Source of the DNA: Euglena gracilis
Lineage: Eukaryota
NCBI GenBank assembly: GCA_039621445.1
Contig: CP154954.1
Location: 32,775,455-32,839,454, forward strand
DNA: 64,000 nt
Direction of reading: 5' to 3'
Below the pieces are notes generated by a model. That model was not told where the DNA came from. It did not search any database and saw only the letters and a list, made by a program, of their open reading frames with translations. Made by a program: the position numbers and the translations under genes. Positions 1 through 64,000 of the stretch are shown here, piece after piece (the stretch's first letter is position 1; every line of letters starts with the position of its first letter).

Positions 1-138
1 AATAATTTTCAAATTGCCTGTGCCCCCCCCCAATATTGAGCCGTCTTGGAGCATTCCCAAAGAATTTCCAGCGCCCGGAGCTCACCCAGGTCTTTTTGCT
101 TCATTTCTGGACTGCCCTGTTTGCCCGCCCCCTCGCAG

Positions 139-2405
139 GACCGCTTTGCCCGCCGCCGGGGGAGCCTGCCCCACCTGCGCAGCGAGGACGAGGGGCTGGA
201 GCTGTTCGGCGCCGGCAGCCCCGCCCTGCACAGCCTGGTCTACGCCGCACCGCGGCCCTACCCCATCTCGCCCCCGTTCCACTGCCAGCGTTTCCCCGGT
301 CCAAAACGATCCGCTGCACTGGCAGGGGGGAGGAAATGCGTTTCGCATTTTTTTTTTTTTTTTTTTTTTTTTTTGGGAAAAAATTGTTTTTTTTTCGCAT
401 TTTTTCGATTTTTTCGCGCATTTTTTTGCATCTTAAGAATTTCTGGCTTTTTTTATATGTTGCAGTTTCATTTTGGCTTTTTTGATTTTGATTGTATATT
501 ATCAAATTGCTCTTTGACCAATGTTGTATTGACGCTGAGTTATGTTGTTTGATTTGTGCTCTGTTCTGCCCCTTTTTGAAAGAATTTTTTGGCGCATTTT
601 TTCCATTTTCCCACTTTTTTTTACACTTTTGGAGGCATTTTGTCCATATTCAAAAAAAAAGCTTTGGGTGATGAGGTGTGGGTATTCATCCAATGATGAT
701 GAGGACACTAGGGTTTTCAGAGATCGAATCCTACTCCCCTGGTCACAAGTAAGAGGCACCATGGCTGACATTGTTGGTTATGGTGAATAGAGAGTGACGC
801 CTTGCTCATGCATTTTTTTTGGCCAAAAATGCCTTTTAAGTCTTTTTTCCATTAGGAATGTACAAACTCAGCGCATTTTTTGCGCATTTTTTCCGAGGGC
901 CGCCCAGCGCATTCCCCCCCCCCCTGCACTGGTTCAGAAGAAAGGAAGGTGATAAATGAAAAGAAAGCCGGGCAATCGTGTGGAACGGATATACCTGAAA
1001 TGGGTGTGGTGTTCATGGTGCCCATTTTTGTGCGGTGGTTGCTGCGTGTGGTGGCACCACACCGTGGTGGAGTGGTCTTCGTCATGCTTGCGATTGCTGT
1101 CCGGAGACAGTTGGCAGGGTATGAACCATTGGGATGGGCCCCCGGCAGTGTTTCCAGCTCACATCTTGTCTTCGACCCTGGACGCCAAGGGTGTGCTGCC
1201 TGCTTCGCTTTCTTGTCTCATTCTGGGTTGAAGCTGAAAAATGGGGGGGGGATCCATAAATGTCCTATTTTGGGCAAAATTAAGAGTTTGAAGTGAGAAA
1301 TCCCAGATTGCCTTCTTGGCTTGCAAATCCCAAAATGATCCACACACCATTTGGGGTTTATAAATGGCAGGGTTGTGGCGTGGAACAAACAATGTGTGCA
1401 TTCTTGGGGGTGAAGTGGAAATTAAACAACACGCAAAAAAACAATATTTTTTGTTCTGTTTTGTCATTGCTTTGTTCTTTGGACGCTTTCGCCCATCCAT
1501 CCAGGTGATTGGTTTGTCAAACAGTGTTGTGGTTTGTCCATCGTGGAAAGAGTTTTTGAACATCCGATTTGAATCAGCCAATTCCCTTCTCGCAGGGCAC
1601 ATTGGTGAAGGGAGCCCGTCGCAAGCAAGCTGAGTCACCGGGGCAGGCGTTCTTTTGATGACAAAGGGCGGATAGAGGTGTAGCAAAGCTCGGCGCCCAC
1701 TGGCAAATTCACCCCCGCCCCAACTGACACGGGTGGGGGTGCCTTTTTTTTCCAAGGGAGATGGTCAGAATGGGTGAATTTTTTAGTGGGCTGTCCCCCC
1801 CCCCCCCCCGGCCTCATCCCTCCACCCTCGTCGCCCCCCTCTTCCCCGTGTTAACGATAGTTCATTTTTCCATGTTTCATTGCTCTTGAATGTTTTTGAA
1901 GTGTCTATTTTTGGCTATGCCCACAGGCCATTTTCATGTTTTTTTCTGCAAAGAATTTTTCCCTTTTTTGACCCACAAGTGACCCAATATTATTTCCAGC
2001 AAATCCGAACATGCAAAGAGGAACAGGAAAAAAATTTCCAGTTTTGCCCTCCGACACCCCCCCCCCCCATTAAGGTTGAACCCCCCCCAAAAATATGACC
2101 CCCCCTGGCCGGTCCAAGCAAAAAGCCATGAAATGGAACCCACCCCCCCCCCGGCCTCATCCCTCCACCCAACCTTGTCGCCCACCCCTCTTCCCCTGTT
2201 TAACGATAATTTGGGACAGACCCCCCCTGCTCGGCCCGCCAAACGCCGGATTTTTGAAAAAATGCGGACCTTTTTGGGGGGATAAAAAATCTGCCCATTT
2301 TGGGGACAGTTTTCACACAATTCAGCATAGTTCAATTAGTAAAGCAGTCCTCAGATATTCAGTCTGGCGCGAGCGCCCGAATTATCTTCCATAGTAACAA
2401 TTGGT

Positions 2406-2444
<39 letters not shown>

Positions 2445-4784
2445 ATATCTCCTATGGTGGCCACCAGACATTCATTTAGTGTGGTACACCAAGGTGTGGT
2501 TCACTGTGGACACCAAAAATTTTTTTGTGGTTCACCTGTGGACACCAAAAAAAAATTTGTGGTTCGCACGTCTTTTGTAAACCACACTAAATGAACGTCT
2601 GGTGGCCACTGCCTCAGCTTGCCATCAACCCCCATCCATCCCTGCAACAGACCCACCCATCTCTCCGGGGGCAGTGCTGGAGATGCCCATCGCCAGCCAT
2701 TTGGCCACCACCCCTGCCATCCATGGGCACTTGCGCTCCATGGCAGAGAGCTTCTCTACCGCAAACCACAGGCTCCTGCCGAATTATGGTGCGGTTCTTT
2801 ACGTGTTTTTTCCATGTTTTTCCATCATCAGGCAGCCGAGAGTGTTTACGTGCCTGATGCAGTGAGGTTCTAAGAATCGCAGGAATGCAATGCACATGCC
2901 TTGCCAAAAAATCACATAGACCTCGTTCTGGATGTATTGTTTTGTTCAAAAAATTGCCAGAAGCTGTCCCCAGTTTTCCAACTCCCGTCTTATGTATTTT
3001 TCTGAGCAAAATAAGTCGCATGCCACACAGCATTGGTGCGGTGCTTGGGTCTCGTTTCAGGGGAGGCTCCCTCTGCAAATTTTTTTCCACACATCCCTTA
3101 TTTGCGCACTGACCATATGCAAGTGAATGCAGGCCACCATACCAAAAACACATGCCATCCATGCGTGGATGTTGATAGCAAAAAATTTCCAAAACATCAG
3201 AATTTACGTAGATGTATTTTTCTGAGCGAAATCCACACATGCCTAAAAAGATGTGTTTGTTTTGTCGTTTTATGTTTATTTTTCTGTATTGTCGCATCCC
3301 TTGGTGCGGTTGTTTTCTCGTTTCAGGGGAGGCTCCCTCTGTTTTTCTTCACCCCAACAATCACACCAACAACATTATTTCCTGACAGGGCCACGGGACC
3401 ATATGAGGCGGGAAGTTTTTTTTTGCTGAGGATTTTTTTGCAGGCCTAATTGACGTTTGGGCTGGTTTGGCAATGATCCAACGATGCCAAATGAGGTCTC
3501 CCCTGTGTGGATTGTTTTCCCTGAGGATTTCAAATTCTCCCCCGTTTCTTATGGATGTTTTTGGTTGATTATGTTGGGACCAGTCAATTTTTTAAGCACT
3601 GGCCGACCCCCCCCCCCCCCGGGGGGTGACTGGTTTTTTCAGAGTGACTGACTGGTTTTTGGCCCTCCCCCCCTCCCCCCTGGAGGGTGGTCGGCCAAAA
3701 ATGGGTTGACCCCGGCGCCGGAAAAAATTTTTTGGCCTAAAGTGACTGGAAAGTGGCCGACCCCCCCCCCCCGGGGGGGGGGTAGTGACTGGCTGGTTTT
3801 CCCAAAATGAGTGACTGATTGGATTTTAAAAAAAAAAGTGGAGTGACCCCCCTCCCCCCCCCCCCCCGGGGGGGTCGGTAAAAAAAAATTGTATGGTTGG
3901 GACCAGGGCGGTCCATGAGGGACAGGATATTTTTTTTCCTTCGTCAACCCGGTTTTGCAAAAATATGACCATTTTTGGCCATATTTTTTCCTGTGAATTT
4001 TGCATTGAATGTGCTGGGACAGGAAGTTTCACAAAGAAAACAGAAGGTTGTGCTGTCCACGCCAGGGCGGTGCTTGAGAGTGCAAAGGGGAAAGGGACCG
4101 TGGTCCGACGTTGATGATTGGCGAGAGGCAAAGGGCCAGGAGGGTGCCAAGGGTCGGCCGCACGGTGACTGAATCCCCTCCCCGCCGTGGCAACCACGCC
4201 AGAATGGCAGCAGGGGTCGCATTCAACCAAAGCAGCCGTAAGCGCATCTGTGGTTCCATTGAGGTTGGGTTCAAACCCTCATTACGGGGTACGGGGTTCA
4301 GGTGGGGGTGCCCCCCCTCCTCCTGGACCAGAGGAGGGTCCAGACCACCTCCCCCCACCTGCCAAGGGGGTCTGGGTACCTGGGACCCCAAAAAATCAAC
4401 ATTTTCCTTCCGTGCTTTGCGGCGAAATTTTTTTGTTTTTCTCACAGGTTTTTGTTGACAAATGCCCAAAATGGCAATTTCGGCCATTTTCAGGGGCCAA
4501 AATTTTTTCGGCCCAGCTCTGTTCTTTGCACTCTTTGCCCTCATTTACATCGAATGCCTTGGGTGTTTGGGTTGGGGCAGGGTTTTGGGGGGGGGGGCAG
4601 AGGGGGTGGTTTTTTGACAGAAGCAGGTGGGTGACCCCCTGGGGGTCACCAAGTTGACCCGGCTTTGCTTTTTTTGTGAGGAAGAGCTGGTCACCTTCTT
4701 GAGCCCAACGCGTTGTATTCCCTTGTTGATGAGTATGCAGACGGGGCAATGTGCAGTGAGGATGAAGATGGCGTGGACGATTAG
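139..4784 (+). CDS. MSTO1: Misato/Dml1 (tubulin-like) homolog, 3' exons; spliced: 139-~280, ~1154-1190, 2651-2788, ~4102-4133, 4707-4784
   Basis: Exon translations ...PRPYPISPPF / (P)AHILSSTLDAK / DPPISPGAVLEMPIASHLATTPAIHGHLRSMAESF...NYG / SDVDDWREAK / NALYSLVDEYADGAMCSEDEDGVDD* follow the order and pattern of the Misato C-terminus (PPYPHLFSS...VESIPV..L.SS..L...GVEHDD..E..L.SL...Y plus acidic tail). AG acceptors at 137-138 and 2649-2650; GT donors at 1191 and 2789. The junctions near 280/1154 and 4102 are approximate and non-canonical. Confidence 0.7.
323..926. mobile_element. MITE-like element, CAGGGGG...CCCCCTG termini, with subterminal (tttcgcat)n-like repeats
   Basis: Terminal inverted repeats caggggggaggaaatgcg / cgcattcccccccccctg, flanked by the direct repeat CACTGG (317-322, 927-932). 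Confidence 0.6.
2465..2601. mobile_element. 137-bp MITE with 8-bp TSD
   Basis: TIR cagacattcatttagtgtggt / accacactaaatgaacgtctg; TSD GTGGCCAC at 2457-2464 and 2602-2609. Confidence 0.85.
3581..3895. mobile_element. MITE with 8-bp TSD
   Basis: Imperfect TIR cagtcaattttt / aaaaattgtatg; TSD GTTGGGAC at 3573-3580 and 3896-3903; internal gtgactg motifs shared with 62821-63143. Confidence 0.75.
4134..4706 (+). other. Non-GT-AG (euglenid non-conventional type) intron in the Misato gene
   Basis: Joining 4133 to 4707 gives ...EAK|NALYSL... in frame. The intron starts ggcCAGgagggtg and ends caccttcTTGagccc, so CAG at +4..+6 pairs with TTG at -8..-6 in a 10-bp stem (with G-U pairs). Confidence 0.65.
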
Positions 4785-5089
4785 TGCGCAGAAAGTTTTC
4801 CCTCAACGGTTGACTTGTTCAGTATGATTTCTCCAGGCTTTTGCTTTCTTTTGGGATTTTCTTTCAAGGAACCCACAACTGGAGCGAAATTTGAAAGTCG
4901 AGTTTTGGGTGGATGGGGGGAAGGCAGACGCACGTCCACGCAGAAGGGGCAGTCGTGCACGGGGGGGTCCGCCAGGGTCGGACCCACCGCTGCCCAACAC
5001 CTGTCCTGCCCACCCCGAGGGGGTGACTGGCTGATTTTTTGGCACTCCAAGGAAGGACGACGAGGGCGACGCAAAAAAGAGGGGCTAGG

Positions 5090-5588
5090 CAGGGGGGGGG
5101 GAATTATGCGGTCCGCATTATTCCGCATTTTTTTTGTAAATTTTCTGCATTTTCGCATTTGACCACATTTTTTCCGCATTTTTCCGCATAATTTCCGCAT
5201 TTTCCGCATTTTTCCGCATAATTACTGCATTTTTTCGCATAATTTCCACATTTTTTGTGAATTTTTTACGTTTCAGGTCAATTACAAGGGTCATTGTTTC
5301 CCCAATATGTTGGAGCACAAGTGCTCGTCTTTTCATCTCTCTGTTTTATGCATAATTTGTGCTTTGTTTTTGCATTTTTGTGACTTCTGGAAAGCTTGGG
5401 CATCGGTGATGGGAATCAAATAGCATCGGGACCCTGCATATTGTGAGGTAGAAAATGTATCTATCCTCTCCATGTGACCTGGGACTCCACAGAATTTCGG
5501 CATATTTTCCGCATTTTTCCGCATAATTTGCGCATAATTTCCGCATTTTTCCCCCGCCTGCCAGACCGCATAATTTCCCCCCCCCCTG
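5090..5588. mobile_element. MITE-like element of the CAGGGGG...CCCCCTG family with (ttccgcat)n arrays
   Basis: TIR cagggggggggggaattatgcggtc / gaccgcataatttcccccccccctg; TSD not clear. Confidence 0.6.
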
Positions 5589-6189
5589 GGCTTGCTTCTT
5601 TTGCCGGCGTGTTGATTGTTTTTTGACGGGGTCTCGGACTCCCACGACACGGGAGGGGGGGGCCAAGAGGGCGAGGCACAAGAAGATGGTGAGTGGTCTT
5701 TCTTGCTGCGCCGGAACTGGCGGAGGGGTCCCCTGTCCGGACACCTCGGGCTCCGCACTTTACCATTGTGAGGCCATGCCCTGCTCTCGCACTCCTCCGG
5801 GGCAAACCGGCAGGGGAGGAAGGGACACCGGGGGCGAGGCGCAAAGGCCTTGTGAGGCCATGCATTGCTCGCCGGCGGTGTTGTTTGGGTGCGTTGGGTT
5901 GGGAGGTCCCGCTTAGTGCCGCCTCGCCGGAGTTGGCTGACGATGCTGCTCCGACTTGGCGACATGGCTTCTTGCCCCTGGGGGGGAGGGGGGGGAGACG
6001 GAGGTCCCCCCCCCCCTGGCCCCCACTTCTGACCGAGGTCTTTTGAAGACAAATTTTCTTTTACGGGTGGGGGGGTCGGGCTCACAAGGTCTTTGTGCTT
6101 CGCCCTCGGTGTCCCTTCCTCCCTTGTCGGTTTTCCTCGAGGGAGTACGAGACGCCTCGGGCTCCGCACTTTGCCCTTGTGAAGCTAGA

Positions 6190-7115
6190 TTGTGCACTGA
6201 AATCAGGGGGGCCAGGGCATTTTCTAAGGCACCTTGGGCACCAAGTCGTTGATAATGGGCTGTAAAATCCTCCAACCCCCTCCACCGGCCAGTTTCACAC
6301 ACTTCTTGGGCTGAAGCCCAATTTTTTTAGTAAACCAACCCCTGCTCCTCTGGTGGAGTGGGCCCCCCACACCAGGGGGGGTACCCCTTGCTGGGCCAAA
6401 AAGTCTTTTGTGAGAGAAGCAATGGTGTCTGCACTTATGGCCCTGAAGGGGGGTTTTAATGAAATTTGGCCCCCTGGTATGACGAATAAACGTGTAGCAG
6501 CTGCATAGCACATCATTAAAAGAAATGGGCTTATTTGGGGACACTGGGGTATGGACACCACCCTTTCCCACCTATGGAATTTCTGTCCTTTACGCTTAAT
6601 CTTGATTTAGGGTGCCCTACCAACACACTGGTGGTTCGTTTTACTTTTGCCAAGTCTGAGGATCGGTATAAACAGAGGATTTGTGAGCAAAAAATCAGTT
6701 ATGTACGCAATGTACAAATATCAGTGGGCATGGGCGCCTTTGCCAGCCTCAGTAGGATTGGGGGTGGATCCCAAAATGCACCATACTTCTCCAGGTTTTG
6801 GTTCCAAAGCCTCTTGTAGGTGGTTAACAGGGTGTGGAATCTCAGCCCACCAAACCCAGGAATCAAAAGCATAGCACAATATGCATTACGGGCTTTGGCC
6901 TGGGAAAATTGGAATAATTGAATTGAAGCGTCAGCCACTTGGTCTGTGGTGGCTTCGGGGGGGGCACCCCCATGTGTTCCAAAATGACCCACAGAAGTGC
7001 AAAAGCACTCTGATAACGTTTTAGGCTGGGGTTTCTCCCCAGGAAATCGTCAATGGCCTGAACCTGAATTTGTTTCCCCTCCAAAATTTGCCTGAGCAAA
7101 TCATGCAAAACAGGG
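6190..7115 (-). pseudogene. Tyrosine recombinase of DIRS copy A (frameshifted)
   Basis: Fragments YQSAFALLW..., ILCLYRSSDL, HSTRGAGVGLLKKLG, FTAHYQRLG contain the R...HxxR...Y catalytic motifs. Confidence 0.8.
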
Positions 7116-7993
7116 ACCCCATTTCCCAGGAAATCAAAGCCAAATTGAAGGAAATAAAAATTGTGCTGGACTCCTGGGTGGGCAGACCTTTCCCCCAAAA
7201 TGCAACCAGAGAGTTGCACTCAGACAGCAGCACCCATGCCTCGGGGGGGCTGACACATCCACACAGGAGAAACTGTGCAGGAATTTTGGAGAAAAGACTC
7301 TTTTTTGCACATAAATGTAAAGGAGGTCAGTGCAGCAATCAGCACTGTGAAAAGTTTTAGCAAACCTGGGGAAACAACCTGGGGAAAAGTTTCTTTGTCA
7401 GCGGACAACCAGGTAATTTGCCATTACCTGACAAAAAGAGGGGGCAGAAAGGACCCATTCAACCAAATGCTGAGACCATTTTTCAAAAAGTGCATGGAAA
7501 AACAAGTAAACCTTCAAGTAAATTGGGTACCTTCAAAGGAATGCCTGGCAGACCCCATAAGCAGATGGGAATTGGACAGGGGGGATTATTCTTTAGACCA
7601 CCAAATTTTTCACTGGCTAAGACAGCATTTCCAAAACTTCATTCAGCTGGAAAAGGATTTATTTGCATCCCCGGGCAACAAAAAACTGCCCAATTTTGTG
7701 GCCAGGAGGCCCAACTGGGCGGCCACAGCAGTAAATGCATTACAATGTCCACTGGACAACATGGGGGATCTTTATGCAAACCCCCCCTGGTCAATAATTC
7801 AACAAATCCTACCCAGGTTGAAAATGTTTCCCCAGACCAAAGTTTTGATGGTCACCCCCTACTAGGATTCAGCCACGTGGTGGCCCCAATTAATAAAAAT
7901 GAAAGTTCCAGGGACCGCCTGCCTGAAAATCACCTCCTACAGGGGCATGTTCACCAATTGCAGGGGGGAAAAAATGCCACCCCCCCAGGTGGC
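7116..7993 (+). pseudogene. RNase H + Dam-like N6-adenine MTase domains of DIRS copy A (inverted segment)
   Basis: LHSDSS, HINVKE, DNQV, WVPSKECLADPISR (RNase H); DLFASPGN...YANPPW...LMVTPY*..WW (DIRS MT domain). Confidence 0.85.
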
Positions 7994-8700
7994 GTTTTGA
8001 GTCCCAGGGGGCTGTGGACTTTGCCACCAAAAAATTTGCCAGGGCATCTGTAAAAGCTCTTAAAAAGGGCAGGGCCAATTTTTGACCCAAAATGGCAGCC
8101 AGCTGCCTTTTTGACATGCAATCTTTTTTCACAACTTTTCCCAGCTCCTTTTTTATGGTTTTGACTTTCTGGGGGGGCACCTGTAACTTTCCTTCCTGGA
8201 AGTTTAGTTGAAAACGCAGATGGGTTACCACTTGGGTTGGCTGGAGGGTAGACGTTCTCACATTGATTTTGAACTGAACTCAGTAAATCTTTGACGACTG
8301 TGTTCAGGTGATTTTGTAAAATGTTTTGGGTGGGGGCCACCAGCAAAATGTCGACCAGGAAAACAAACACCTGGATGCCCCTTTTTCTCCAAAGTTTTTC
8401 GAAAGTTTCCATGACTGACATGAAAACTTGGGGCATTACATTTAGCCCAAAGCAGCCTGTTTGAAATTCCCAGGTCTGCCCCCCTACCTGATGCCTTAAA
8501 AATGGCCTTAGGCCTGGACTTACTGGAATATGAAAATAGGCATCCTTTATGTCTGCTTTTGTTGCCCAGTGGCCTTTTTCCAAGAATGGAAAAATGTCTT
8601 GGATGTGATCCAACACATCAAATGCTGGGTTTCTGAATCCCAACAGCAGAATTTTTTCTGCCTGGTTCAGGTCCAAGTTGGCTCCGGGTTTTGGGTGGGT
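7994..8700 (-). pseudogene. Reverse transcriptase of DIRS copy A
   Basis: WATKADIKDAYFHIPV, EFQTGCFGLNVMPQVF, VFLVDILLVA (YLDD degraded), THLRFQLN. Confidence 0.85.
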
Positions 8701-11700
8701 GGACAATTTTGGGGGATTTACCCAGGGGGGTTGAATTCCATTTTTGATCAACTGACATGTTGCTGGGGGGGGGGGGCATGTTTTGACCACCATTTGAGAC
8801 TTTTTTGAAGTCTCTGGTACAGGGGGGTGTTCCCCCATTTTTCCTCCATGGAATGTATTTTGCCAACTGCATGATTTTCTGGTGGCTGGGTGGGGGGTGT
8901 TGGACATTTCACAGCCCCTAGAGCCCCTAGGGCTTGAGGGATGTGCACGCACTCTCTCCCTCTCTTCTCACACTCTCTCTGGAGCATCTTGTAGTTGGAA
9001 CACATACCATAGGGCTTACTGCCCCTTATTTGCCTACTGGCCTTCTTGATGTTGATGGTTTTGGTAGCCATACCATAGGGGGGCCACTGTGGGTCCCCCC
9101 TTGTTGATTGAGCAGGAATAAATGCTGGTCGGGAGTCTTCCCCTTCCTGTTCCTCCTGGTTGGCCCTTGGGGGGCCATCTTCCTCCTGGGGCTGGGCAGG
9201 AGGCTGCCCATTTAAATACAAAGCCCTTTCAGGGCTGGCGCTTAGCTTCGGGGCGCCTGGTGATGGTCCCTTCTTGTGATCTTATTGGAATTGATCTTCT
9301 TATTGATATTTCTGGCCCCAGTGGCCTTGATGATAACTTGAAAGGCCCCAATGGCCTGATTGGTTTCTGGGTCGCCATGCAGGGGTTCTTGGGTCCCCAC
9401 CCTTGACCCCTGAGGGGTGGTGTGAATGAGAAAGGGTGCGGATGGTGTGTTTGACCTTTTCTGCCCCTGCCATGTCCTGTGGGCCCTTGGAGCTGGTGGC
9501 TACCTTGGCCTTTGTTCCAGCTATTTCTGCAAATGCAGGTGCCGTCATGGCTGGTTGTGCCGTCATTGCCTTTGTTGCCTTCATGGCCTGTGCGGTTTTG
9601 GCTGCCATAGCCCCGCTTGAACTCAATGTGTTGTTTTGCAATGTGGAATGCATCTTGTGATCTGGACTGTGAGCCCCCATGGCCCTGGTTGCAATGGCTG
9701 TAGTGGCCTGCTGGCGGTTGCCTCAGCCCCTTGCGGGGTCTTCTGACCACTGCTGCCAGGCTCCGTGACCATCACTTTGGGGGGTCTGAGTGTTGAAAAT
9801 TTCTTTTGGGGTACTTTTTTTTGGGCAATGGGCAGCCACGTTTTGCAACGGTCGGTCCGCGTCGTCAGGTTGTCCAGCTGCTTCGGCTGCTCCAGTTGAA
9901 GGTCTCCAGAGCTGTGCTTCTTTGAAATTGCATCTTTCATTTAAATCCTTTCAAAAAAAATCAACAATTTTTGCTACTTGATTCTACACGAGCACGTCTT
10001 TCCGTATAGTAGAATTAAATTGTTTGACTTCTTCTTCTTTCAATTGATTTGGCAATCGAAGTTCCTTTGTTCTGGGTGTCGAATGGCAAATTAGGAATCA
10101 GCCAACTCCGGCGAAAAATCATAACCCAACACACCCAAACAGTCCAAACAACACCGCCGGCAAGCAAGGCATGGCCTCACAAGGGCAAAGTGCGGAGCCC
10201 GAGGTGTCGCCGGCGGTTTGTTGTGCTTGCTTTGGTGCACTGGGTTAGGAGGTCCCGCTTAGTGCCTTTTTTCGCCGGAGTTGGCTGATTCCTAATTTGC
10301 CCTTCGACACCCAGAAGAAAGGAACAGAGTCTAGAACGAAGACGAACCAAGAGAAGAAGTCAATATCAAACGAATATCTGGAAGGACACGAAGCCTACGG
10401 AACATCGATGTACAATTTACATTTTACAATTTGGCTTCAATGAACAACGCTGTGGAGAAGAAATTGGAATTATCCAATCGACGTGAACTACCCGGAGCAG
10501 CAGGCACCGCAGCAGCTGGAGAACCTGAAGGTGTGGACGAAACGTGGCGAACCGTGGCCGCCCCTTCCCCCCAGATACATTCATCAAAAAATTCCCAGCA
10601 AAAAAACCCACCCAGTGACGGCCACGGACAGTGGGTAACATTGGTCAGAAAGACCAGCAGGAGAAAGTTACCCCCAGCCCAATACGGGCAGAACAACCTG
10701 GGACAGAAGAACCCCAGAAGATGTCAAAGATATTTTGAAAGATGGAATCGAGGATCAAACCCATTCCACCAGAAGTTGGGCCCAGTCCCTCACAAGGGGC
10801 ATCAATGGAGGTCCCAATGTGGACATCCACCAAAGTCCCCTGCTGTTCAAAGCCCCAATACGGGCAGATGGAACGTGGGCCAAGGGGAACAACATCGGTC
10901 AGGCCTTGGAAGCCAATTCTGCTAGCACATGCCCACTGGACGCGGCAATAAAGGTGTGTTTAAAACCCCTAAATTGTCTCCCATTATCAAAGGGGGCCCA
11001 CAGAGGCCGCCCAAGACTTCCAATGCAGCTGGAGACTAACATCAAATCAAGCCAAAGGCAAAGAGAAGCCAGGCCATGGGGGCCAAGGCCATTACGGCCA
11101 ACAATTTCAAGCCCACTGGGGGCATCACTTCACAGGCCCTGGGGGCCAGAAGCTAATCAGCTGCAGCCCAATAGGGCATTATTACATTGCCCAGCCCCAG
11201 GAAGACCCCCAAAGGGACCCACAGAGGCCCTTTACTTGGACAAGGGTACAAGGTACCCTCCCACAGTGGACCTTGTGGAGGAGGACAAGGGACCCACAGT
11301 GGCCCCCCCCCCGTCAAATCTTTTTGTTTTGCCCATGGCAGGAGAAGATCAACCCAAGAGGGGGGTACCCACAGAGGCCCCTCTATGGTATGTCTTCCAA
11401 CAACAAGATCAGAGCGGAGGACCAGAGAGAGTGTGAGAGATGCATACACCCCCCCCCTGCAGATTTCCAACAACCTCCTATAAACCTAGGGGTTGCCATT
11501 ATCCCAAACACCCATCAGCAGGTCACATCATTCATCCCAAAATGTCCATGGGATGGAAAATGGTCATCAACCCAGCCCACAACCCCACAAAAACACTTGC
11601 TAGGAGAAAAAACTTCCATGGAGGAAAAGTGGGGAAACACCCCCCTGCACCAGAGACTTCAAAACAGCCTATAATGGTGGAACAAATTCCCCCCCCAAAA

Positions 11701-14700
11701 AAACCTGCCAACTAATCAAAGATGGCATCCAACCACCCTGGGACAGAAACCCAAAAATTGTCCACCCATCCAATATTCAGGGCAAACCTAAACCTGACCC
11801 AAGCAGAAAAAATCCTGTTGGATTACGAAAAATCTGGGGCCATAAAGAGGGTTCAAGATACAGGAACCCAACATCTAATTCTCTGATTTATAATATCAAA
11901 ACCAGAGGGGGGGGACAAAGTAGAGGTTCATAAGCGACTGCAGGGAATTGAATCAGCAGTTCCAAGTAAACCTTTCAAGCTGGATCACATCCAGCACATC
12001 CTTCCAATTCTGGAAAAAGGCCAGTGGGCAGACAAAAAAAATATAAAGGATGCCTATTTTCACATACCAGTGAGCCAGGCCAGGCCCTAAGGCTATTTCT
12101 GAGGCATCAGGGTGAAAAACATGGGAGTTCCAAGCAGGCTGCTTTGCCCTGAACATAATACCCCAAATCTTCATGGGGGTCATGAAAACTTTCGAAAAGT
12201 TGTGGAGAAAAAGGGGCATCCAGGTATTCATTTACCTGGACGACATTTTGGTAGTGGCCTCCACCAGAAACCCCTGCAAACTCACCTGGACACAGTGGTC
12301 AGACATTTATGAAAATTAGGGTTCAAAATCAATGTAAAAAAGTCGACCCTGGAACCCACACAAACTGTGCACCACCTGGGGTTTCAACTAACCTTCTAAG
12401 ACGGAAAGTTACAAGTGCTCCCCCAAAAGGTCAACACCACAAAAAGGAACTGGGCATAATTGTAATAAAGGACTTCAAGTCAAAAAGGCAGCTGGCTGTC
12501 ATTTTGGGACAAATCAGGTCCAACCTAATGGGCCTGCCATATCTCAGGGCTTTTACGGAGGCCCTGGCCAATTTTCTGGCAAAACACTACACAGCCCCAT
12601 GGGACTCCAAAAATCACATTTCAACAGAAATAAAAACCCAAATAAAGGAAATCAAAATTCTACTGGACACGTGGGAGGGAAGACCCTTCCCCCACCAGAG
12701 AGTTGCACTCAGACAGCAGCACCCATGCATGGGGGGATTAGACATCCGTACACGAAACATTGTGCGTAACTTTGGACGGAAAAGTCCACACTGCACAAAA
12801 ATGTCAGAGAACTAAGTGCAGCAATAAGCACAGCAAAAAGCCTAAGCAAGCTAGGAGAAACAGTTCTACTTTCAGTAGACAATCAGGTAATTTATTATTT
12901 CCGGACAAAAGGGGGTGGCAAAAAAAGATCCCTTCAACACAATGCTAAGAACATTTTTCAAATGGTGCATGGAGCACAAAAAAAATTGCAAGTCAAGTGG
13001 ATGCCTTGAAAGGAATGTTTTTCAGACGCCATAAGCAGATGGGAAATGTACAGGGGGGATTACTCACTGGACGCCCAACTTTTTCAATGGCTCAACCAGC
13101 AATTCAAAACAGTTTTATTTGCCTCCCCAGGCAACAAAAAACGGCCCAATTTTATGGCCAGTTGGCCCCACTGGGAGGCATCAGCAGTGGATGCACTACA
13201 ATGTCCCCTGGACAATCTGGGGGACCTTTTGCAAACCCCCCCTGGTCAATATTTCAGAAACTCCTCCGCAGATTGAAAACTTTTTCACAGACAAAAGTTT
13301 TGATGGTAACCCCCTCCTGGCATTCAGCCACCTGGTGGCACCAGTTAGTAAAAATGAAAGTGCCAGGGACCCCGTGCCTGAAAATCACCCCCTACAAGGG
13401 TATGTTCACCAACTGCAGGGGGGAAAAAATGCCACCCCCCAGGTGGCCCCTTCTTTGCACGATTCTGCTCAGGCAATTTTTGGAAAGGAAACAAATACAA
13501 AATAGGACCATTAACGATTTCCCAGTAAGAAACCCCAGTATAAGGCGTTATCAACACTCCTTTACGCTTCTATGGCTGATTCTGGAGACAATGGAGGTAC
13601 CCCCCCCTGCAGCCACCATTTCAATTTTTAAGGGCACAGGCCCGTAATGCATACAGTGCTATGCTTTGAAGCCCTGGCTTTGGTGGCCTGAAGTTCCATG
13701 GCATGCTAGCCCCTTACAAAAGGATTTGGAATCAAAATCTGCAGAAGTATGGTGCTTTTAGGGATCCCCTCCCAATCCTCCTGGGGCTGGCAGAGTCCCC
13801 CCTGCCCACTGATATTTGTACATTACGTACACAATTCATTATTTGCTCAGAATTCTCTGTTTATACAGAATTTCTGATTTGGCACAGGTCCAACGAACCA
13901 CCAGTATGTTGGTTGGGGCTCCCTACATCAAAATTTAGCGTAAACGCCAAAAGTTCCAGAAGTGGGAGAGAGTTGTTGCAATTTCTCAATGTCCCCATAT
14001 AATGCCCTTTCAGTTGATAATGTCCTACGTGGCAGCAACACGTTTCTTTGTGAAACCTGGGGCCCCCTTTAATTTCGTTAAAACCCCCTATAAAGCCATA
14101 ACTGCTGACAGAATTGCTTCCATCACAAAAACATTTTCAGCCCAATATAGGGTTACCACCCAGGTTTGGGGACCCCACTCCACCAGAGGGGCATGGGTTG
14201 GTTTGCTCAAAAAATTGGGCCTTTCTGCCCAAGAAGTTTGTGAAATTGGTCAGTGGAAGCGGGTGGAGGCTTTTACAGCCCATTATCAAAGACTTGGTGC
14301 CCAAGGTGCTTTGGAGAATGCCCTGGCCCCCGTTATTCAGTGCACAATCTGGCCTCACAATGGCAAAGTACGGAGCCCGAGGGGTCTCGTACTCCCTTAA
14401 GGCAAGCCGACCAGGGAAGAAGGGACACCGAGGGCGGAGCACAAAGACATTGTGAGCCCGACCCCCCCCCCAAACCCATGTCAGGAAATTTGTCTTCAAA
14501 CGCTCGGTCAGAAGATGGGGGCCAGAGGAGGAAGAGGGGGGGGGGGCCGCCCCGAAGGGGCAGAAGCAACGTCGTCACATCGGAGAAGCATTAGCAGCCA
14601 ACTCCGGCGAGGCGGCACTAAGCAGGACCTTCTAACCCAGCACACCAAAACATTCACAACAAACCGCCGGCGAGCAAGGCATGGCCTCACAATGTCTTTG

Positions 14701-17700
14701 TGCTACGCCCTCGGTGTCCCATCCTCCCTGGTCAGCTTGCCTCGAGGGAGTACGAGTTTGCGGGCTCGTTTTCCCCCTGGAGGGGGGGGGGGGGCGGGGG
14801 GGGGAGCGTTTTTTGGGTTGGGTTGGGTGGGCTCACCCCCCTCCTGTGCTTCGCCATCACGGTCCGTTCCTCCCAGGTCATCCTTCCTGAGAGTTCCAGA
14901 CCATTCGGGATGCGCGCACTCTGGGGGTGAGGTGTAGTGCACGCCCCCTGCTGTATTGAACAGGCACCTTGGGCTCCGCACTTCCCCCAAGTGAGTTCAT
15001 GCGTTGTTTGCCGGCTGTTTGAATGTGAATGTTTTTGGGTAGGTTAGGCCTTTCCCCTTTAGTTCCATATTTTGCCGGAGTGGCTGTTATTAATCGCCCC
15101 ATGGCAGAAGTGCTGGTGCAGTTTATCTCGGCGGCAGACCGTGGGGAGATACAATCACTGTACGATGGTATTTTCTTATCAAAGGGAGCAGCCGTTGCCC
15201 TTTTGGGCGAAAAGGCAGTGTCACAAGCTTCGTGGCGAAGGCTCTTGTGGTCCTCTTCCCACTTCACGGCGCCAGGTCTTACAGAGCTTGAAGGCCACCG
15301 AGGCCAGCTTGTCGGACTGCTCAAACGACGACCCCATCTCGACCTTGAACGCGTGGGCGGGCGGGAAGAGCCACGCTTTGTTGTAGAGTTTGGTCGATGC
15401 CGCCACCATGGCTTCTCCGCTCAGTTGTTCCACCGCCACCGCGGGCCGTGTCGTAGTCCATTAGGGGATGTTGAAGTTCCCCGCCGAAGCTGGAGAACCT
15501 GGAGGTGCTGAGATGACGTTGGACGCGACCGGCCGCGCGGCCAAACGAGGACGAGGCGGAAGAAGAGGAAGAGGAATCCCTGGAGAGGGAAAAGGCCCGC
15601 CAGAGCCTGCCGGCAGACCCAGAGAAGGTCTTGCTCCGTCAACAGGCGGGCTCCTTGAGTTTGGGATTCCGTTCCCTTTTAGAAGGGCTGCCCAAAATCG
15701 AGGGGCTGAAAGAGCGACCAGAGGTGAACAACCACAGGCAAGATGCAAGCTCCAAGGTGGACAAGCTGCTACGGAGCAGCCAACAAAGAATTGTGAATTT
15801 GCTGAGAATGTATGCATTGATCCATGAAGGGGCACAAGCTGACAAGTTGGTGATGAGCCAGCAGTTCTTCTACTTGTTGTTGGAACTGGAGAGGTCGTTG
15901 GTGGAAGAACGCAAGAAGGCAAGCCTCCCGCATTCAGTGGAACAGAAGGTGCAAAAGCTGTTCAGTGGACGTCTCAGAATATTCTTTTGTTTTTCTTGAA
16001 ATCCTCGGATTCCCAATTTTATTGATATCCCAAATGTCCCAAAGACGTAAACACTCAATGTGAAAACATAACACCAGAGCCAGCAGTCTGCGGAGGAAAA
16101 GTTAGAATTAGGAATCCAAAAGTCAGTTCGGCAGTTGGTAAGGTAAGCGGTCAGAAAATAATTCGTACACGCCCCCCATGCCGGAGGACGCGGCGCCACA
16201 GGCACAGGACGAAACGGCATCACACCACAAAACAAAATGGCTTTACTGTTTTTCAAGCACTGATGAATGGTGATCAACACGAATTGTCCACAAAAAGGTT
16301 CAGAACGACAAATGTCAACACAAATGAAGGTAAAAGACGTTACTTCCGATGTTCACCGTGGTCCCTTCGCTATGTGGCTGGCTTGCCATTCAAAGGTAAC
16401 ACAAACCTGGGCGAAACTCCTCGCATCAATGGCAGGTTTGTGACTGAAAGCCTTCAAAGGTTAGACAACTATCCACCCATGGCGAGGCAGGTTGGTGTCT
16501 CCTGACCCGAAAAACCATCCAAAAGGCCCCCTGGCGTTACCTGGGATCAAGCCTACCGGCTACGGCAGAACCTTTTGTCCTTAAGGGACTCCAGGAGAGC
16601 CAATCTTCTGTCGCCACCTCTTCTCCCCGGCCCGCTACAGCGGCACCCACAGGCGCGACTGCGCAAGCAGATACTGTGCCTACCGCTATAGCGGAACAGC
16701 CAGCAGCCCCTGCCGCTTCACTAGAAACGGTGGACGGCAGTGAAGAGAGCGATGGAGAGAGCAGAGAATACCGGATGGAAGGCCTGGAGGAAATATGTGC
16801 TGATGGACCTCACCATCTAGCTGTTCCACCAGCTCCAATGGGCTCCAGAACACCCCTTCCTCCCGAAGGAGATGTAAGCTCAGAGGCTGAATCCCCACCG
16901 TCTGAGGCCGAACGGCCAGCGGTACCTCTGGTACTACCCCTCTCCTTACCTGCAGTGCCAACGACACAAATACCGACAGAGCCTGTCGGATCACCGACAA
17001 TACCTGCAGGTGTTTTAGGTGGTGTGTTACGGGGTCTGACCGCGGCAATGTCCGCAGTATCAGCAGTGCTGACCCCTCGCGGCTCACCTGCCGCCTCACC
17101 ACCAGAAACCCAACGGGTTCCTGCTGCTGATAGCAGCTCAACAGAACAGCCGTACAGGCTGCGGTCACAACTTCAACGGAGTTGGATGTCCCAGCAGCTA
17201 AACCAGCGGTAAAATTACCACCAACGGCGGAAATGCAACCATCTCCTTCCAAACCGGCAGTTTCGGCACCGCCAACGGCGGAAAGACCATTGCCTCCGGC
17301 ACACCCTAGGGAAGAACGCAATTTGATAGATAACCAAACGATCCATAGCCAGGGTACAACGGGTGATACACCCATCGGTACACTTGGTGATTTTTCACAT
17401 TTGACAACTACACATAGCAGTTTTTCGCGATTCGCGTAGGTGAATCAAGCACGGTGTAAAGGCATAGCCTCCCTCTTCGGATTTGCGCATAGCGCTCCCC
17501 ATGCGCCAATGGCGCTCTCCACACCCCCCGCGCATATCGCGCTTCACGCACATGGTGCGAGTCGCGCGCCATTGCGCATCACCGATGATTGGGAATATGC
17601 CCAACCCACCCATGCCCAGCCTGGATCGAGTCCTATGGACATGTGTGTGAATGACTCACAATTCCGTCGTTCTGTTTTACAGCATGTTCTCTCCCTTCAG

Positions 17701-17749
17701 GATGTTGAGCAGGTCTCCAAAAACGTCAAGGACACTTGGAATTCTTTTC

Positions 17750-18050
17750 AGTTTGGTCAGTATCGAAGTTTGAACCATTGGTTTTCGAAAAACGCCGATA
17801 TCGCGTATTCCTTTGATTTGACCTTAGAAATCGATGCATTTTCATCCAACGTGCATTGGGCGATTACCGCGACATTGGTCGCAACATTCTAAGGCTTTTG
17901 ATAAGTTCTGGGGAGACACCATCCAATAGATGCACCCCCCCCTGAAACTTATCCCGCTTGTTGTAGATAAGGTTTTCCAGGATCAAGCGCGAGGCGCATT
18001 ACTTGTGCCTGTGAATCCCGAAGCGGAATGGTTTCAAAATTTGACTTGTG
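17750..18050 (+). pseudogene. Dam-like (DIRS/phage-type) N6-adenine methyltransferase domain inside the Gypsy element
   Basis: With one frameshift and one TAG (probably an ancestral TGG): QYRSLNHWF...LEIDAFSSNVH-RLPRHWSQHSKAFDKFWGDTIQ(W)MHPPLKLIPLVVDKVFQDQARGALLVPVNPEAEWF. This is collinear with the DIRS MT motifs DLFAS..N / A....W / NPPW..I..L / LV.P.W...WW. Confidence 0.7.
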
Positions 18051-18222
18051 TACAAAATTCTTGGAATGGTGGTAACACTACTCCACGTATATTCTCGAAT
18101 AGAGGAACATCGTTTGGCAGGTCAGACCAGTAAAAGGTGACTTAGCATCAGCCGCGAATTTTCTGGTGTTTTGGAGAATGCTGTTTACGTCTGTGATATA
18201 GACCCCGCTTTTCGCAGACCTT

Positions 18223-19590
18223 TTGGTGTTTCTGAAAACTGAGCTTAAAGAAGGCGCAAAACCAATGCATCGGAAATTTTTGCGTTGTTCAGGAGAAAGA
18301 GAGATAGCTCTCAATGAAATGATTGAAACGCTCATAGAGCAGAAGTGGATCATCCCTTCAAAGAGTGAATGGACCGCCCAGGCTTTTGACGTTCCTAAAC
18401 GCCCAGACCCATTAGGTCAGAAAAAGAGGAGGCTGGTACGGGATTATCGGTACTTAAATTCGCAAACTAAGGGTGACCCATTTGCGTTACCTCTCATTAA
18501 GAACCTCATCAAAAAACAAGCGGATAACCGCTTGTGGTCAATTTTCGACCTGGAGGATGGTTTACACCAAATGCGTCTGGATCCCGATTCACAAGCTTTT
18601 ACCGCTTTTGTAACATCCAAAGGTCTTTACCAGTGGACGGTTTTACCAACGGGTGTGAAGAATGGCCCAGCAATGTTTCAGCCCATGATCCAATGGGTCT
18701 TACGGGATTCGCCGTTTGCGCCTGTATACATCGATGATGTTTTGGTTGGTACCCCCCTCCTTCAGCGAATACGCACGAGAATACTCTCGATACTGACTAT
18801 AGTGACGTTCGCGAGGTATTAACCGCATTTCTCAAACAATAAATTTCCTTGTTAAAGGTGCCAAAATGCACTTATTTCGCGAAACGATAAATTTTTGCGG
18901 TCACATTCTTAATAATGGCCTAGTAAACTAGAGGCCATTAAGAAACGGACACCTGAGATCATCAAGACCATCTCCCATTTGAAGGTATTTTTGGGATTAG
19001 CCCAATACTACGCGATTTACATGAAAGATTTCGCGCCAATCGCGGTACCTCTGACGAGGCAGCTCAGAAAACGTGCACCCGAAAACACAAAAATTAAAAT
19101 GGGACGCAGATATGCGAGAAGCTCTGGAGAGCATTAACAAGCTAACGCTTGAAAATGTCGTACTCGACATCGCGGATCCCTACAAGCCTTATGTGCTACA
19201 AGTCGATAGCAGCGATTATGCTGGGGGCGGTGTTTTAAGCCAGCATAATGCTGCTAACGAATTACGCCCTGTAGCATTTTTTCTGTCGGAAGCTACAAGG
19301 TGAAGATGGCCAAACGCAAGTCAAATGGAGTATCCGTGAAAAGGAAACGTACGCAATCGTACTGATTTTGCAAAATTCTGTAGTTGGGTCGCCAGTTCCT
19401 TGGTGAAAAAAAAGGGTTGACGGACCATGAGAGTCTTCAACACTGGTACACCGAGGACCTGAACAAAGCTATGTCTTCTGTAGGCCGAAGACGCCGATGG
19501 CATGAATTTTTGAGCCAGTTCAACCTAGTGGTTGTACATACTCCCGGTCATACGCAAAAAGTAGCAGACCCGCTCAGCCGAGCACCCTGG
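18223..19590 (+). pseudogene. Gypsy RT and RNase H
   Basis: RLVRDYRYLN, DLEDGLHQM, TAFVT..GLYQW.VLP.GVKNGP, VYIDDVLV; VLQVDSSDY..GGVLSQ, REKETYAI, TDHESL, VADPLSR. Confidence 0.92.
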
Positions 19591-19917
19591 CATTACACAG
19601 GCAACCCGGACGAAGGTGATGCCACTTTTCATGGAACCCAAAAGGCTGATGAAGTTGCACGTCGATATGACGCAGCCGACGATATGTTGGATTCTTTTCC
19701 CGTTTCATCGATTTTTCGTTCTTTGCCAGTCTCTCCTATACGGGGGAGAAGGCGGCGAGGCCGTACACCTGGTCCCTGTCGCATTATTGGATCTGTATCT
19801 CCTCCCCACCTCTTCTTCCGCGAATGGGATTGCTCCCAAGATCCTGTATATAGCACGATAGTGCATAGACTGCGCAATGGCGAAGTTGGACATAATTATT
19901 GACTCTTCCCTTTACGG

Positions 19918-22603
19918 TTGGTTTACCACGATGATGCGGGATACAAATATTATGTACCCCGTGACTTGGTTGATGAAGTACTTTTGTGTTATCACAACCA
20001 AGGTCACCCTGTGGCCCCCAAACTTCTTTTTCTTGGTGGGTCGTACGCATTGTACACCCCTGAAAGACCAAGAACTGCAATCGTGCTGCTTGCAAATTTC
20101 GGAACGGTGCCAAATTTGTCAAGCGGTCAAACTGCACAGAGGTACCCCCCGTGGTACGCTTGACTTTTTCCCCGTACCCCCTGACATTTTTACGTCCCTC
20201 TGCACGGATTTTCTTGAATTAGAACCTTGCAAAGGATCAGACGGCAAAATTTAAGGTTATGTTGTCGTCTGCGGGCTGAGTCGGTACATTGTAGCCGTTC
20301 CATGCCAAAAGACAGGGTTGACGGCGCAAATTTTAGCGCAGATATTTTTGGAGAAGTGTATTTGGCTAATGGGCTTACCGTGTAGGTTCGTGCAGATCCT
20401 AATTTCACCTGCTGTCTAACTTTGCAGGTGGCAAGGGTTATGTACTGTTTGCGTGCAGTATGATTACTGTTTTTATTTTATATTGCCAGTGGTCTGGGAA
20501 GGTTGGAAGGCAGAAAAGATTAAGTTTTTGACAAGTTCAGATATCACTGAAAAAGTCCAGATTGGAGATTGCAATGCCAAGGAAAAGGCCATGTGGGCCA
20601 GGGCCCCCGCCCTCACAAACAGTACAACTCCCGTACAAACAGACATGTCAAGATTGCCAACAAGGGGGCCAATGGCCTGAGAAGAGCAATTGGAATCCGG
20701 CCAGCAAACCTCAGAAGTCAAGTTTGAAAGGAGAGAAAATGTCAAAGGATGTGTCTGACATGGCCATGCCTGTGGCATCACAATCTCCAAGGTCGGACGA
20801 ATCATCTGGGATTACCACTGTGGACAGGGAAGTTCAGACAGACGGAGTCAAGCCCAAGCCCAGAACACTCCAGAGACGGAGGAGGCGCAGCAGATTGCAG
20901 CCGCCAGCGCCAGCAGGAGTAAGATTTGACAGATTTGTGGGAAGATTTTACATGGCAGGCTGCTGCTGCTGTGGCTGTGGATGGCCGCGCAGTTCAATTA
21001 CTGGTGGTCGAATGTGGTCATCGCCGCGTACGGCTGTGGAAATGCCGCTGGCTGCTGCACCTCTGGTTGTGGGTTATCCGAGCGTTTACGCAGAAACCCT
21101 CCGCCGTGTGTGATTTGGCGTCGAGGTGGTGGTAATTGGACTGGGCTGTGGACAATCGCGTCGGTTCGCTTTGCATTTCCGCTTTGTAATTTTTTCCCCT
21201 CCGAAACAGAATTCTCTCCCGTTTTGTTTGTTTGTTGGCCATCTCCCTACCCTTTGGGGATTACTGTGGCAACCTGGTCGAAAACGGGGGGAGGACCAGT
21301 TTGCGACAGTTTTTCCAAAGGCTCTTGGGGGATGCCCTGGGCGGTTGGGGTACCTTTTCTGTCATTGAGGCATCAATGATGGCAAGGGCACCCCGACGGC
21401 ACCCGGGGGTTCCCAGCGAGCACTGGCCTACGGTGTTGTGTGACCTTGTCGTTGACAAGATCGTGAAGCAGGGGGGTGTAGGTTCGCGCAGATCCTAATT
21501 TCACCTGCTGCCTTACTTTGCAGGTGGAAAGGGTCATGTACTGTTTGCGTGGAGTATGATCACTGTTTTTATTTTATATTGCCAGTGGTCTGGGAAGGTT
21601 GGAAGGCAGAAAAGATCAAGTTTTTGACAAGTTCAGATATCACTGAAAAAGTCCAGATTGGAGATTGCAATGCCAAGGAAAAGGCCATGTGGGCCAGGGC
21701 CCCCGCCCTCTACCGAATGAGATTGTCAGTGATCAAGATCATTTGATATTCTCTCGATTCTTCACAACCCTCTGCGGTTTACTGGGAATCGAACAGCTTT
21801 TTTCCATTATATATCGCCCGAAGGGCAATTGCCGCGCGAGGCAGCAGTAAAAGCTGTTGTAAATATGCTCCGCCTTTCACTAGCTGACTCGCGCCAGGCC
21901 TGGGTCCAAGTTTTGCTATGGTCCCTGTTTTACATGAACACCGTACTTGGTTTGGTCTTCCCGCAATCCCCATATAAAACTGTTTTTGGGCGAGACCCAC
22001 CGGCGATTGGTGACCATCACAGAGACAAGCTGGAAGTAGCGTAACTTGTGAGACATGGTTCTCTGAAGTGAAGTCTCTCAGAGCTACTGCTCAGAAGCGC
22101 ATCACTGATATCCATTCTCATAAGAGAAATAAATTTTTGCAAGAATTCAAATAACCCGGCTATAGTGCTGGTAATCGCGTGTGGGCTCAAATTGTCGAAT
22201 CCTCATGGAAGCTTTCAAGCTAGACCCCGTCTGGTTCGGACCCCGTTAAAATCTGGAACGCTTTGGTAACAGTGGCAGCTATAAGGTGGCACTGCCCAAC
22301 GGGATCGAGGATGTTCACATGGATGATTTCAAGCCATACCTTACCCCGCCTAATGGCAAAGCACCACCGTGCCTTTATTTCAAGCCCCGTTCCAAGTCAC
22401 CCGAAACGGATTATTTTGTGGTAGACAACATCCTCGATCACAAAATTGATCGGGGAGTCCATTACTGGAAGGTCAGGTGGAAAGGCTATGGGCCAGAGGA
22501 GGCCACCTGGGAGCCAGCCTCCAGATTTTTCGGTTATGTCCAACAGGACTGGAAGCTGTGGAATAACAGAAACAACATAGACATTTCTGTGAATCATTTT
22601 TGA
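19918..22603 (+). pseudogene. Gypsy integrase + chromodomain (interrupted by the mini-LTR element)
   Basis: H-x3-H (HNQGH) and CQIC zinc finger, TDF, GLP|NEIVSDQD, RPKGNCRAE, FGP motif, chromodomain FVVDNILDHK...YWKVRWKGYGPEEATWEP. Confidence 0.9.
20381..21710 (+). mobile_element. Non-autonomous mini-LTR (TRIM-like) element, 1330 bp
   Basis: Near-identical ~234-bp direct repeats at 20381-20617 and 21477-21710; 5-bp TSD TACCG (20376-20380, 21711-21715); purine tract before the 3' LTR; excision restores integrase GLPNEIVSD. Confidence 0.92.
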
Positions 22604-22649
22604 TATCGAACTACAGGCCTCTTCCTCCCCTCTCTGTTTTTTTGCCAAC

Positions 22650-25600
22650 CCCAGTTCATTTCTCTCTTCTTTTTCTACAACTCATAAAGCAACCTTTTCT
22701 CGCCAGATGCAAGACCCACCCGCCCCTCATACAGTACGCTCTCCCTCCCTACCCCCCACACGCTTGTGCGGCGGCCCCAGCAGCCCAAGGGGCGCCTGCG
22801 TATGCGGTATACCACCCACCTCCTGCCGCCTATGCGTCCGAGGCACAAATTCCACCCCCTACTCAAATGGTTCAGGCACGAATGCCATTCCCCTCTCAAG
22901 CTCAAATGCCGCCCCCCTCTCAGGCGCAAACGTTACCTTCCTCTCATTCGGCCCCTGCGCCAATGGGAGCTGCATAAGCGGCACACCCTCAACAGACACA
23001 TCAAGTACCAATGGAACAACCACCACCTCAGCAGGTACACCAGGTTCCAATGGAACAGCAACAGTATGTGAGGCAGGGACAGGAAAAAGGAGCAATAATA
23101 AAGGCAGGTGAACGAGAAAATGCATCTTTTTCAATGCCCCTCCTTGAACTCCCTGCAATCCAACCCTGCTTCCCCAGCCCCCTCCAGGTACCCCGGTCCC
23201 CCCGCCCTCCCCCCTCCCAGGCCCCGGCACTGCATTTGGTCTCGCAGACACAGGTCGAAAAAGGGGGGGGATTATCCTTACCCAGCTCAGCAACCCTGAC
23301 TTATAAAATCCTCCCTTGGGCCAACCAACCAAGACGACGGATAACCCCTCCCCCCCACCTGGTGAAGAAAACAAAAGAAAGGGTTCAGGGACGAATTCTT
23401 TTCTTTTTGCTGCAAAGACCCAAAACTGAGTTCTTTGCAATTGTTTTTTGGCGGCCCGCGAATATTCGCCTCCAACGGGGCAGGCGCATTACGCCATGCC
23501 TGCTCCCTCACCTCCCATACTGTATACAACAAAGTATGTCATTACGCAGCAACCCCAACCCCAACGTACAGGGTGTGCCACCACACCCTGTACACGCCGT
23601 ACGGGCGATGGCCCCCCTCCTGCTGCTCATCCCGCCTGGGAACCCGTGGCCCAAACCTGCGGAGCGTGCTCGACTTCAGAAAATTGTCGACGATACGCGA
23701 GACAGACTCCGCAACCCCACTTAAATCGATCCGCCTAGAGGCGAACCCCTCCCTATTAATAGCCCACCGCTATTGGTGGACATGCAGGATCAACCTGCAG
23801 CATACCCAGCAGTCAAAATGGCTTAGGCCCCACAGGAATTGCTTGGCAGAGGAAGCGATATGAATCCTACCTTTTTGGGCCCCTGTTTTGCATCCCATCT
23901 CAGCTCCCGTGCTGGGAAACAAGCTAGGAAAGAGATTGCCCGATGGGAAGCCTGATTGGGCAAAGGAAAAGGCAGAGGTGCACCCAAGCGAGCACCTACT
24001 GTAGGCCAAAAAGGCAAAGGCAGAGGCCAAAAAAGCCAATACCGGAACCTCTATGAAGACGACATGGAAGCTCTATTCGGGCACATCCGAAGCATTCATG
24101 ACCTCACATTCGAGGCCATGCGGAAATTCCAAAACGAACTTAACCTTCCCCTTCTGGTCGCCTCCCCCGTCATGGCTGTGACCAGAGAGCTCTATACGCA
24201 GCGCAATCGCGAGATCCACCATGATGGAACTTTATATGCCTTTGAGGGCAACGTCATCACCGGTCCCACACTGCACAATCTGCCGGGTTTCTGGCTCGTT
24301 TGGTTCTGGGCGAAATACCCCACCCATAATTTTGCCAGGTACCTGAACTCCTGTGGTTGCCCTTACCTGGACTGTCGTCGAGAAGACCGATACAATACAG
24401 GTAAAGACCTACTGCGACAGTTATTCGACTGCATTCGCAGTATAGGCCCAAAAGGCCTGGATTGAGAGATCTACCCACTGCCTGAAAATATCGCCAGACC
24501 TTTTACAGCAATCTGCAAGCCTTCTACCACCGGCAATATGCCTATCACTTCGAAGTGGTCGATATTCACCTTCGATTCCCCCAGACGTATATCGTACGAT
24601 GTTCCCACTGCTACGAAAAGTTTGCAGTGGACTTCTGGGGATTCGGAGTACGCAGTACTCAACCACAGGCCGAAGGCCAGGATGAGGAAGGCCAACAGGC
24701 CAATGTCCCGCAGGCGGCACCAAAGCGCATCACGCTCTTGCACCTTTGTAAAAATCCAAAGGATGTGCATAAAAGCTCGAATGGGCGTTTGCCGATATGG
24801 CAAACACAAAAAGCCTAAGGCTAAACCCTCAGCCGAAGGCACCTGCAAGCCCGCTGAAAGGCAGCGGGATGATGAGCCACCACCACCTGGTGGAAATGGC
24901 TCTGGATCAGGCCATAGGCCCACGTTACCCATGGCCAGCTATGTGGCTGCAACATCTACGGGGGCTAAGAGCAAACCCACAATCAGATCGATACGATCAA
25001 ATGTCCCACACGAGGCCAATGAGCCATTTTGGACTGAGGACGTATTGTCCAGAGTAGACCCCCTCCAGACTCGCCAGGCTAGGATCCATATGATCCGAAA
25101 CAGCAATGATCCCCGGCTGAACAAGTGGATCAAACCTCTGTTTCACAAGGATCGACCAGGTGTTTTCACGACCAGCCACACTTGGCGCTTTTGTATTGCC
25201 AAATCCCTACTGGGTCTTCGCCCAAAATTTTTGAGGAAATTTCGTCCTGGATTTCCAGGAAAATGATCCACTATTGTGGTTATGTACAGCATGCCATAGG
25301 CTTCGAAACGACATGCCCGCAGTGCGTTATCTGCACACGTAACCCGGACAGCATAAGCTTCCACTATGACGCATATGTGCGCAATTGCGCAGCATTGGTT
25401 TGTGTGAACGCCTATTGGCATTGTCAAATATGGACAATTTCCGCTGGACGGAAAATGCTTACGATAAGGACATTCCTGTCCGTTGCCTCAACTGCCTACA
25501 GGCAGATTTCTGGTTACCTGCAGATGGCAGTATGACTAGAGTCATACTACAAAATGAAGACCACCTGGTCAAATTCAAACAGAACTATAAGTCCCAGATC

Positions 25601-26132
25601 TATTTTTATCAGTTCCAGAAAATCAAAGCTGTACACGGCTACCGCACAGGCGGAATCGCCAAAGATTTTCATCTCGACAGCGCAGCTGTCCGACTCGCAG
25701 TTGAGTCTGCAGGACTGGCCAAAGTGCCAATATACTGCTCAGGACTCCGATTGGGATAGGGTGATATACCCACTTTTTCAGGCACAAACCCTGCCAAACC
25801 AATCAGGTTATACATTCCTGTTGCCTGAATTCATCCCTGAGGCCTACAAACTGTCATTTGCTGATTGGGCAAGAGAAAGTTTAAGGCCATTCACAATACG
25901 AGCGCGAGGCGCAGGTTGGCATTGCAAGGCAGATCCTGCCGTTTACCCGGGAATACCCCCACAAGTTCAATGCAACCACCCCCGCCTCAATTTTTGGATC
26001 TGGCCGGCAACGTTGCCACTTTTCTTCTGGGATAACCTCCAGAATTTTCTTCTCCGAGAAGCAAACAGGTACCAGTTTTGGGGACGTGTACCAGGCAGCT
26101 GTAAGGCCATGGTATTGTGTATGTGGGTATAA
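22650..26132 (+). pseudogene. Decayed extra ORF region downstream of Gypsy pol (Pro/Gln-rich then Cys-rich, unknown function)
   Basis: A chain of overlapping + strand protein-like fragments with CxxC motifs (RCSHC, CPQC, RCLNC), broken by frameshifts. Confidence 0.5.
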
Positions 26133-28971
26133 GCCTACGACCAGATATATCTCTCAGCCCCATACACAATACTATGCTAGGTGGTATTCCTAAAGATGGC
26201 CAACGGCTTGAATTAGGAATACCTAGCCCTTTAGAGCAAAACCTCATTCTGGTTCTCTCTCCACAGGTGGTATTCTATTTTATTATTCTTGTCTTCACTT
26301 GATTTCAAGTTTTAATTTGTTTTCTGAAGTCCAGAAAGGACAGCCCAGTCACTTGGCATTCTTTTTTGTTGCCCATAGGGCTCTTCCGCCTGCCTTGTGC
26401 TCTGCTGTCTTAAGTGGGGAAAAGGGCTTTCAACTTTTCTATTTTATTATTTTTTCTCGTTACTCCAACTTTTACCTTTGCGCACCAAAGGGCGAAAACC
26501 AGGAAAGGTTAGACGTACACTCCCAGCCCCCAGACGAAAAATGACCCACAGTGGCCCTTTTTGGAGGGAGGGGAAGAAACCCCTCCATCAATTATTTCTC
26601 AATTATTCCCATCAAGGGGGGGGGCCCACAGAGGCCCCCCTGTGGTATGTCAACCAACCACGTCAACATGGAGAAGACCAGATATGCCAAACAGGGGCAT
26701 TAAGCCCTATGGTAGGTCTTAGAGGGAGAGAGTGCATGCACATCGCCCCAGAAAAAATATTCCCAAGCCCGCAGAAAAGCCCGCAGAAAAAAGCCTGCAG
26801 AAAAAAGGCCCCAATCCCGCAGGGGACGTAGGGGTGCAATGTCCCACACCCCCAGCCCAGCCCCCAATTGTCCACCCACCCAAAACCCAGAGCAAATTTG
26901 AGTCAACCCCAAGCAGAAAAAATACTGCAGGATTACGAAAAATCTGGATTCGTAAAGAGGGTGAAGGATTCAACCACCCAGCACCTGATCCCCTGGTTTC
27001 TAATTTTAAAACCAGAGGGGGGGCAGACAAAATGCAGATTAATAAGCGTTTGCAGGGAGTAAAATCAAAGGTTACAAGTGAAAACTTTCAAGCTGGATCA
27101 CATCCAACGCATTTCTCCAGTGTTTGAAAAGGCCACTGGGCAGCAAAAATAGACCTAGAAGATGCTTACTTCCACACAGTGAGCCATTTCTAAGACATCA
27201 GGTAGGGAGGGAGACCTGGGATTTCCAGGCAGGCTGTTTTGGCCTGAATGTAATGCCCCAAATTTTCATGTCGGTAATGAAAACAGTCGAAAAGCCGTAG
27301 AGGAAAAGGGGAATCCAGATATTTATTTACCTGGACAACATTTTACTGGTGGCCCCAACACAAAATGTCTTGCAAAATCACCTGAACACAGTGGTCAGGT
27401 ATTTAATCAAATCAGGATTCAAAATCAATGTAAAAAACTTCACCCTGCAACCCACCCAAATCGTAAAAAATCATCCTGGATTTCAACTAAACTTCCAGGA
27501 GGAAAAATTGAAGGTGCCCCCCAGAAAATAAAAACAGTAAAAAGGAGCTGAGAAAAATGGTGAAAAAGTTTTCATGTCAAAAAGGCAAGTGGCTGCCATT
27601 TTGGGCCAAATAAGATGCAATCTAATGGCCCAGCCCTTTTTTAGGGCCTTTACGGATGCCCTGGCAATTTTTTTGGTTGAAAATTCCACAGCCCCCTGGG
27701 ACTCAAAACACCCCATTTCCCAAAGAATAAAGGACCAATTAAGAGAAATAAACTTTCTGCTGGACACCTGGGTGGGCAGACCCTTCCCCCAAAGTGCAAC
27801 CAGGGAGTTGCACTGGTACAGAAGCACACATGCCTGGGGAGGGCTGGACATACGCACAGGAGAAATTGTGTGCAAGAATTTTGGAGAAAGACTCCACTTT
27901 GCAGATAAATATAAAGGAGCTGAGTGCAGCAATAAGCACAGTACAAAGCCTCAGCGAGCCAGGAGAAACTGTGTCCCTGTCAGTGGACAATCAAGTAATT
28001 TTCTATAACTTAACAAAGGGGGGGGGGCAGCAAAGACCCCTTCAATTGTACGCTAAGACCATTTTTCAAATGGTGAACGGTACACAACATAAACCTGCAA
28101 GTAAAGTGGGTCCCGACAAAGTAATGCCTAGAGGACCCCATAAGCAGGTGGGAAATGGACAGGGGGATTATTCCCTGCACCCCCACCTTTTTCAATGGCT
28201 GAGGCAGCAGTTTCCAAAATTGCGTAAGCCTAAAAAAAGACCTTTTTGCCTCACCAGGAAACAAAAAACTGCCACAATTTGTGACCACGTGGACCCACTT
28301 GGAAGCCACAGCAGTGGATGCTTTACAACGTCCCCTGGACAACATGGGGAATCTTTATGCAAACCTCCCCTGGTCTGTAATTCAAAATTTTCTCCCCAGA
28401 TTAAAAATGTTTCCACAGGCCAAAGTTTCGATGGTCACCCTCTACCGGGATTAAGCCACAGGGTGGCCCCAGTTAATAAAAATGAAAGTACCAGGGACCC
28501 CCTGCCTGAGAATCACCCTTACAAGGGTATGTTGACCAATTTCAGGGGGAAAAAAGTGCCACCCCTCAGGTGGCCCCTCCTTTGCATGATTTGCTCAGGC
28601 AAATTCTAGAGGCGAAACAAATACAAAAAACAACCATTAACGATTTCCCAGGAAGAAGCCCCAGTATAAAGAGTTATCAAAGCACCTTTACGCTTTTATG
28701 GGTGATTTTGGAGGAAATGGGGGTACCCCCCCCTGAAGCCACCACTGACCAAGTGGTAGACGCTTTAATTCAACTGTTTCAATTGTCAAAGGCCCAAGCA
28801 CGCAATGCATGCAGTACTATGCTTTTGATCCCTGGCTTTGGTGGCATGGGGTTCCATGCCATGTTGGCACCTTATAAAAGGCTTTGGAACCAAAATTTGG
28901 AGAAATATGGCACATTCTGGGATCCCCACCCAATCCTCCCGGGGCTGGCACAGTCCCCCTGCCCTCTAATA

Positions 28972-29678
28972 CAGTGAAGACAAAAATTGCAGCAGACAAA
29001 AAATACGGGAAAAAAATTTACGGGAAAAAATTACGGGAAAATTTTGCTGTTGAGAAAGTTAATTATGGGAAGATTTTCATTCTGGAAAACAACAGAAGAT
29101 AAATTTTCAGTTTTTTACAATTTTTTTTCTTTTTGAGCGAAAACACCTTTTGAAAATGCTTTTTTTTGCAGATGTTTTTTGCAATGGACTCCATGGCATT
29201 CACCCGTACAGTTTTGCAATAAGTCTCCGAATTATGTGGGAGTCGGTCAATCTGGGATGACACATATACCAAAGTTGTGACCGACCGGGCTAGACAATTT
29301 GACATCAAAGGTTGCTAGTTGGGGGATGGTCCAGTGTGTCCAGATAATTTCACCACATCAGACTTCTGGCCAAAACCAACTTTTCAGTCTTGAGGGGTCT
29401 TCTTCCCAAACTTCCCCACACAGCACCCCAGAAGACAAGACTTGGTACTTGAATACAGTTCAGAGTCCCACGCAAACTTGTACACTGTTTGCCAGCTTGC
29501 CTGTGAAAAATGTAATTCCCCAAAATCTCTGTGAGGCAATTCCTAATTTCTGCTGGCTTCTCTTACAAAAATAAATCTCAAATCTGGCCCGCGCTCACAC
29601 CCCCCTTCCCAAAAACAATTGCCAAGCAATTGTCCAAAACGGAAGTAAAAAAATGAGCGGGCCGGAGATAAAAATTCA

Positions 29679-29709
<31 letters not shown>

Positions 29710-32552
29710 CAGCAGCGACATGGCAAAGTGGCGAATGGCGGTTCTCGAATTTAAATTGTAAAAGCTTCGAATCCACAGATAATTGTAAACATGTCCAAAT
29801 CCACAGATAAATACCATGTGGGGCCCGCCTACCTCCACCCCAGCCTTTCCAGCCGGGGCTTCGGCGACCCCCGCCGAGCCAAACCGGAGCCCCCTTGAAG
29901 CGGCCCAGCACCGAACGGGGAGGCGGCACACACCACAGCCACAACAGCAGCAACAGGCAGACGAACTCGAAGATGGTCACCAGATGTGCATTTGTAGGGC
30001 TGTTGCACAACCCTGATCACTGTTTTTTACGAGGTCAGGCTCCTCGCGCCGAAATCTCCAGGGGGAACTTGACCAATGACGTTGAAACTTGACATCTTGA
30101 ACTTGGGAACTTGAAATCTTGGACATCACACCTTGGCTCCTCCACAGATTAACCTTGGGAACTTGAAAACTTGAAAATGATGACATAACTCCTTCACAGA
30201 TTGACCTTGGGAAATTGAAATCTTGAAATGACAACTCTCTTCCTCCAAGATTCCTTGGGATCTTGAACTTGAACTTGACATCTTGACTTGAACTTGACCC
30301 TGAAATGACATCTTGATAGACATTTTGTATATTGAGATAGATTATTGATGATGAGGGCGGGCTGTGATTGACATTCGTCTGTCCTTCAGCCCAGGCTCCA
30401 ACCAAGACCCACAGCAGCACCAACTCCAGGATCACCCGCTGCTAGATTGATCTGGAGAGTTGATCATGGTGGCCCAACACAGCATCTCACTGTGTGCCAA
30501 CTGGTGTCTTCCTCTGCCTTGTCCCACTTCTGCTGCTGAGCTGGCCCGCCACTTCCATGACATTTCACTTCTGAGTGTCTCCCGGCTTCACAGGTACGTT
30601 TGTACGGGGCTTTTCTGCACTGCAAATCTCATACAAGTTTGTGCTAGTTGGGGGATGGTCCAGTGTGTCCAGATAATTTCACCACATCAGACTTCTGGCC
30701 AAAACCAACTTTTCAGTCTTGAGGGGTCTTCTTCCCAAACTTCCCCACACAGCACCCAGAAGACAAGACTTGGTACTTGAATACAGTTCAGAGTCCCACG
30801 CAAACTTGTACACTGTTTGCCAGCTTGCCTGTGAAAAATGTAATTCCCCAAAATCTGTGTGAGGCAATTCCTAATCTCTGCTGTCATCTCTTTCAAAATA
30901 AGTCTCAAATTTGGCCCGCGGTCACACCCCCCTTCCCAAAAACAATTGCCAAGCGATTGTCCAAAACGGAAGTAAAAAAATGAGCGGGCCGGAGATAAAA
31001 ATTCAACACACACACACACACACACACACACAGGCAGCAGCGACATGGCAAAGTGGCGAATGGCGGTTCTCGAATTTAAATTGTAAAAGCTTCGAATCCA
31101 CAGATAATTGTAAACATGTCCAAATCCACAGATAAATACCATGTGGGGCCCGCCTACCTCCACCCCAGCCTTTCCAGCCGGGGCTTCGGCGACCCCCGCC
31201 GAGCCAAACCGGAGCCCCCTTGAAGCGGCCCAGCACCGAACGGGGAGGCGGCACACACCACAGCCATCACAGCAGCAACAGGCAGACGAACTCGAAGATG
31301 GTCACCAGATGTGCATTTGTAGGGCTGTTGCACAACCCTGATCACTGTTTTTTACGAGGTCAGGCTCCACGCGCCGAAATCTCCAGGGGGAACTTGACCA
31401 ATGACGTTGAAACTTGACATCTTGAACTTGGGAACTTGAAATCTTGGACATCACACCTTGGCTCCTCCACAGATTAACCTTGGGAACTTGAAAACTTGAA
31501 AATGATGACATAACTCCTTCACAGATTGACCTTGGGAAATTGAAATCTTGAAATGACAACTCTCTTCCTCCACAGATTCCTTGGGATCTTGAACTTGAAC
31601 TTGACATCTTGACTTGAACTTGACCCTGAAATGACATCTTGATAGACATTTTGTATATTGAGATAGATTATTGATGATGAGGGCGGGCTGTGATTGACAT
31701 TCGTCTGTCCTTCAGCCCAGGCTCCAACCAAGACCCACAGCAGCACCAACTCCAGGATCACCCGCTGCTAGATTGATCTGGAGAGTTGATCATGGTGGCC
31801 CAACACAGCATCTCACTGTGTGCCAACTGGTGTCTTCCTCTGCCTTGTCCCCCTTCTGCTGCTGAGCTGGCCCGCCACTTCCATGACATTTCACTTCTGA
31901 GTGTCTCCCGGCTTCACAGGTACGTTTGTACGGGGCTTTTCTGCACTGCAAATCTCATACAAGTTTGTGCTAGTTGGGGGATGGTCCAGTGTGTCCAGAT
32001 AATTTCACCACATCAGACTTCTGGCCAAAACCAACTTTTCAGTCTTGAGGGGTCTTCTTCCCAAACTTCCCCACACAGCACCCCAGAAGACAAGACTTGT
32101 TACTTGAATACAGTTCAGAGTCCCACGCAAACTTGTACACTGTTTGCCAGCTTTCCTGTGAAAAATGTAATTCCCCAAAATCTCTGTGAGGCAATTCCTA
32201 ATTTCTGCTGGCTTCTCTTACAAAAATAAATCTCAAATCTGGCCCGCGCTCACACTCCCCTTCCCGACAATTTGGCATCAAAGGTGCCATTGATCGTCAC
32301 CAGAAGGGGGAACACAAGGCCAGGGGGGTTGTTTTTCTTACCAAACCTCTGCAGTTTGCCCCATTTAGACCTTGGACAGTGTTCTCTGTCCAATGGAACT
32401 TTCACTCTTTGGTTTGTGTTTTGCGAACCTCTTTGGAGTCACCACATATGAAGGGCGTAGGAAAGGTACGCCGACACAAATTTTGGGGAAAAAATTTAGG
32501 GAAATCGGGTGTTTCCCATAATTTTTGTCTCCCGTAATTTTTGTCCGCACTG
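28972..32552. mobile_element. Tc1/mariner-like non-autonomous TIR element inserted in the DIRS C recombinase
   Basis: TA|cagtgaagacaaaaatt ... aatttttgtccgcactg|TA; removal restores the sequence seen in copies A and B (ctaaTAtatgtacatt). Confidence 0.85.
29313..32265. repeat. ~2.2 tandem copies of a ~1.33-kb unit (starts 29313, 30642, 31968) flanked by a 20-bp direct repeat
   Basis: Direct comparison of the units; flanks gacaatttg(a/g)catcaaaggt at 29293-29312 and 32266-32285; units contain (CA)n and an acttga-type minisatellite. Confidence 0.9.
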
Positions 32553-33639
32553 TATATGTACATTGCGTACACAACTGATTTTCTGTTCACGAATACTCTG
32601 TTTATACAGAAGTTCTGATTTGGCACAGGTCCAAAGAAACACCAGTGCGTTGGGGGGGCACCCTACATCAAAATCAAACGTAAAGGTCAAGAGAGTTGTC
32701 TCCGTTCCACAGTGCCCCCAAATCAGTACCTTTCAGTTGACGATGCCTTGTGTGACAGCAACACGTTTCTTTATAAAACCTGGGGGCCCCTGTTAATTAC
32801 ACTGAAACGCCCTATAAAGCCATTAAGGCCGATACCATTGCTTCTATCACGAAAAAGAATTTTTTACCAAACAGGGGGTACCCCCTGGTTTTGGGGACCC
32901 CACTCCACCGAGGGGCAGGGGTTGGTTTGCTCAAAAATTTGGGCCTTTCTGCCCAAGAAATTGTGAAATTGGTCAGTGGAAAGGGGTGGAGGCTTTTACA
33001 GCCCACTATCAAAGACTTGGTGTCCCAAGGTGCTTTGGAGAATGCCCTGGCCCCCCTTTTTCAGTGCACAATCTGGCCTCACAGTGGCAAAGTGCGGAGC
33101 CCGAGGTGTCTCGTACTCCCTTAAGGCAAGCCGACCATGGAGGAAGGGACACTGAGGGCGAAGCACAAAGACATTGTGAGCACGACCCCCCCCCACCCAC
33201 ATAAAAATATTTGTCTTCAAACGCTCGGTCAGAAGATGGGGGCCGAGGGGGGAGAAGGGGAGGAACCCCCCGCAGTGAAAATGACAGCGCCATGGTCGCC
33301 ACGTCGGAGACAATGCAACCAACTCCGGCGAGGCGGCACTATGCAGGGACTCCTAACCCAGCGCACCAGAACAATCACAACAAACCGCCGGCAAGCAAGG
33401 CATAGCCTCACAATCTCTTTGTGCTTCACCCTCGATGTCCCTTCCTCCCTTGTCGGCTTGCCTCGAAGGAGTACGAGTTCATCTTCACGGGACAGTGTCC
33501 AATCGTCCGATTCTGACTCCGCTGGCCAATCTTCTTGTGATTGAACCATGCCTCCTCTTTCTCAAACCGGGCGAGCCGGCACATCAGCATACCTCCGATC
33601 CCTTTTCGTTGCCACAGTTGCGCATTCAAGAGAGGCCCC

Positions 33640-33790
33640 CCAAGGGTAAAGTGACTTGCTGGTTTTTTTCTGAGTGAAAAATGACCACCCCTCCCGCCCG
33701 GGGGTCACTAAGCAATGGTATGGAAGGGACACCGAGGGCGAAGCAGACAGACCTTTTCAGAAGCCAAAGTGCGGAGCCGGGGTGTCCTTT
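33640..33790. mobile_element. Remnants: one TIR of the cataccattgctta MITE family, plus DIRS ICR/ITR-like fragments
   Basis: taagcaatggtatg at ~33709-33722; gaagggacaccgagggcgaagca and caaagtgcggagccggggtgtcc match the DIRS terminal sequences. Confidence 0.55.
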
Positions 33791-35962
33791 GGACCCCCCT
33801 TGCTCCACACTTTGGCTTGATGCGTCTTTTCTTGCCAGCTATTGCTCTTTGGTTTCCTTGCCTCGCGTCTTTCCTTGACGACGTTCTTCTCCTGGTCGTG
33901 CCGCCAAATTCGGCCTCAGCTGGTTGGAGGAAGGCCCTCGGTCAATTTGGCGATGAGGTTCCTCTCCACGTCCTTCTTGATTTTGGAAACTTGGCTGATC
34001 GCAATCTTCACCAAGTGGGCAGTTCTTTTTGTGTGTCTCTTGCTCGAAAAACTTTCCGAAAAGGCAGCACACCATCACCATCTTGAAAGCTTGGTTGAAG
34101 TGTACTGGAACCGCGGTTGGTAGCAAGAAAAGCATCAAAGAGGCTGCTCCAGATCAGCGTTGTGGCCTTTTTGAAGGCGGAATTTGCAACCTACCGAGAC
34201 TCGTGCCGCATGACATTGAGTTCCCAAAGTTGGAAGGCGCACCTCAGGTGGCCAAGGCCCCTTCGCCATTGCGACGGCCGTGGGCCGCAGACTGAGAGGA
34301 GTCACCTGGAAGGAACCAGGCGAAGGACCACAAGCCATAGGACACCAAGTTCACCTTGGGCGAGGTGGAGGCCCAAGACCCAAAGATTCCAATCGTTCGA
34401 CTTTTCTGCCCCCCCCCTTGGCCACTGATTGTAAAATGCTCGGTTGTTCACTGACCAAGTCACTGTTTCCCTTGGCTCTCTGAAGCCCTTTTCCTGTGCT
34501 AATTGCTGCGTAATGTTCTTTTAAATTTTTGTGCAAAACAGCGTTTTCACTGCAACGTTCCTGTGCAATTTTGCTAGTGTGGATGCCCAACCCCCCAAGC
34601 CTCGGATGCTTTTTTCTGAGGTGAAATCCCTTGGTCAGTTTTTGGGGAAGGGTCTGCCCCAGGTGTTCGTTTGTTTATTTTACGCCATTGAATATAATAG
34701 AGTGGTACGTTTTTGGTGCCAAGGGTTGTAGCACCCAGAATTTCTCAGGGCTGCCGCTATATGTTGGAATTTCATTGCCGAATTTGATTTGAACCTTAAT
34801 TTTAGCACAACCCTGACCACTTCGTTCAGGTGATTTCTAAAAATGTCTTCGATCGGGGCCTCCGAAAATTCGTCCGCGTACATGCACACCTGTGTGCCCG
34901 GCTGTTTAGCTTGTTCCCTTTACCCAAAAAAATTTGGGCATCACGGTCAGTCCAAAGCAACCGTCCCTGAAACTCCGCGGTCTCCCCCCCAGCCTGATGT
35001 GCTAGCAAAGGTATGGCGGCTCGGTGAAATGAAGGTGGACCCAGCCCGGCGGGCTGGCGACGACCGGGCGCGGCTGCTGAGCTCTGATCTTTGAAAGAAA
35101 GAGCGAGTCCTACTGCCGCGGGTGGGCAATGAGATTTCCCCCCCCAAACCCACTGAAAAAAAACTGTGCAGTGAAGCCGATGGCGTCGGAAATTGTTGGC
35201 CAATGTTTTTCCTGCACATTCCTGTGGCTCATTTCCTTCACAAAGCCGATTTCCCTTGAATTGCAGGGGAACCAACCACCCCTGGGGTCTGTGGAACCCA
35301 TTTTTGCACAAAGTCGGCGGGCAGGAACATTTTGCCACGTTTGCACACCCCAGGATTCCAAAATGATGTCGATGCAGAACATAAAACCAAAAGTTCCAAA
35401 TCGCCACAAGAGAGCGCTCAGATGTCAGCAACAAACTCACCCAAACGCTTTCGGAACTGTGCCACGCGCTCAGGGCTATCGGAGTGGCTGAGTTTGGCTT
35501 TGATGTCGGGGTGGTTCGGAGTTGGTTGAGGGATTGGTCTTTGACGGTGGTCAGCTTCACACTTGAAGCCCCAGACAGATGAAGAAATTCCCATCCCTCA
35601 GTTATCAAACCGCTGGATCTCAAGAATTAAAAAATATACAGGAAATTGGGCAAAGAAATCTGGCATTCTTCGGTGAGAACAGGTCGACATCAGAGAAAAA
35701 AATTGATTCTTGTCATCCTTGGACCATCGCCCATCCACCCAAATCATAAAAGTGTGTTTTTTGGACTTTTTAATTTTGGACCCCGTTTAAGTCCCAGTCC
35801 GGCCCTTGGTCGGCCCTTTGGCCGAAAGGGGGGCGGTCCTTAAGAAAATAAAAAAAAAACTTTTCTGTCCCTTAAGGACTGCCCTGTCGGGAACCCCACC
35901 AAAAAGATGAAAATCTTTCCAAAACCAACTCTAAATAATAATAAAAACCCTGCAAATTGACC

Positions 35963-37957
35963 ACCGGTTCTGCATCCAGGTTCGCAAAGCGCTTCATGTG
36001 GGCAATGACTTCACATGCCCTCCGCCAGTCACCAGTGCGGTGGCAAATCTCCCAGGCCAGGTCAAAGGTGGCCTCCGACGGCTCAAGTCCGGAGTTCACG
36101 AACTCTTCCCACACCTGCCACCCGTCAAACAACCACCACCATTCCATCGAATTGTCCAAAAAAACGCCGACTACATCGCTGGCTGCTCTCAACAATGCCA
36201 ACAATTCATTGCTATTGTTGCAAATGAAACAGCAAGCCAATCTTTCCAAACGCAGATCCGGCCACAACACTCAAAAAAAAGAATAGGAAACGATGGTGTT
36301 TTGGGGGGAGAACTGTCCCAAAAATAACCCGTAGGGATATCATTTGGGGGGGGGGGGCGATTTAATCTGCCATGGGTTTCTGTAAAAATATGAATACCGT
36401 ACACTCAGTCCAAACGGTTTTAGGTTAAACTTTTTGAAAGAATGAGACCAACTAACAGCAACTATCTTTGAAATTTTTCAAAAGCGATATGCTTGGACGG
36501 TGCAGCTACACATTACAGGTGACAATGCAGCAACAAAATACGCCGTATCAACGGCCATAAAATGCACCAAAATCAGCACAGCGTGCAACATTGGCAGAAA
36601 ACGCAAAACAAACGTCTCCATGGTCAAATTCTTTCTTCCAGGGAACCTTGATGGAGCGCAACAGGGTTGTTTAGAACTTGTTTGGAGGTCTGAAGTACAA
36701 AGTCGCAGTTGAACATCACCAAATCCCATCAAAGAAAATGCCATGCATTTGCATACCTGCAAAGCCTTGGTGTACTGCCCTGACGTCAGGCACACTGCCA
36801 TAAGCCCATCGTATGTTCCTGCACTTGCCACTACTCCTTCTGCAAAAACGACAATACAATGAGAAGACCAACCAGACATCCAACAGATATTTCCGCTGGT
36901 GAACCAGGGATTTTCTTAAGGACCCCCCCGGGGGGGTCCTGCCGGCCAGCTGGAAAAGGTGCTAGTTGGAAAAAGGGTATGGTTTTGGCTGGACCCCCCC
37001 TCCTCCAGGGGGTGGGGGTCCAAGGAGGTGGTTCGAGCCCGGCTGCCGGGCTGGACCCGGCTGGGACCCAAAAACAAGGAAAACAGTTCAAATCCAGCTG
37101 GGATGCATTTTTTCAGCTAAATTTTTGAGGTGAAAAAAAGTCCCAAATATGGCCATTTTTCCCATTTTTGACCCATTTGGTCCAGCCGGGCTTCGCCAGG
37201 CTGCGAAAACTTTATTACCACTCGACCTCCTGGGGGGGGGGGTCCGCAGCCCAGCTGGGAGGTGCTGGCTGGGAAAAAAGGTGCTAGCTAGCTGGACCCC
37301 GGGGGGGGGGGTAGGGGGGTCCAGCTTAAGCAAATCCCTGTGGTGAACACATAAGAAAACAAAAAAATCCTGAACAGAAACATCTTTTATCAGACATCAA
37401 GCAGACACATCTGTTAGAACCATAACTGCAAACATGAACAACCCCCTTTCGTCAGACCAGATCCAAAAACAAGCACCTCTGTGAAAAAAATGCTTTTTTT
37501 TTATCACTTCAGGCAATTTACAAAACTGGTGAAAAAAAAAATAAGGTGAACACAATGTTTTCTTGGTGAGCACATCAATCCTTGAAATGGCCTAAGTCGA
37601 CATGTTTCCCCAAAGTAAAATAATTTGTTTGACCATGTTCCTTGGATTTCGCATTGAGTGTACTGGGATGAAATTTTTTTTGTTTTGAGACCGCCCTTTT
37701 TGCATTCATCAACAGAAGAATGTGGGCCGTGTTGGAAAGATGAATAATTCTCTGTTGGACGGGGATTTGCCACATATCCGCAATTTTCCACAATTTCCTC
37801 AATTTCCTGGAAATTTCCAACTTTCCACATTTCCCAACGTTGGGAACCCCGTCTTTTCAGAATTTCTCAGAACTTTTCAGAATCGAAACAGAACACCATT
37901 CATGCAAGCGACCTTTATCCATCTCCTGTCTCAACAGGAACGCTGCTTCCCAGTGAT
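35963..37957 (-). CDS. Pentatricopeptide-repeat protein, internal exons 37957-37913, 36839-36757, 36114-~35963 (gene extends beyond on both sides)
   Basis: GT-AG joins in compatible phases give DHWEAAFLLRQEMDK/EGVVASAGTYDGLMAVCLTSGQYTKALQ/VWEEFVNSGLEPSEATFDLAWEICHRTGDWRRACEVIAHMKR, i.e. consecutive 35-aa PPR motifs. Confidence 0.75.
36905..37340. mobile_element. MITE with 8-bp TSD (intronic)
   Basis: TIR cagggattttcttaag / cttaagcaaatccctg; TSD TGGTGAAC at 36897-36904 and 37341-37348. Confidence 0.88.
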
Positions 37958-39839
37958 CTGGAACGAGGCTGATTGACTTGATCGCAACATTGGAGGCAGG
38001 CTGTGGCAACTGTATACCAGATGCATAAAAAAAGGTAGAAGCAAGATCCTTGATGTACTGGTCGCCCATGGGGGGCCAAATAAATGAATGAATGACTGGC
38101 TTCAAGGAGGCAAATGGTTGGGGTTGCGAAAGTTAGGAGTGTCGTTGAGGACAGGGTTAGGGTTAGGGGTTGGCTGATGGGCAATGGTCCAAGAATGCCG
38201 GAAATAAATTTTAATTTAATTAAAATTGCTTTTTCCCTGAAGTCGATTCAATTTTGCCAAAATATGGCCATTTTTTGGTCGATTTTTCCTGTGCATTTTT
38301 CATTGCATGTGCAGGGAAGGGAAGTTTTTTTTTCCGTGAAGGACCGCCCTGGGGGATAGGGATAGGGTTGGGGTTCGGATTTATGCAAGGCCAAACTCTG
38401 GCCTAATTCAGGCAAAAACCAGGCCTAATACAGGTTGCCCCCCAAAAAACTGGACTGGATATTCTCATTAAAAGGGTTTTTCATCAGACCAGCGAACGAT
38501 TCCATTTGAAGTGATTGTTTGTCTGAAGTCGCCTAACACCCATAAGAAAAAAGTTTTTTCCTTTCCAGCACCAGCCCTTGCAGCCAACCAGATTGCCCTC
38601 TCTTTTTTCGAAATTTTTGGCCCATTTAAAGATTGTCCTCGGCTCAGCTTGATTCCAAATCGGTTACATTCCTAGGTGCATCAATTTTGCATTGATTGTA
38701 CTGCCATGTGTCATTTTGGATGCAAGGCTCTGAGAAAAAGGGAAAGAATCTGTGTCAGAGCAGAAAAACATGTGTAACAGGTCCCATTAACTTAAAAATC
38801 TGTGGACGAGTCATTTTCTCAAAGTGTGGGTTTTGCAACTGACCTGCTGTGAAGAGAGCAGGGATGCCCGACCATACTGTGGCTGCTCGTGACATTCCAC
38901 CCACAATGTCAATAATGGTATTGGTCAAAGTCAATTGTGTCTCTAGATGTGCAGCATAACCCGAAGATTTTGGGTCAACCTGTATTACCTGTATTGCCTC
39001 CTTTTTGGTCCGACCCCAACCGTCGGAATGTGCGTTTTTTACTTTTTGATTTTGACCCCGTTCAAGCCCCACTTCGGCCCTTGGCCGTCCCAAGGGCACA
39101 AGGGCGGTTCCTGAGAGGGGGTCCTTAAGAGAGAAAAAAAACGTCCCGTCCCTTATCAACCGTCCTGCCGATCCCTAGACAATGACCAGGGTTGCTGGGC
39201 TCTTTGGATGAAAAACAATTCGGGGTCATGATGGAGCACAATGAGGTCGTTGGACATTGCCAGAGCTCAGTGGGAGAAAAACATACCTTTCAGACGTACA
39301 ACGGGGGTTCGAGCAGGCATTCTTTTTTAAAAGAGTCTTAAAAAACCTAAAAAACTGAAAAAATTTGCCAAAATGCTTTTAAAAACCTGAAAACCTGAAA
39401 ACCCTAAAAAATTCGTTCTGCAAAGTTTTCGATGTGTGCGCAAAAATGTGCGCAAAAAAAAATCTCGGGGGAAACTGCAGGGGAAAAGTTGATTTCTGGC
39501 ATTGCTGGAACATGGTCTATCCACCCAAAAACTCAAAACAATGGGTTTTTCAACTTTTTGACGTTCGACCTTGACCGACGTTGGTTCCATGCCCAGATGG
39601 CTCTTTCAATCTTTGACTGCCCTTGGAAAATAGACGCCCTAATTAAATTAAATAACCCTAACATTAAAAAGTCTTAAAAAATATTAAAATTTTTGAAAAT
39701 TTTCACCTGAAAAAATAATGATAACAATGCCTAGGTTCAACTCGAGAAAATTTAGGAAAATAAAACAGAACAACAAAGAAATTAATTAATTAATTAATTG
39801 ATCAATAATTTAAAAGTTAGAAATTAAAAAAGTTAGATT

Positions 39840-40252
39840 CAGGCATTATTTTGTGAAGGCGCCTGAAAAACCCTTAAAACCGTTCAAACCTCAAAATTCT
39901 TTTTGCCAACCCGCCTTAAAAACCCTTAAAAACCCTTAAAAAATTCGTCCTATAAAATTTTTCGAATTTCAAACAAAAACTTGCAACATCTCGGCAAAAA
40001 CAAGCCATCTCTGGGGGAAAAAATGCTTTCTGGCATCAGTGTATATCCACTCAAAACTCAAAAAATAAGTTTTAAAACTTTTGATCTTCAACCTAGACGG
40101 ACGTTGGTTCGATGCCCAGGTGGCTCTTTGACTGCCCGCCTTAAAAGTTCTTGAAATTTTCAAAGTGCCTTAAAAAACATTAAAAAACCATAAAAATTGC
40201 ATTAAAACCCTGAAAAAAAATTGAGAATTTTCGCCTTAAAAAAAACTGTCTG
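39840..40252. mobile_element. AT-rich MITE with 8-bp TSD; a related copy lies at ~39314-39733
   Basis: caggcatt...actgtctg ends; TSD GTTAGATT at 39832-39839 and 40253-40260. Confidence 0.7.
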
Positions 40253-40281
40253 GTTAGATTTCAAAAAATATATATATATAC

Positions 40282-40345
<64 letters not shown>

Positions 40346-40368
40346 TAATAATAATAATAATAATAATA
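40282..40368. repeat. (TAA)n microsatellite
   Basis: Seen directly. Confidence 0.95.
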
Positions 40369-42245
40369 CGTATAATTACACATTATTATTCTACCATTGA
40401 TACACATAATATTATATTCATAAATCAAAATTATAAATAAAAATGCAAATAAAAAAATATGCATAATTATAAATATACAAAATTCAAATAAATAAGCACA
40501 CAATAAATCAGAAAATATGATATATATGTTGTACAAAATAAATAAGTAATAAAGCAAAATGTGTTATTTTCGGGCCAGGTGCAGAGGCCCTGGAGCTTGC
40601 ATAGGGTGATGGGCTTTATTTAAAATGTCCAGTGATACTTTAACTCCCGATCATATTTGAGATATGTTTTGAAAAAAAATTCAGAATCCTCACCTGAAAA
40701 TGGCTGGAAAACGGTTCATTTGAAACATGCCAAAACTGGTGCAGATACCAACTTAAAATGGCCATAATTCGGGCAAGGTGTTCGGGCAAGGCATGGAGCT
40801 ACAGGAAAATAAAAATGTGGTTGGATGGGGCGTTCCAAAGACTCCGTTTTCGGTCAACAGATATTCACTTCGATTCTTTCGAAATCTTCTTTTGCCTTGG
40901 GGGATTGTTGTTTTGCATATGTGCAAAACGTGGAAAAGGTTGTATGTGTTGTTGTTCACGTGGAAACTGAAGCAATCTTTGCTGGGGAAAGGACTGAAAA
41001 ACATCCCACCATTGAATTCACTGTTTCCCGGATTCATTGCCGCGGTTGACCCGTTTTTGCCAAAACTTTTGCTGAAATGTATTTGAAAAAACCATTAAAA
41101 ATACATTCTGGCAGAATCACCTCTGACCAAACAAACATGAAGCTGCAAAATCTCGGCAAATACAAACCAACTCCAGGAAAACATTTTTTCTTCGCATTCT
41201 TGGAACATTGTCTGTCCATCTAAAGCTCGAAAAGATGTGTTATTATGTTTGACTGTGGACAAAATGATGGAAAACAAAACAGGCAGCAAGCGACTCACTC
41301 CTTTTTTATCTTGAAACAATGAGGAAAACTTTTGTTCTTCGAGGAAATGACGGAAATATTCGACTACTGGCAAAGATTTGGCACAATGGGCAGTCCTTGG
41401 ACAACAACAAAAAATCTGTCTCAGCACATTTAATGCAAAATCTACAGAAACAATGGCCAAACAAAATGGCATATTTGGGCAGGAAGTGATTTCTGGTATC
41501 CTTGGACCATCGCCCATCCACTCAAAAGTTCAAAAATGCATTTTCCAGCTGTTTGATTCTCGACCCGGGCCGGCTTTTGGCCGGCCCTCAGTCCTTGGTG
41601 GGAAAAAAACCTATCCCTTGAGCGCTGCCCTGGGCGGGAAAAGGGCCTGCTTTTCAAACTGAATTTTTGAGGCTTTTTGAGGGATTTGGAAAAAGGTTTT
41701 AAAGTTTTTCTGCGCGTAAGAAAACAGAAAAGCACAGCAAGCCAGAGAAAAGAAAGATAACTGGGTTTTGTCCACCCCACCTCGATGACGACATTTTAGC
41801 CAATGCCGGGTCAAAACCCTCCACACTCATTGGCATCAGAGGGATTCTGTGTGGTCGGAAACGGCGCACTTGTCTGGCGCTGGCAGCCTGGAGGAAGGAG
41901 ATTGGAAGCAGCATCTGAAAAATAATTTCAGTGCTGCTCAAGCCATGCTCAATGCAGACATTAACATGGTATTCCTAGCGTGTAGTTTGCTACAGATCAG
42001 GGGCCCAAGCTTACCAGGTAGGGCTTGCAGGGGGTGGGATGGTACGTGGTGGTGTATCAAAACCCAACCTCTGGGTATCTGGCAGTGTCAGTTCAAAAGT
42101 GTTGCTGCATCCGTCCACTCCACCGGTGGCAATTGGAATTTCAGCTCATTTGCAGATGCGAGAGGGGCCCAAAACAAAATTCTTATGCCACAAGGATGCC
42201 AAACATCGTTCCATCCCCAATGAACAGAGGAGGTGAAATGATATA

Positions 42246-42813
42246 CGGTGCGGACAAAAACTATGGGAGACTGAAGTTGGAAAACATGATGAAAAAAATG
42301 CTTGGAATTTTTGATTTTGAAAGCAAATAATAACAATTATGAAAAAAATCATCAAACATTTGGTGGGAAATGGCAGTAGCTTTTAGTTGCAATTAAGATT
42401 CTTGGGGAAAAAAGCCAACACTTAACTCCAAAACAAAATCGTTCAAAGTTCATGTTGAAATTTGACTTCCCTCGAGCTCCCCAAAAAGACGTAAACCCCG
42501 GCGGAGTCCTTGCTCCTGGCGAGGGGCCGAATAATTTGGCGGGGGGAGGGGCAAAAAAAATGGTTGCAGTAACTTGGCACCCCCTTTTTTAAGGCAAGTT
42601 CCTTTACGACGCTGAAAAAAAGGGCCCAAATAACCTGGCGGGGGGGGACAGGGCCAAAAGTTGGTTCCAATAACCTGGCACCCCACCAGGTTATTTGGGG
42701 GGGGGGTTAGGAAAGGTACACCAGAACCAACCAAAAACTACGAGAAAAGAAAATTCAGTGCAATTTAGGCGGTTTCACAAAATTTTTGTCTCCCGTAATT
42801 CTTGTCCGGACTG
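42246..42813. mobile_element. Second copy of the Tc1-like TIR family
   Basis: TA|cggtgcggacaaaaactatgggagac ... tttgtctcccgtaattcttgtccggactg, matching the TIRs of 28972-32552. Confidence 0.7.
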
Positions 42814-44062
42814 GAGAATGCACCCCTGATGGGTCCCGACCAGGTGTAGGTTCACAAAGGCCACCTTTGACAGGACCATGACACCTTCAAAACAGCAGGT
42901 TCCGAATTATCTCGATATGGTCCCAAAGACACACCCGAACCCTTTCCAGAGGTGCATAAAACAAAATGGCCACCAAAATATGGTACCCTGAGGACCCCAT
43001 TGTTTCCCGAAACGCCCTAACTGAACCCCTCCAATAGGGTTGTCATTTGGGGGGGGGTGAGCAAATCCTCCTGCCCTCTTGTCCAACGGACTTAAATACT
43101 CATGAAGATGCATTGTTTGACACACGTAGGATAAAACAGAGCATGATGAATACCTTAGATTGAAAGACAAAAACACAACGGGTTCTGGTGAGGGAAAAGG
43201 TGTCAGATGAGTGCAGATGACCCTATATGGGGCAAATGGGAGTGGAAAAGCAGTGGAGCAACCACCTGCAGGGGAGGGCAGCATCATACCTGTCTGGTGA
43301 GTGTGTCAGCCAATTGTCTGCAAAAGGACATTTAGAAAAAATCTGTGATGAAAGACAGGTGGGGAAAACCTCGTTCAAAGATGTGCCAGAATCAAGGCAT
43401 ACCACCAGCTGGGGATAAAGATAAACCTCCGGGTATTCTAAGGGGCAGTTCTGGGCGGGAGAATGTTTCCCATCCCAACACATTCGACGAAAATGCACAA
43501 GAATGGAGTGGACATATTTTTGGCAAAAAAAGCAATATCCGTCAACGTCAAAATTTTTGTTTTTTTGCCATTCAACCCCTGGACCAGCCGTTGGCCAGCG
43601 GCCCAAGCAGGCCATCGGTGCCGCCAAAGGAAAATTTTGGCCTAAAAGTTGGTGCCCCTAGAAACAGCGAAATGCCTGACGTGGGGTGGACCCTCCCCCA
43701 CCAGGATGGGGAGAAGGGGGTGGTCGTCCTCCTCCCCACCCACCACCGATGGGGTTTCGGGGACTCCCGTCCAGCCCTGCCCAACGGTCCTCAAGGGGCA
43801 GTCCTCAAGGGGGAAAAAAAGCCCGTCCCTTGTGGACCGCCCACATTAGGACCCCCCCGGGGGAGCTCAGGTGTCTGACGTCTAACTAACCCCCCTCCCC
43901 GAATATAACCCTCCTTGGAAAGGAAGTGGCAAATGACGGGAAAAACACAGGGCAGTCCATAAGGTCCATTTCTCCCCTCTTGAGGACTGCCCAAGTTTGC
44001 TGTGTGGTGAGTGGCCAGGGACCCCTCACACAAGTTCCGAAACCCCCCCAAAACTGGTGGGG

Positions 44063-44301
<239 letters not shown>

Positions 44302-44865
44302 GCAGCTGGCCTCAGCAGGGCGGTGCTGAAGGAACAGGAAACCTTTTTTTTGATTCCCTGAGGGCAGCCTCGTCCACGAAGGGGGTCGAAGTCCACGAAG
44401 GGGTGAAAGGGTAAAAAAATGCATTTTTGACGTGTTGGCTGGGTTGAAGCCCCAATTTGTCCAACGCGGTCAAAACCAGAGCAGAAACAATCGCAGTCGG
44501 GCATCCTTCAGTCGGGCACCCAGTCGGGCATCGTTTAGGGAGGAAATTTTGGGGTGCACACTTGTTGCAAAAGTAGGGGGAGGGGTTCAGGATGAAGCAA
44601 TTTCCATGCCATCCTTGGAGGACTCCTCACCCTGTCACAAGTCTGGTGTGGGATGACATTGCAACTTCCTCAAAAAGCAGGCAACATTTTGCCTATGGTT
44701 TGCATTGCCTGCAACTTCCCAAGCGTCACAACAGTTGTGCATATCAGACAACTCTGGTGAAACAGGTGAAAGACACCAACGGTGACCCAGCACAAATGCA
44801 ACACGTTGAGGTGAAAACACCAGCTCAACTGCAAAAAAAAGTGCCAACCATTCACAATAGAATCA

Positions 44866-47800
44866 TCACAGCTGGAGTTTCTCAAAGCGCAGCTTCAAAA
44901 GTTGTTTCTTCTTCAAGAACTTTGCAGTGTAATCCACGTCCCGTACCACTGAGGGAAGATTTATCTCTCTGACTGACGAGCCAACTTGTAGACGAAGCAC
45001 GTTGGACTTAATGGTGAGGTCAATATCCTGCAGATGCAAAATACTTTGATAAAAATCACACAACAGCACCGTATGATGTAGTAGAGCACAGAATCAAAAA
45101 CAACAGCCATCATTTTGGTAGATAATCTTGGCCAGGTCTTGACCCTCAGGACTCACACTTGAGTTGGGCCATTTTTTAAAGAGCCCTTGACTCCTCCAAA
45201 ATAACCCCCCCCATTTAAACCGACCCCCCTTCTGAACCGACCCACCCTTCCAAACCGACCCATTGCAGAATTTCAACCAAAAAAATAAATAAACCGACCC
45301 ATGGCAAGGTGGATGACAAACATGCACAACATAATGGAAGCCACCAAAGGAAACAGCGTCCATGCTTATTGAATAGTTGGTATTGATGACCCAAAATTAG
45401 TTAAAATTAGGATATTTCACCCAAAATCAGGCATTTGCCTCCAAATTTTGGAGTTTGCACCTCAAATTGGGCATTTTCCTCCGAAACTTTGGTGTTGGAA
45501 CCCAAAAATTACAAAATTAGGTGTTTGCCATCTAAAAATAAAAATTTGCACCCAAAATTTGGCAGTCTGACACCAAAAGTTGGATATTACACCCAAAATT
45601 CAGCATTTGCCCCCGAAAATTCAGAATTTGCATCCCAAATTAGGCATTTGTCACTCAAAGTTAGGAATTGGCCGACCAAATTGGGCATTTGCCAATTGAA
45701 ATTGCCTTGCTAACATCAACCCACTTCCGTCACGCCGTCGGCCAGCCGTGTGCTCCCCCTGAAACCGACCCCCCGTCTAAACCGACCCCCTCCAGGATTT
45801 CCGCCAACCCAAAAGTCCTAAACCGACGGGTCGGTTTAAATGGGGGGGGGGGGTTACATCAAATCAAATTTGTCGTTTCGTTTGTTCTTGGCAAGGGCGG
45901 TCCTCGACGTGGAAAAAAAATTCCTGTCCCAGCACATTCAATGCAAAATGCATAGGAAAAAGGAACAAAAAAATGGCCATATTTTGGCAAAATGGGTCGA
46001 CTTCAGGGAGCAAAAGTGACTTCTGGCATTCTTGGGCCATCTCCAATCCACCCAACATGTCAAAAAATAGCTTTTCAACTTTTTGATTGACCCCATTCGA
46101 TCCCCGGATCCCTTGGGCATGTCCTCAAGGGGCGGTCCTCGAGGGAAAAAGAAACTTCCCGTCCCTCATGAATCGCCCTGGTTCTTGTTTGCGGGTTTTT
46201 GTGTCCCATTTTTCGAGGTCTATGTTGCACTCCTCGATTGGAAAATCCCAACGAGAGAGGCATCCTAGGTTGCTCCAGGGTCAATTCTTAAAATCGAAAA
46301 ATTGTTCAGCAAAAAAATGTTAAAATCTGCGGGGGAAAAGGAGCTTGCAAAGCAAAAAGGGTCCTCGAGCAACAAAAAACCTGTCCGAGCACATTCAAAT
46401 GACAGAAGGATGAAAAATGGCCAAGAAATAGCAATATTTTAGAGGCAAAAACTGTTGTTTTCGTCTGTCAGTTTTTGACCTGGTTCAAGCCCCAGAGTGG
46501 CACTTGAGCGGCCCTCCGGCCCAAGGGCAGGGTTCGATGTCAGAGCAGGTGGGGGGGTCGAACCCCCCCTCCGCACAGCAGGGAAGGGGGGGACACCCCC
46601 CCACCTAAACAGGTGACTGCTGTTTGGCCCGGCGCTTTGCAATTTTTGACCCCCAAAACGGCCATAGGTGCATTTTGGGGCAGGTTTGGGGCAAAAAATT
46701 GTCAAAAATGCAAAAAAAAATTTGGCGCAAAGCGCCGGACCTCAGTTGCACTAAGGCTTCTTGTCTGTTTATGGCCGGCGCTGACTTCGCTTCTGGCCCA
46801 GTTTGTGTGGTGAGTGCCTGGGTACCCCCCGGAGTCGGTCCGTACCCACCTGGCTGGGGGGGGAGGGTCCAGACCCCCCTTCTCCCCTTCTGGTCCAGGG
46901 GGTAGGGGGCACCCCCCATCTGGATGTGGAGCGCCCTCCTTATATTGAACCCTGCCCAAGGGCGGTCCAGGGGCATTCCTTTAGGGGGATAAAACTTCCT
47001 GTCCCATATGGACTGCCGTGTTTGTGTCAGGGCAGCAAAAAAACTCCTCTGTCCCAGCACATTCAGTGCAAACTGCACAGGAAACACGTCTGGAAAAATG
47101 GCCACACTTTGGCAAAAGTGGGTCGACTTTCAGGAAAAGAGTGATTTCTGTGATACTCGAATCCTCTCAAAACGTCAAAGAATGCCTTTTTCAACCTTTG
47201 GCTTTTCAACCTTTTTTTTAAACCCCGCTTGAGCCCCAGTCCGGCCCTTTAACTGACCCTTGGGTCCAGTGGCTGTCCTGAAGGGGCAATCCTCAACAGG
47301 AAAAAAAACACAAATTCCGCCCTCTTCAGAAGCTGCATCCGAGGAGCAACCTGCGGGAGTATTTTGCAATATGTGCTTTTCACATCGTTCCTTATTGGGC
47401 TATTGAACTTTGAAGAGGTATTGCAAAAACCAGCGACCCCCACTAGCAAATCCGCCCCCACCCCCCTCCACCCCCCAACCCTTCAACCCCCCCCCACACA
47501 CTTCACCGCAAATCCCCACTGTTATGCGTTGGGGTGCCATTTCTTGTTTAAAGGAAGTGGGGGAAAAAATGGGCTGCGCCCCCCCTCGGACCACCGGACC
47601 CCCTCCCAACTAACCCTCACTCTCCCCCATCCATTTTCATTGCCGTTTGGGTTTTCGACGTTCCCTAGATATACTGCAAAAATTGGCGCCGGCACTGGCC
47701 AAATGCATCCCAAGTTTTCGTTGTGTATCTCCCATTTCAACAAAAATGCACAATTTTTCCACCCAAAATTTTTCCACTTTTTCTTGCCCTGGGGAGGGGG

Positions 47801-50800
47801 TGACTTCATGTTTGGGGTCATGGGAAACAAGAATGAAGGGAGGGCCCCACATGGCATTTATCTGTGGGTTTGATTATTTTTACGATTATTTGTTTGAAGG
47901 TTTCACAATTCAATTATGAGAACTGCCATTTGTCACTTCACAATACCGCAGCTGTGTTTGTTTTTGCGAGTTTGATCTGCAGCCCGAATTTCACTTACAA
48001 AACTTACGTTTTGGGCAATTGCATGGTAATTGTTTTTTGGAAGGGGAGTGTGTGCGTGGCCAGATTTGAGATTGATTTTTCCAGTAAGATTTGCCAGATT
48101 GAATTGAAACTTGCTTTTTTAAATTTCCAGATTTTGGGGATTTCCATTTTTCATAGGCAAGCTGGCAAACAGTGTACAAATTTGATTACATAAATTACAT
48201 AAATACATTATACATAAATTTATTCTGGACTGGAACTGTCAAGAGGTTACTTTAACCAGCTTTTGAAACTTTGGAAAAATTTCCCACCATTTTTCCTGAA
48301 ATGTTGAGTTTTCCCATCATTGGAATTTCTAAAAATTGTAAAAATTGAAAAAAATTTCATCATCCCCTCCCCCCGTCATTTTCTTTCCCGTCTTTCTGTC
48401 CGGACTGGAGCAGGGGAAGTGAATCACCATCAGGATCTTGTTGTCCAATTGTTCCTCTGCCCAATATTCAATCCATCTGACAGCACACCTGCACACTTTC
48501 ACATTCCGCATAGATGTCAACAAGAACGTGGGTGGCAGTTTCAAGAATGCTGGGTAAAGCATCAACCTGAAGGGCATTGAGCAACGAGAATTGATCTGAT
48601 TCTTCGTGGACACTTGCAACTGTCATAATTCTGCAAAACTGGAAAATTTCATCGTGATGTGAAATGCTTCGATTGGCAACTTCAGGTAAATGAAATCCTT
48701 TGCGAGCAATTTTGGAACTTTGGACTTACAACCAGGTTGTTTTTTTTTACCATCCCCGGGGGGGGGTCCAGAATGCCTTGGGGTGCTTGCACAGGCAGGC
48801 ACTACCCCCCCCCATGGGGGGGTCGGATTTCGGCCTGTGCCCAGGCACATTCCTTTGGAAATAGGCCATTTTTGGCTCCCCGGCGCCAAAGGCGCCGGGG
48901 TCTGTGCCAGGGCACTTTTGGCTGGAATGCCTGCGATTGTCCCTGCCCCCGAGGTATTGCAAACATTGGCGCACCCACTAGCAAATTCGCCCCCCCCCCC
49001 CATTCGCCGGGAGTTCCGAGCAACTTCAGCACTGGGGGGGGGACTGTCGCCCCCCCCGTCTTGAAAAGAACATCATAAAATGTTTTCACTTTTTTGAGCC
49101 CTTCTGGGGTTTGTGCATTGAGCACTGGCCCCTGACGACTCCCCAAAACCCCCCAGGACCCCCCAAGACATATATTGCAAAAACTGGAGCCCACACTGGT
49201 CAAATGTGGGGGGGGGGTGTAGGTCAATGTCTAATGTGGGCTCCAGTTTTTGGAATGTTTTCCCCCAAATGGGTGAATACCCCAAGGTTGGGTTTTGTTT
49301 TTGTATTTTTGGGGGGTCCCAAAATCGGCCCAAGAATTTTGGGGGCGTACCCAAAAATCAAATTTTTGGGTCTCCATTGACGATGAGAGAAAACCACGGG
49401 AAACAATGGTCGACATCCGCAAAGTCCAAAGGGGCTGCCGCTCAGAGTTGTCCTGAACACTCCCCGCCTGCTTGAAACGCTTTCTGGCGTTTTTTTTTCA
49501 ATAGTCAGACCTTCCCCCACCCAGTTAGTCCAGTTAGTTTAGTTAGTACAATTTTGAATCCTGAAATTTTTGGGGGCCACAAGGCCTTTCAAAATGCCCC
49601 AAAATGCAATTTTCTGTTCGAGACATGTAAACCCCCCAAATAATACCCCCCGGGGCGTTGTTTTTTCGCCCGAGGTCCCGGCCCGAGGGGGGGGTATTAT
49701 TCCCCAAAATTTTTCGTTCCGTAGGAGCAAAAATAGTGCCAAAACCCCCCTTTGGGGTCATTTTTTGTACTTTCTCATGAAATTTAGCATTTTTTGGAGG
49801 CCAGATGATTCAGAAAAATCGATTTTTTTCGTACTTCGTTGTCAGAGATTGTGATTTTTACCTACATTTCCAGGTCAAAAATCCGGGCCTCGGTGGCCGA
49901 AGTCGGCCCCCCAGGGGGGGGGGTATTTTTTGGGGGGGGCATTATTTGGGGGGAGGGTTTAGATCACACCCCCCTGCCCCCCCAATCAGAGGCCACAATT
50001 CTGGAGGGCATGTTTTTGATTGTTGTACCATCCCCCCCCGGTGTATAAACACCGACTGCCCCCCCCCGGTGCGCTTCCATCCTTTTGGACGTATTGGACA
50101 GAAATCCACTTATGGCCAGTTTCCACCCCCAGGACCCTGTCCTGGGGGGGTCCTGGGGGGGTCCTGGGGGGGTCCTGGGGGGGTCCTGGGGGGGTGCTGG
50201 GGGGGGTCCTGGGAGGGTCCTGGGGGGGTCCTGGGGGGTCCTGGGAGGGGTCCTTCTACTTTTTGGCAAAAATTTTGCAGCACAAGATGAGGTTATTTTG
50301 AAGCCCGGGGGGGTCCGGGGGGGCGGGAGTCCCCCCGGTAGCGGGCGCCGAAGGCGCCCGGAACTCCACGGTCAGTGGGTACTGTAGCGTGCGGCGGGGC
50401 ATGTGCGACGCCGAGGAGTGGTGTTTCTTCTGCCTCTCTCGGCACCTGATCTGCCGGGACCACAAAGTGGTCATCCGGGGGGGGCCGGAAGGGCCTCCAG
50501 GAGTGAGCGGCACGTATAACCATTGCCCCCGCCCCCCGGCCGAGTGGTCCCCCGCGGCGCGGTCCATGCGAGCGACCCGGGTTCAAACCCCGGTCGGGCA
50601 TGGGGGCACCTCCAGACAGTCCCACCCAGGGTCGAAAAAATAAAAAATAGGCTGTGCTCTGGAATAGTCGGTGCTCTGGATCCACGAGAGGCTCGACAGC
50701 ACCGTCCCGGACGGGTGGTCCACTAACAATAGCACCACTGCTCCCCCACACATGGTGTGTGATGTGCGTCGCGCACCCCTTGCCGGTGGACGCCGAGTTC

Positions 50801-53800
50801 GACGACGACAAGGACCACGACGCCGCCGTACGCGCCCCACCCCGCGCGCCGCACGCACACCGCATCGCATGAACCGGAGAATGGCTGTGTGTTCCCAAAC
50901 GAGTTATTACCCGTCCACCCCGCACAGGGGGCAGGCAGCCTATCGTGGAACGGGGGTTTTGTTCCGAAGAACAAAGCAAGCGGCGGAATCAGATGCCATA
51001 TCTTGTGCAAAAAGCTATGGGGTAGAAATAATGTGGAAAAATGCATACTGCAACTCCTGGCAAAATTTTTGCCCCACAAGACGAGGTTATTTTGAAGACC
51101 GGGGGGGTCCAGGGGGGGGGCGGTAGCCCCCCCCCGGTAGCGGGCGCCGAAGGCGCCCGGAACTCCACGGTCAGTGGGTCCTGTAGGTACCGCCCCCCGG
51201 AAGCTAGAGCAGAAGGGGTCCTGGGGGTCCTGGGGGGGTGCTGGGGTGGTCCTGGGGGGGTCCTGGGGGGGTGGGGTCCTGGGGGGGGTCCTGGGGGGGT
51301 GGGGTCCTGGGGGGGTCCTGGGGGGGGGAAACTGGCCACGACTCCCCGGGGGGGGGGGTTGGGGTGGGTCCGGCTGGACCCCCCCCGGGGGGCCCAGAGG
51401 GGGGTGAGATAACCTTTTTGGCGCCGCAGGCGCAGAAAATTTGGCCTTTTTTTAGGTGGTTAGCTCCCCCTAGCCGAGTCATGGCCAGTTTTCCCCCCCC
51501 CAGGCCCCCCCCAGGACCCCACCCCCCCAGGGCCCCCCCAGGACCCCCCCAGCACCCCCCCAGGACCCCCCCAGGACCCCCCCAGGACCCCCCCAGGACC
51601 CACCGGGGGGCGGTACCCAGATGACCCACTGACCGTGGAGTTCCGGGCGCCTTCGGCGCCCGCTACCGGGGGGGGCTCCCGCCACCCACGGACCCCCCTC
51701 GGGCTTCAAAATAACCTCATCTTGTGCTGCAAAAATTTTGCCAAAAAGTTGCGGGACCCCCCCAGGACCCCCCCAAGACCCCCCCAGGACCCCCCCAGGA
51801 CCCCCCAGGACCCCCCCAGGACCCCCCCAGGACAGGGTCCTGGGGGGGGGGGGAACTGGCCATAAGTGGCTAGGGGTTAAATTTTTCAAAGAGGGGGTCC
51901 CAAAAATACAAATTTTTGGTGTTTTTGGGGGGGGTACCCAAAAAGAAAAATTGGGGGGGGGGACCCAAAACCCAAAACCCAACCTTGAATACCCCTAATA
52001 AGTGCGCAGTGTGCTAAAGACATGGGCGTCGGGGGTCCGGCCCTGGGCAGAGTCCTTGGACTTACGAGGGAGATAGGGTGGTGGCACGGTGGCATGGTGG
52101 CACATGGTAAACTTCGCACGAGGTACTGAAATTCAAGGTGTTCATTTTGGGAGCAAAATGACCCGGAAAAATAATGGCTGTCTGGTTTGCGGTTCAGTGC
52201 CGTTTTGGTTTGGGGCTCCAGGAATAGTTTTCTCACATTTGTGCGAACGGTGCCAACCGCCGGAGACAATTTTCAAACCTTTTAAGGGATTTTTGCCAAC
52301 ACTAACAGTTTCACCTCCAACGCTGATGGACTTTTTTGAAATCGGAGGGTGGACCTCCCCCCCCCCCCCGCCCGTTATTGCATGATGGGGGGAGGTTGAG
52401 CTGGCTGAACCAGGCTGGAGCCCAGAACATGAAAATTCCCCGTGCTCGGAGAGGAATGTATGTTCTCACTGCAGCAGCAGCAAAAAATGTATTGCCAAAG
52501 AAATGTTTTTGAAAATGCTATGAATCTGAACATGGTGAGGAGAACAAGTGACTTTATTCCTTCTTTGCTTTGGGCAATGTCTCGTTGAAATACCCAGGAA
52601 GCCATTTTACGCTTTCGCCAAGGAGGCGATTCCAGGCCACCTGGCCTGTTGAATCCCCACCACAGAGCATTTTGGCCCAGATTCCAGGCGCCAGCACAGA
52701 AAACGAACGTCCCTCCAGTGACCGGATCTTCCGATGTGATGGAGGGATTCGGAGGTGGGGTCCCCACCAGGTGAGTCTGAGGGGGGGTGTTTCGGTGTGG
52801 TGAAAGTCGTCCTTCACTGGGTGTGCCGTGGGTTCTGAGCCTTGGGCACCGTGCCCAGCGCCGGACTCCCGACGCCCATGTCCACCAAAATTAAGTCGGC
52901 AAATCCGCTACCCGGCCGTGTGGTGGCGGGCGTTGTGGAGAGTGAGCTCTTGGGAGGGGTCTTGGGGGGGGGGGGTGGGGGGCGTGAACCTGAAAAAAAT
53001 TCACTGTTCCTGTGTGCATCTTCTGCCTGAATTATGTTGAGGTCATTTGTGGGGTCAAAAAGCAACAACAACAACAACAACAACAACAACGTTAAAAATT
53101 TCTTTGCACAAAAAATTCTGAAAGTGAGCCAAAATTTTCACATTTTAGGATTATCTTTCGGGGTAAAACATCTGAGAATGCAAAATTTTCAAACAAGGGG
53201 GAGGGGTGAGTTAGGGTTAGAGGAAAATAATGCCTTATAATCTTAAAACCCTTGAGAAACCTTAAAAAAAATGTGAGTCGTGGCACCCACCAGTTTTTGG
53301 TGTGGGGTAAATGCCTCCAATCTTTGCAATACCTCCCCCGGACCCCCTTTCCCCATCCCCTCCAAAAATAGAAAATCGAATTTCTCATCTTTTCGCATGT
53401 ATTGCAAAAACTTGGAGGGGTGTGGGGGGATGTGGGGGGATGTATGGGGGGGGGTGGGGAGGTATGGGGGGGGGTGTGGGGGGTATTGCAAAAACTGGCT
53501 CCTACACTAGACATTTACCCCCACACCCCCCACACCCCCCCCACACCCCCCCATATCCCCACACTCAACCAGTGTGCGCTCGGCGCCGGGTGTATTTTGG
53601 ACCCACTTTGGGACCCATATGGGCATACAGGAGGTCCCCCCCCCAAAACCCGCATTTTTTTTTCACACCTTCCAATTTTTCACAATTTTCTCAAAGTTTT
53701 GATTCTCGTACTTTTTTGAAGCAAAAAATGCCATTGAAAATCCAAAAAAATTCGAAGAGAAAAAATGTCAATAAAATTTGAGTGAGCCAAAATTAGGTGC

Positions 53801-56800
53801 TGCTTTTTGACTTTGCACTTTTTTTACCACTCCTAAAAAATACCAACACTTAAACCTGAAATTTTTGGGGCCTACGGCCACCGCGGCGGGGGGGGGGAGG
53901 GGAAGGCTGCGCCCCCCTCCCCCTCCCCCCGTCCCCCCCCCATTATCACTGCCCATTGTTGCAAAAAACGGAAGCCCAGACATTAACCTACACCCCCCCA
54001 CCCCCCCCACACCCCCCCAGACCCCCCCCCGCACCACCCCCCACCCCCCCCCACACTTGGCCAGTGTAGGAGCCAATTTTTGCAATATATGGTATGGGGG
54101 GTGCAGTCTGGGCTTCCGTTTTTTTTTTCTTTTGCAATAATGGGCATGGGTGCGGGGGAGGGACGGGGGGCACAGCCCCCCTCCCCCTGCCGCGGTGGCC
54201 ATAGGCCACGAGACCCCCAACAGTGGCCGTGGGACTTGATAATGTCTGTCTGGGCTGCAATTTTTCACAATAAAATCTAAAAAATTTTGGGTTTAAGGTG
54301 GGTTTTAGGAGCGGTGAAAAAAAATGCAAAATCAAAAAAATTGCACGATATTTTGGCACAATCAAATTATACTGGCATTTTTTCTCTTGGAATTTTCTGG
54401 ATTTTCAATTGCATTTGTTGCTTCAAAAACCTGTGAAAATCAAAACTTTGAGAAAATTGTGAAAATTTTGGAAGTTGTGAAAAAATGTGGTTTTGGGTTC
54501 CTGGGGGGACCTTCTATATGGGGCCCAAAATGGGTCCAAAATACACCCGGCGCCGAGCCCACCCTGGTCAAGGGGGAGGTGTGGGAGGGTGTGGAGGGGT
54601 GTGTGGGGGGGGGGAGTGTATGGGGTGTGGGGGGGGGGGGTGTCCAGGTAAATGTCTCCAGTTTTTGCAACACCTCTCTTTCTGAGTTTGGGTTGAAGAG
54701 ACCATAATCCAGCGATGCCAGAAATCCTTTTTTTCCTTTGGAGTTCGCTTCTTTTTAATTCTGAGATCTCATTTTTCTCAGATTAGGAAAAAAAATTCCA
54801 GAATTATTTTATAAAAAATTTTCAGGTTTTCAAACATAAAACTTTTAAATTCAAATTCAACTTGAATTTAACCCCAAAAAACCACCTCCCCCCCCCCCCC
54901 CCCCCGGCCGAAAAAGTCGTCCCTGGCATCTTGCATTTTTCTTCCCAGAGAAATTATTTTTTGAGGAAAAAATTTGAGTTTTTGCAAAAACTGGAGCCCA
55001 CACTAGACATTTACCACCCCCCCCCCACCCCGAACCCCGAAACAAGCGATTATGGCCTACGGCCCCCAATGGGTCCGGTGGCCTTATTGCAACAGAACTG
55101 GAGCCCAGACGGGACATTAGCATGGCCAACGGCCACCGATGGGGGGTTTGGCAGCCAACGTCCACTGCTGCGGGGAAGATGGGGGGCTGAATTCCCCTTC
55201 CCTGCCGCCCCCCCACCCCCATTATCACTGCCCATTAGAGGTATTGCAAAAACTGGCTCCTACACTAGACATTTACCCCCACACCCCCCCACACCCCCCC
55301 CCACACTTCACCAGTGTGGGTTCGGCGCCGGGTGTATTTTGGACCCATTTTGGGACCTATGTTGGCAAATAGGAGGTCCCTCCAAAACCCGCCCAAAACC
55401 GCATTTTTTTCACACCGTCCAAATTTCACAATTTTCACAAAGGTTTGAATGTCGTAGGGTTTTGAAGCAAAAAACGGTTGAAATCCCAAAAATTTGCCAA
55501 GAGAAAAAATGTCAATAAAATTTGAATGTACCAAAACTTAGGGCAGTTTTTGACTTTGCAGTTTTATCACCGCTCCTGAAAACAACTTAAACCTGAAAAT
55601 TTTGGTATTTTTTTTTCGTGAAAATTATGTTTTTTCCGTGAAAAATTGGGGCCCAGATAGACATTAACAACGCCCACGGCCAACGATGAGGGGTCCGGTG
55701 GCCTACGGCCACCGCGGCGGGGGGGGGAGGGGGGGCAACGCCCCCCCCCTTCCCCCCCCCCCCCCCCTGCCCCCCCACTATCATTGCGCTGTTGCAAAAA
55801 ATTGGAGCCCGGATAGACATTATCAAGGCCCACGGCCACCGATGAGGGCGGCGGGGGGTATTGGGGGGGGGGCTCTGCGCCGCCCCCTCCCCCACCAAAA
55901 TGTCCCGGGCGATGTGCAAGTAATTGCACAAAATTGCAAAAAATTGCACATTTCGGGAAAATCGAAAATTGCACAAAATAGCAAAAATTGCACGGTGCAA
56001 TTACACCCCCCCCACCCCCCCCCCCCCCACCCCCCCCCCCACACTTGTCTAGTGTAGGAGCCAATTTTTGCAATATATGGCCCATTGCTGCAAAAAAACT
56101 GGAGCCCAGACTGGACAATTCCCTGCCCTCCCCCACCCCCTGCCACATTTGACCTGTGTGTGCTCCAATTTTCATTTTTGATTTTTTCCAACAGAGATGA
56201 CAACACAGACAAAAAGGCATTTTTTGTAGTGCCCAGGGTGGCAGGGTGAGTATTTTTGGTCCCCAGAGACGTGAACCACATTCTGAAAGCGGCGTATTTT
56301 AGACTTGGAGCGCCTCCCATTATGGCCGCCCCAGGTCTTGGCTTTTATCCCCCCCCCAAACCCCCACACCCCAAATCGTCCCTTCCCCTGTTTTTCTGGT
56401 TTGTGCGGATTCCTTTTTTTTGCTGTAATCGCTGTGAAATGCGATTTCTTTTTTTTTTGGAGTCACTTGTGGGGTCCAAAAGTAGGAAAAACTTTGGCTT
56501 GGGCACAAAAAACAAAACACAAAAGGCAGTACATAAAATAAATAACATAAAATGCGCCGGCCGGGAATCGAACCCGGGTCGCATCCGTGGCAGGGATGCA
56601 TGATACCTCTACACCACCGGCGCCGGTGGTGAAGGCCGGTAACAACACTGACCAGGACGACTACAACATTGATACACAAAAAAAAACCACACAAACCTCC
56701 TTGATCAGTGGTTTTGACGAAACTTCTTTCATCACTGTGGACGTGGTTGGTTGCTTCGCATCTGCATGAGTAACACAACACCCGGGCAGTTGAATCCGTT

Positions 56801-59800
56801 GTTTGGAAAAGCTGTGGTGACCAAAAGACAATTTTTTGGGATTTTTTTCACCATGAATGTCTCAATATTGAACCCCGATCTGACAATGATATATGACTGG
56901 GGAGCCTTGCCATTTCTGGCCCACCTGCCCTCGTTTTTTTTTGGACCCCAGATGAAAATGCAAAAAAAAGAAGAAAGATTTTCCTTCAAATCCCCCCCCC
57001 CCCACCTGCAGACCCCTGATGCACTGTTTTTTTGGAGGGCCCAAACAGTGAAGGTGCTGATTCTTCCTTTCTTTGACCTCACTGCCAAAAGCAAGTGCTC
57101 AGTGGAGAAAGCAAATTCCACAATTCCACAGCAATTCCCCCCCCAGAGGTCGGACTTGGATTGTGTTACCCCTTAAAAACTCGTCATTAACACTTCAGGT
57201 GCCTTCCTTGCCGAATGGGTATGTTTTTTCCAAGGTGATGATTCCTGGGGGCCTTGGGGGTGGTGTTGGGGGTGGTCGTTGGAGGACAGTACTCAATCCA
57301 AACAGCAGAGGAGTCTCAAAAAAGTAAAAATAGACAGGTTTCCAATTTTTTTCCGTCACGTGCGAAGTGATCTACAACGTCACATATCTGCAACAATGTT
57401 GAACAACCACGGGCTTTTCCGTTTGCTGTAGTCTTCGGCCATTATTGTCTTTTCGCTCTCATTGGTTGTGTTGTCACCATTCTGATGCCTTTACTTGAAT
57501 GCGCCTTTGCCCAATGGACACACCCACAATCCAGGTTTGTTGCTCAGGCTGTGGATTGGACGGAGTCTGGGTGGCTATGTTGGTCAGACTCCCCAGCACC
57601 GACTGGCTCTGGTACAGGGCAGACGAGAGCAAATTAACAACACCCAAAAACCCTGTGGCGAAAACCGGGCTTTTATTTTATTTACAATCCCGCGGGGTTT
57701 CGCCTTTGTGCCATGGAGCCACACGACATCAACTGGGGAAAGGTTTTAGGAACATTTGACCCGAAGCACGTGATGGGTTTGCCAAGAGGCAAGAATAAAA
57801 CCCACCGCCCACTTGAAAAACCCCGGGGGTGGGAAACTTGCCATGACTCGCATTTTTTTAAAGGTTTCTGAAGGCCTTTAAGATTTCAAGGCATTGTTCT
57901 CCAACCCGGCGTGGAACGGGGTCCAAAATCAAAAAGTCGAATTGCTCATCTTTTCAAGTTTTGGTTGAAGAGAAAATGCTCCAGCGATGCCAGAAATCGT
58001 TGTTTTCCTTTCGAGTTCGCTTCTTTTTGATTTTGCGATTTCATTTTTTTGCTCAAATTTACAGAATTGTTTTTTAAAGTTTTTTTTAAAGGTTTTTAAA
58101 ACTTTTAATTTTAAATTCAACTTGAATTTGAACTTCATTTTTCTCAAGGCAATTTTCTTCATGTTTTTTTGGGGGTTTTTTAGCTTTTTTCAGGCGGTTC
58201 CAAGAAGCGCCTGGTGGGGTGTGGATGGGGGTGTGAATGCTGTGGTGCCAACATCATAAAATGTCGGTGTTTTTTTCCCCACTTTTTTGAGCCCTTCTGT
58301 GGTTTGTGTATTTAGCACTGTCGTCCCCTGACGACTCCCCAAGACCTCCCAGAACCCCCCCGGAGGACCCCCCAAGACATATATTGCAAAAACTGGAGCC
58401 CACACTGGTCAAATGTGGGGGTGGGTGGGGGGGTTGGCTATAATAATGTCTGGGCTCCAGTTTTTTTTTGCAATAATGAGCAATAATAATGGAGGGACGC
58501 ACCCCCCCCCCTGCCATTGGTTACCGGACACCCCATCGGTGGCCGGTGGAGTGAGTGTCCACCGACTTGTTTCGGGGTTCGGGGTGGGGGGGGGGTGCAG
58601 GCAAAGTGTGGGCTTCAGTTTTTGCAAATACCTCAAATTTTTACGTTGAAAAATAATTACTCTGGGAAGGAATGCAAGATGCCACGGCGACTTCTTTGGC
58701 CGGAAAAGGTCCAAAAACCGATCGTTGGCAATTTGTGACCGACCATCATCGAAAGAGCTTTTGACAAATTTTGCCAAATGGCCACTTGGGGAGGTTTGGC
58801 GGATTACGACCAACAATTCATTGACGTTTAAAATCCCCCATGTGTTGCAAAAACTGGAGCCCACACTGGTCAATTATGGGGGGGTGTGGGGGGGTGGGGG
58901 GGGGTGGGGGGGTGGGGGTAAATGTCTTGTGAGGGCTCCAGTTTTTGCAAAACCTCAAAAATTGGCACCTCCCCACCCACCTCCCACCCACTCCACCCCC
59001 CACTGACGCGTGTGGTGGGGGTGCCATTTCTCCAAAAGATGGCGAAAGTGGGGGAATTGTTGGCTGTGCGTGGGGGGGGCACCCCCCCACCCCGCAAATA
59101 ACAGTCAAAAAGCAACTTTCGAACTTTTTGAAAAAACGTCATTTTTCTGTAATTTTCTGGTGCAGTCGGCCGCGTCGGCGCTCCAAAATAGAGCTCTGCC
59201 TCGCATTGATATCGGCGATCCTTTATCCTTTATCCTGATTGCTGCGAAGGGCGGTGGTCGGAAAGGACAATTTTGGCCGTGGCGGGCATGCATAAAACGC
59301 AGCAGTTGCCGTCCGGGGGCGCAAAATACCACTTTGGTAACAGACGCCCCAAAAAAGTTTATTTTGCTGTCATTTTCTGTGCAAAGCATTCTTTACCTTT
59401 TTGACCCCACAATTCAACTACAGAAAAGCGCATTTCACAGCGATTCCAAAAATGCACACACGGCCCCCCCCCCCAACGCCCTCCCCCCACTCCCCCCAAC
59501 ACCCACCAAACCAAAGCTGGTGAAGGTGCCAATTTTGCAATCTATGGCACCCCCTCGTGATAGTTGAAGAAATACCTTTGGACTTTCAGGGGCAAATGTT
59601 CTTCCCCTCTCTCTGAACCAAGAAATGACCCAATTAAGAAAAAAAAGTTGGAGCGATTCTGAACAGTGAAAAACACACACAAAAAGGAATTTTTTTCGGG
59701 TTCCCAGCTCAGGCAACGTGTGCCAAACTTTGCAATTTGTGGACTTTGCATTCACAGACTTTGTTTGGTCTCTCTTGTTGTGAGCCACAGATCCAGGACC

Positions 59801-62800
59801 TCAGTGTGCTGAGGCACCACAAAAAATGCAAAACGACCATGTTGGACACCTGCTGGGGGGACTTCCCCAAGCCTGGGCTGCGGGCTGGAGCAAGGCGGCA
59901 AGCCTTCGCGATGACCGAAACGGCATGCTGCTCCGTGAGTGTCGAGGTGAACAAATCAATCAACTCTTGCTTGAACCTGATGGAGGGCATTTTGCCCAGT
60001 GGGCAGAGGTATCGCAAAAATTGCACTAGCAAATCCCCTCACCCCCCACCCGCCACTGAGGCCAGCGGAGGCGCCAATCCATGCTCCTTTTGTGACAATT
60101 CTGCTTTGGTTTGGTGGTGTTTAATGAGCAGTTGTGTTGGCTGAGATCACCAGCAGGCAGGCCAAGGCGACATCACAACCATGCACCAATGAGCACGGGG
60201 GAAAAAATCCCTTTTGCAGCACTCGATAAGTAATCCACGAGGAAAATGGTCAAAAACAATGGCCATGGCAAACCAGGTGCGCGGCAGGTCCCTCAAAAAG
60301 CCATTAAAAGCCTCAAAGAATGCCAGAATGCCTAAAAAAGCACTCAAACACATTAAAAACGAGGTATTGCAAAAACTGCCTTCTTCTTGACGTTTACCCC
60401 CACACCCCCCCATGCCCCCCACACCCCCCAAAACACCCCCATCCCCCCCCCCCACCCCCCCCCCACACCCCCCCACCTCCCCACTCCCCACCCCCCACAC
60501 TTGACCAGTGTGGAGTGTGGGCTCGGCGCCGGGTGTATTTTGGACCCACTTTGGGACCCATATGGGCATAAAGGAGGTCCCCTCCAAACCCCCCGAAACC
60601 GCATTTTTTTCACACCTTCCATTTTTTTCACAATTTTCTCAAAGTTTTGAATATTTTTGAAGCAAAAAATGCCATTGAAAATCCAAAAAAATTCCAAGAC
60701 AAACAATTTCAATAAAATTTGACTGTGCCAAAATTTGGTGCAATTTGTTTGACTTTGCACTTTTTTTCACCTCTCCTAAAAAACACCAACACTTAAACCT
60801 GAAATTTTTGATATTTCTATTGTGTAAATAAACCCCCCCCCCAAATAATAAATCCCCCCCAAATAATAAACCCCCCCTGAGGACCGACTTCGGCCGCCCA
60901 AATAATAACCCCCCCCTCTGGCAGGTGTGAGGGCAAAGAAAAACAGAGCCAAAAATTAGCAGAAATGTTGCAAAAAAAATCACAAAAATGGATCAAATTG
61001 GTGCAGAAAAAATGCCAAAAAAGCACCCAGTTTTCAAAAAAGCCCAAAAATGCCAAAAAAGTGACCATTGGAGCCTGTGGAGGGGTTTTCGGGTCTAATT
61101 TTGACTTCGAAATTTTTGCCCAAATAATAACCCCCCCCCAAATAATAAACCCCCCCTGGACCCCGACTTCGAGTGTCCAAATAATAAACCGGGGGGGTTT
61201 ATTATTTGGGGGGGTTATTGTTTTTTTCGTGAAAATTGGAGCCCAGACAGAGGCATTTCCAAGCCCATGGCCACCGATGGGGGGTCCTTTGGCCTATGGC
61301 CACCGCGGCAGGGGGGGAGGGGACCGGTGGCCCATGGCCACCGATGGGGGGTCCGGTGGCCCACGGCCACCGCGCAGGGGGGGGGGGGCTGCGCCCCCCA
61401 CTCCCCCCGCCCCCCCCAATATCACTACCCATTGTTAAAAAAAACCGAAGCCCAGACTAGAAATTTACCTAGACCCCCCCCACACCCCCCATGACACCAT
61501 CCCCCCCGCAGTGCCCCCATGAGGAACTTCTGCAACCTCCTCATCCGCCCACTCCACCCGGGGGGTGGGGGAAATTGATATCGGAGGCCTTCGGAAAAAT
61601 TGCGGAAAAATTGCGGAAATTGCGGAAAAATTGCGGAAAAATTGATATCGGGAACATACACCTTTCTGCTTGAGGGGGCTGAGAAATTTTTCAAATTCAA
61701 ATTTTCAAATTTTTCAATCGTGAGGTTTGGAGAAACCTTTGAATTGCAACATGTGTCTTGACGCTGGCATTGAACAACACTTTGCTGCTTCACCCCCACG
61801 CCCTTTCCCTCTCTTTCTTTTGTTGGCAGGTGCACCTGTGAGAAAAATTGGTAAACTGGGGGGAAAACAACAGAACACAATAGCACACCTGTTGATCCAT
61901 TTGAACAATGGCTTGAACTCATTGCATCTTCCATCTTTGGCGGTGGGGGAAAAAATTCTGTGAAAAAAAATGGTAAAAAATTGCGGAAAAATTGCGGGAA
62001 ATTGCGGGAAATTACAGAAATTGCGGAAAATTGCTGAAATTGCAGAAAAATTGCGGGTATCAATTTCCCCCCCCCTGCCCTGCCCCGGGTCCTGCAACGC
62101 CAACCCCAGCCCGCCGGCCAGCTGCACGATCCCCGGCTGCGGCTACTCGCCCCCTCTTGGAGGGCGGGCCAGCCCCAGGGGGCAGGCCTGTCCCTCATCC
62201 CCTCTGCCCCCTCTACACCGCCTCTGAGAACGCACTCGGCCTGCTGGGACCCGGGACCAACCCGTGCCGTTGCCCATGCCCGCTGCCGGGCAGCCGGTGT
62301 CGGACGTGGCTCACCCCACTCATTCCCACCACCCCACCCCTGTACCACGCTCATCACGGAGCGGCATCCGGGCCCCGGGTAGGCCCCTTGAAGGCAGGGC
62401 CATAGTGGCCCTGTCGACCTTGGGCATTGCAGTGATGTGGGGCACTTCTAATCCTAATCCTGATCCCACACCCCCCACACCCCCCACACCCCTCCCACAC
62501 TTGACCAGTGTACGAGCCAGTTTTGCAATATATGGATGCCAGACATTTTCCAGTGGTGTTGGCTTGTTTTTGCTGATATTTAATTTCTCAATATGTTTTA
62601 AAAAAAGCCATTGAAAAATTGCTAAAATGCCTGTGAAAAAATGGTCCTAACGTGTGAAATTTTCGGCCATGCCCAGGCCCCCACTTCCTCCCTGCTTTTG
62701 GCCAGCAATTAGCCTAGAGGTGGTCTTTGGGGGGTGGGTTTTGACCAAAAAAAACTTCCTGTCTCGAGAGGACTGCACACCATGGCTCACGGTCTGCCTG

Positions 62801-63599
62801 TCGCAGCACATCGTCGTGGACATACCATTGCTTAGCGACCCGGGGGGGGGGGAGGGGGTCGCTTTCCACTCTGAAAAACCCAGTCAGTCACTTTACCCCC
62901 CTTTACTTTACTTTACGGGGGGGGGGGATTGGCCACTCCTCAGGAGGCAATGAACATTTGCCAAAAAGTCTCAAAAAAATCCAAAAAAATTACAGCGCCT
63001 TCGGCGCCAGGCCACTCACATTTTCATTTTCGGGCCAACCCCACCCCCGGGGGGGGGGGGGCTCTTGGCGAAAAAAAACCAGTCAGTCACTCTGACTACT
63101 TTACCCGGGGGGTAAAGTAGGACAGGTGTTAAGCAATGGTATGGTCGTGGACCACGACGTCCACTTGGCCAGACACAATCGGGGACATGAAGAGTGGGAC
63201 CTCCCCCTCCCCTGTGGAAGAAGAAGGAAATACCCGTAATGAATAATTGTCGATCCATGTGTGCCGGGCTCGTATGCCACCACAATGCACCCCCTCCCGT
63301 GTCCGCCTAGCACTCAGGTCACAAAGGTTGCAGTTTGAACAGGGGGGCCGAACTTATTTGCGAAAACAGGACAAAGCCGGAAACGGTATTTTTAGGCTTT
63401 TCGGGGGGTTTCCCACAAGCATTGGCCGAAAGGACCTTCGTTGGCACCCTGCCGTAGCCAGTCCAGGATGAGCCCCTGCATCCCACACACCGGGTTTGAA
63501 CTTTGCCATCTTTTGGGATCCACAGACGTTGATGAGGATCGACTCCTCCTTGTTGGTGGACAACGGGCAGCGAAGGCCCCATCTGGCCACGGACCAAGT
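44866..63599 (-). CDS. PIH1-domain protein (PIH1-N + CS domain; PIH1D2-like co-chaperone/dynein assembly factor family). Exons 63599-63491, 63211-63152+62820-62781, 59976-59850, 57608-57524, 56761-56697, 48566-48489, 45027-44866; 5' exons further right
   Basis: Phase-compatible GT-AG joins give ...ESILINVCGSQKMAKFKP/GEGEVPLFMSPIVSGQVDVVV^HDDVLRQADREP/WFKQELIDLF...PQQ/SQSVLGSL...WIV/DAKQ...KPLIKE/VDALPSILETATHVLVDIYAECESVQ/DIDLTIKSNVLRL...NLP...TAKFLKKKQLLKLRFEKLQL*. It has the INVC, DV, FK..LI.L, KPLI.E and AKF.KK motifs typical of PIH1 proteins and no internal stops. Confidence 0.85.
46528..46954. mobile_element. MITE with 8-bp TSD (intronic); related sequence at ~4290-4650
   Basis: TIR cagggttcgatgt / atattgaaccctg; TSD CCCAAGGG at 46520-46527 and 46955-46962. 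Confidence 0.85.
47842..48182 (-). repeat. Diverged inverted copy of part of the 1.33-kb tandem unit (29476-29828)
   Basis: gggccccacatggcatttatctgtgg ... caagctggcaaacagtgtacaa match the reverse complement of the unit. Confidence 0.75.
50106..51869. mobile_element. Foldback-like element with long inverted arms and (GGGGGGGTCCT)n arrays
   Basis: 50106-50380 is an inverted repeat of ~51625-51869; 51060-51185 is an internal direct copy of part of the left arm. Confidence 0.7.
50531..50600 (+). pseudogene. Degenerate tRNA-like sequence (Gly-like 3' half)
   Basis: A-box-like ggccgagtgg, and gcgacccgggttcaaaccccggtcgggca resembles the T arm/acceptor of the tRNA-Gly at 56553; anticodon arm poorly paired. 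Confidence 0.45.
56553..56623 (-). tRNA. trnG-GCC: tRNA-Gly(GCC), intronless, inside a PIH1 gene intron
   Basis: gcgccggtggtgtagaggtatcatgcatccctGCCacggatgcgacccgggttcgattcccggccggcgca forms a full cloverleaf (acceptor gcgccgg/ccggcgc, anticodon stem catcc/ggatg, TTCGA loop), followed by a TTTT Pol III terminator. Confidence 0.95.
61559..62077. mobile_element. MITE-like element of the (C)AGGGGG...CCCCCTG family with (ttgcggaaa)n arrays
   Basis: TIR ggggaaattgata / tatcaatttcccc; TSD not clear. Confidence 0.6.
62821..63143. mobile_element. 323-bp MITE with 8-bp TSD inserted in a coding exon of the PIH1 gene
   Basis: 14-bp perfect TIR cataccattgctta / taagcaatggtatg; TSD GTCGTGGA at 62813-62820 and 63144-63151. 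Confidence 0.93.
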
Positions 63600-64000
63600 C
63601 TTGTGCAAAATTTGTCGAAACACATGTGATAGCAACGATTCCAGAGCCGAGGAACGCAAACAAACTTTGCGGCTGTCTGTGAACGTCCAGACAACGAAGC
63701 AGCCCGGTCAGGGGTGATATCAGCGTTGTCCGCTGGCGGGGAGTTCTGCGACGAATTCTTGAGAAAGTCTCTGCCACCCTGCAGTGAGCAATGGGCAGCA
63801 ATAATGGGGGGTGCGGGGGGGGGGGGAGGCGCAGTCCCCCCCCCCGGTTGCCCTAGGCCACCGGACCCCCCATTGGTGCCGTAGGCCTTGATAATGTCTG
63901 TCTGGGCTCCAGTTTTTCACAAAAAAAAGCTCAAAAATTTCAGGTTTTTGTGTTAGTGGTTTTTAGGGGGAGGGGGTGAAAAAAAATGCAAAGTCAAAAA

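Follow-up and report, generated by a model that had tools for sequence, protein, structure and literature searches.

Is the methyltransferase (MT)-like segment that lies immediately upstream of a Gypsy reverse transcriptase (RT) on contig CP154954.1 of Euglena gracilis an integral part of the retroelement and, if so, is it likely to be an active enzyme? The locus was singled out in an earlier note on a stretch of 64,000 nucleotides (positions 32,775,455 to 32,839,454 of the contig, assembly GCA_039621445.1; hereafter the window), which had read there a Ty3/Gypsy chromovirus carrying a Dam-like adenine MT domain. The window has a eukaryote-like, repeat-dense composition, with a CpG observed/expected ratio of 0.55 and an excess of TpG and CpA, and no host gene was found among its 24 further long reading frames.

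Pfam searches of the reading frames, together with tblastn searches using database polyproteins (P0001 and other P-numbers below), delineate a decayed Gypsy-type pol on the plus strand at approximately 17458-22603. Across many frame changes tblastn tracks RT, RNase H, integrase and chromodomain collinearly, and the whole can be laid out as follows:

15801 to 17457, plus strand: candidate upstream part of the same repeat family, at the expected site of the protease (PR) and the S/T/P-rich linker; without a protein-level match
17458 to 17703, plus strand: pre-MT linker, frame 1; the tblastn match with P0002 residues 187-322 begins at 17458
17704 to 17856, plus strand: N-terminal piece of the MT domain, frame 1; 68% identity to P0204 over 41 residues, MT profile E 4.1e-4
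17833 to 17847, plus strand: 'DAFSS', the conserved D-A-F motif-I-like site within the N-terminal piece
17861 to 18036, plus strand: middle piece of the MT domain, frame 2, after the frameshift, with a TAG stop at 17927-17929; recovered by tblastn and by the MT profile (E 7.5e-17)
17933 to 17944, plus strand: motif IV, H-P-P-L, within the middle piece
18037 to 18141, minus strand: C-terminal piece of the MT domain, in a 105-bp inversion; tblastn with P0002 residues 387-421 at 60% identity, with P0204 at 54%; profile E 6.6e-6
18144 to 18231, plus strand: MT-RT linker, frame 3; about 44 residues of P0002 (422-465) are without a counterpart in the window copy
18232 to 19095, plus strand: reverse transcriptase, frame 1, with stops near the end; 64-67% identity to P0001, P0002 and P0204
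18845 to 19408, plus strand: RT-RNase H connection and RNase H, frame 2; tblastn, and Pfam RT_RNaseH_2 on 19055-19303 (E 1.1e-12)
19417 to 20375, plus strand: end of RNase H, then N-terminal and core parts of the integrase, frames 1 then 2; 75-89% identity to P0001
20376 to 21710, plus strand: foreign 1,335-bp insertion, not the element's own, with 235-bp terminal direct repeats (blastn)
21710 to 22249, plus strand: C-terminal part of the integrase, frames 2, 1 and 3; tblastn with P0001 and P0003
22250 to 22603, plus strand: chromodomain and end of pol; Pfam Chromo E 1.3e-10, 84% identity to the C-terminus of P0001

With at least eight frame changes, stops, the 105-bp inversion and the 1,335-bp insertion, the window copy is dead and makes nothing. 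The terminal direct repeats of the insertion (20380-20614 and 21476-21710) are 96.6% identical by blastn, and DNA contigs that join 20375 to 21711, skipping the 1,335 bases, were found in two DNA sequencing runs (seven in run X1, five in run X2), with five letters fitting both sides. Pfam recognized RVT_1 in the window reading frames at 18202-18822 (E 6.5e-16); the reading frames over 19417-20375 had no Pfam match. Towards the 5' side, the summed word depth of the X1 contigs rises from about 5,400 (bins 15267-15800) to 30,000-60,000 from 15801 onwards, and an open frame at 16448-17212 is rich in S, T, P and A, resembling the linker of the relatives described below. Neither a PR profile nor a relaxed tblastn search with the N-termini of the relatives found anything significant for a protease in the window; no gag was found for the window copy, and no direct repeat pair that might represent flanking long terminal repeats (LTRs) was detected by blastn (14500-24500 against the window; 22500-27000 against 9000-18000). 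The copy looks 5'-truncated. Its status as an LTR element is drawn from the homology of its RT, RNase H, integrase and chromodomain: the chromovirus order RT, RNase H, integrase emerges both from Pfam and from collinear tblastn matches to P0001 and P0003, and Pfam places the chromodomain C-terminal to the integrase. RNA reads on the stretch (157 and 153 from two runs of the same species label, mostly partial; 105 of the 153 in run X24 less than 90% alike) reflect at most low-level transcription of family members and are uninformative on the window copy.

The MT domain occupies 17704-18141, that is, 148 residues in three pieces that adjoin the Gypsy RT, RNase H, integrase and chromodomain. The motif string originally reported 5' of the RT on the plus strand is indeed present in the letters, but it does not form a single open frame. 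'EIDAFSSN' is read in frame 1 (its D at 17833-17835), the frame changes at about 17850-17861, and frame 2 (17861-18036) carries the remainder, 'RLPRHW' through 'AFDKFW' to 'WF'; in it a TAG at 17927-17929 replaces the W of the relatives and directly precedes 'MHPPL' (17930-17944). The span first assigned to the segment, 17750-18050, falls short of the domain, which is larger and has its last 35 residues inverted. In both X1 and X2, DNA contigs link 18047 with 18143 across opposite strands, which means that the inversion is missing from other copies. In tblastn searches the match of the intact relative P0002 extends over 17458-18064 (E 2.9e-39), its motif-bearing part being 62.7% identical over 75 residues, and P0204 matches the MT segment at E 7.2e-34. 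An MT profile built from 28 database relatives only, with no window row in it, was run against the 2,226 six-frame segments of the window and recovered 17930-18130 (E 7.5e-17) as well as the inverted piece (E 6.6e-06). In the ESM Atlas the rows were weak or generic, the MT part scoring 0.75-0.76 and P0001 matching generic chromovirus clusters.

A search with the window RT recovered 55 relatives, 33 of which have at least 270 residues upstream of the RT. The MT domain is present in 24 of these 33, namely in every one whose RT identity reaches 43%; the nine that lack it are all more distant Gypsy lineages (within P0045-P0055). Intact relatives of 1,600-1,880 residues carry PF05869 (Dam), RVT_1, RNase H, integrase and Chromo in single reading frames, and nine full-length frames (1,626-1,881 residues) run from PR motifs through an S/T/P-rich linker to MT, RT, RNase H, integrase and chromodomain, with an additional C-x2-C ... 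C-G-C motif between the linker and the MT domain in the close clade. PF05869 was matched at E <= 0.01 by 15 of 18 scanned relatives, nine of the 18 scoring above the gathering threshold, and in each Dam-matching relative the Dam match starts 221-298 residues before the RVT_1 match. P0204 clusters at 90% with P0001, the closest relative (86% RT identity); its MT domain comprises residues 2-147 and its RT residues 240-446. The PR motifs are a D-T-G and an I-I-G-Y/F near the N-terminus of the relatives (residues ~80-190), which we take to mark a putative retropepsin-type PR; because no Pfam protease family matched any scanned relative, this call is drawn from retropepsin motifs. The proposal that an LTR lineage unites an MT fold with a chromodomain thus found direct backing in intact polyproteins that contain both in one reading frame, and the MT domain sits in frame with pol upstream of RT in copies other than the one in the window, rather than being missing from them.

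Two further observations bear on whether the domain belongs to the element. Among six intact close relatives (15 pairs) the mean identity is 49.0% for MT and 49.1% for PR, as compared to 31.1% for the linker and 15.7% for the stretch preceding MT; the MT domain is thus as conserved as the PR and far more so than the linkers, which argues for its retention and against mere drift. The X1 contig depth, a summed word depth over DNA runs of the same organism label that is not to be read as copy number, is 72,000-94,000 in the MT bins and 75,000-170,000 in the RT bins, against about 5,400 in the left flank and 7,000-10,000 in the foreign insertion; since the depth over MT is close to that of the RT bins, the MT segment is repetitive together with the other parts of the element. 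Together, these results show that, in the RT lineage of the window element, the MT domain is an integral and conserved component of pol, encoded in frame with it. The MT profile matched 8,886 representative proteins at E <= 0.001, 1,544 at E <= 1e-10 and 58 at E <= 1e-30. MMETSP transcripts of 1,521 aa occur in the cluster of P0038, which bears a canonical catalytic motif, and suggest that at least part of the family comes from marine microbial eukaryotes. No full-length relative with LTRs and gag was recovered from the metagenome contigs searched with P0005 or from viral contigs; among the 12 loci obtained by searching contigs with alignment A1, L001 (1.7 kb) is the only close one.

The segment had also been described as collinear with the MT domains of the neighboring DIRS copies, yet highly diverged from them, and this agrees with what we observe. 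A tblastn search of the Gypsy copy with the DIRS MT gave nothing at E < 0.01, yet the Gypsy-MT profile finds two of the DIRS MT copies in the window (E 1.2e-4 and 8.1e-3), and hhalign aligns the Gypsy and DIRS MTs over 70 collinear columns (probability 70.5%, E 3.9e-5). These profile-level comparisons show that the Gypsy MT is homologous to, and collinear with, the DIRS MT, and the two have in common a pattern of D-x-F-A-S, N, D-A and [N]PP. The MT domain of the DIRS1-group tyrosine-recombinase retrotransposons was reportedly described by Goodwin and Poulter. In DIRS elements it follows RNase H and is accompanied by a tyrosine recombinase, whereas in the Gypsy elements it lies between PR and RT and is accompanied by an integrase and a chromodomain. 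MT is upstream of RT in 40 of the 41 proteins that have both (in the exception, P0012, the two overlap), the integrase is of the DDE type, and Pfam detected no phage-integrase family in the relatives that would indicate a tyrosine recombinase.

Could the segment then be a one-off DIRS fragment lodged in front of a 5'-truncated Gypsy copy, a chimera created by nested insertion? DIRS copies with MT domains do lie nearby (~7254-8050, 12949-13647 and 27752-28750), and the Gypsy copy has neither PR nor LTR on its 5' side. However, identity between the segment and the MT of intact Gypsy polyproteins is 57-68%, BLAST picks up no similarity to the DIRS MTs, every one of the 24 relatives at or above 43% RT identity with enough upstream sequence carries it, and DNA runs of the same organism label cover it as they do the RT, which argues against a stray DIRS fragment. 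We regard this origin as ruled out by these observations, or at best highly improbable. Still less credible is a chance resemblance in decayed DNA: the absence of a direct Pfam or PHROG methyltransferase match for the window pieces might be cited in its favor, but it is contradicted by the tblastn match to P0002 (E 2.9e-39) and by the profile score (E 7.5e-17), and can practically be discounted.

As to its affinities, Pfam Dam (PF05869) matched 21 of 25 MT domains at E <= 0.01 (best 4.7e-12) and phrog_111 'DNA methyltransferase' matched 20 of the 25, which shows, on profile evidence, that the nearest sequence families are phage-type Dam (PF05869 and phrog_111); Pfam PCIF1_WW matched none of the Gypsy MT domains at E <= 0.01. 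The comparison with methyltransferase profiles suggested in the earlier note therefore gave a positive answer for the domains of the relatives but not for the window's own pieces, which matched neither Pfam Dam nor any PHROG methyltransferase even at E up to 10, the only PHROG found being phrog_4424 (unknown function, E 0.026). For this reason the Dam assignment of the window segment is transitive, running through the intact relatives. The canonical Gypsy MT members have NPP[F/Y] in common with PF05869 and phrog_111, and differ from these families in that the domain is embedded in a retroelement polyprotein.

Searching solved chains with the MT profile brought up a single match, at chance level (E 1.3), and no sequence relative. 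The AlphaFold2 model of the P0025 domain (from a 25-row alignment; pLDDT 94.5, pTM 0.89) finds its best solved match in PCIF1 (Z 10.4, rmsd 2.8 over 127 residues; Foldseek E 3.2e-3, probability 1.00), followed by KsgA/Erm/DIMT1, METTL5, T4 Dam (Z 7.6), M.TaqI (7.3) and E. coli Dam (7.1). As modelled on P0025, the domain is a predicted class-I SAM methyltransferase fold of the adenine-N6 kind. PCIF1/CAPAM (PDB 6irx, 6irw) is the nearest solved fold, yet identity across the PCIF1 rows is 12-16%, and PCIF1, unlike the Gypsy domain, is a cellular RNA enzyme with WW and helical domains. The active site of PCIF1 is of the NPPF type.

The catalytic motif IV is where the window element stands apart. 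In adenine-N6 enzymes of this kind the motif IV Asn holds the target amino group and the flipped adenine is stacked against the aromatic residue; according to mutagenesis work on M.TaqI, T4 Dam and EcoDam, both the Asn and the aromatic matter greatly for base flipping and catalysis. The reading of HPPL in place of NPP(Y/W/F) at this site of the window copy was correct, and HPPL, HPPP, HPPA and HPPS are found in its nearest relatives. A canonical [D/N/S]PP[Y/F/W] is present in 82 of 172 readable domains, a proportion in which the non-canonical share is inflated by the many rows that are fragments and perhaps decayed copies. Degeneracy is however seen in intact proteins too: six intact polyproteins of the close clade have HPPA, NPSL, HPPS, NPPI, HPPA and NPPL, whereas three more distant ones have NPPF, NPPY and NPPF, and the canonical motif is retained in the distant P0020, P0025-27, P0029 and P0038. 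In the crown clade that contains the nearest relatives of the window element, which includes intact reading frames of 1,640-1,805 aa, none of the ten rows is canonical and all ten have HPP or NPP followed by an aliphatic residue; the fourth-position aromatic is absent from all ten and His replaces Asn in five.

On the RT tree the rows that bear the MT form one group (SH-aLRT 93); this is a quick tree of 47 rows with SH-aLRT support only, a midpoint root and several long branches. Early-branching MT-bearing rows and several subclades on it have NPPF or NPPY, and separate subclades hold other non-canonical forms (HCPH, HPPE, HPRP, HAPK/QAPR and CPPF/CPPP). Since early branches and several subclades are NPPF or NPPY and the crown clade is non-canonical, the NPP-aromatic form is most simply regarded as ancestral and as having been lost more than once. 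The question raised at the outset of whether HPP or NPP is ancestral can thus be given a provisional answer, in that the tree suggests that NPP[F/Y] came first and that HPP is derived from it. In the window clade motif IV has the form HPP[L/P/A/S] or NPP[I/L/V]. As otherwise intact frames there lack the Asn, the aromatic or both, catalysis in this clade has probably been lost or much weakened. Across the MT domains many columns are invariant, among them the D-A-F site and both prolines.

Elements of this kind have recently been described. A preprint dated 22 May 2026 (bioRxiv 10.64898/2026.05.21.726589) reports, in its available part, Dam domains in non-DIRS LTR retrotransposons under the name 'DAM-LTRs', recognizes five DAM-LTR lineages (Chlorophyta chromovirus-like, Chloro-Ochrophyta, Ichthyosporea, Pyropia and Euglena), gives chromodomain-bearing LTRs as 30.9% of DAM-TEs, and finds DAM-LTRs to be absent from Metazoa and Streptophyta. 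It further states that the N-terminal catalytic and recognition parts of Dam are missing; in our searches the PF05869 match covers only profile positions ~21-117 of 169. As far as that part of the text goes, its DAM-LTRs resemble the window family in being of the Ty3/Gypsy type, with a prokaryote-like Dam in pol together with a chromodomain, and in having a DAM related to that of DIRS. An in-frame combination of PF05869 with RVT_1, as expected of a DAM-LTR, occurs in our relatives and, by homology only, in the window; a DDE integrase (rve and Integrase_H2C2) is found in the relatives, P0001 and P0003 among them, and the window integrase is 75-89% identical to that of P0001. Because the preprint already covers chromodomain-bearing DAM-LTRs, the kind is a known one and the window element is a member of it. 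It is very likely that 17458-22603, perhaps from 15801, is a dead, rearranged copy of a DAM-LTR chromovirus whose Pol had the organization PR, linker, MT (~148 aa), RT, RNase H, integrase and chromodomain.

In one respect the window clade departs from the published description: the accessible preprint text states that the Asn-Pro-Pro triplet and the aromatic after it are well conserved, whereas the window clade has HPP or NPP-aliphatic in intact frames. The PR-DAM-RT order found here is likewise not given in that text. What the present analysis adds is modest, namely the order PR-DAM-RT-RH-IN-chromo and an apparently derived and repeatedly degenerate catalytic motif in otherwise intact elements. 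Our literature search listed no further account of Gypsy elements that carry an adenine methyltransferase. Capture of cytosine methyltransferases by retrotransposons was reportedly described by de Mendoza et al. in 2018; those retrotransposons, too, would have a DNA-modifying domain in pol, but of the C5-cytosine DNMT kind rather than the Dam-kind adenine fold.

It is conceivable that members with NPPF or NPPY produce the domain within Pol, adjacent to the RT, and that, being translated in the same Pol, it would enter the particle along with the RT. In the particle it would methylate adenines on the new cDNA or on the RNA:DNA hybrid, and a new insertion would arrive already marked with 6mA. 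That such adenine methylation is the true activity of these members is a tentative proposal, which we place somewhat short of an even chance; the preprint, in its available part, likewise proposes adenine methylation of nascent cDNA or RNA:DNA hybrid, and also reports no rise in 6mA when DIRS and DAM-LTR domains were expressed in dam-deficient E. coli. In the window clade the fold may instead have been kept for a non-catalytic role, for instance to bind nucleic acid or SAM or to serve structurally within the RT precursor.

Two other readings of the function have to be set against this. The domain might be a PCIF1-like, RNA-acting module or a mimic rather than a DNA Dam, and might then methylate or bind the element's own transcript, at a cap-adjacent or internal adenosine, or imitate PCIF1 at RNA polymerase II. 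A PCIF1-like reading was proposed by Iyer, Zhang and Aravind (2016; PMC4738411) for the DIRS1 MT, which the part of that paper available to us places in the PCIF1 clade as a PCIF1-derived and probably catalytically inactive domain. It is in line with PCIF1 being the best structural match of the P0025 model (Z 10.4 against 7.6 for T4 Dam; Foldseek E 3.2e-3), and a DIRS MT reading frame in the window matches Pfam PCIF1_WW weakly (E 0.077). Yet in the profile searches the Gypsy domains go with PF05869 (21 of 25) and phrog_111 (20 of 25) and none with PCIF1_WW at E <= 0.01, the tree in the available part of the preprint groups eukaryotic TE DAMs with prokaryotic Dam, and PCIF1 may simply be the nearest solved fold given that no solved chain is a sequence relative of the MT profile. 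We therefore consider a PCIF1-like role unlikely. Alternatively, the HPP and NPP-aliphatic variants might still be active, with altered chemistry or substrate, and the window clade would then mark its cDNA as the NPPF members are proposed to do. The PR-like conservation in intact reading frames and the invariance of the two prolines, the D-A-F site and many columns would fit such retained activity. But the loss of the aromatic from all ten crown-clade rows, with His for Asn in five, speaks against it, as does the importance of both residues in M.TaqI, T4 Dam and EcoDam, and in the E. coli assay that the preprint reports 6mA was not obtained even with canonical TE domains; activity of these variants thus appears improbable. 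Given that PCIF1 is the best fold match, that Iyer et al. view the DIRS domain as inactive, and that the E. coli assay was negative, an enzymatic role is tentative even for the canonical members.

Our preferred reading thus remains a Dam-like domain with probable loss or weakening of catalysis in the window clade. A more specific scenario, which is possible and in our view rather doubtful, is that this clade is a DAM-chromovirus lineage beyond the five of the preprint, residing in a CpG-depleted host, in which the MT domain persists as a maintained pseudo-enzyme with its fold under selection. In active elements the RT precursor would then retain the fold as a module that binds nucleic acid or SAM.

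The DAM-LTR class has here been recovered independently from raw sequence, and the profile matches indicate that it is large. Retrotransposons that carry DNA-modifying or chromatin-reading domains of their own show how mobile elements handle host epigenetic control. In this context a subclade with intact polyproteins and a non-canonical motif bears on whether the domain is an enzyme at all, a question left by the negative E. coli assay of the preprint and by the inactive DIRS MTs of Iyer et al., as far as the available parts of both sources go. The distribution of motif forms hints that the catalytic motif was lost several times independently, and such repeated loss would argue that the main value of the domain to LTR elements is not adenine methylation.

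Three decayed DIRS-type copies bearing methyltransferase (MT) domains lie in the window, together with a foreign insertion and a single tRNA gene:

Window ~7254-8050, plus strand: decayed DIRS-type copy with MT domain
Window ~12949-13647, plus strand: decayed DIRS-type copy with MT domain
Window ~27752-28750, plus strand: decayed DIRS-type copy with MT domain
Window 20376-21710: foreign insertion of 1,335 bp, interrupting the Gypsy integrase
Window 56553-56623, minus strand: tRNA gene (Rfam RF00005, 62.8 bits)

The domain order at 11887-14400 is RT, RNase H, MT and then a tyrosine-recombinase-like reading frame, and the DIRS terminal sequence at ~14500-14758 is repeated at 33221-33479, 5786-5985 and 10122-10287. 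None of the MT reading frames of the DIRS-type copies matched the Pfam Dam profile; one of them gave a weak match to PCIF1_WW (E 0.077).

The insertion within the Gypsy integrase carries terminal direct repeats of 235 bp each (20380-20614 and 21476-21710; 96.6% identical), and no recognised coding domain is present in its internal part. It appears to be a small retroelement of TRIM-like type, with terminal repeats. At the empty-site joint, as seen in contigs of other copies, five letters are compatible with either side, and this would suit a 5-bp target duplication.

Near the 5' side of the Gypsy copy, the RNA run X21, which carries the same organism label as the window, reaches a depth of ~16-fold per strand on both strands of 15801-16067, and the majority of these reads continue into sequence unlike the window. 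This 270-bp stretch is common to some expressed sequence elsewhere under the same organism label, and the pile-up is no evidence of expression of the Gypsy copy. Elsewhere, 50001-52000 forms a G+C-rich island (65% versus ~49% in the rest of the window) with low-complexity, proline-rich reading frames on its minus strand; the reading frames of the island had no Pfam matches, and Rfam had none in the window besides the tRNA gene.

Among the database proteins, the representative P0199 (1,114 aa) starts its series of predicted domains with an integrase core (rve, 109-183), followed by Dam (561-606) and RVT_2 (974-1074); this is an order of Copia type in which Dam stands between integrase and RT. 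In the close clade of Gypsy polyprotein relatives (P0003, P0005, P0006 and P0009-P0011), and confined to it, a C-x2-C ... D-C-G-C motif is conserved after the linker and ahead of MT (residues ~336-365 in P0003), and it may be a zinc knuckle; no counterpart is recognisable in the corresponding stretch of the window. Finally, in two independent records, the related locus L001 (292-1707) and the protein P0012, an MT domain directly follows the Y-I-D-D motif of RT in a single open frame. Their RT is close to that of the Gypsy copy (62-68% identity), and their MT is a different, more distant domain with a canonical NPPF. This arrangement represents either a propagated nested insertion or another type of element layout, in which a truncated RT is followed by MT.

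Follow-up and report, generated by a model that had tools for sequence, protein, structure and literature searches.

How does a protein-coding exon of Euglena gracilis that is interrupted by a transposon-like element still give rise to an uninterrupted message? The question is raised by a 323-bp insertion in the 64,000 nucleotides of contig CP154954.1 analysed here (hereafter the window). An origin of euglenid nonconventional introns from MITEs is a published hypothesis, put forward in 2014, 2024 and 2025 (PMC3935182, PMC11282704, PMC12501133). In 2013 no transposable element had yet been identified in any euglenid genome (PMC3935182), and the 2025 paper calls the origin of these introns 'unclear' and puts MITE-like elements forward as a suggestion (PMC12501133). 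A preliminary description, made from the letters of the window alone, had read the locus as a possible case of a DNA transposon turning into a nonconventional intron, an interpretation supported by the analysis below. We consider it likely that a MITE-like class II element inserted in an exon of an expressed E. gracilis PIH1-like gene and is removed as a nonconventional intron.

A TIR element splits a coding exon

The gene and the element are arranged as follows.

44869..64000, minus strand: host gene, PIH1-like; its first exon(s) lie past the window end
63144..63210, minus strand: upstream half of the split exon (…GEGEVPLFMSPIVSGQVDVVVHD), from RNA joints
62779..62812, minus strand: downstream half of the split exon (DVLRQADREPW), 34 nt, from RNA joints
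62821..63143, minus strand: TIR element, MITE-like, non-coding, 323 bp, inside a coding exon of the minus-strand gene
63130..63143, minus strand: TIR, 5' side in gene orientation (CATACCATTGCTTA), 14/14 complementary
62821..62834, minus strand: TIR, 3' side in gene orientation, 14/14 complementary
63144..63151, minus strand: upstream TSD copy (TCCACGAC on the gene strand), perfect 8-nt direct repeat
62813..62820, minus strand: downstream TSD copy, perfect 8-nt direct repeat

The host gene matches the transcript-derived protein EG_transcript_17147 (P0001, eukprot; 296 aa), which is 100% identical to exon 59850-59972. Eight complete introns of the gene lie in the window, six of them GT-AG and two nonconventional. 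A second gene was sought to widen the sample of introns, but the open reading frame 35875-36270(-) had no protein match at E ≤ 1e-5 among longer proteins. The preliminary description spoke of a split PIH1 coding sequence; the split coding exon stands, and the PIH1 label is sub-threshold. PF08190 (E 0.012, 15.6 bits, cut-off 24) and PF18201 (E 0.0019, 19.1 bits, cut-off 23.3) match the host protein in the canonical order, and 3/3 and 2/3 homologues, respectively, also match them weakly. As neither Pfam domain reaches its gathering score in the host protein, we name it PIH1-like on this sub-threshold similarity. A PDB profile search with three homologues gave 0 matches at E ≤ 1, and Pfam searches of the single stop-to-stop frames around the element gave no PIH1 match. 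The element junction falls within the weak PIH1 N-terminal match (residues 108-146), in an ungapped block, QVDVVVHxDVLRQA, that is conserved in 3/3 homologues.

Each TIR arm is 14 nt long (62821-62834 and 63130-63143); the two are 100% complementary and separated by 295 nt. The TSD, GTCGTGGA on the plus strand and TCCACGAC on the gene strand, matches at 8/8 positions, and the anatomy given in the preliminary description is thereby confirmed. In structure the element agrees with a MITE, as it has a TIR (14/14) adjoining a TSD (8/8), is small (323 bp) and lacks coding sequence. An 8-bp TSD is compatible with the hAT, P or Merlin superfamilies. Of perfect inverted-repeat pairs that measure 10 bp or more and lie 40-3000 nt apart, the window holds 706, and the element's TIR is the only one of them that is flanked by an 8-nt direct repeat; flanking repeats of 0, 1, 2, 3, 4, 5, 7 and 8 nt were found at 482, 147, 54, 15, 4, 1, 2 and 1 pairs, respectively, and we estimate that about 0.01 pairs with a flank repeat of at least 8 nt would be expected (706 x 4^-8). 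With as many as 2 mismatches allowed, the TIR motif has 4 matches in the window against 0.29 expected, and 0/100 shuffles reach 4. This anatomy is far beyond chance. The TIR stem is retained in the minimum-free-energy fold (-144.1 kcal/mol, z -6.1), which 0/100 shuffles equalled. Rfam gave no match at E ≤ 1 in 62700-63800, and a tRNA is its sole match over the whole window.

Sequences related to the element

One further locus in the window carries an element end.

33644..33722, plus strand: second in-window locus with an element end, ~79-nt terminal part, 81% identity

The 14-nt terminus at this locus is identical to that of the element. DNA run X1, the only DNA run compared and one whose contigs show presence and not absence, includes a contig in which the first TIR base (62821) is joined to another flank, as well as four contigs that skip 62892-63119 and so imply a 95-nt short form of the element. 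Word depth over the element is ~63,500, compared with 71-76 in adjacent unique bins, a value that does not equal copy number. Taken together, the partial copy and the contigs hint that the element is multi-copy.

These sequences bear on whether the insert is filler DNA from the repair of a double-strand break and not a transposon. Break repair leaves short direct repeats too and has been proposed for the gapC intron of E. agilis (PMC4770533), and neither an autonomous partner nor a transposase was found for the element. Filler DNA is nonetheless a very unlikely explanation, given that perfect 14-bp inverted termini adjoin the direct repeat, that the identical terminus and the similar 79-nt end recur at 33644-33722, and that DNA contigs include the short form as well as junctions of other flanks with the precise end of the TIR.

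Three other sequences were considered. The stretch 32831-33722 might be a full second copy, but its left end has only 12 nt in common with the TIR and it is without flanking duplication. A candidate 2.7-kb TIR pair at 49283-51987 has only low-complexity reading frames. The sole match of the 20-nt terminal pattern in a metagenome scan (L001) was rejected as a chance match, having 62.5% G+C and being otherwise dissimilar to the window.

The element is precisely absent from mature mRNA

The RNA joint 62812->63144 skips 331 nt (62813-63143), that is the element and one TSD copy, and is slidable by 9 nt. It is found in 11 reads (7+4; 11 starts) of run X21 and in 19 reads (18+1; 16 starts) of run X24, which are raw-read RNA runs from different studies. 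In X15 one contig has the 331-nt skip (1426 nt, depth 377.8), and every other intron is absent from it too. None of the sequencing runs listed as containing the sequence is catalogued as RNA; the read evidence is that of the two raw-read runs and the X15 contig. The independently assembled EG_transcript_17147 carries the seamless VDVVVHDDVLRQ. The seamless RNA junction for which the preliminary description had suggested a check is thus present in all four sources, and exact removal from mature mRNA is one mark of a euglenid nonconventional intron.

Removal of the 331 nt restores the reading frame, which stays open through all 7 joined exons. With the element left in place, the frame runs through ...VVVHDHTIA to a TAA stop, four codons into the element. 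Both outcomes had been anticipated from the letters of the window. By rough arithmetic, RNA depth shows no excess in that part of bin 62676-62942 which the element occupies, and this points to little retention. Neither a cryptic GT-AG joint, which had been named as a possible refutation, nor a back-joint indicative of circular intron RNA is found among the 15 of 125 joints listed. Nonconventional introns are released as full-length RNA circles once the conventional introns have been removed.

The seamless reads might come from an empty-site allele or a paralogue, the element copy itself being a null allele. At three sites next to the element, a share of the RNA reads (19-52% in each case) has a letter other than the window's: 62808 A>G, 63180 C>T, 63195 T>C. 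At least two haplotypes are therefore expressed, and the spliced reads cannot be traced to the allele that carries the element. Several downstream sites also distinguish EG_transcript_17147 and the X15 contig from the window, and contigs can drop variants. X1, however, covers both flanks of the element (depth 82.5 at 62808, 67 at 63180), yet it yields 0 contigs with the 331-nt skip and has only the window's letters at all three sites; the empty-site source that the preliminary description had allowed for did not appear in this run. No listed X1 contig bridges an exon-TIR boundary. The spliced X15 contig has the window's letters beside the joint, and most RNA reads agree with the window at 62808, 63180 and 63195. 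On this evidence, we regard a null allele as an unlikely source of the seamless reads.

Alternatively, the element could be excised precisely from the DNA of some cells, the mRNA then being transcribed from the repaired gene. Class II elements do excise, and excision usually leaves footprints in place of an exactly restored site, which counts against this explanation. E. gracilis has been reported to contain extrachromosomal circular DNA (bioRxiv 10.1101/2023.11.29.569251), but the joined form occurs in all 3 RNA data sets and in 0 contigs of the DNA run X1, and excision at the DNA level appears extremely improbable.

Cut registers and a second nonconventional intron

Ten equivalent registers, from 62813-63143 to 62822-63152, give one and the same product. 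GT-AG ends (or GT/GC-AG, or AT-AC) occur in 0/10 registers, the best being GT..AT, as the preliminary description had also found. That single register, beginning with GT, is what speaks for removal by the ordinary spliceosome. Its 3' end is AT and not AG, its donor GTCCA is unlike the GTGTG consensus of E. gracilis (PMC11170887), the acceptor is without a preceding C-rich tract, and a 14-bp terminal helix lies at the exact nonconventional spacing. Spliceosomal removal is accordingly hard to credit. For removal as a nonconventional intron, one register stands out.

62816..63146, minus strand: 331 nt removed in the +4/-6 helix register; ends GA..AC, the next exon begins with G

This register alone (1/10) sets the helix at +4/-6, with 14 Watson-Crick pairs and spacers of 3 nt and 5 nt, which bears out the earlier proposal that 3 nt before the TIR and 5 nt after it make up one TSD. 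Both junctions are pyrimidine|purine, and a purine opens the downstream exon. Spacers of 3 nt and 5-6 nt, a paired helix and an exon-start purine have been established by knock-in in E. gracilis (PMC12501133), and we infer that 62816-63146 is the register that is cut and that the helix takes part in the reaction.

The published code, 5'-N3CDG/CH'GN5-6|R, with CDG at +4..+6 and CH'G at -8..-6 or -9..-7, is obeyed by 61.2% of E. agilis nonconventional introns (PMC12501133). It fits 0/10 registers of the element, of which only the spacers and the exon-start purine agree with it; the triplets of register 62816-63146 (+4..+6 / -8..-6) are CAT/ATG, outside CDG/CH'G. Single substitutions in CAG or CTG abolish splicing in the knock-in assay (PMC12501133), and in the light of these results the CAT/ATG triplets count against the reading as nonconventional splicing.

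The host gene contains another intron of this type.

63585..63709, minus strand: nonconventional intron, 125 nt; GA..CC ends on the gene strand, from RNA joints

Its sequence, GAC-CGG…CCG-TGGCC|A, is an exact fit to the published code (CGG/CCG, N5, A). The joint 63584->63710 (both=0) is found in 39 reads of X21, 20 reads of X24 and the X15 contig, and in 0 contigs of X1. The claim that all other joins of the gene are canonical was therefore in error. An exon candidate, PGCFVVWTFTDSRK, was rejected, as the stretch belongs to this intron.

A proposed route from transposon to intron

A sequence of events can be proposed in which a non-autonomous class II transposon (323 bp, 14-bp TIRs, 8-bp TSD) landed in the coding exon. 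The host gene would stay functional because processing of its pre-mRNA treats the insert like a euglenid nonconventional intron. Pairing of the TIRs into a perfect helix of 14 bp would draw the exon ends close to each other, and the nonconventional machinery would cut 3 nt upstream of the helix at the donor and 5 nt downstream of it at the acceptor. Since 3 + 5 equals the 8-bp TSD, the element and one TSD copy (331 nt) would be removed and the pre-insertion coding sequence regained. RNA that stays unspliced would encounter the TAA and presumably be degraded. The insertion may be recent, in view of its perfect TIR and TSD.

More tentatively, the 3-nt and 5-nt spacers may exist because their sum is the 8-bp TSD of one kind of TIR transposon, in which case the machinery would be one of precise excision at the RNA level. 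This possibility fits two independent young introns, the element and gapC intron 4 of E. agilis, both of which have 8-nt repeats. No statement of the link was found in the literature searched, including the accessible parts of PMC12501133 and PMC11282704. If it holds, elements with pairing TIRs, whether or not they have the CAG/CTG code, would never show in mRNA, even when newly landed in an exon, and the rise of nonconventional introns to ~70% of Euglena introns would be explained.

The locus offers a concrete case with no hallmark lost: the TIRs and the TSD are there, the position is mid-exon and within a conserved domain, and RNA proves exact removal. The MITE-origin hypothesis becomes testable with it, by tracing the family, by comparing junction-repeat lengths with 8 nt and by the knock-in assay. 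The element is also a natural exception to the CDG/CH'G code and suggests that a long perfect helix may replace the conserved triplets.

Comparison with known introns and introners

Spliceosomal introners have reportedly been described from Micromonas, dinoflagellates and others (by Huff in 2016 and Gozashti in 2022). As is proposed for the element, they are DNA transposons that become introns on insertion, the TSD making excision exact (PMC11282704), but they supply or co-opt GT-AG sites, of which the element has none. An introner family comprises many similar copies, each an intron of a different gene; RNA evidence of removal here comes from the single copy in the PIH1-like gene. The introners of Amoebophrya resemble it in being non-GT-AG, in carrying TIRs and TSDs and in their precise removal, and they are multi-copy there; they differ in their TSDs of 3-5 nt, in belonging to a lineage related to dinoflagellates and in the apparent absence of U1 snRNA (PMC11282704).

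Euglenid nonconventional introns (Tessier, Canaday, Milanowski; Nomura et al. 2025, PMC12501133) share with the element the lack of GT-AG ends, exact removal from mRNA, borders slidable through direct repeats, a terminal helix set in from the donor end by 3 nt and from the acceptor end by 5 nt, a purine as the first letter of the next exon and residence in genes that also have GT-AG introns. The element departs from them in having CAT/ATG for CDG/CH'G, a perfect 14-bp TIR helix and a full 8-nt repeat, and in that parts of its sequence recur at another place in the window and among DNA contigs. A precedent is the recently gained intron 4 of gapC in E. agilis ACOI 323, which is nonconventional and strain-specific and has direct repeats of 8 nt (Milanowski et al. 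2016, PMC4770533). There, presence and absence among strains were shown and break repair was proposed, whereas the TIRs and the other copies of the element point to transposition. Because the MITE hypothesis and the E. agilis intron have already been published, the element is a clean new example and not a new kind.

Anatomy of the element

The MITE-like element lies in mid-exon of a minus-strand gene. A repeat search delimited it as follows:

62821-62834 and 63130-63143: arms of the terminal inverted repeat (TIR), 14 nt, 100% complementary
62813-62820 and 63144-63151: exact 8-nt direct repeat (target-site duplication, TSD), bordering the 323-bp element

On the gene strand (-) the order is ...GTGGACGTCGTGG, TSD TCCACGAC, element (CATACCATTGCTTA ... 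TAAGCAATGGTATG), TSD TCCACGAC, GATGTG.... The length of 323 bp, the 14-bp TIRs and the perfect 8-bp TSD are those of the preliminary description, whose observation of the element is confirmed. With up to two mismatches allowed, the TIR motif has four matches in the window against 0.29 expected, a number reached by none of 100 shuffles. A census of the window collected all perfect inverted-repeat pairs of 10 bp or more lying 40-3000 nt apart (n = 706). The direct repeats flanking these pairs were 0 nt long in 482 pairs, 1 in 147, 2 in 54, 3 in 15, 4 in 4, 5 in 1, 7 in 2 and 8 in 1. This fall-off matches the chance prediction, and the single 8-nt flanking repeat belongs to the element at 62821-63143. 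TIRs that abut an 8-bp duplication are the classical signature of a transposon. An 8-bp TSD is compatible with hAT, P or Merlin, and the TIR gives no choice among the three. No Rfam family was found in the element region (62700-63800) at E ≤ 1.

The host gene

The translation of exon 59850-59972 (-) is 100% identical to one protein, P0001 (296 aa, eukprot EG_transcript_17147), which we take to be from Euglena gracilis given its 'EG' prefix. According to tblastn with P0001 and reading of the junctions, the gene runs on the minus strand from 44869 to beyond 64000, the first ~35 residues being encoded beyond the window. Pfam matches to PIH1 N-terminal and PIH1 CS-like domains are in canonical order but both sub-threshold, and the gene is therefore termed PIH1-like. 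The insertion site falls inside a conserved block, QVDVVVHxDVLRQA, and the alignment with two homologues (65% and 47% identity) is gap-free across it. A GT-AG intron of ~8.1 kb in the PIH1-like gene harbours a same-strand tRNA-Gly(GCC) gene at 56553-56623 (-) (Rfam 62.8 bits, also ARAGORN).

Exact removal of the element in RNA

Reads or contigs from four sources were mapped to 56001-64000: raw RNA reads of two different studies (X21 and X24), a contig set presumed to be RNA (X15) and another presumed to be DNA (X1). A joint from 62812 to 63144, which skips 331 nt and leaves nine letters that fit either side, was found in 11 X21 reads (11 starts), 19 X24 reads (16 starts) and one X15 contig (1426 nt, depth 377.8). 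Since this contig lacks every other intron, it is RNA-derived; X1 spans intron DNA contiguously and is thus DNA. No X1 contig carries the joint, with both flanks covered. The seamless junction that the preliminary description proposed to look for in RNA therefore occurs in X21, X24 and X15, and its sequence VDVVVHDDVLRQ is present in P0001. Frame restoration by the 331-nt removal was also borne out, as the seven joint-defined exons put together form a single frame open all through. Retention brings a TAA four codons into the element, again as foreseen. By rough arithmetic from the depth table, RNA depth in bin 62676-62942 does not exceed the share of its 34-nt exon, so there is no sign of substantial retention of the element.

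At 62808 (A>G), 63180 (C>T) and 63195 (T>C), beside the element, each variant letter is present in 19-52% of RNA reads. At least two haplotypes are expressed here, so the spliced reads are not phaseable to the filled allele, and the remaining doubt is that they may derive from an allele with an empty site, the DNA side being a single run (X1) in the form of contigs. However, the joined form is absent from X1, which has exclusively the window letters at these three positions, and the spliced X15 contig carries the window letters at the same positions.

RNA or DNA letters differ from the exons of the window at 56718, 56735, 56739, 56751, 57557, 59955, 62808, 63180 and 63195. The letter combinations across 56718-63195 need at least three haplotypes, as would fit a genome that is polyploid or highly heterozygous.

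Other introns of the gene

Five further introns are defined by RNA joints:

63585-63709 (-): nonconventional intron, 125 nt, GA..CC ends, zero slide
63211-63489 (-): GT..AG intron (CT..AC on +)
59975-62778 (-): GT..AG intron (CT..AC on +)
57609-59849 (-): GT..AG intron (CT..AC on +)
56762-57523 (-): GT..AG intron (CT..AC on +)

Two introns farther downstream are GT-AG by sequence. The preliminary description had all other joins of the gene as canonical, which is wrong for 63585-63709; its removal is documented by 39 X21 reads, 20 X24 reads and the X15 contig, and by none of the X1 contigs. Nonconventional introns thus make up two of the eight complete introns of the gene in the window.

Position 63781 is G in the window and X1. 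RNA has C there throughout (38/38 X21 reads, 19/19 X24 reads, the X15 contig), and the window frame gives Q for an E of P0001 (63778-63790). RNA editing at 63781 is not the likely explanation. The upstream exon, outside the window, apparently ends in a near-copy (10/11 nt) of the intron 3' end, so the aligner probably overran the true CAG| acceptor at 63779/63778 and produced the mismatch. The near-copy and the intron 3' end would then make up a further direct repeat bordering an intron.

In the GT-AG intron of 2.8 kb, the stretch 60273-62141 is extremely abundant repeat DNA (DNA word depth 145,000-370,000 vs 40-80 in unique parts) and carries several short tandem arrays. In another intron of the gene (49283-51987), two perfect inverted repeats of 15 bp stand 2705 nt apart and are flanked by a direct repeat of 7 nt. 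This may be another TIR element; no obvious transposase was found in it, the frames being of low complexity.

Possible other copies of the element and other repeats

The terminal 79 nt of the element recur at 33644-33722 with 81% identity and an identical 14-nt end, and weaker pieces lie at 3639-3783. In X1, one contig links the first TIR base (62821) to another flank, and four contigs skip 62892-63119 (228 nt), which indicates a 95-nt short form elsewhere in the genome. X1 word depth is ~63,500 over the element against 71-76 in neighbouring unique bins, a value inflated by G/C runs that does not give copy number. Support for further copies is thus partial. The skipped piece is itself delimited by perfect 12-bp inverted repeats (62890-62901 and 63107-63118) and contains a duplicate of a ~60-nt sub-terminal module, so that the element looks composite or nested.

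By eye, a ~30-nt direct repeat occurs at 33138-33170 and 33719-33752, the latter right after the second element end (33722), with an inverted copy near 33421-33450; together these are possibly a larger composite repeat. Just upstream of this element end, three near-identical open frames at a spacing of ~1.3 kb (29281-29571, 30451-30980 and 31777-32226) form a tandem repeat unit. Several long open frames resemble, by eye, retroelement proteins: those at 17400-21000 include a stretch like reverse transcriptase and integrase (~18.2-19.9 kb), and two others of similar appearance lie at 7250-7860 and 12250-14400 (~7.3-7.9 and 12.3-14.4 kb).

Register and comparison with known nonconventional introns

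The 331-nt removal has ten possible registers, none of them GT-AG, as the preliminary description had stated. Only register 62816-63146 places a helix at +4/-6: the 14 TIR pairs begin exactly 3 nt in from the donor end and stop 5 nt short of the acceptor end, and this register alone matches the proposed geometry in which 3 nt and 5 nt add up to the 8-bp TSD. It has pyrimidine|purine at both junctions, and the downstream exon begins with G. The TIR stem is kept in the minimum-free-energy fold of the region (-144.1 kcal/mol, z -6.1). Together with an RNA joint that has no X1 counterpart, this register supports the reading of a transposon removed as a nonconventional intron.

From knock-in experiments in E. 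gracilis, Nomura et al. (2025) derived the code 5'-N3CDG/CH'GN5-6|R, with a donor spacer of strictly 3 nt, an acceptor spacer of 5-6 nt and a requirement for base pairing behind the triplets; in E. agilis, 61.2% of the nonconventional introns have it (PMC12501133). The 125-nt intron 63585-63709 is in exact agreement with it (GAC-CGG...CCG-TGGCC|A). The element conforms in spacers, helix and purine, but its triplets are CAT/ATG rather than CDG/CH'G in every register, so that it is a naturally occurring intron which the published code does not cover. Its long perfect helix may compensate for the missing triplets.

Milanowski et al. (2014; PMC3935182) put forward MITEs as the source of nonconventional introns. 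The proposal came up again in a 2024 review, whose drawing places TIRs at +4..+6/-8..-6 and borders them with TSD-like repeats at the intron ends (PMC11282704), and once more in the PNAS discussion of 2025, for which the 'origins ... remain unclear' (PMC12501133). A strain-specific new nonconventional intron with eight-nucleotide direct repeats in E. agilis gapC was read by its authors as break repair (Milanowski et al. 2016; PMC4770533). The literature search brought up no paper on a member of a defined transposon family that serves as a nonconventional intron in Euglena, and no statement linking 3 + 5 nt to the 8-bp TSD. The locus is a well-preserved case of an intron type already known, involves no new mechanism, and directly supports the published MITE-origin hypothesis.
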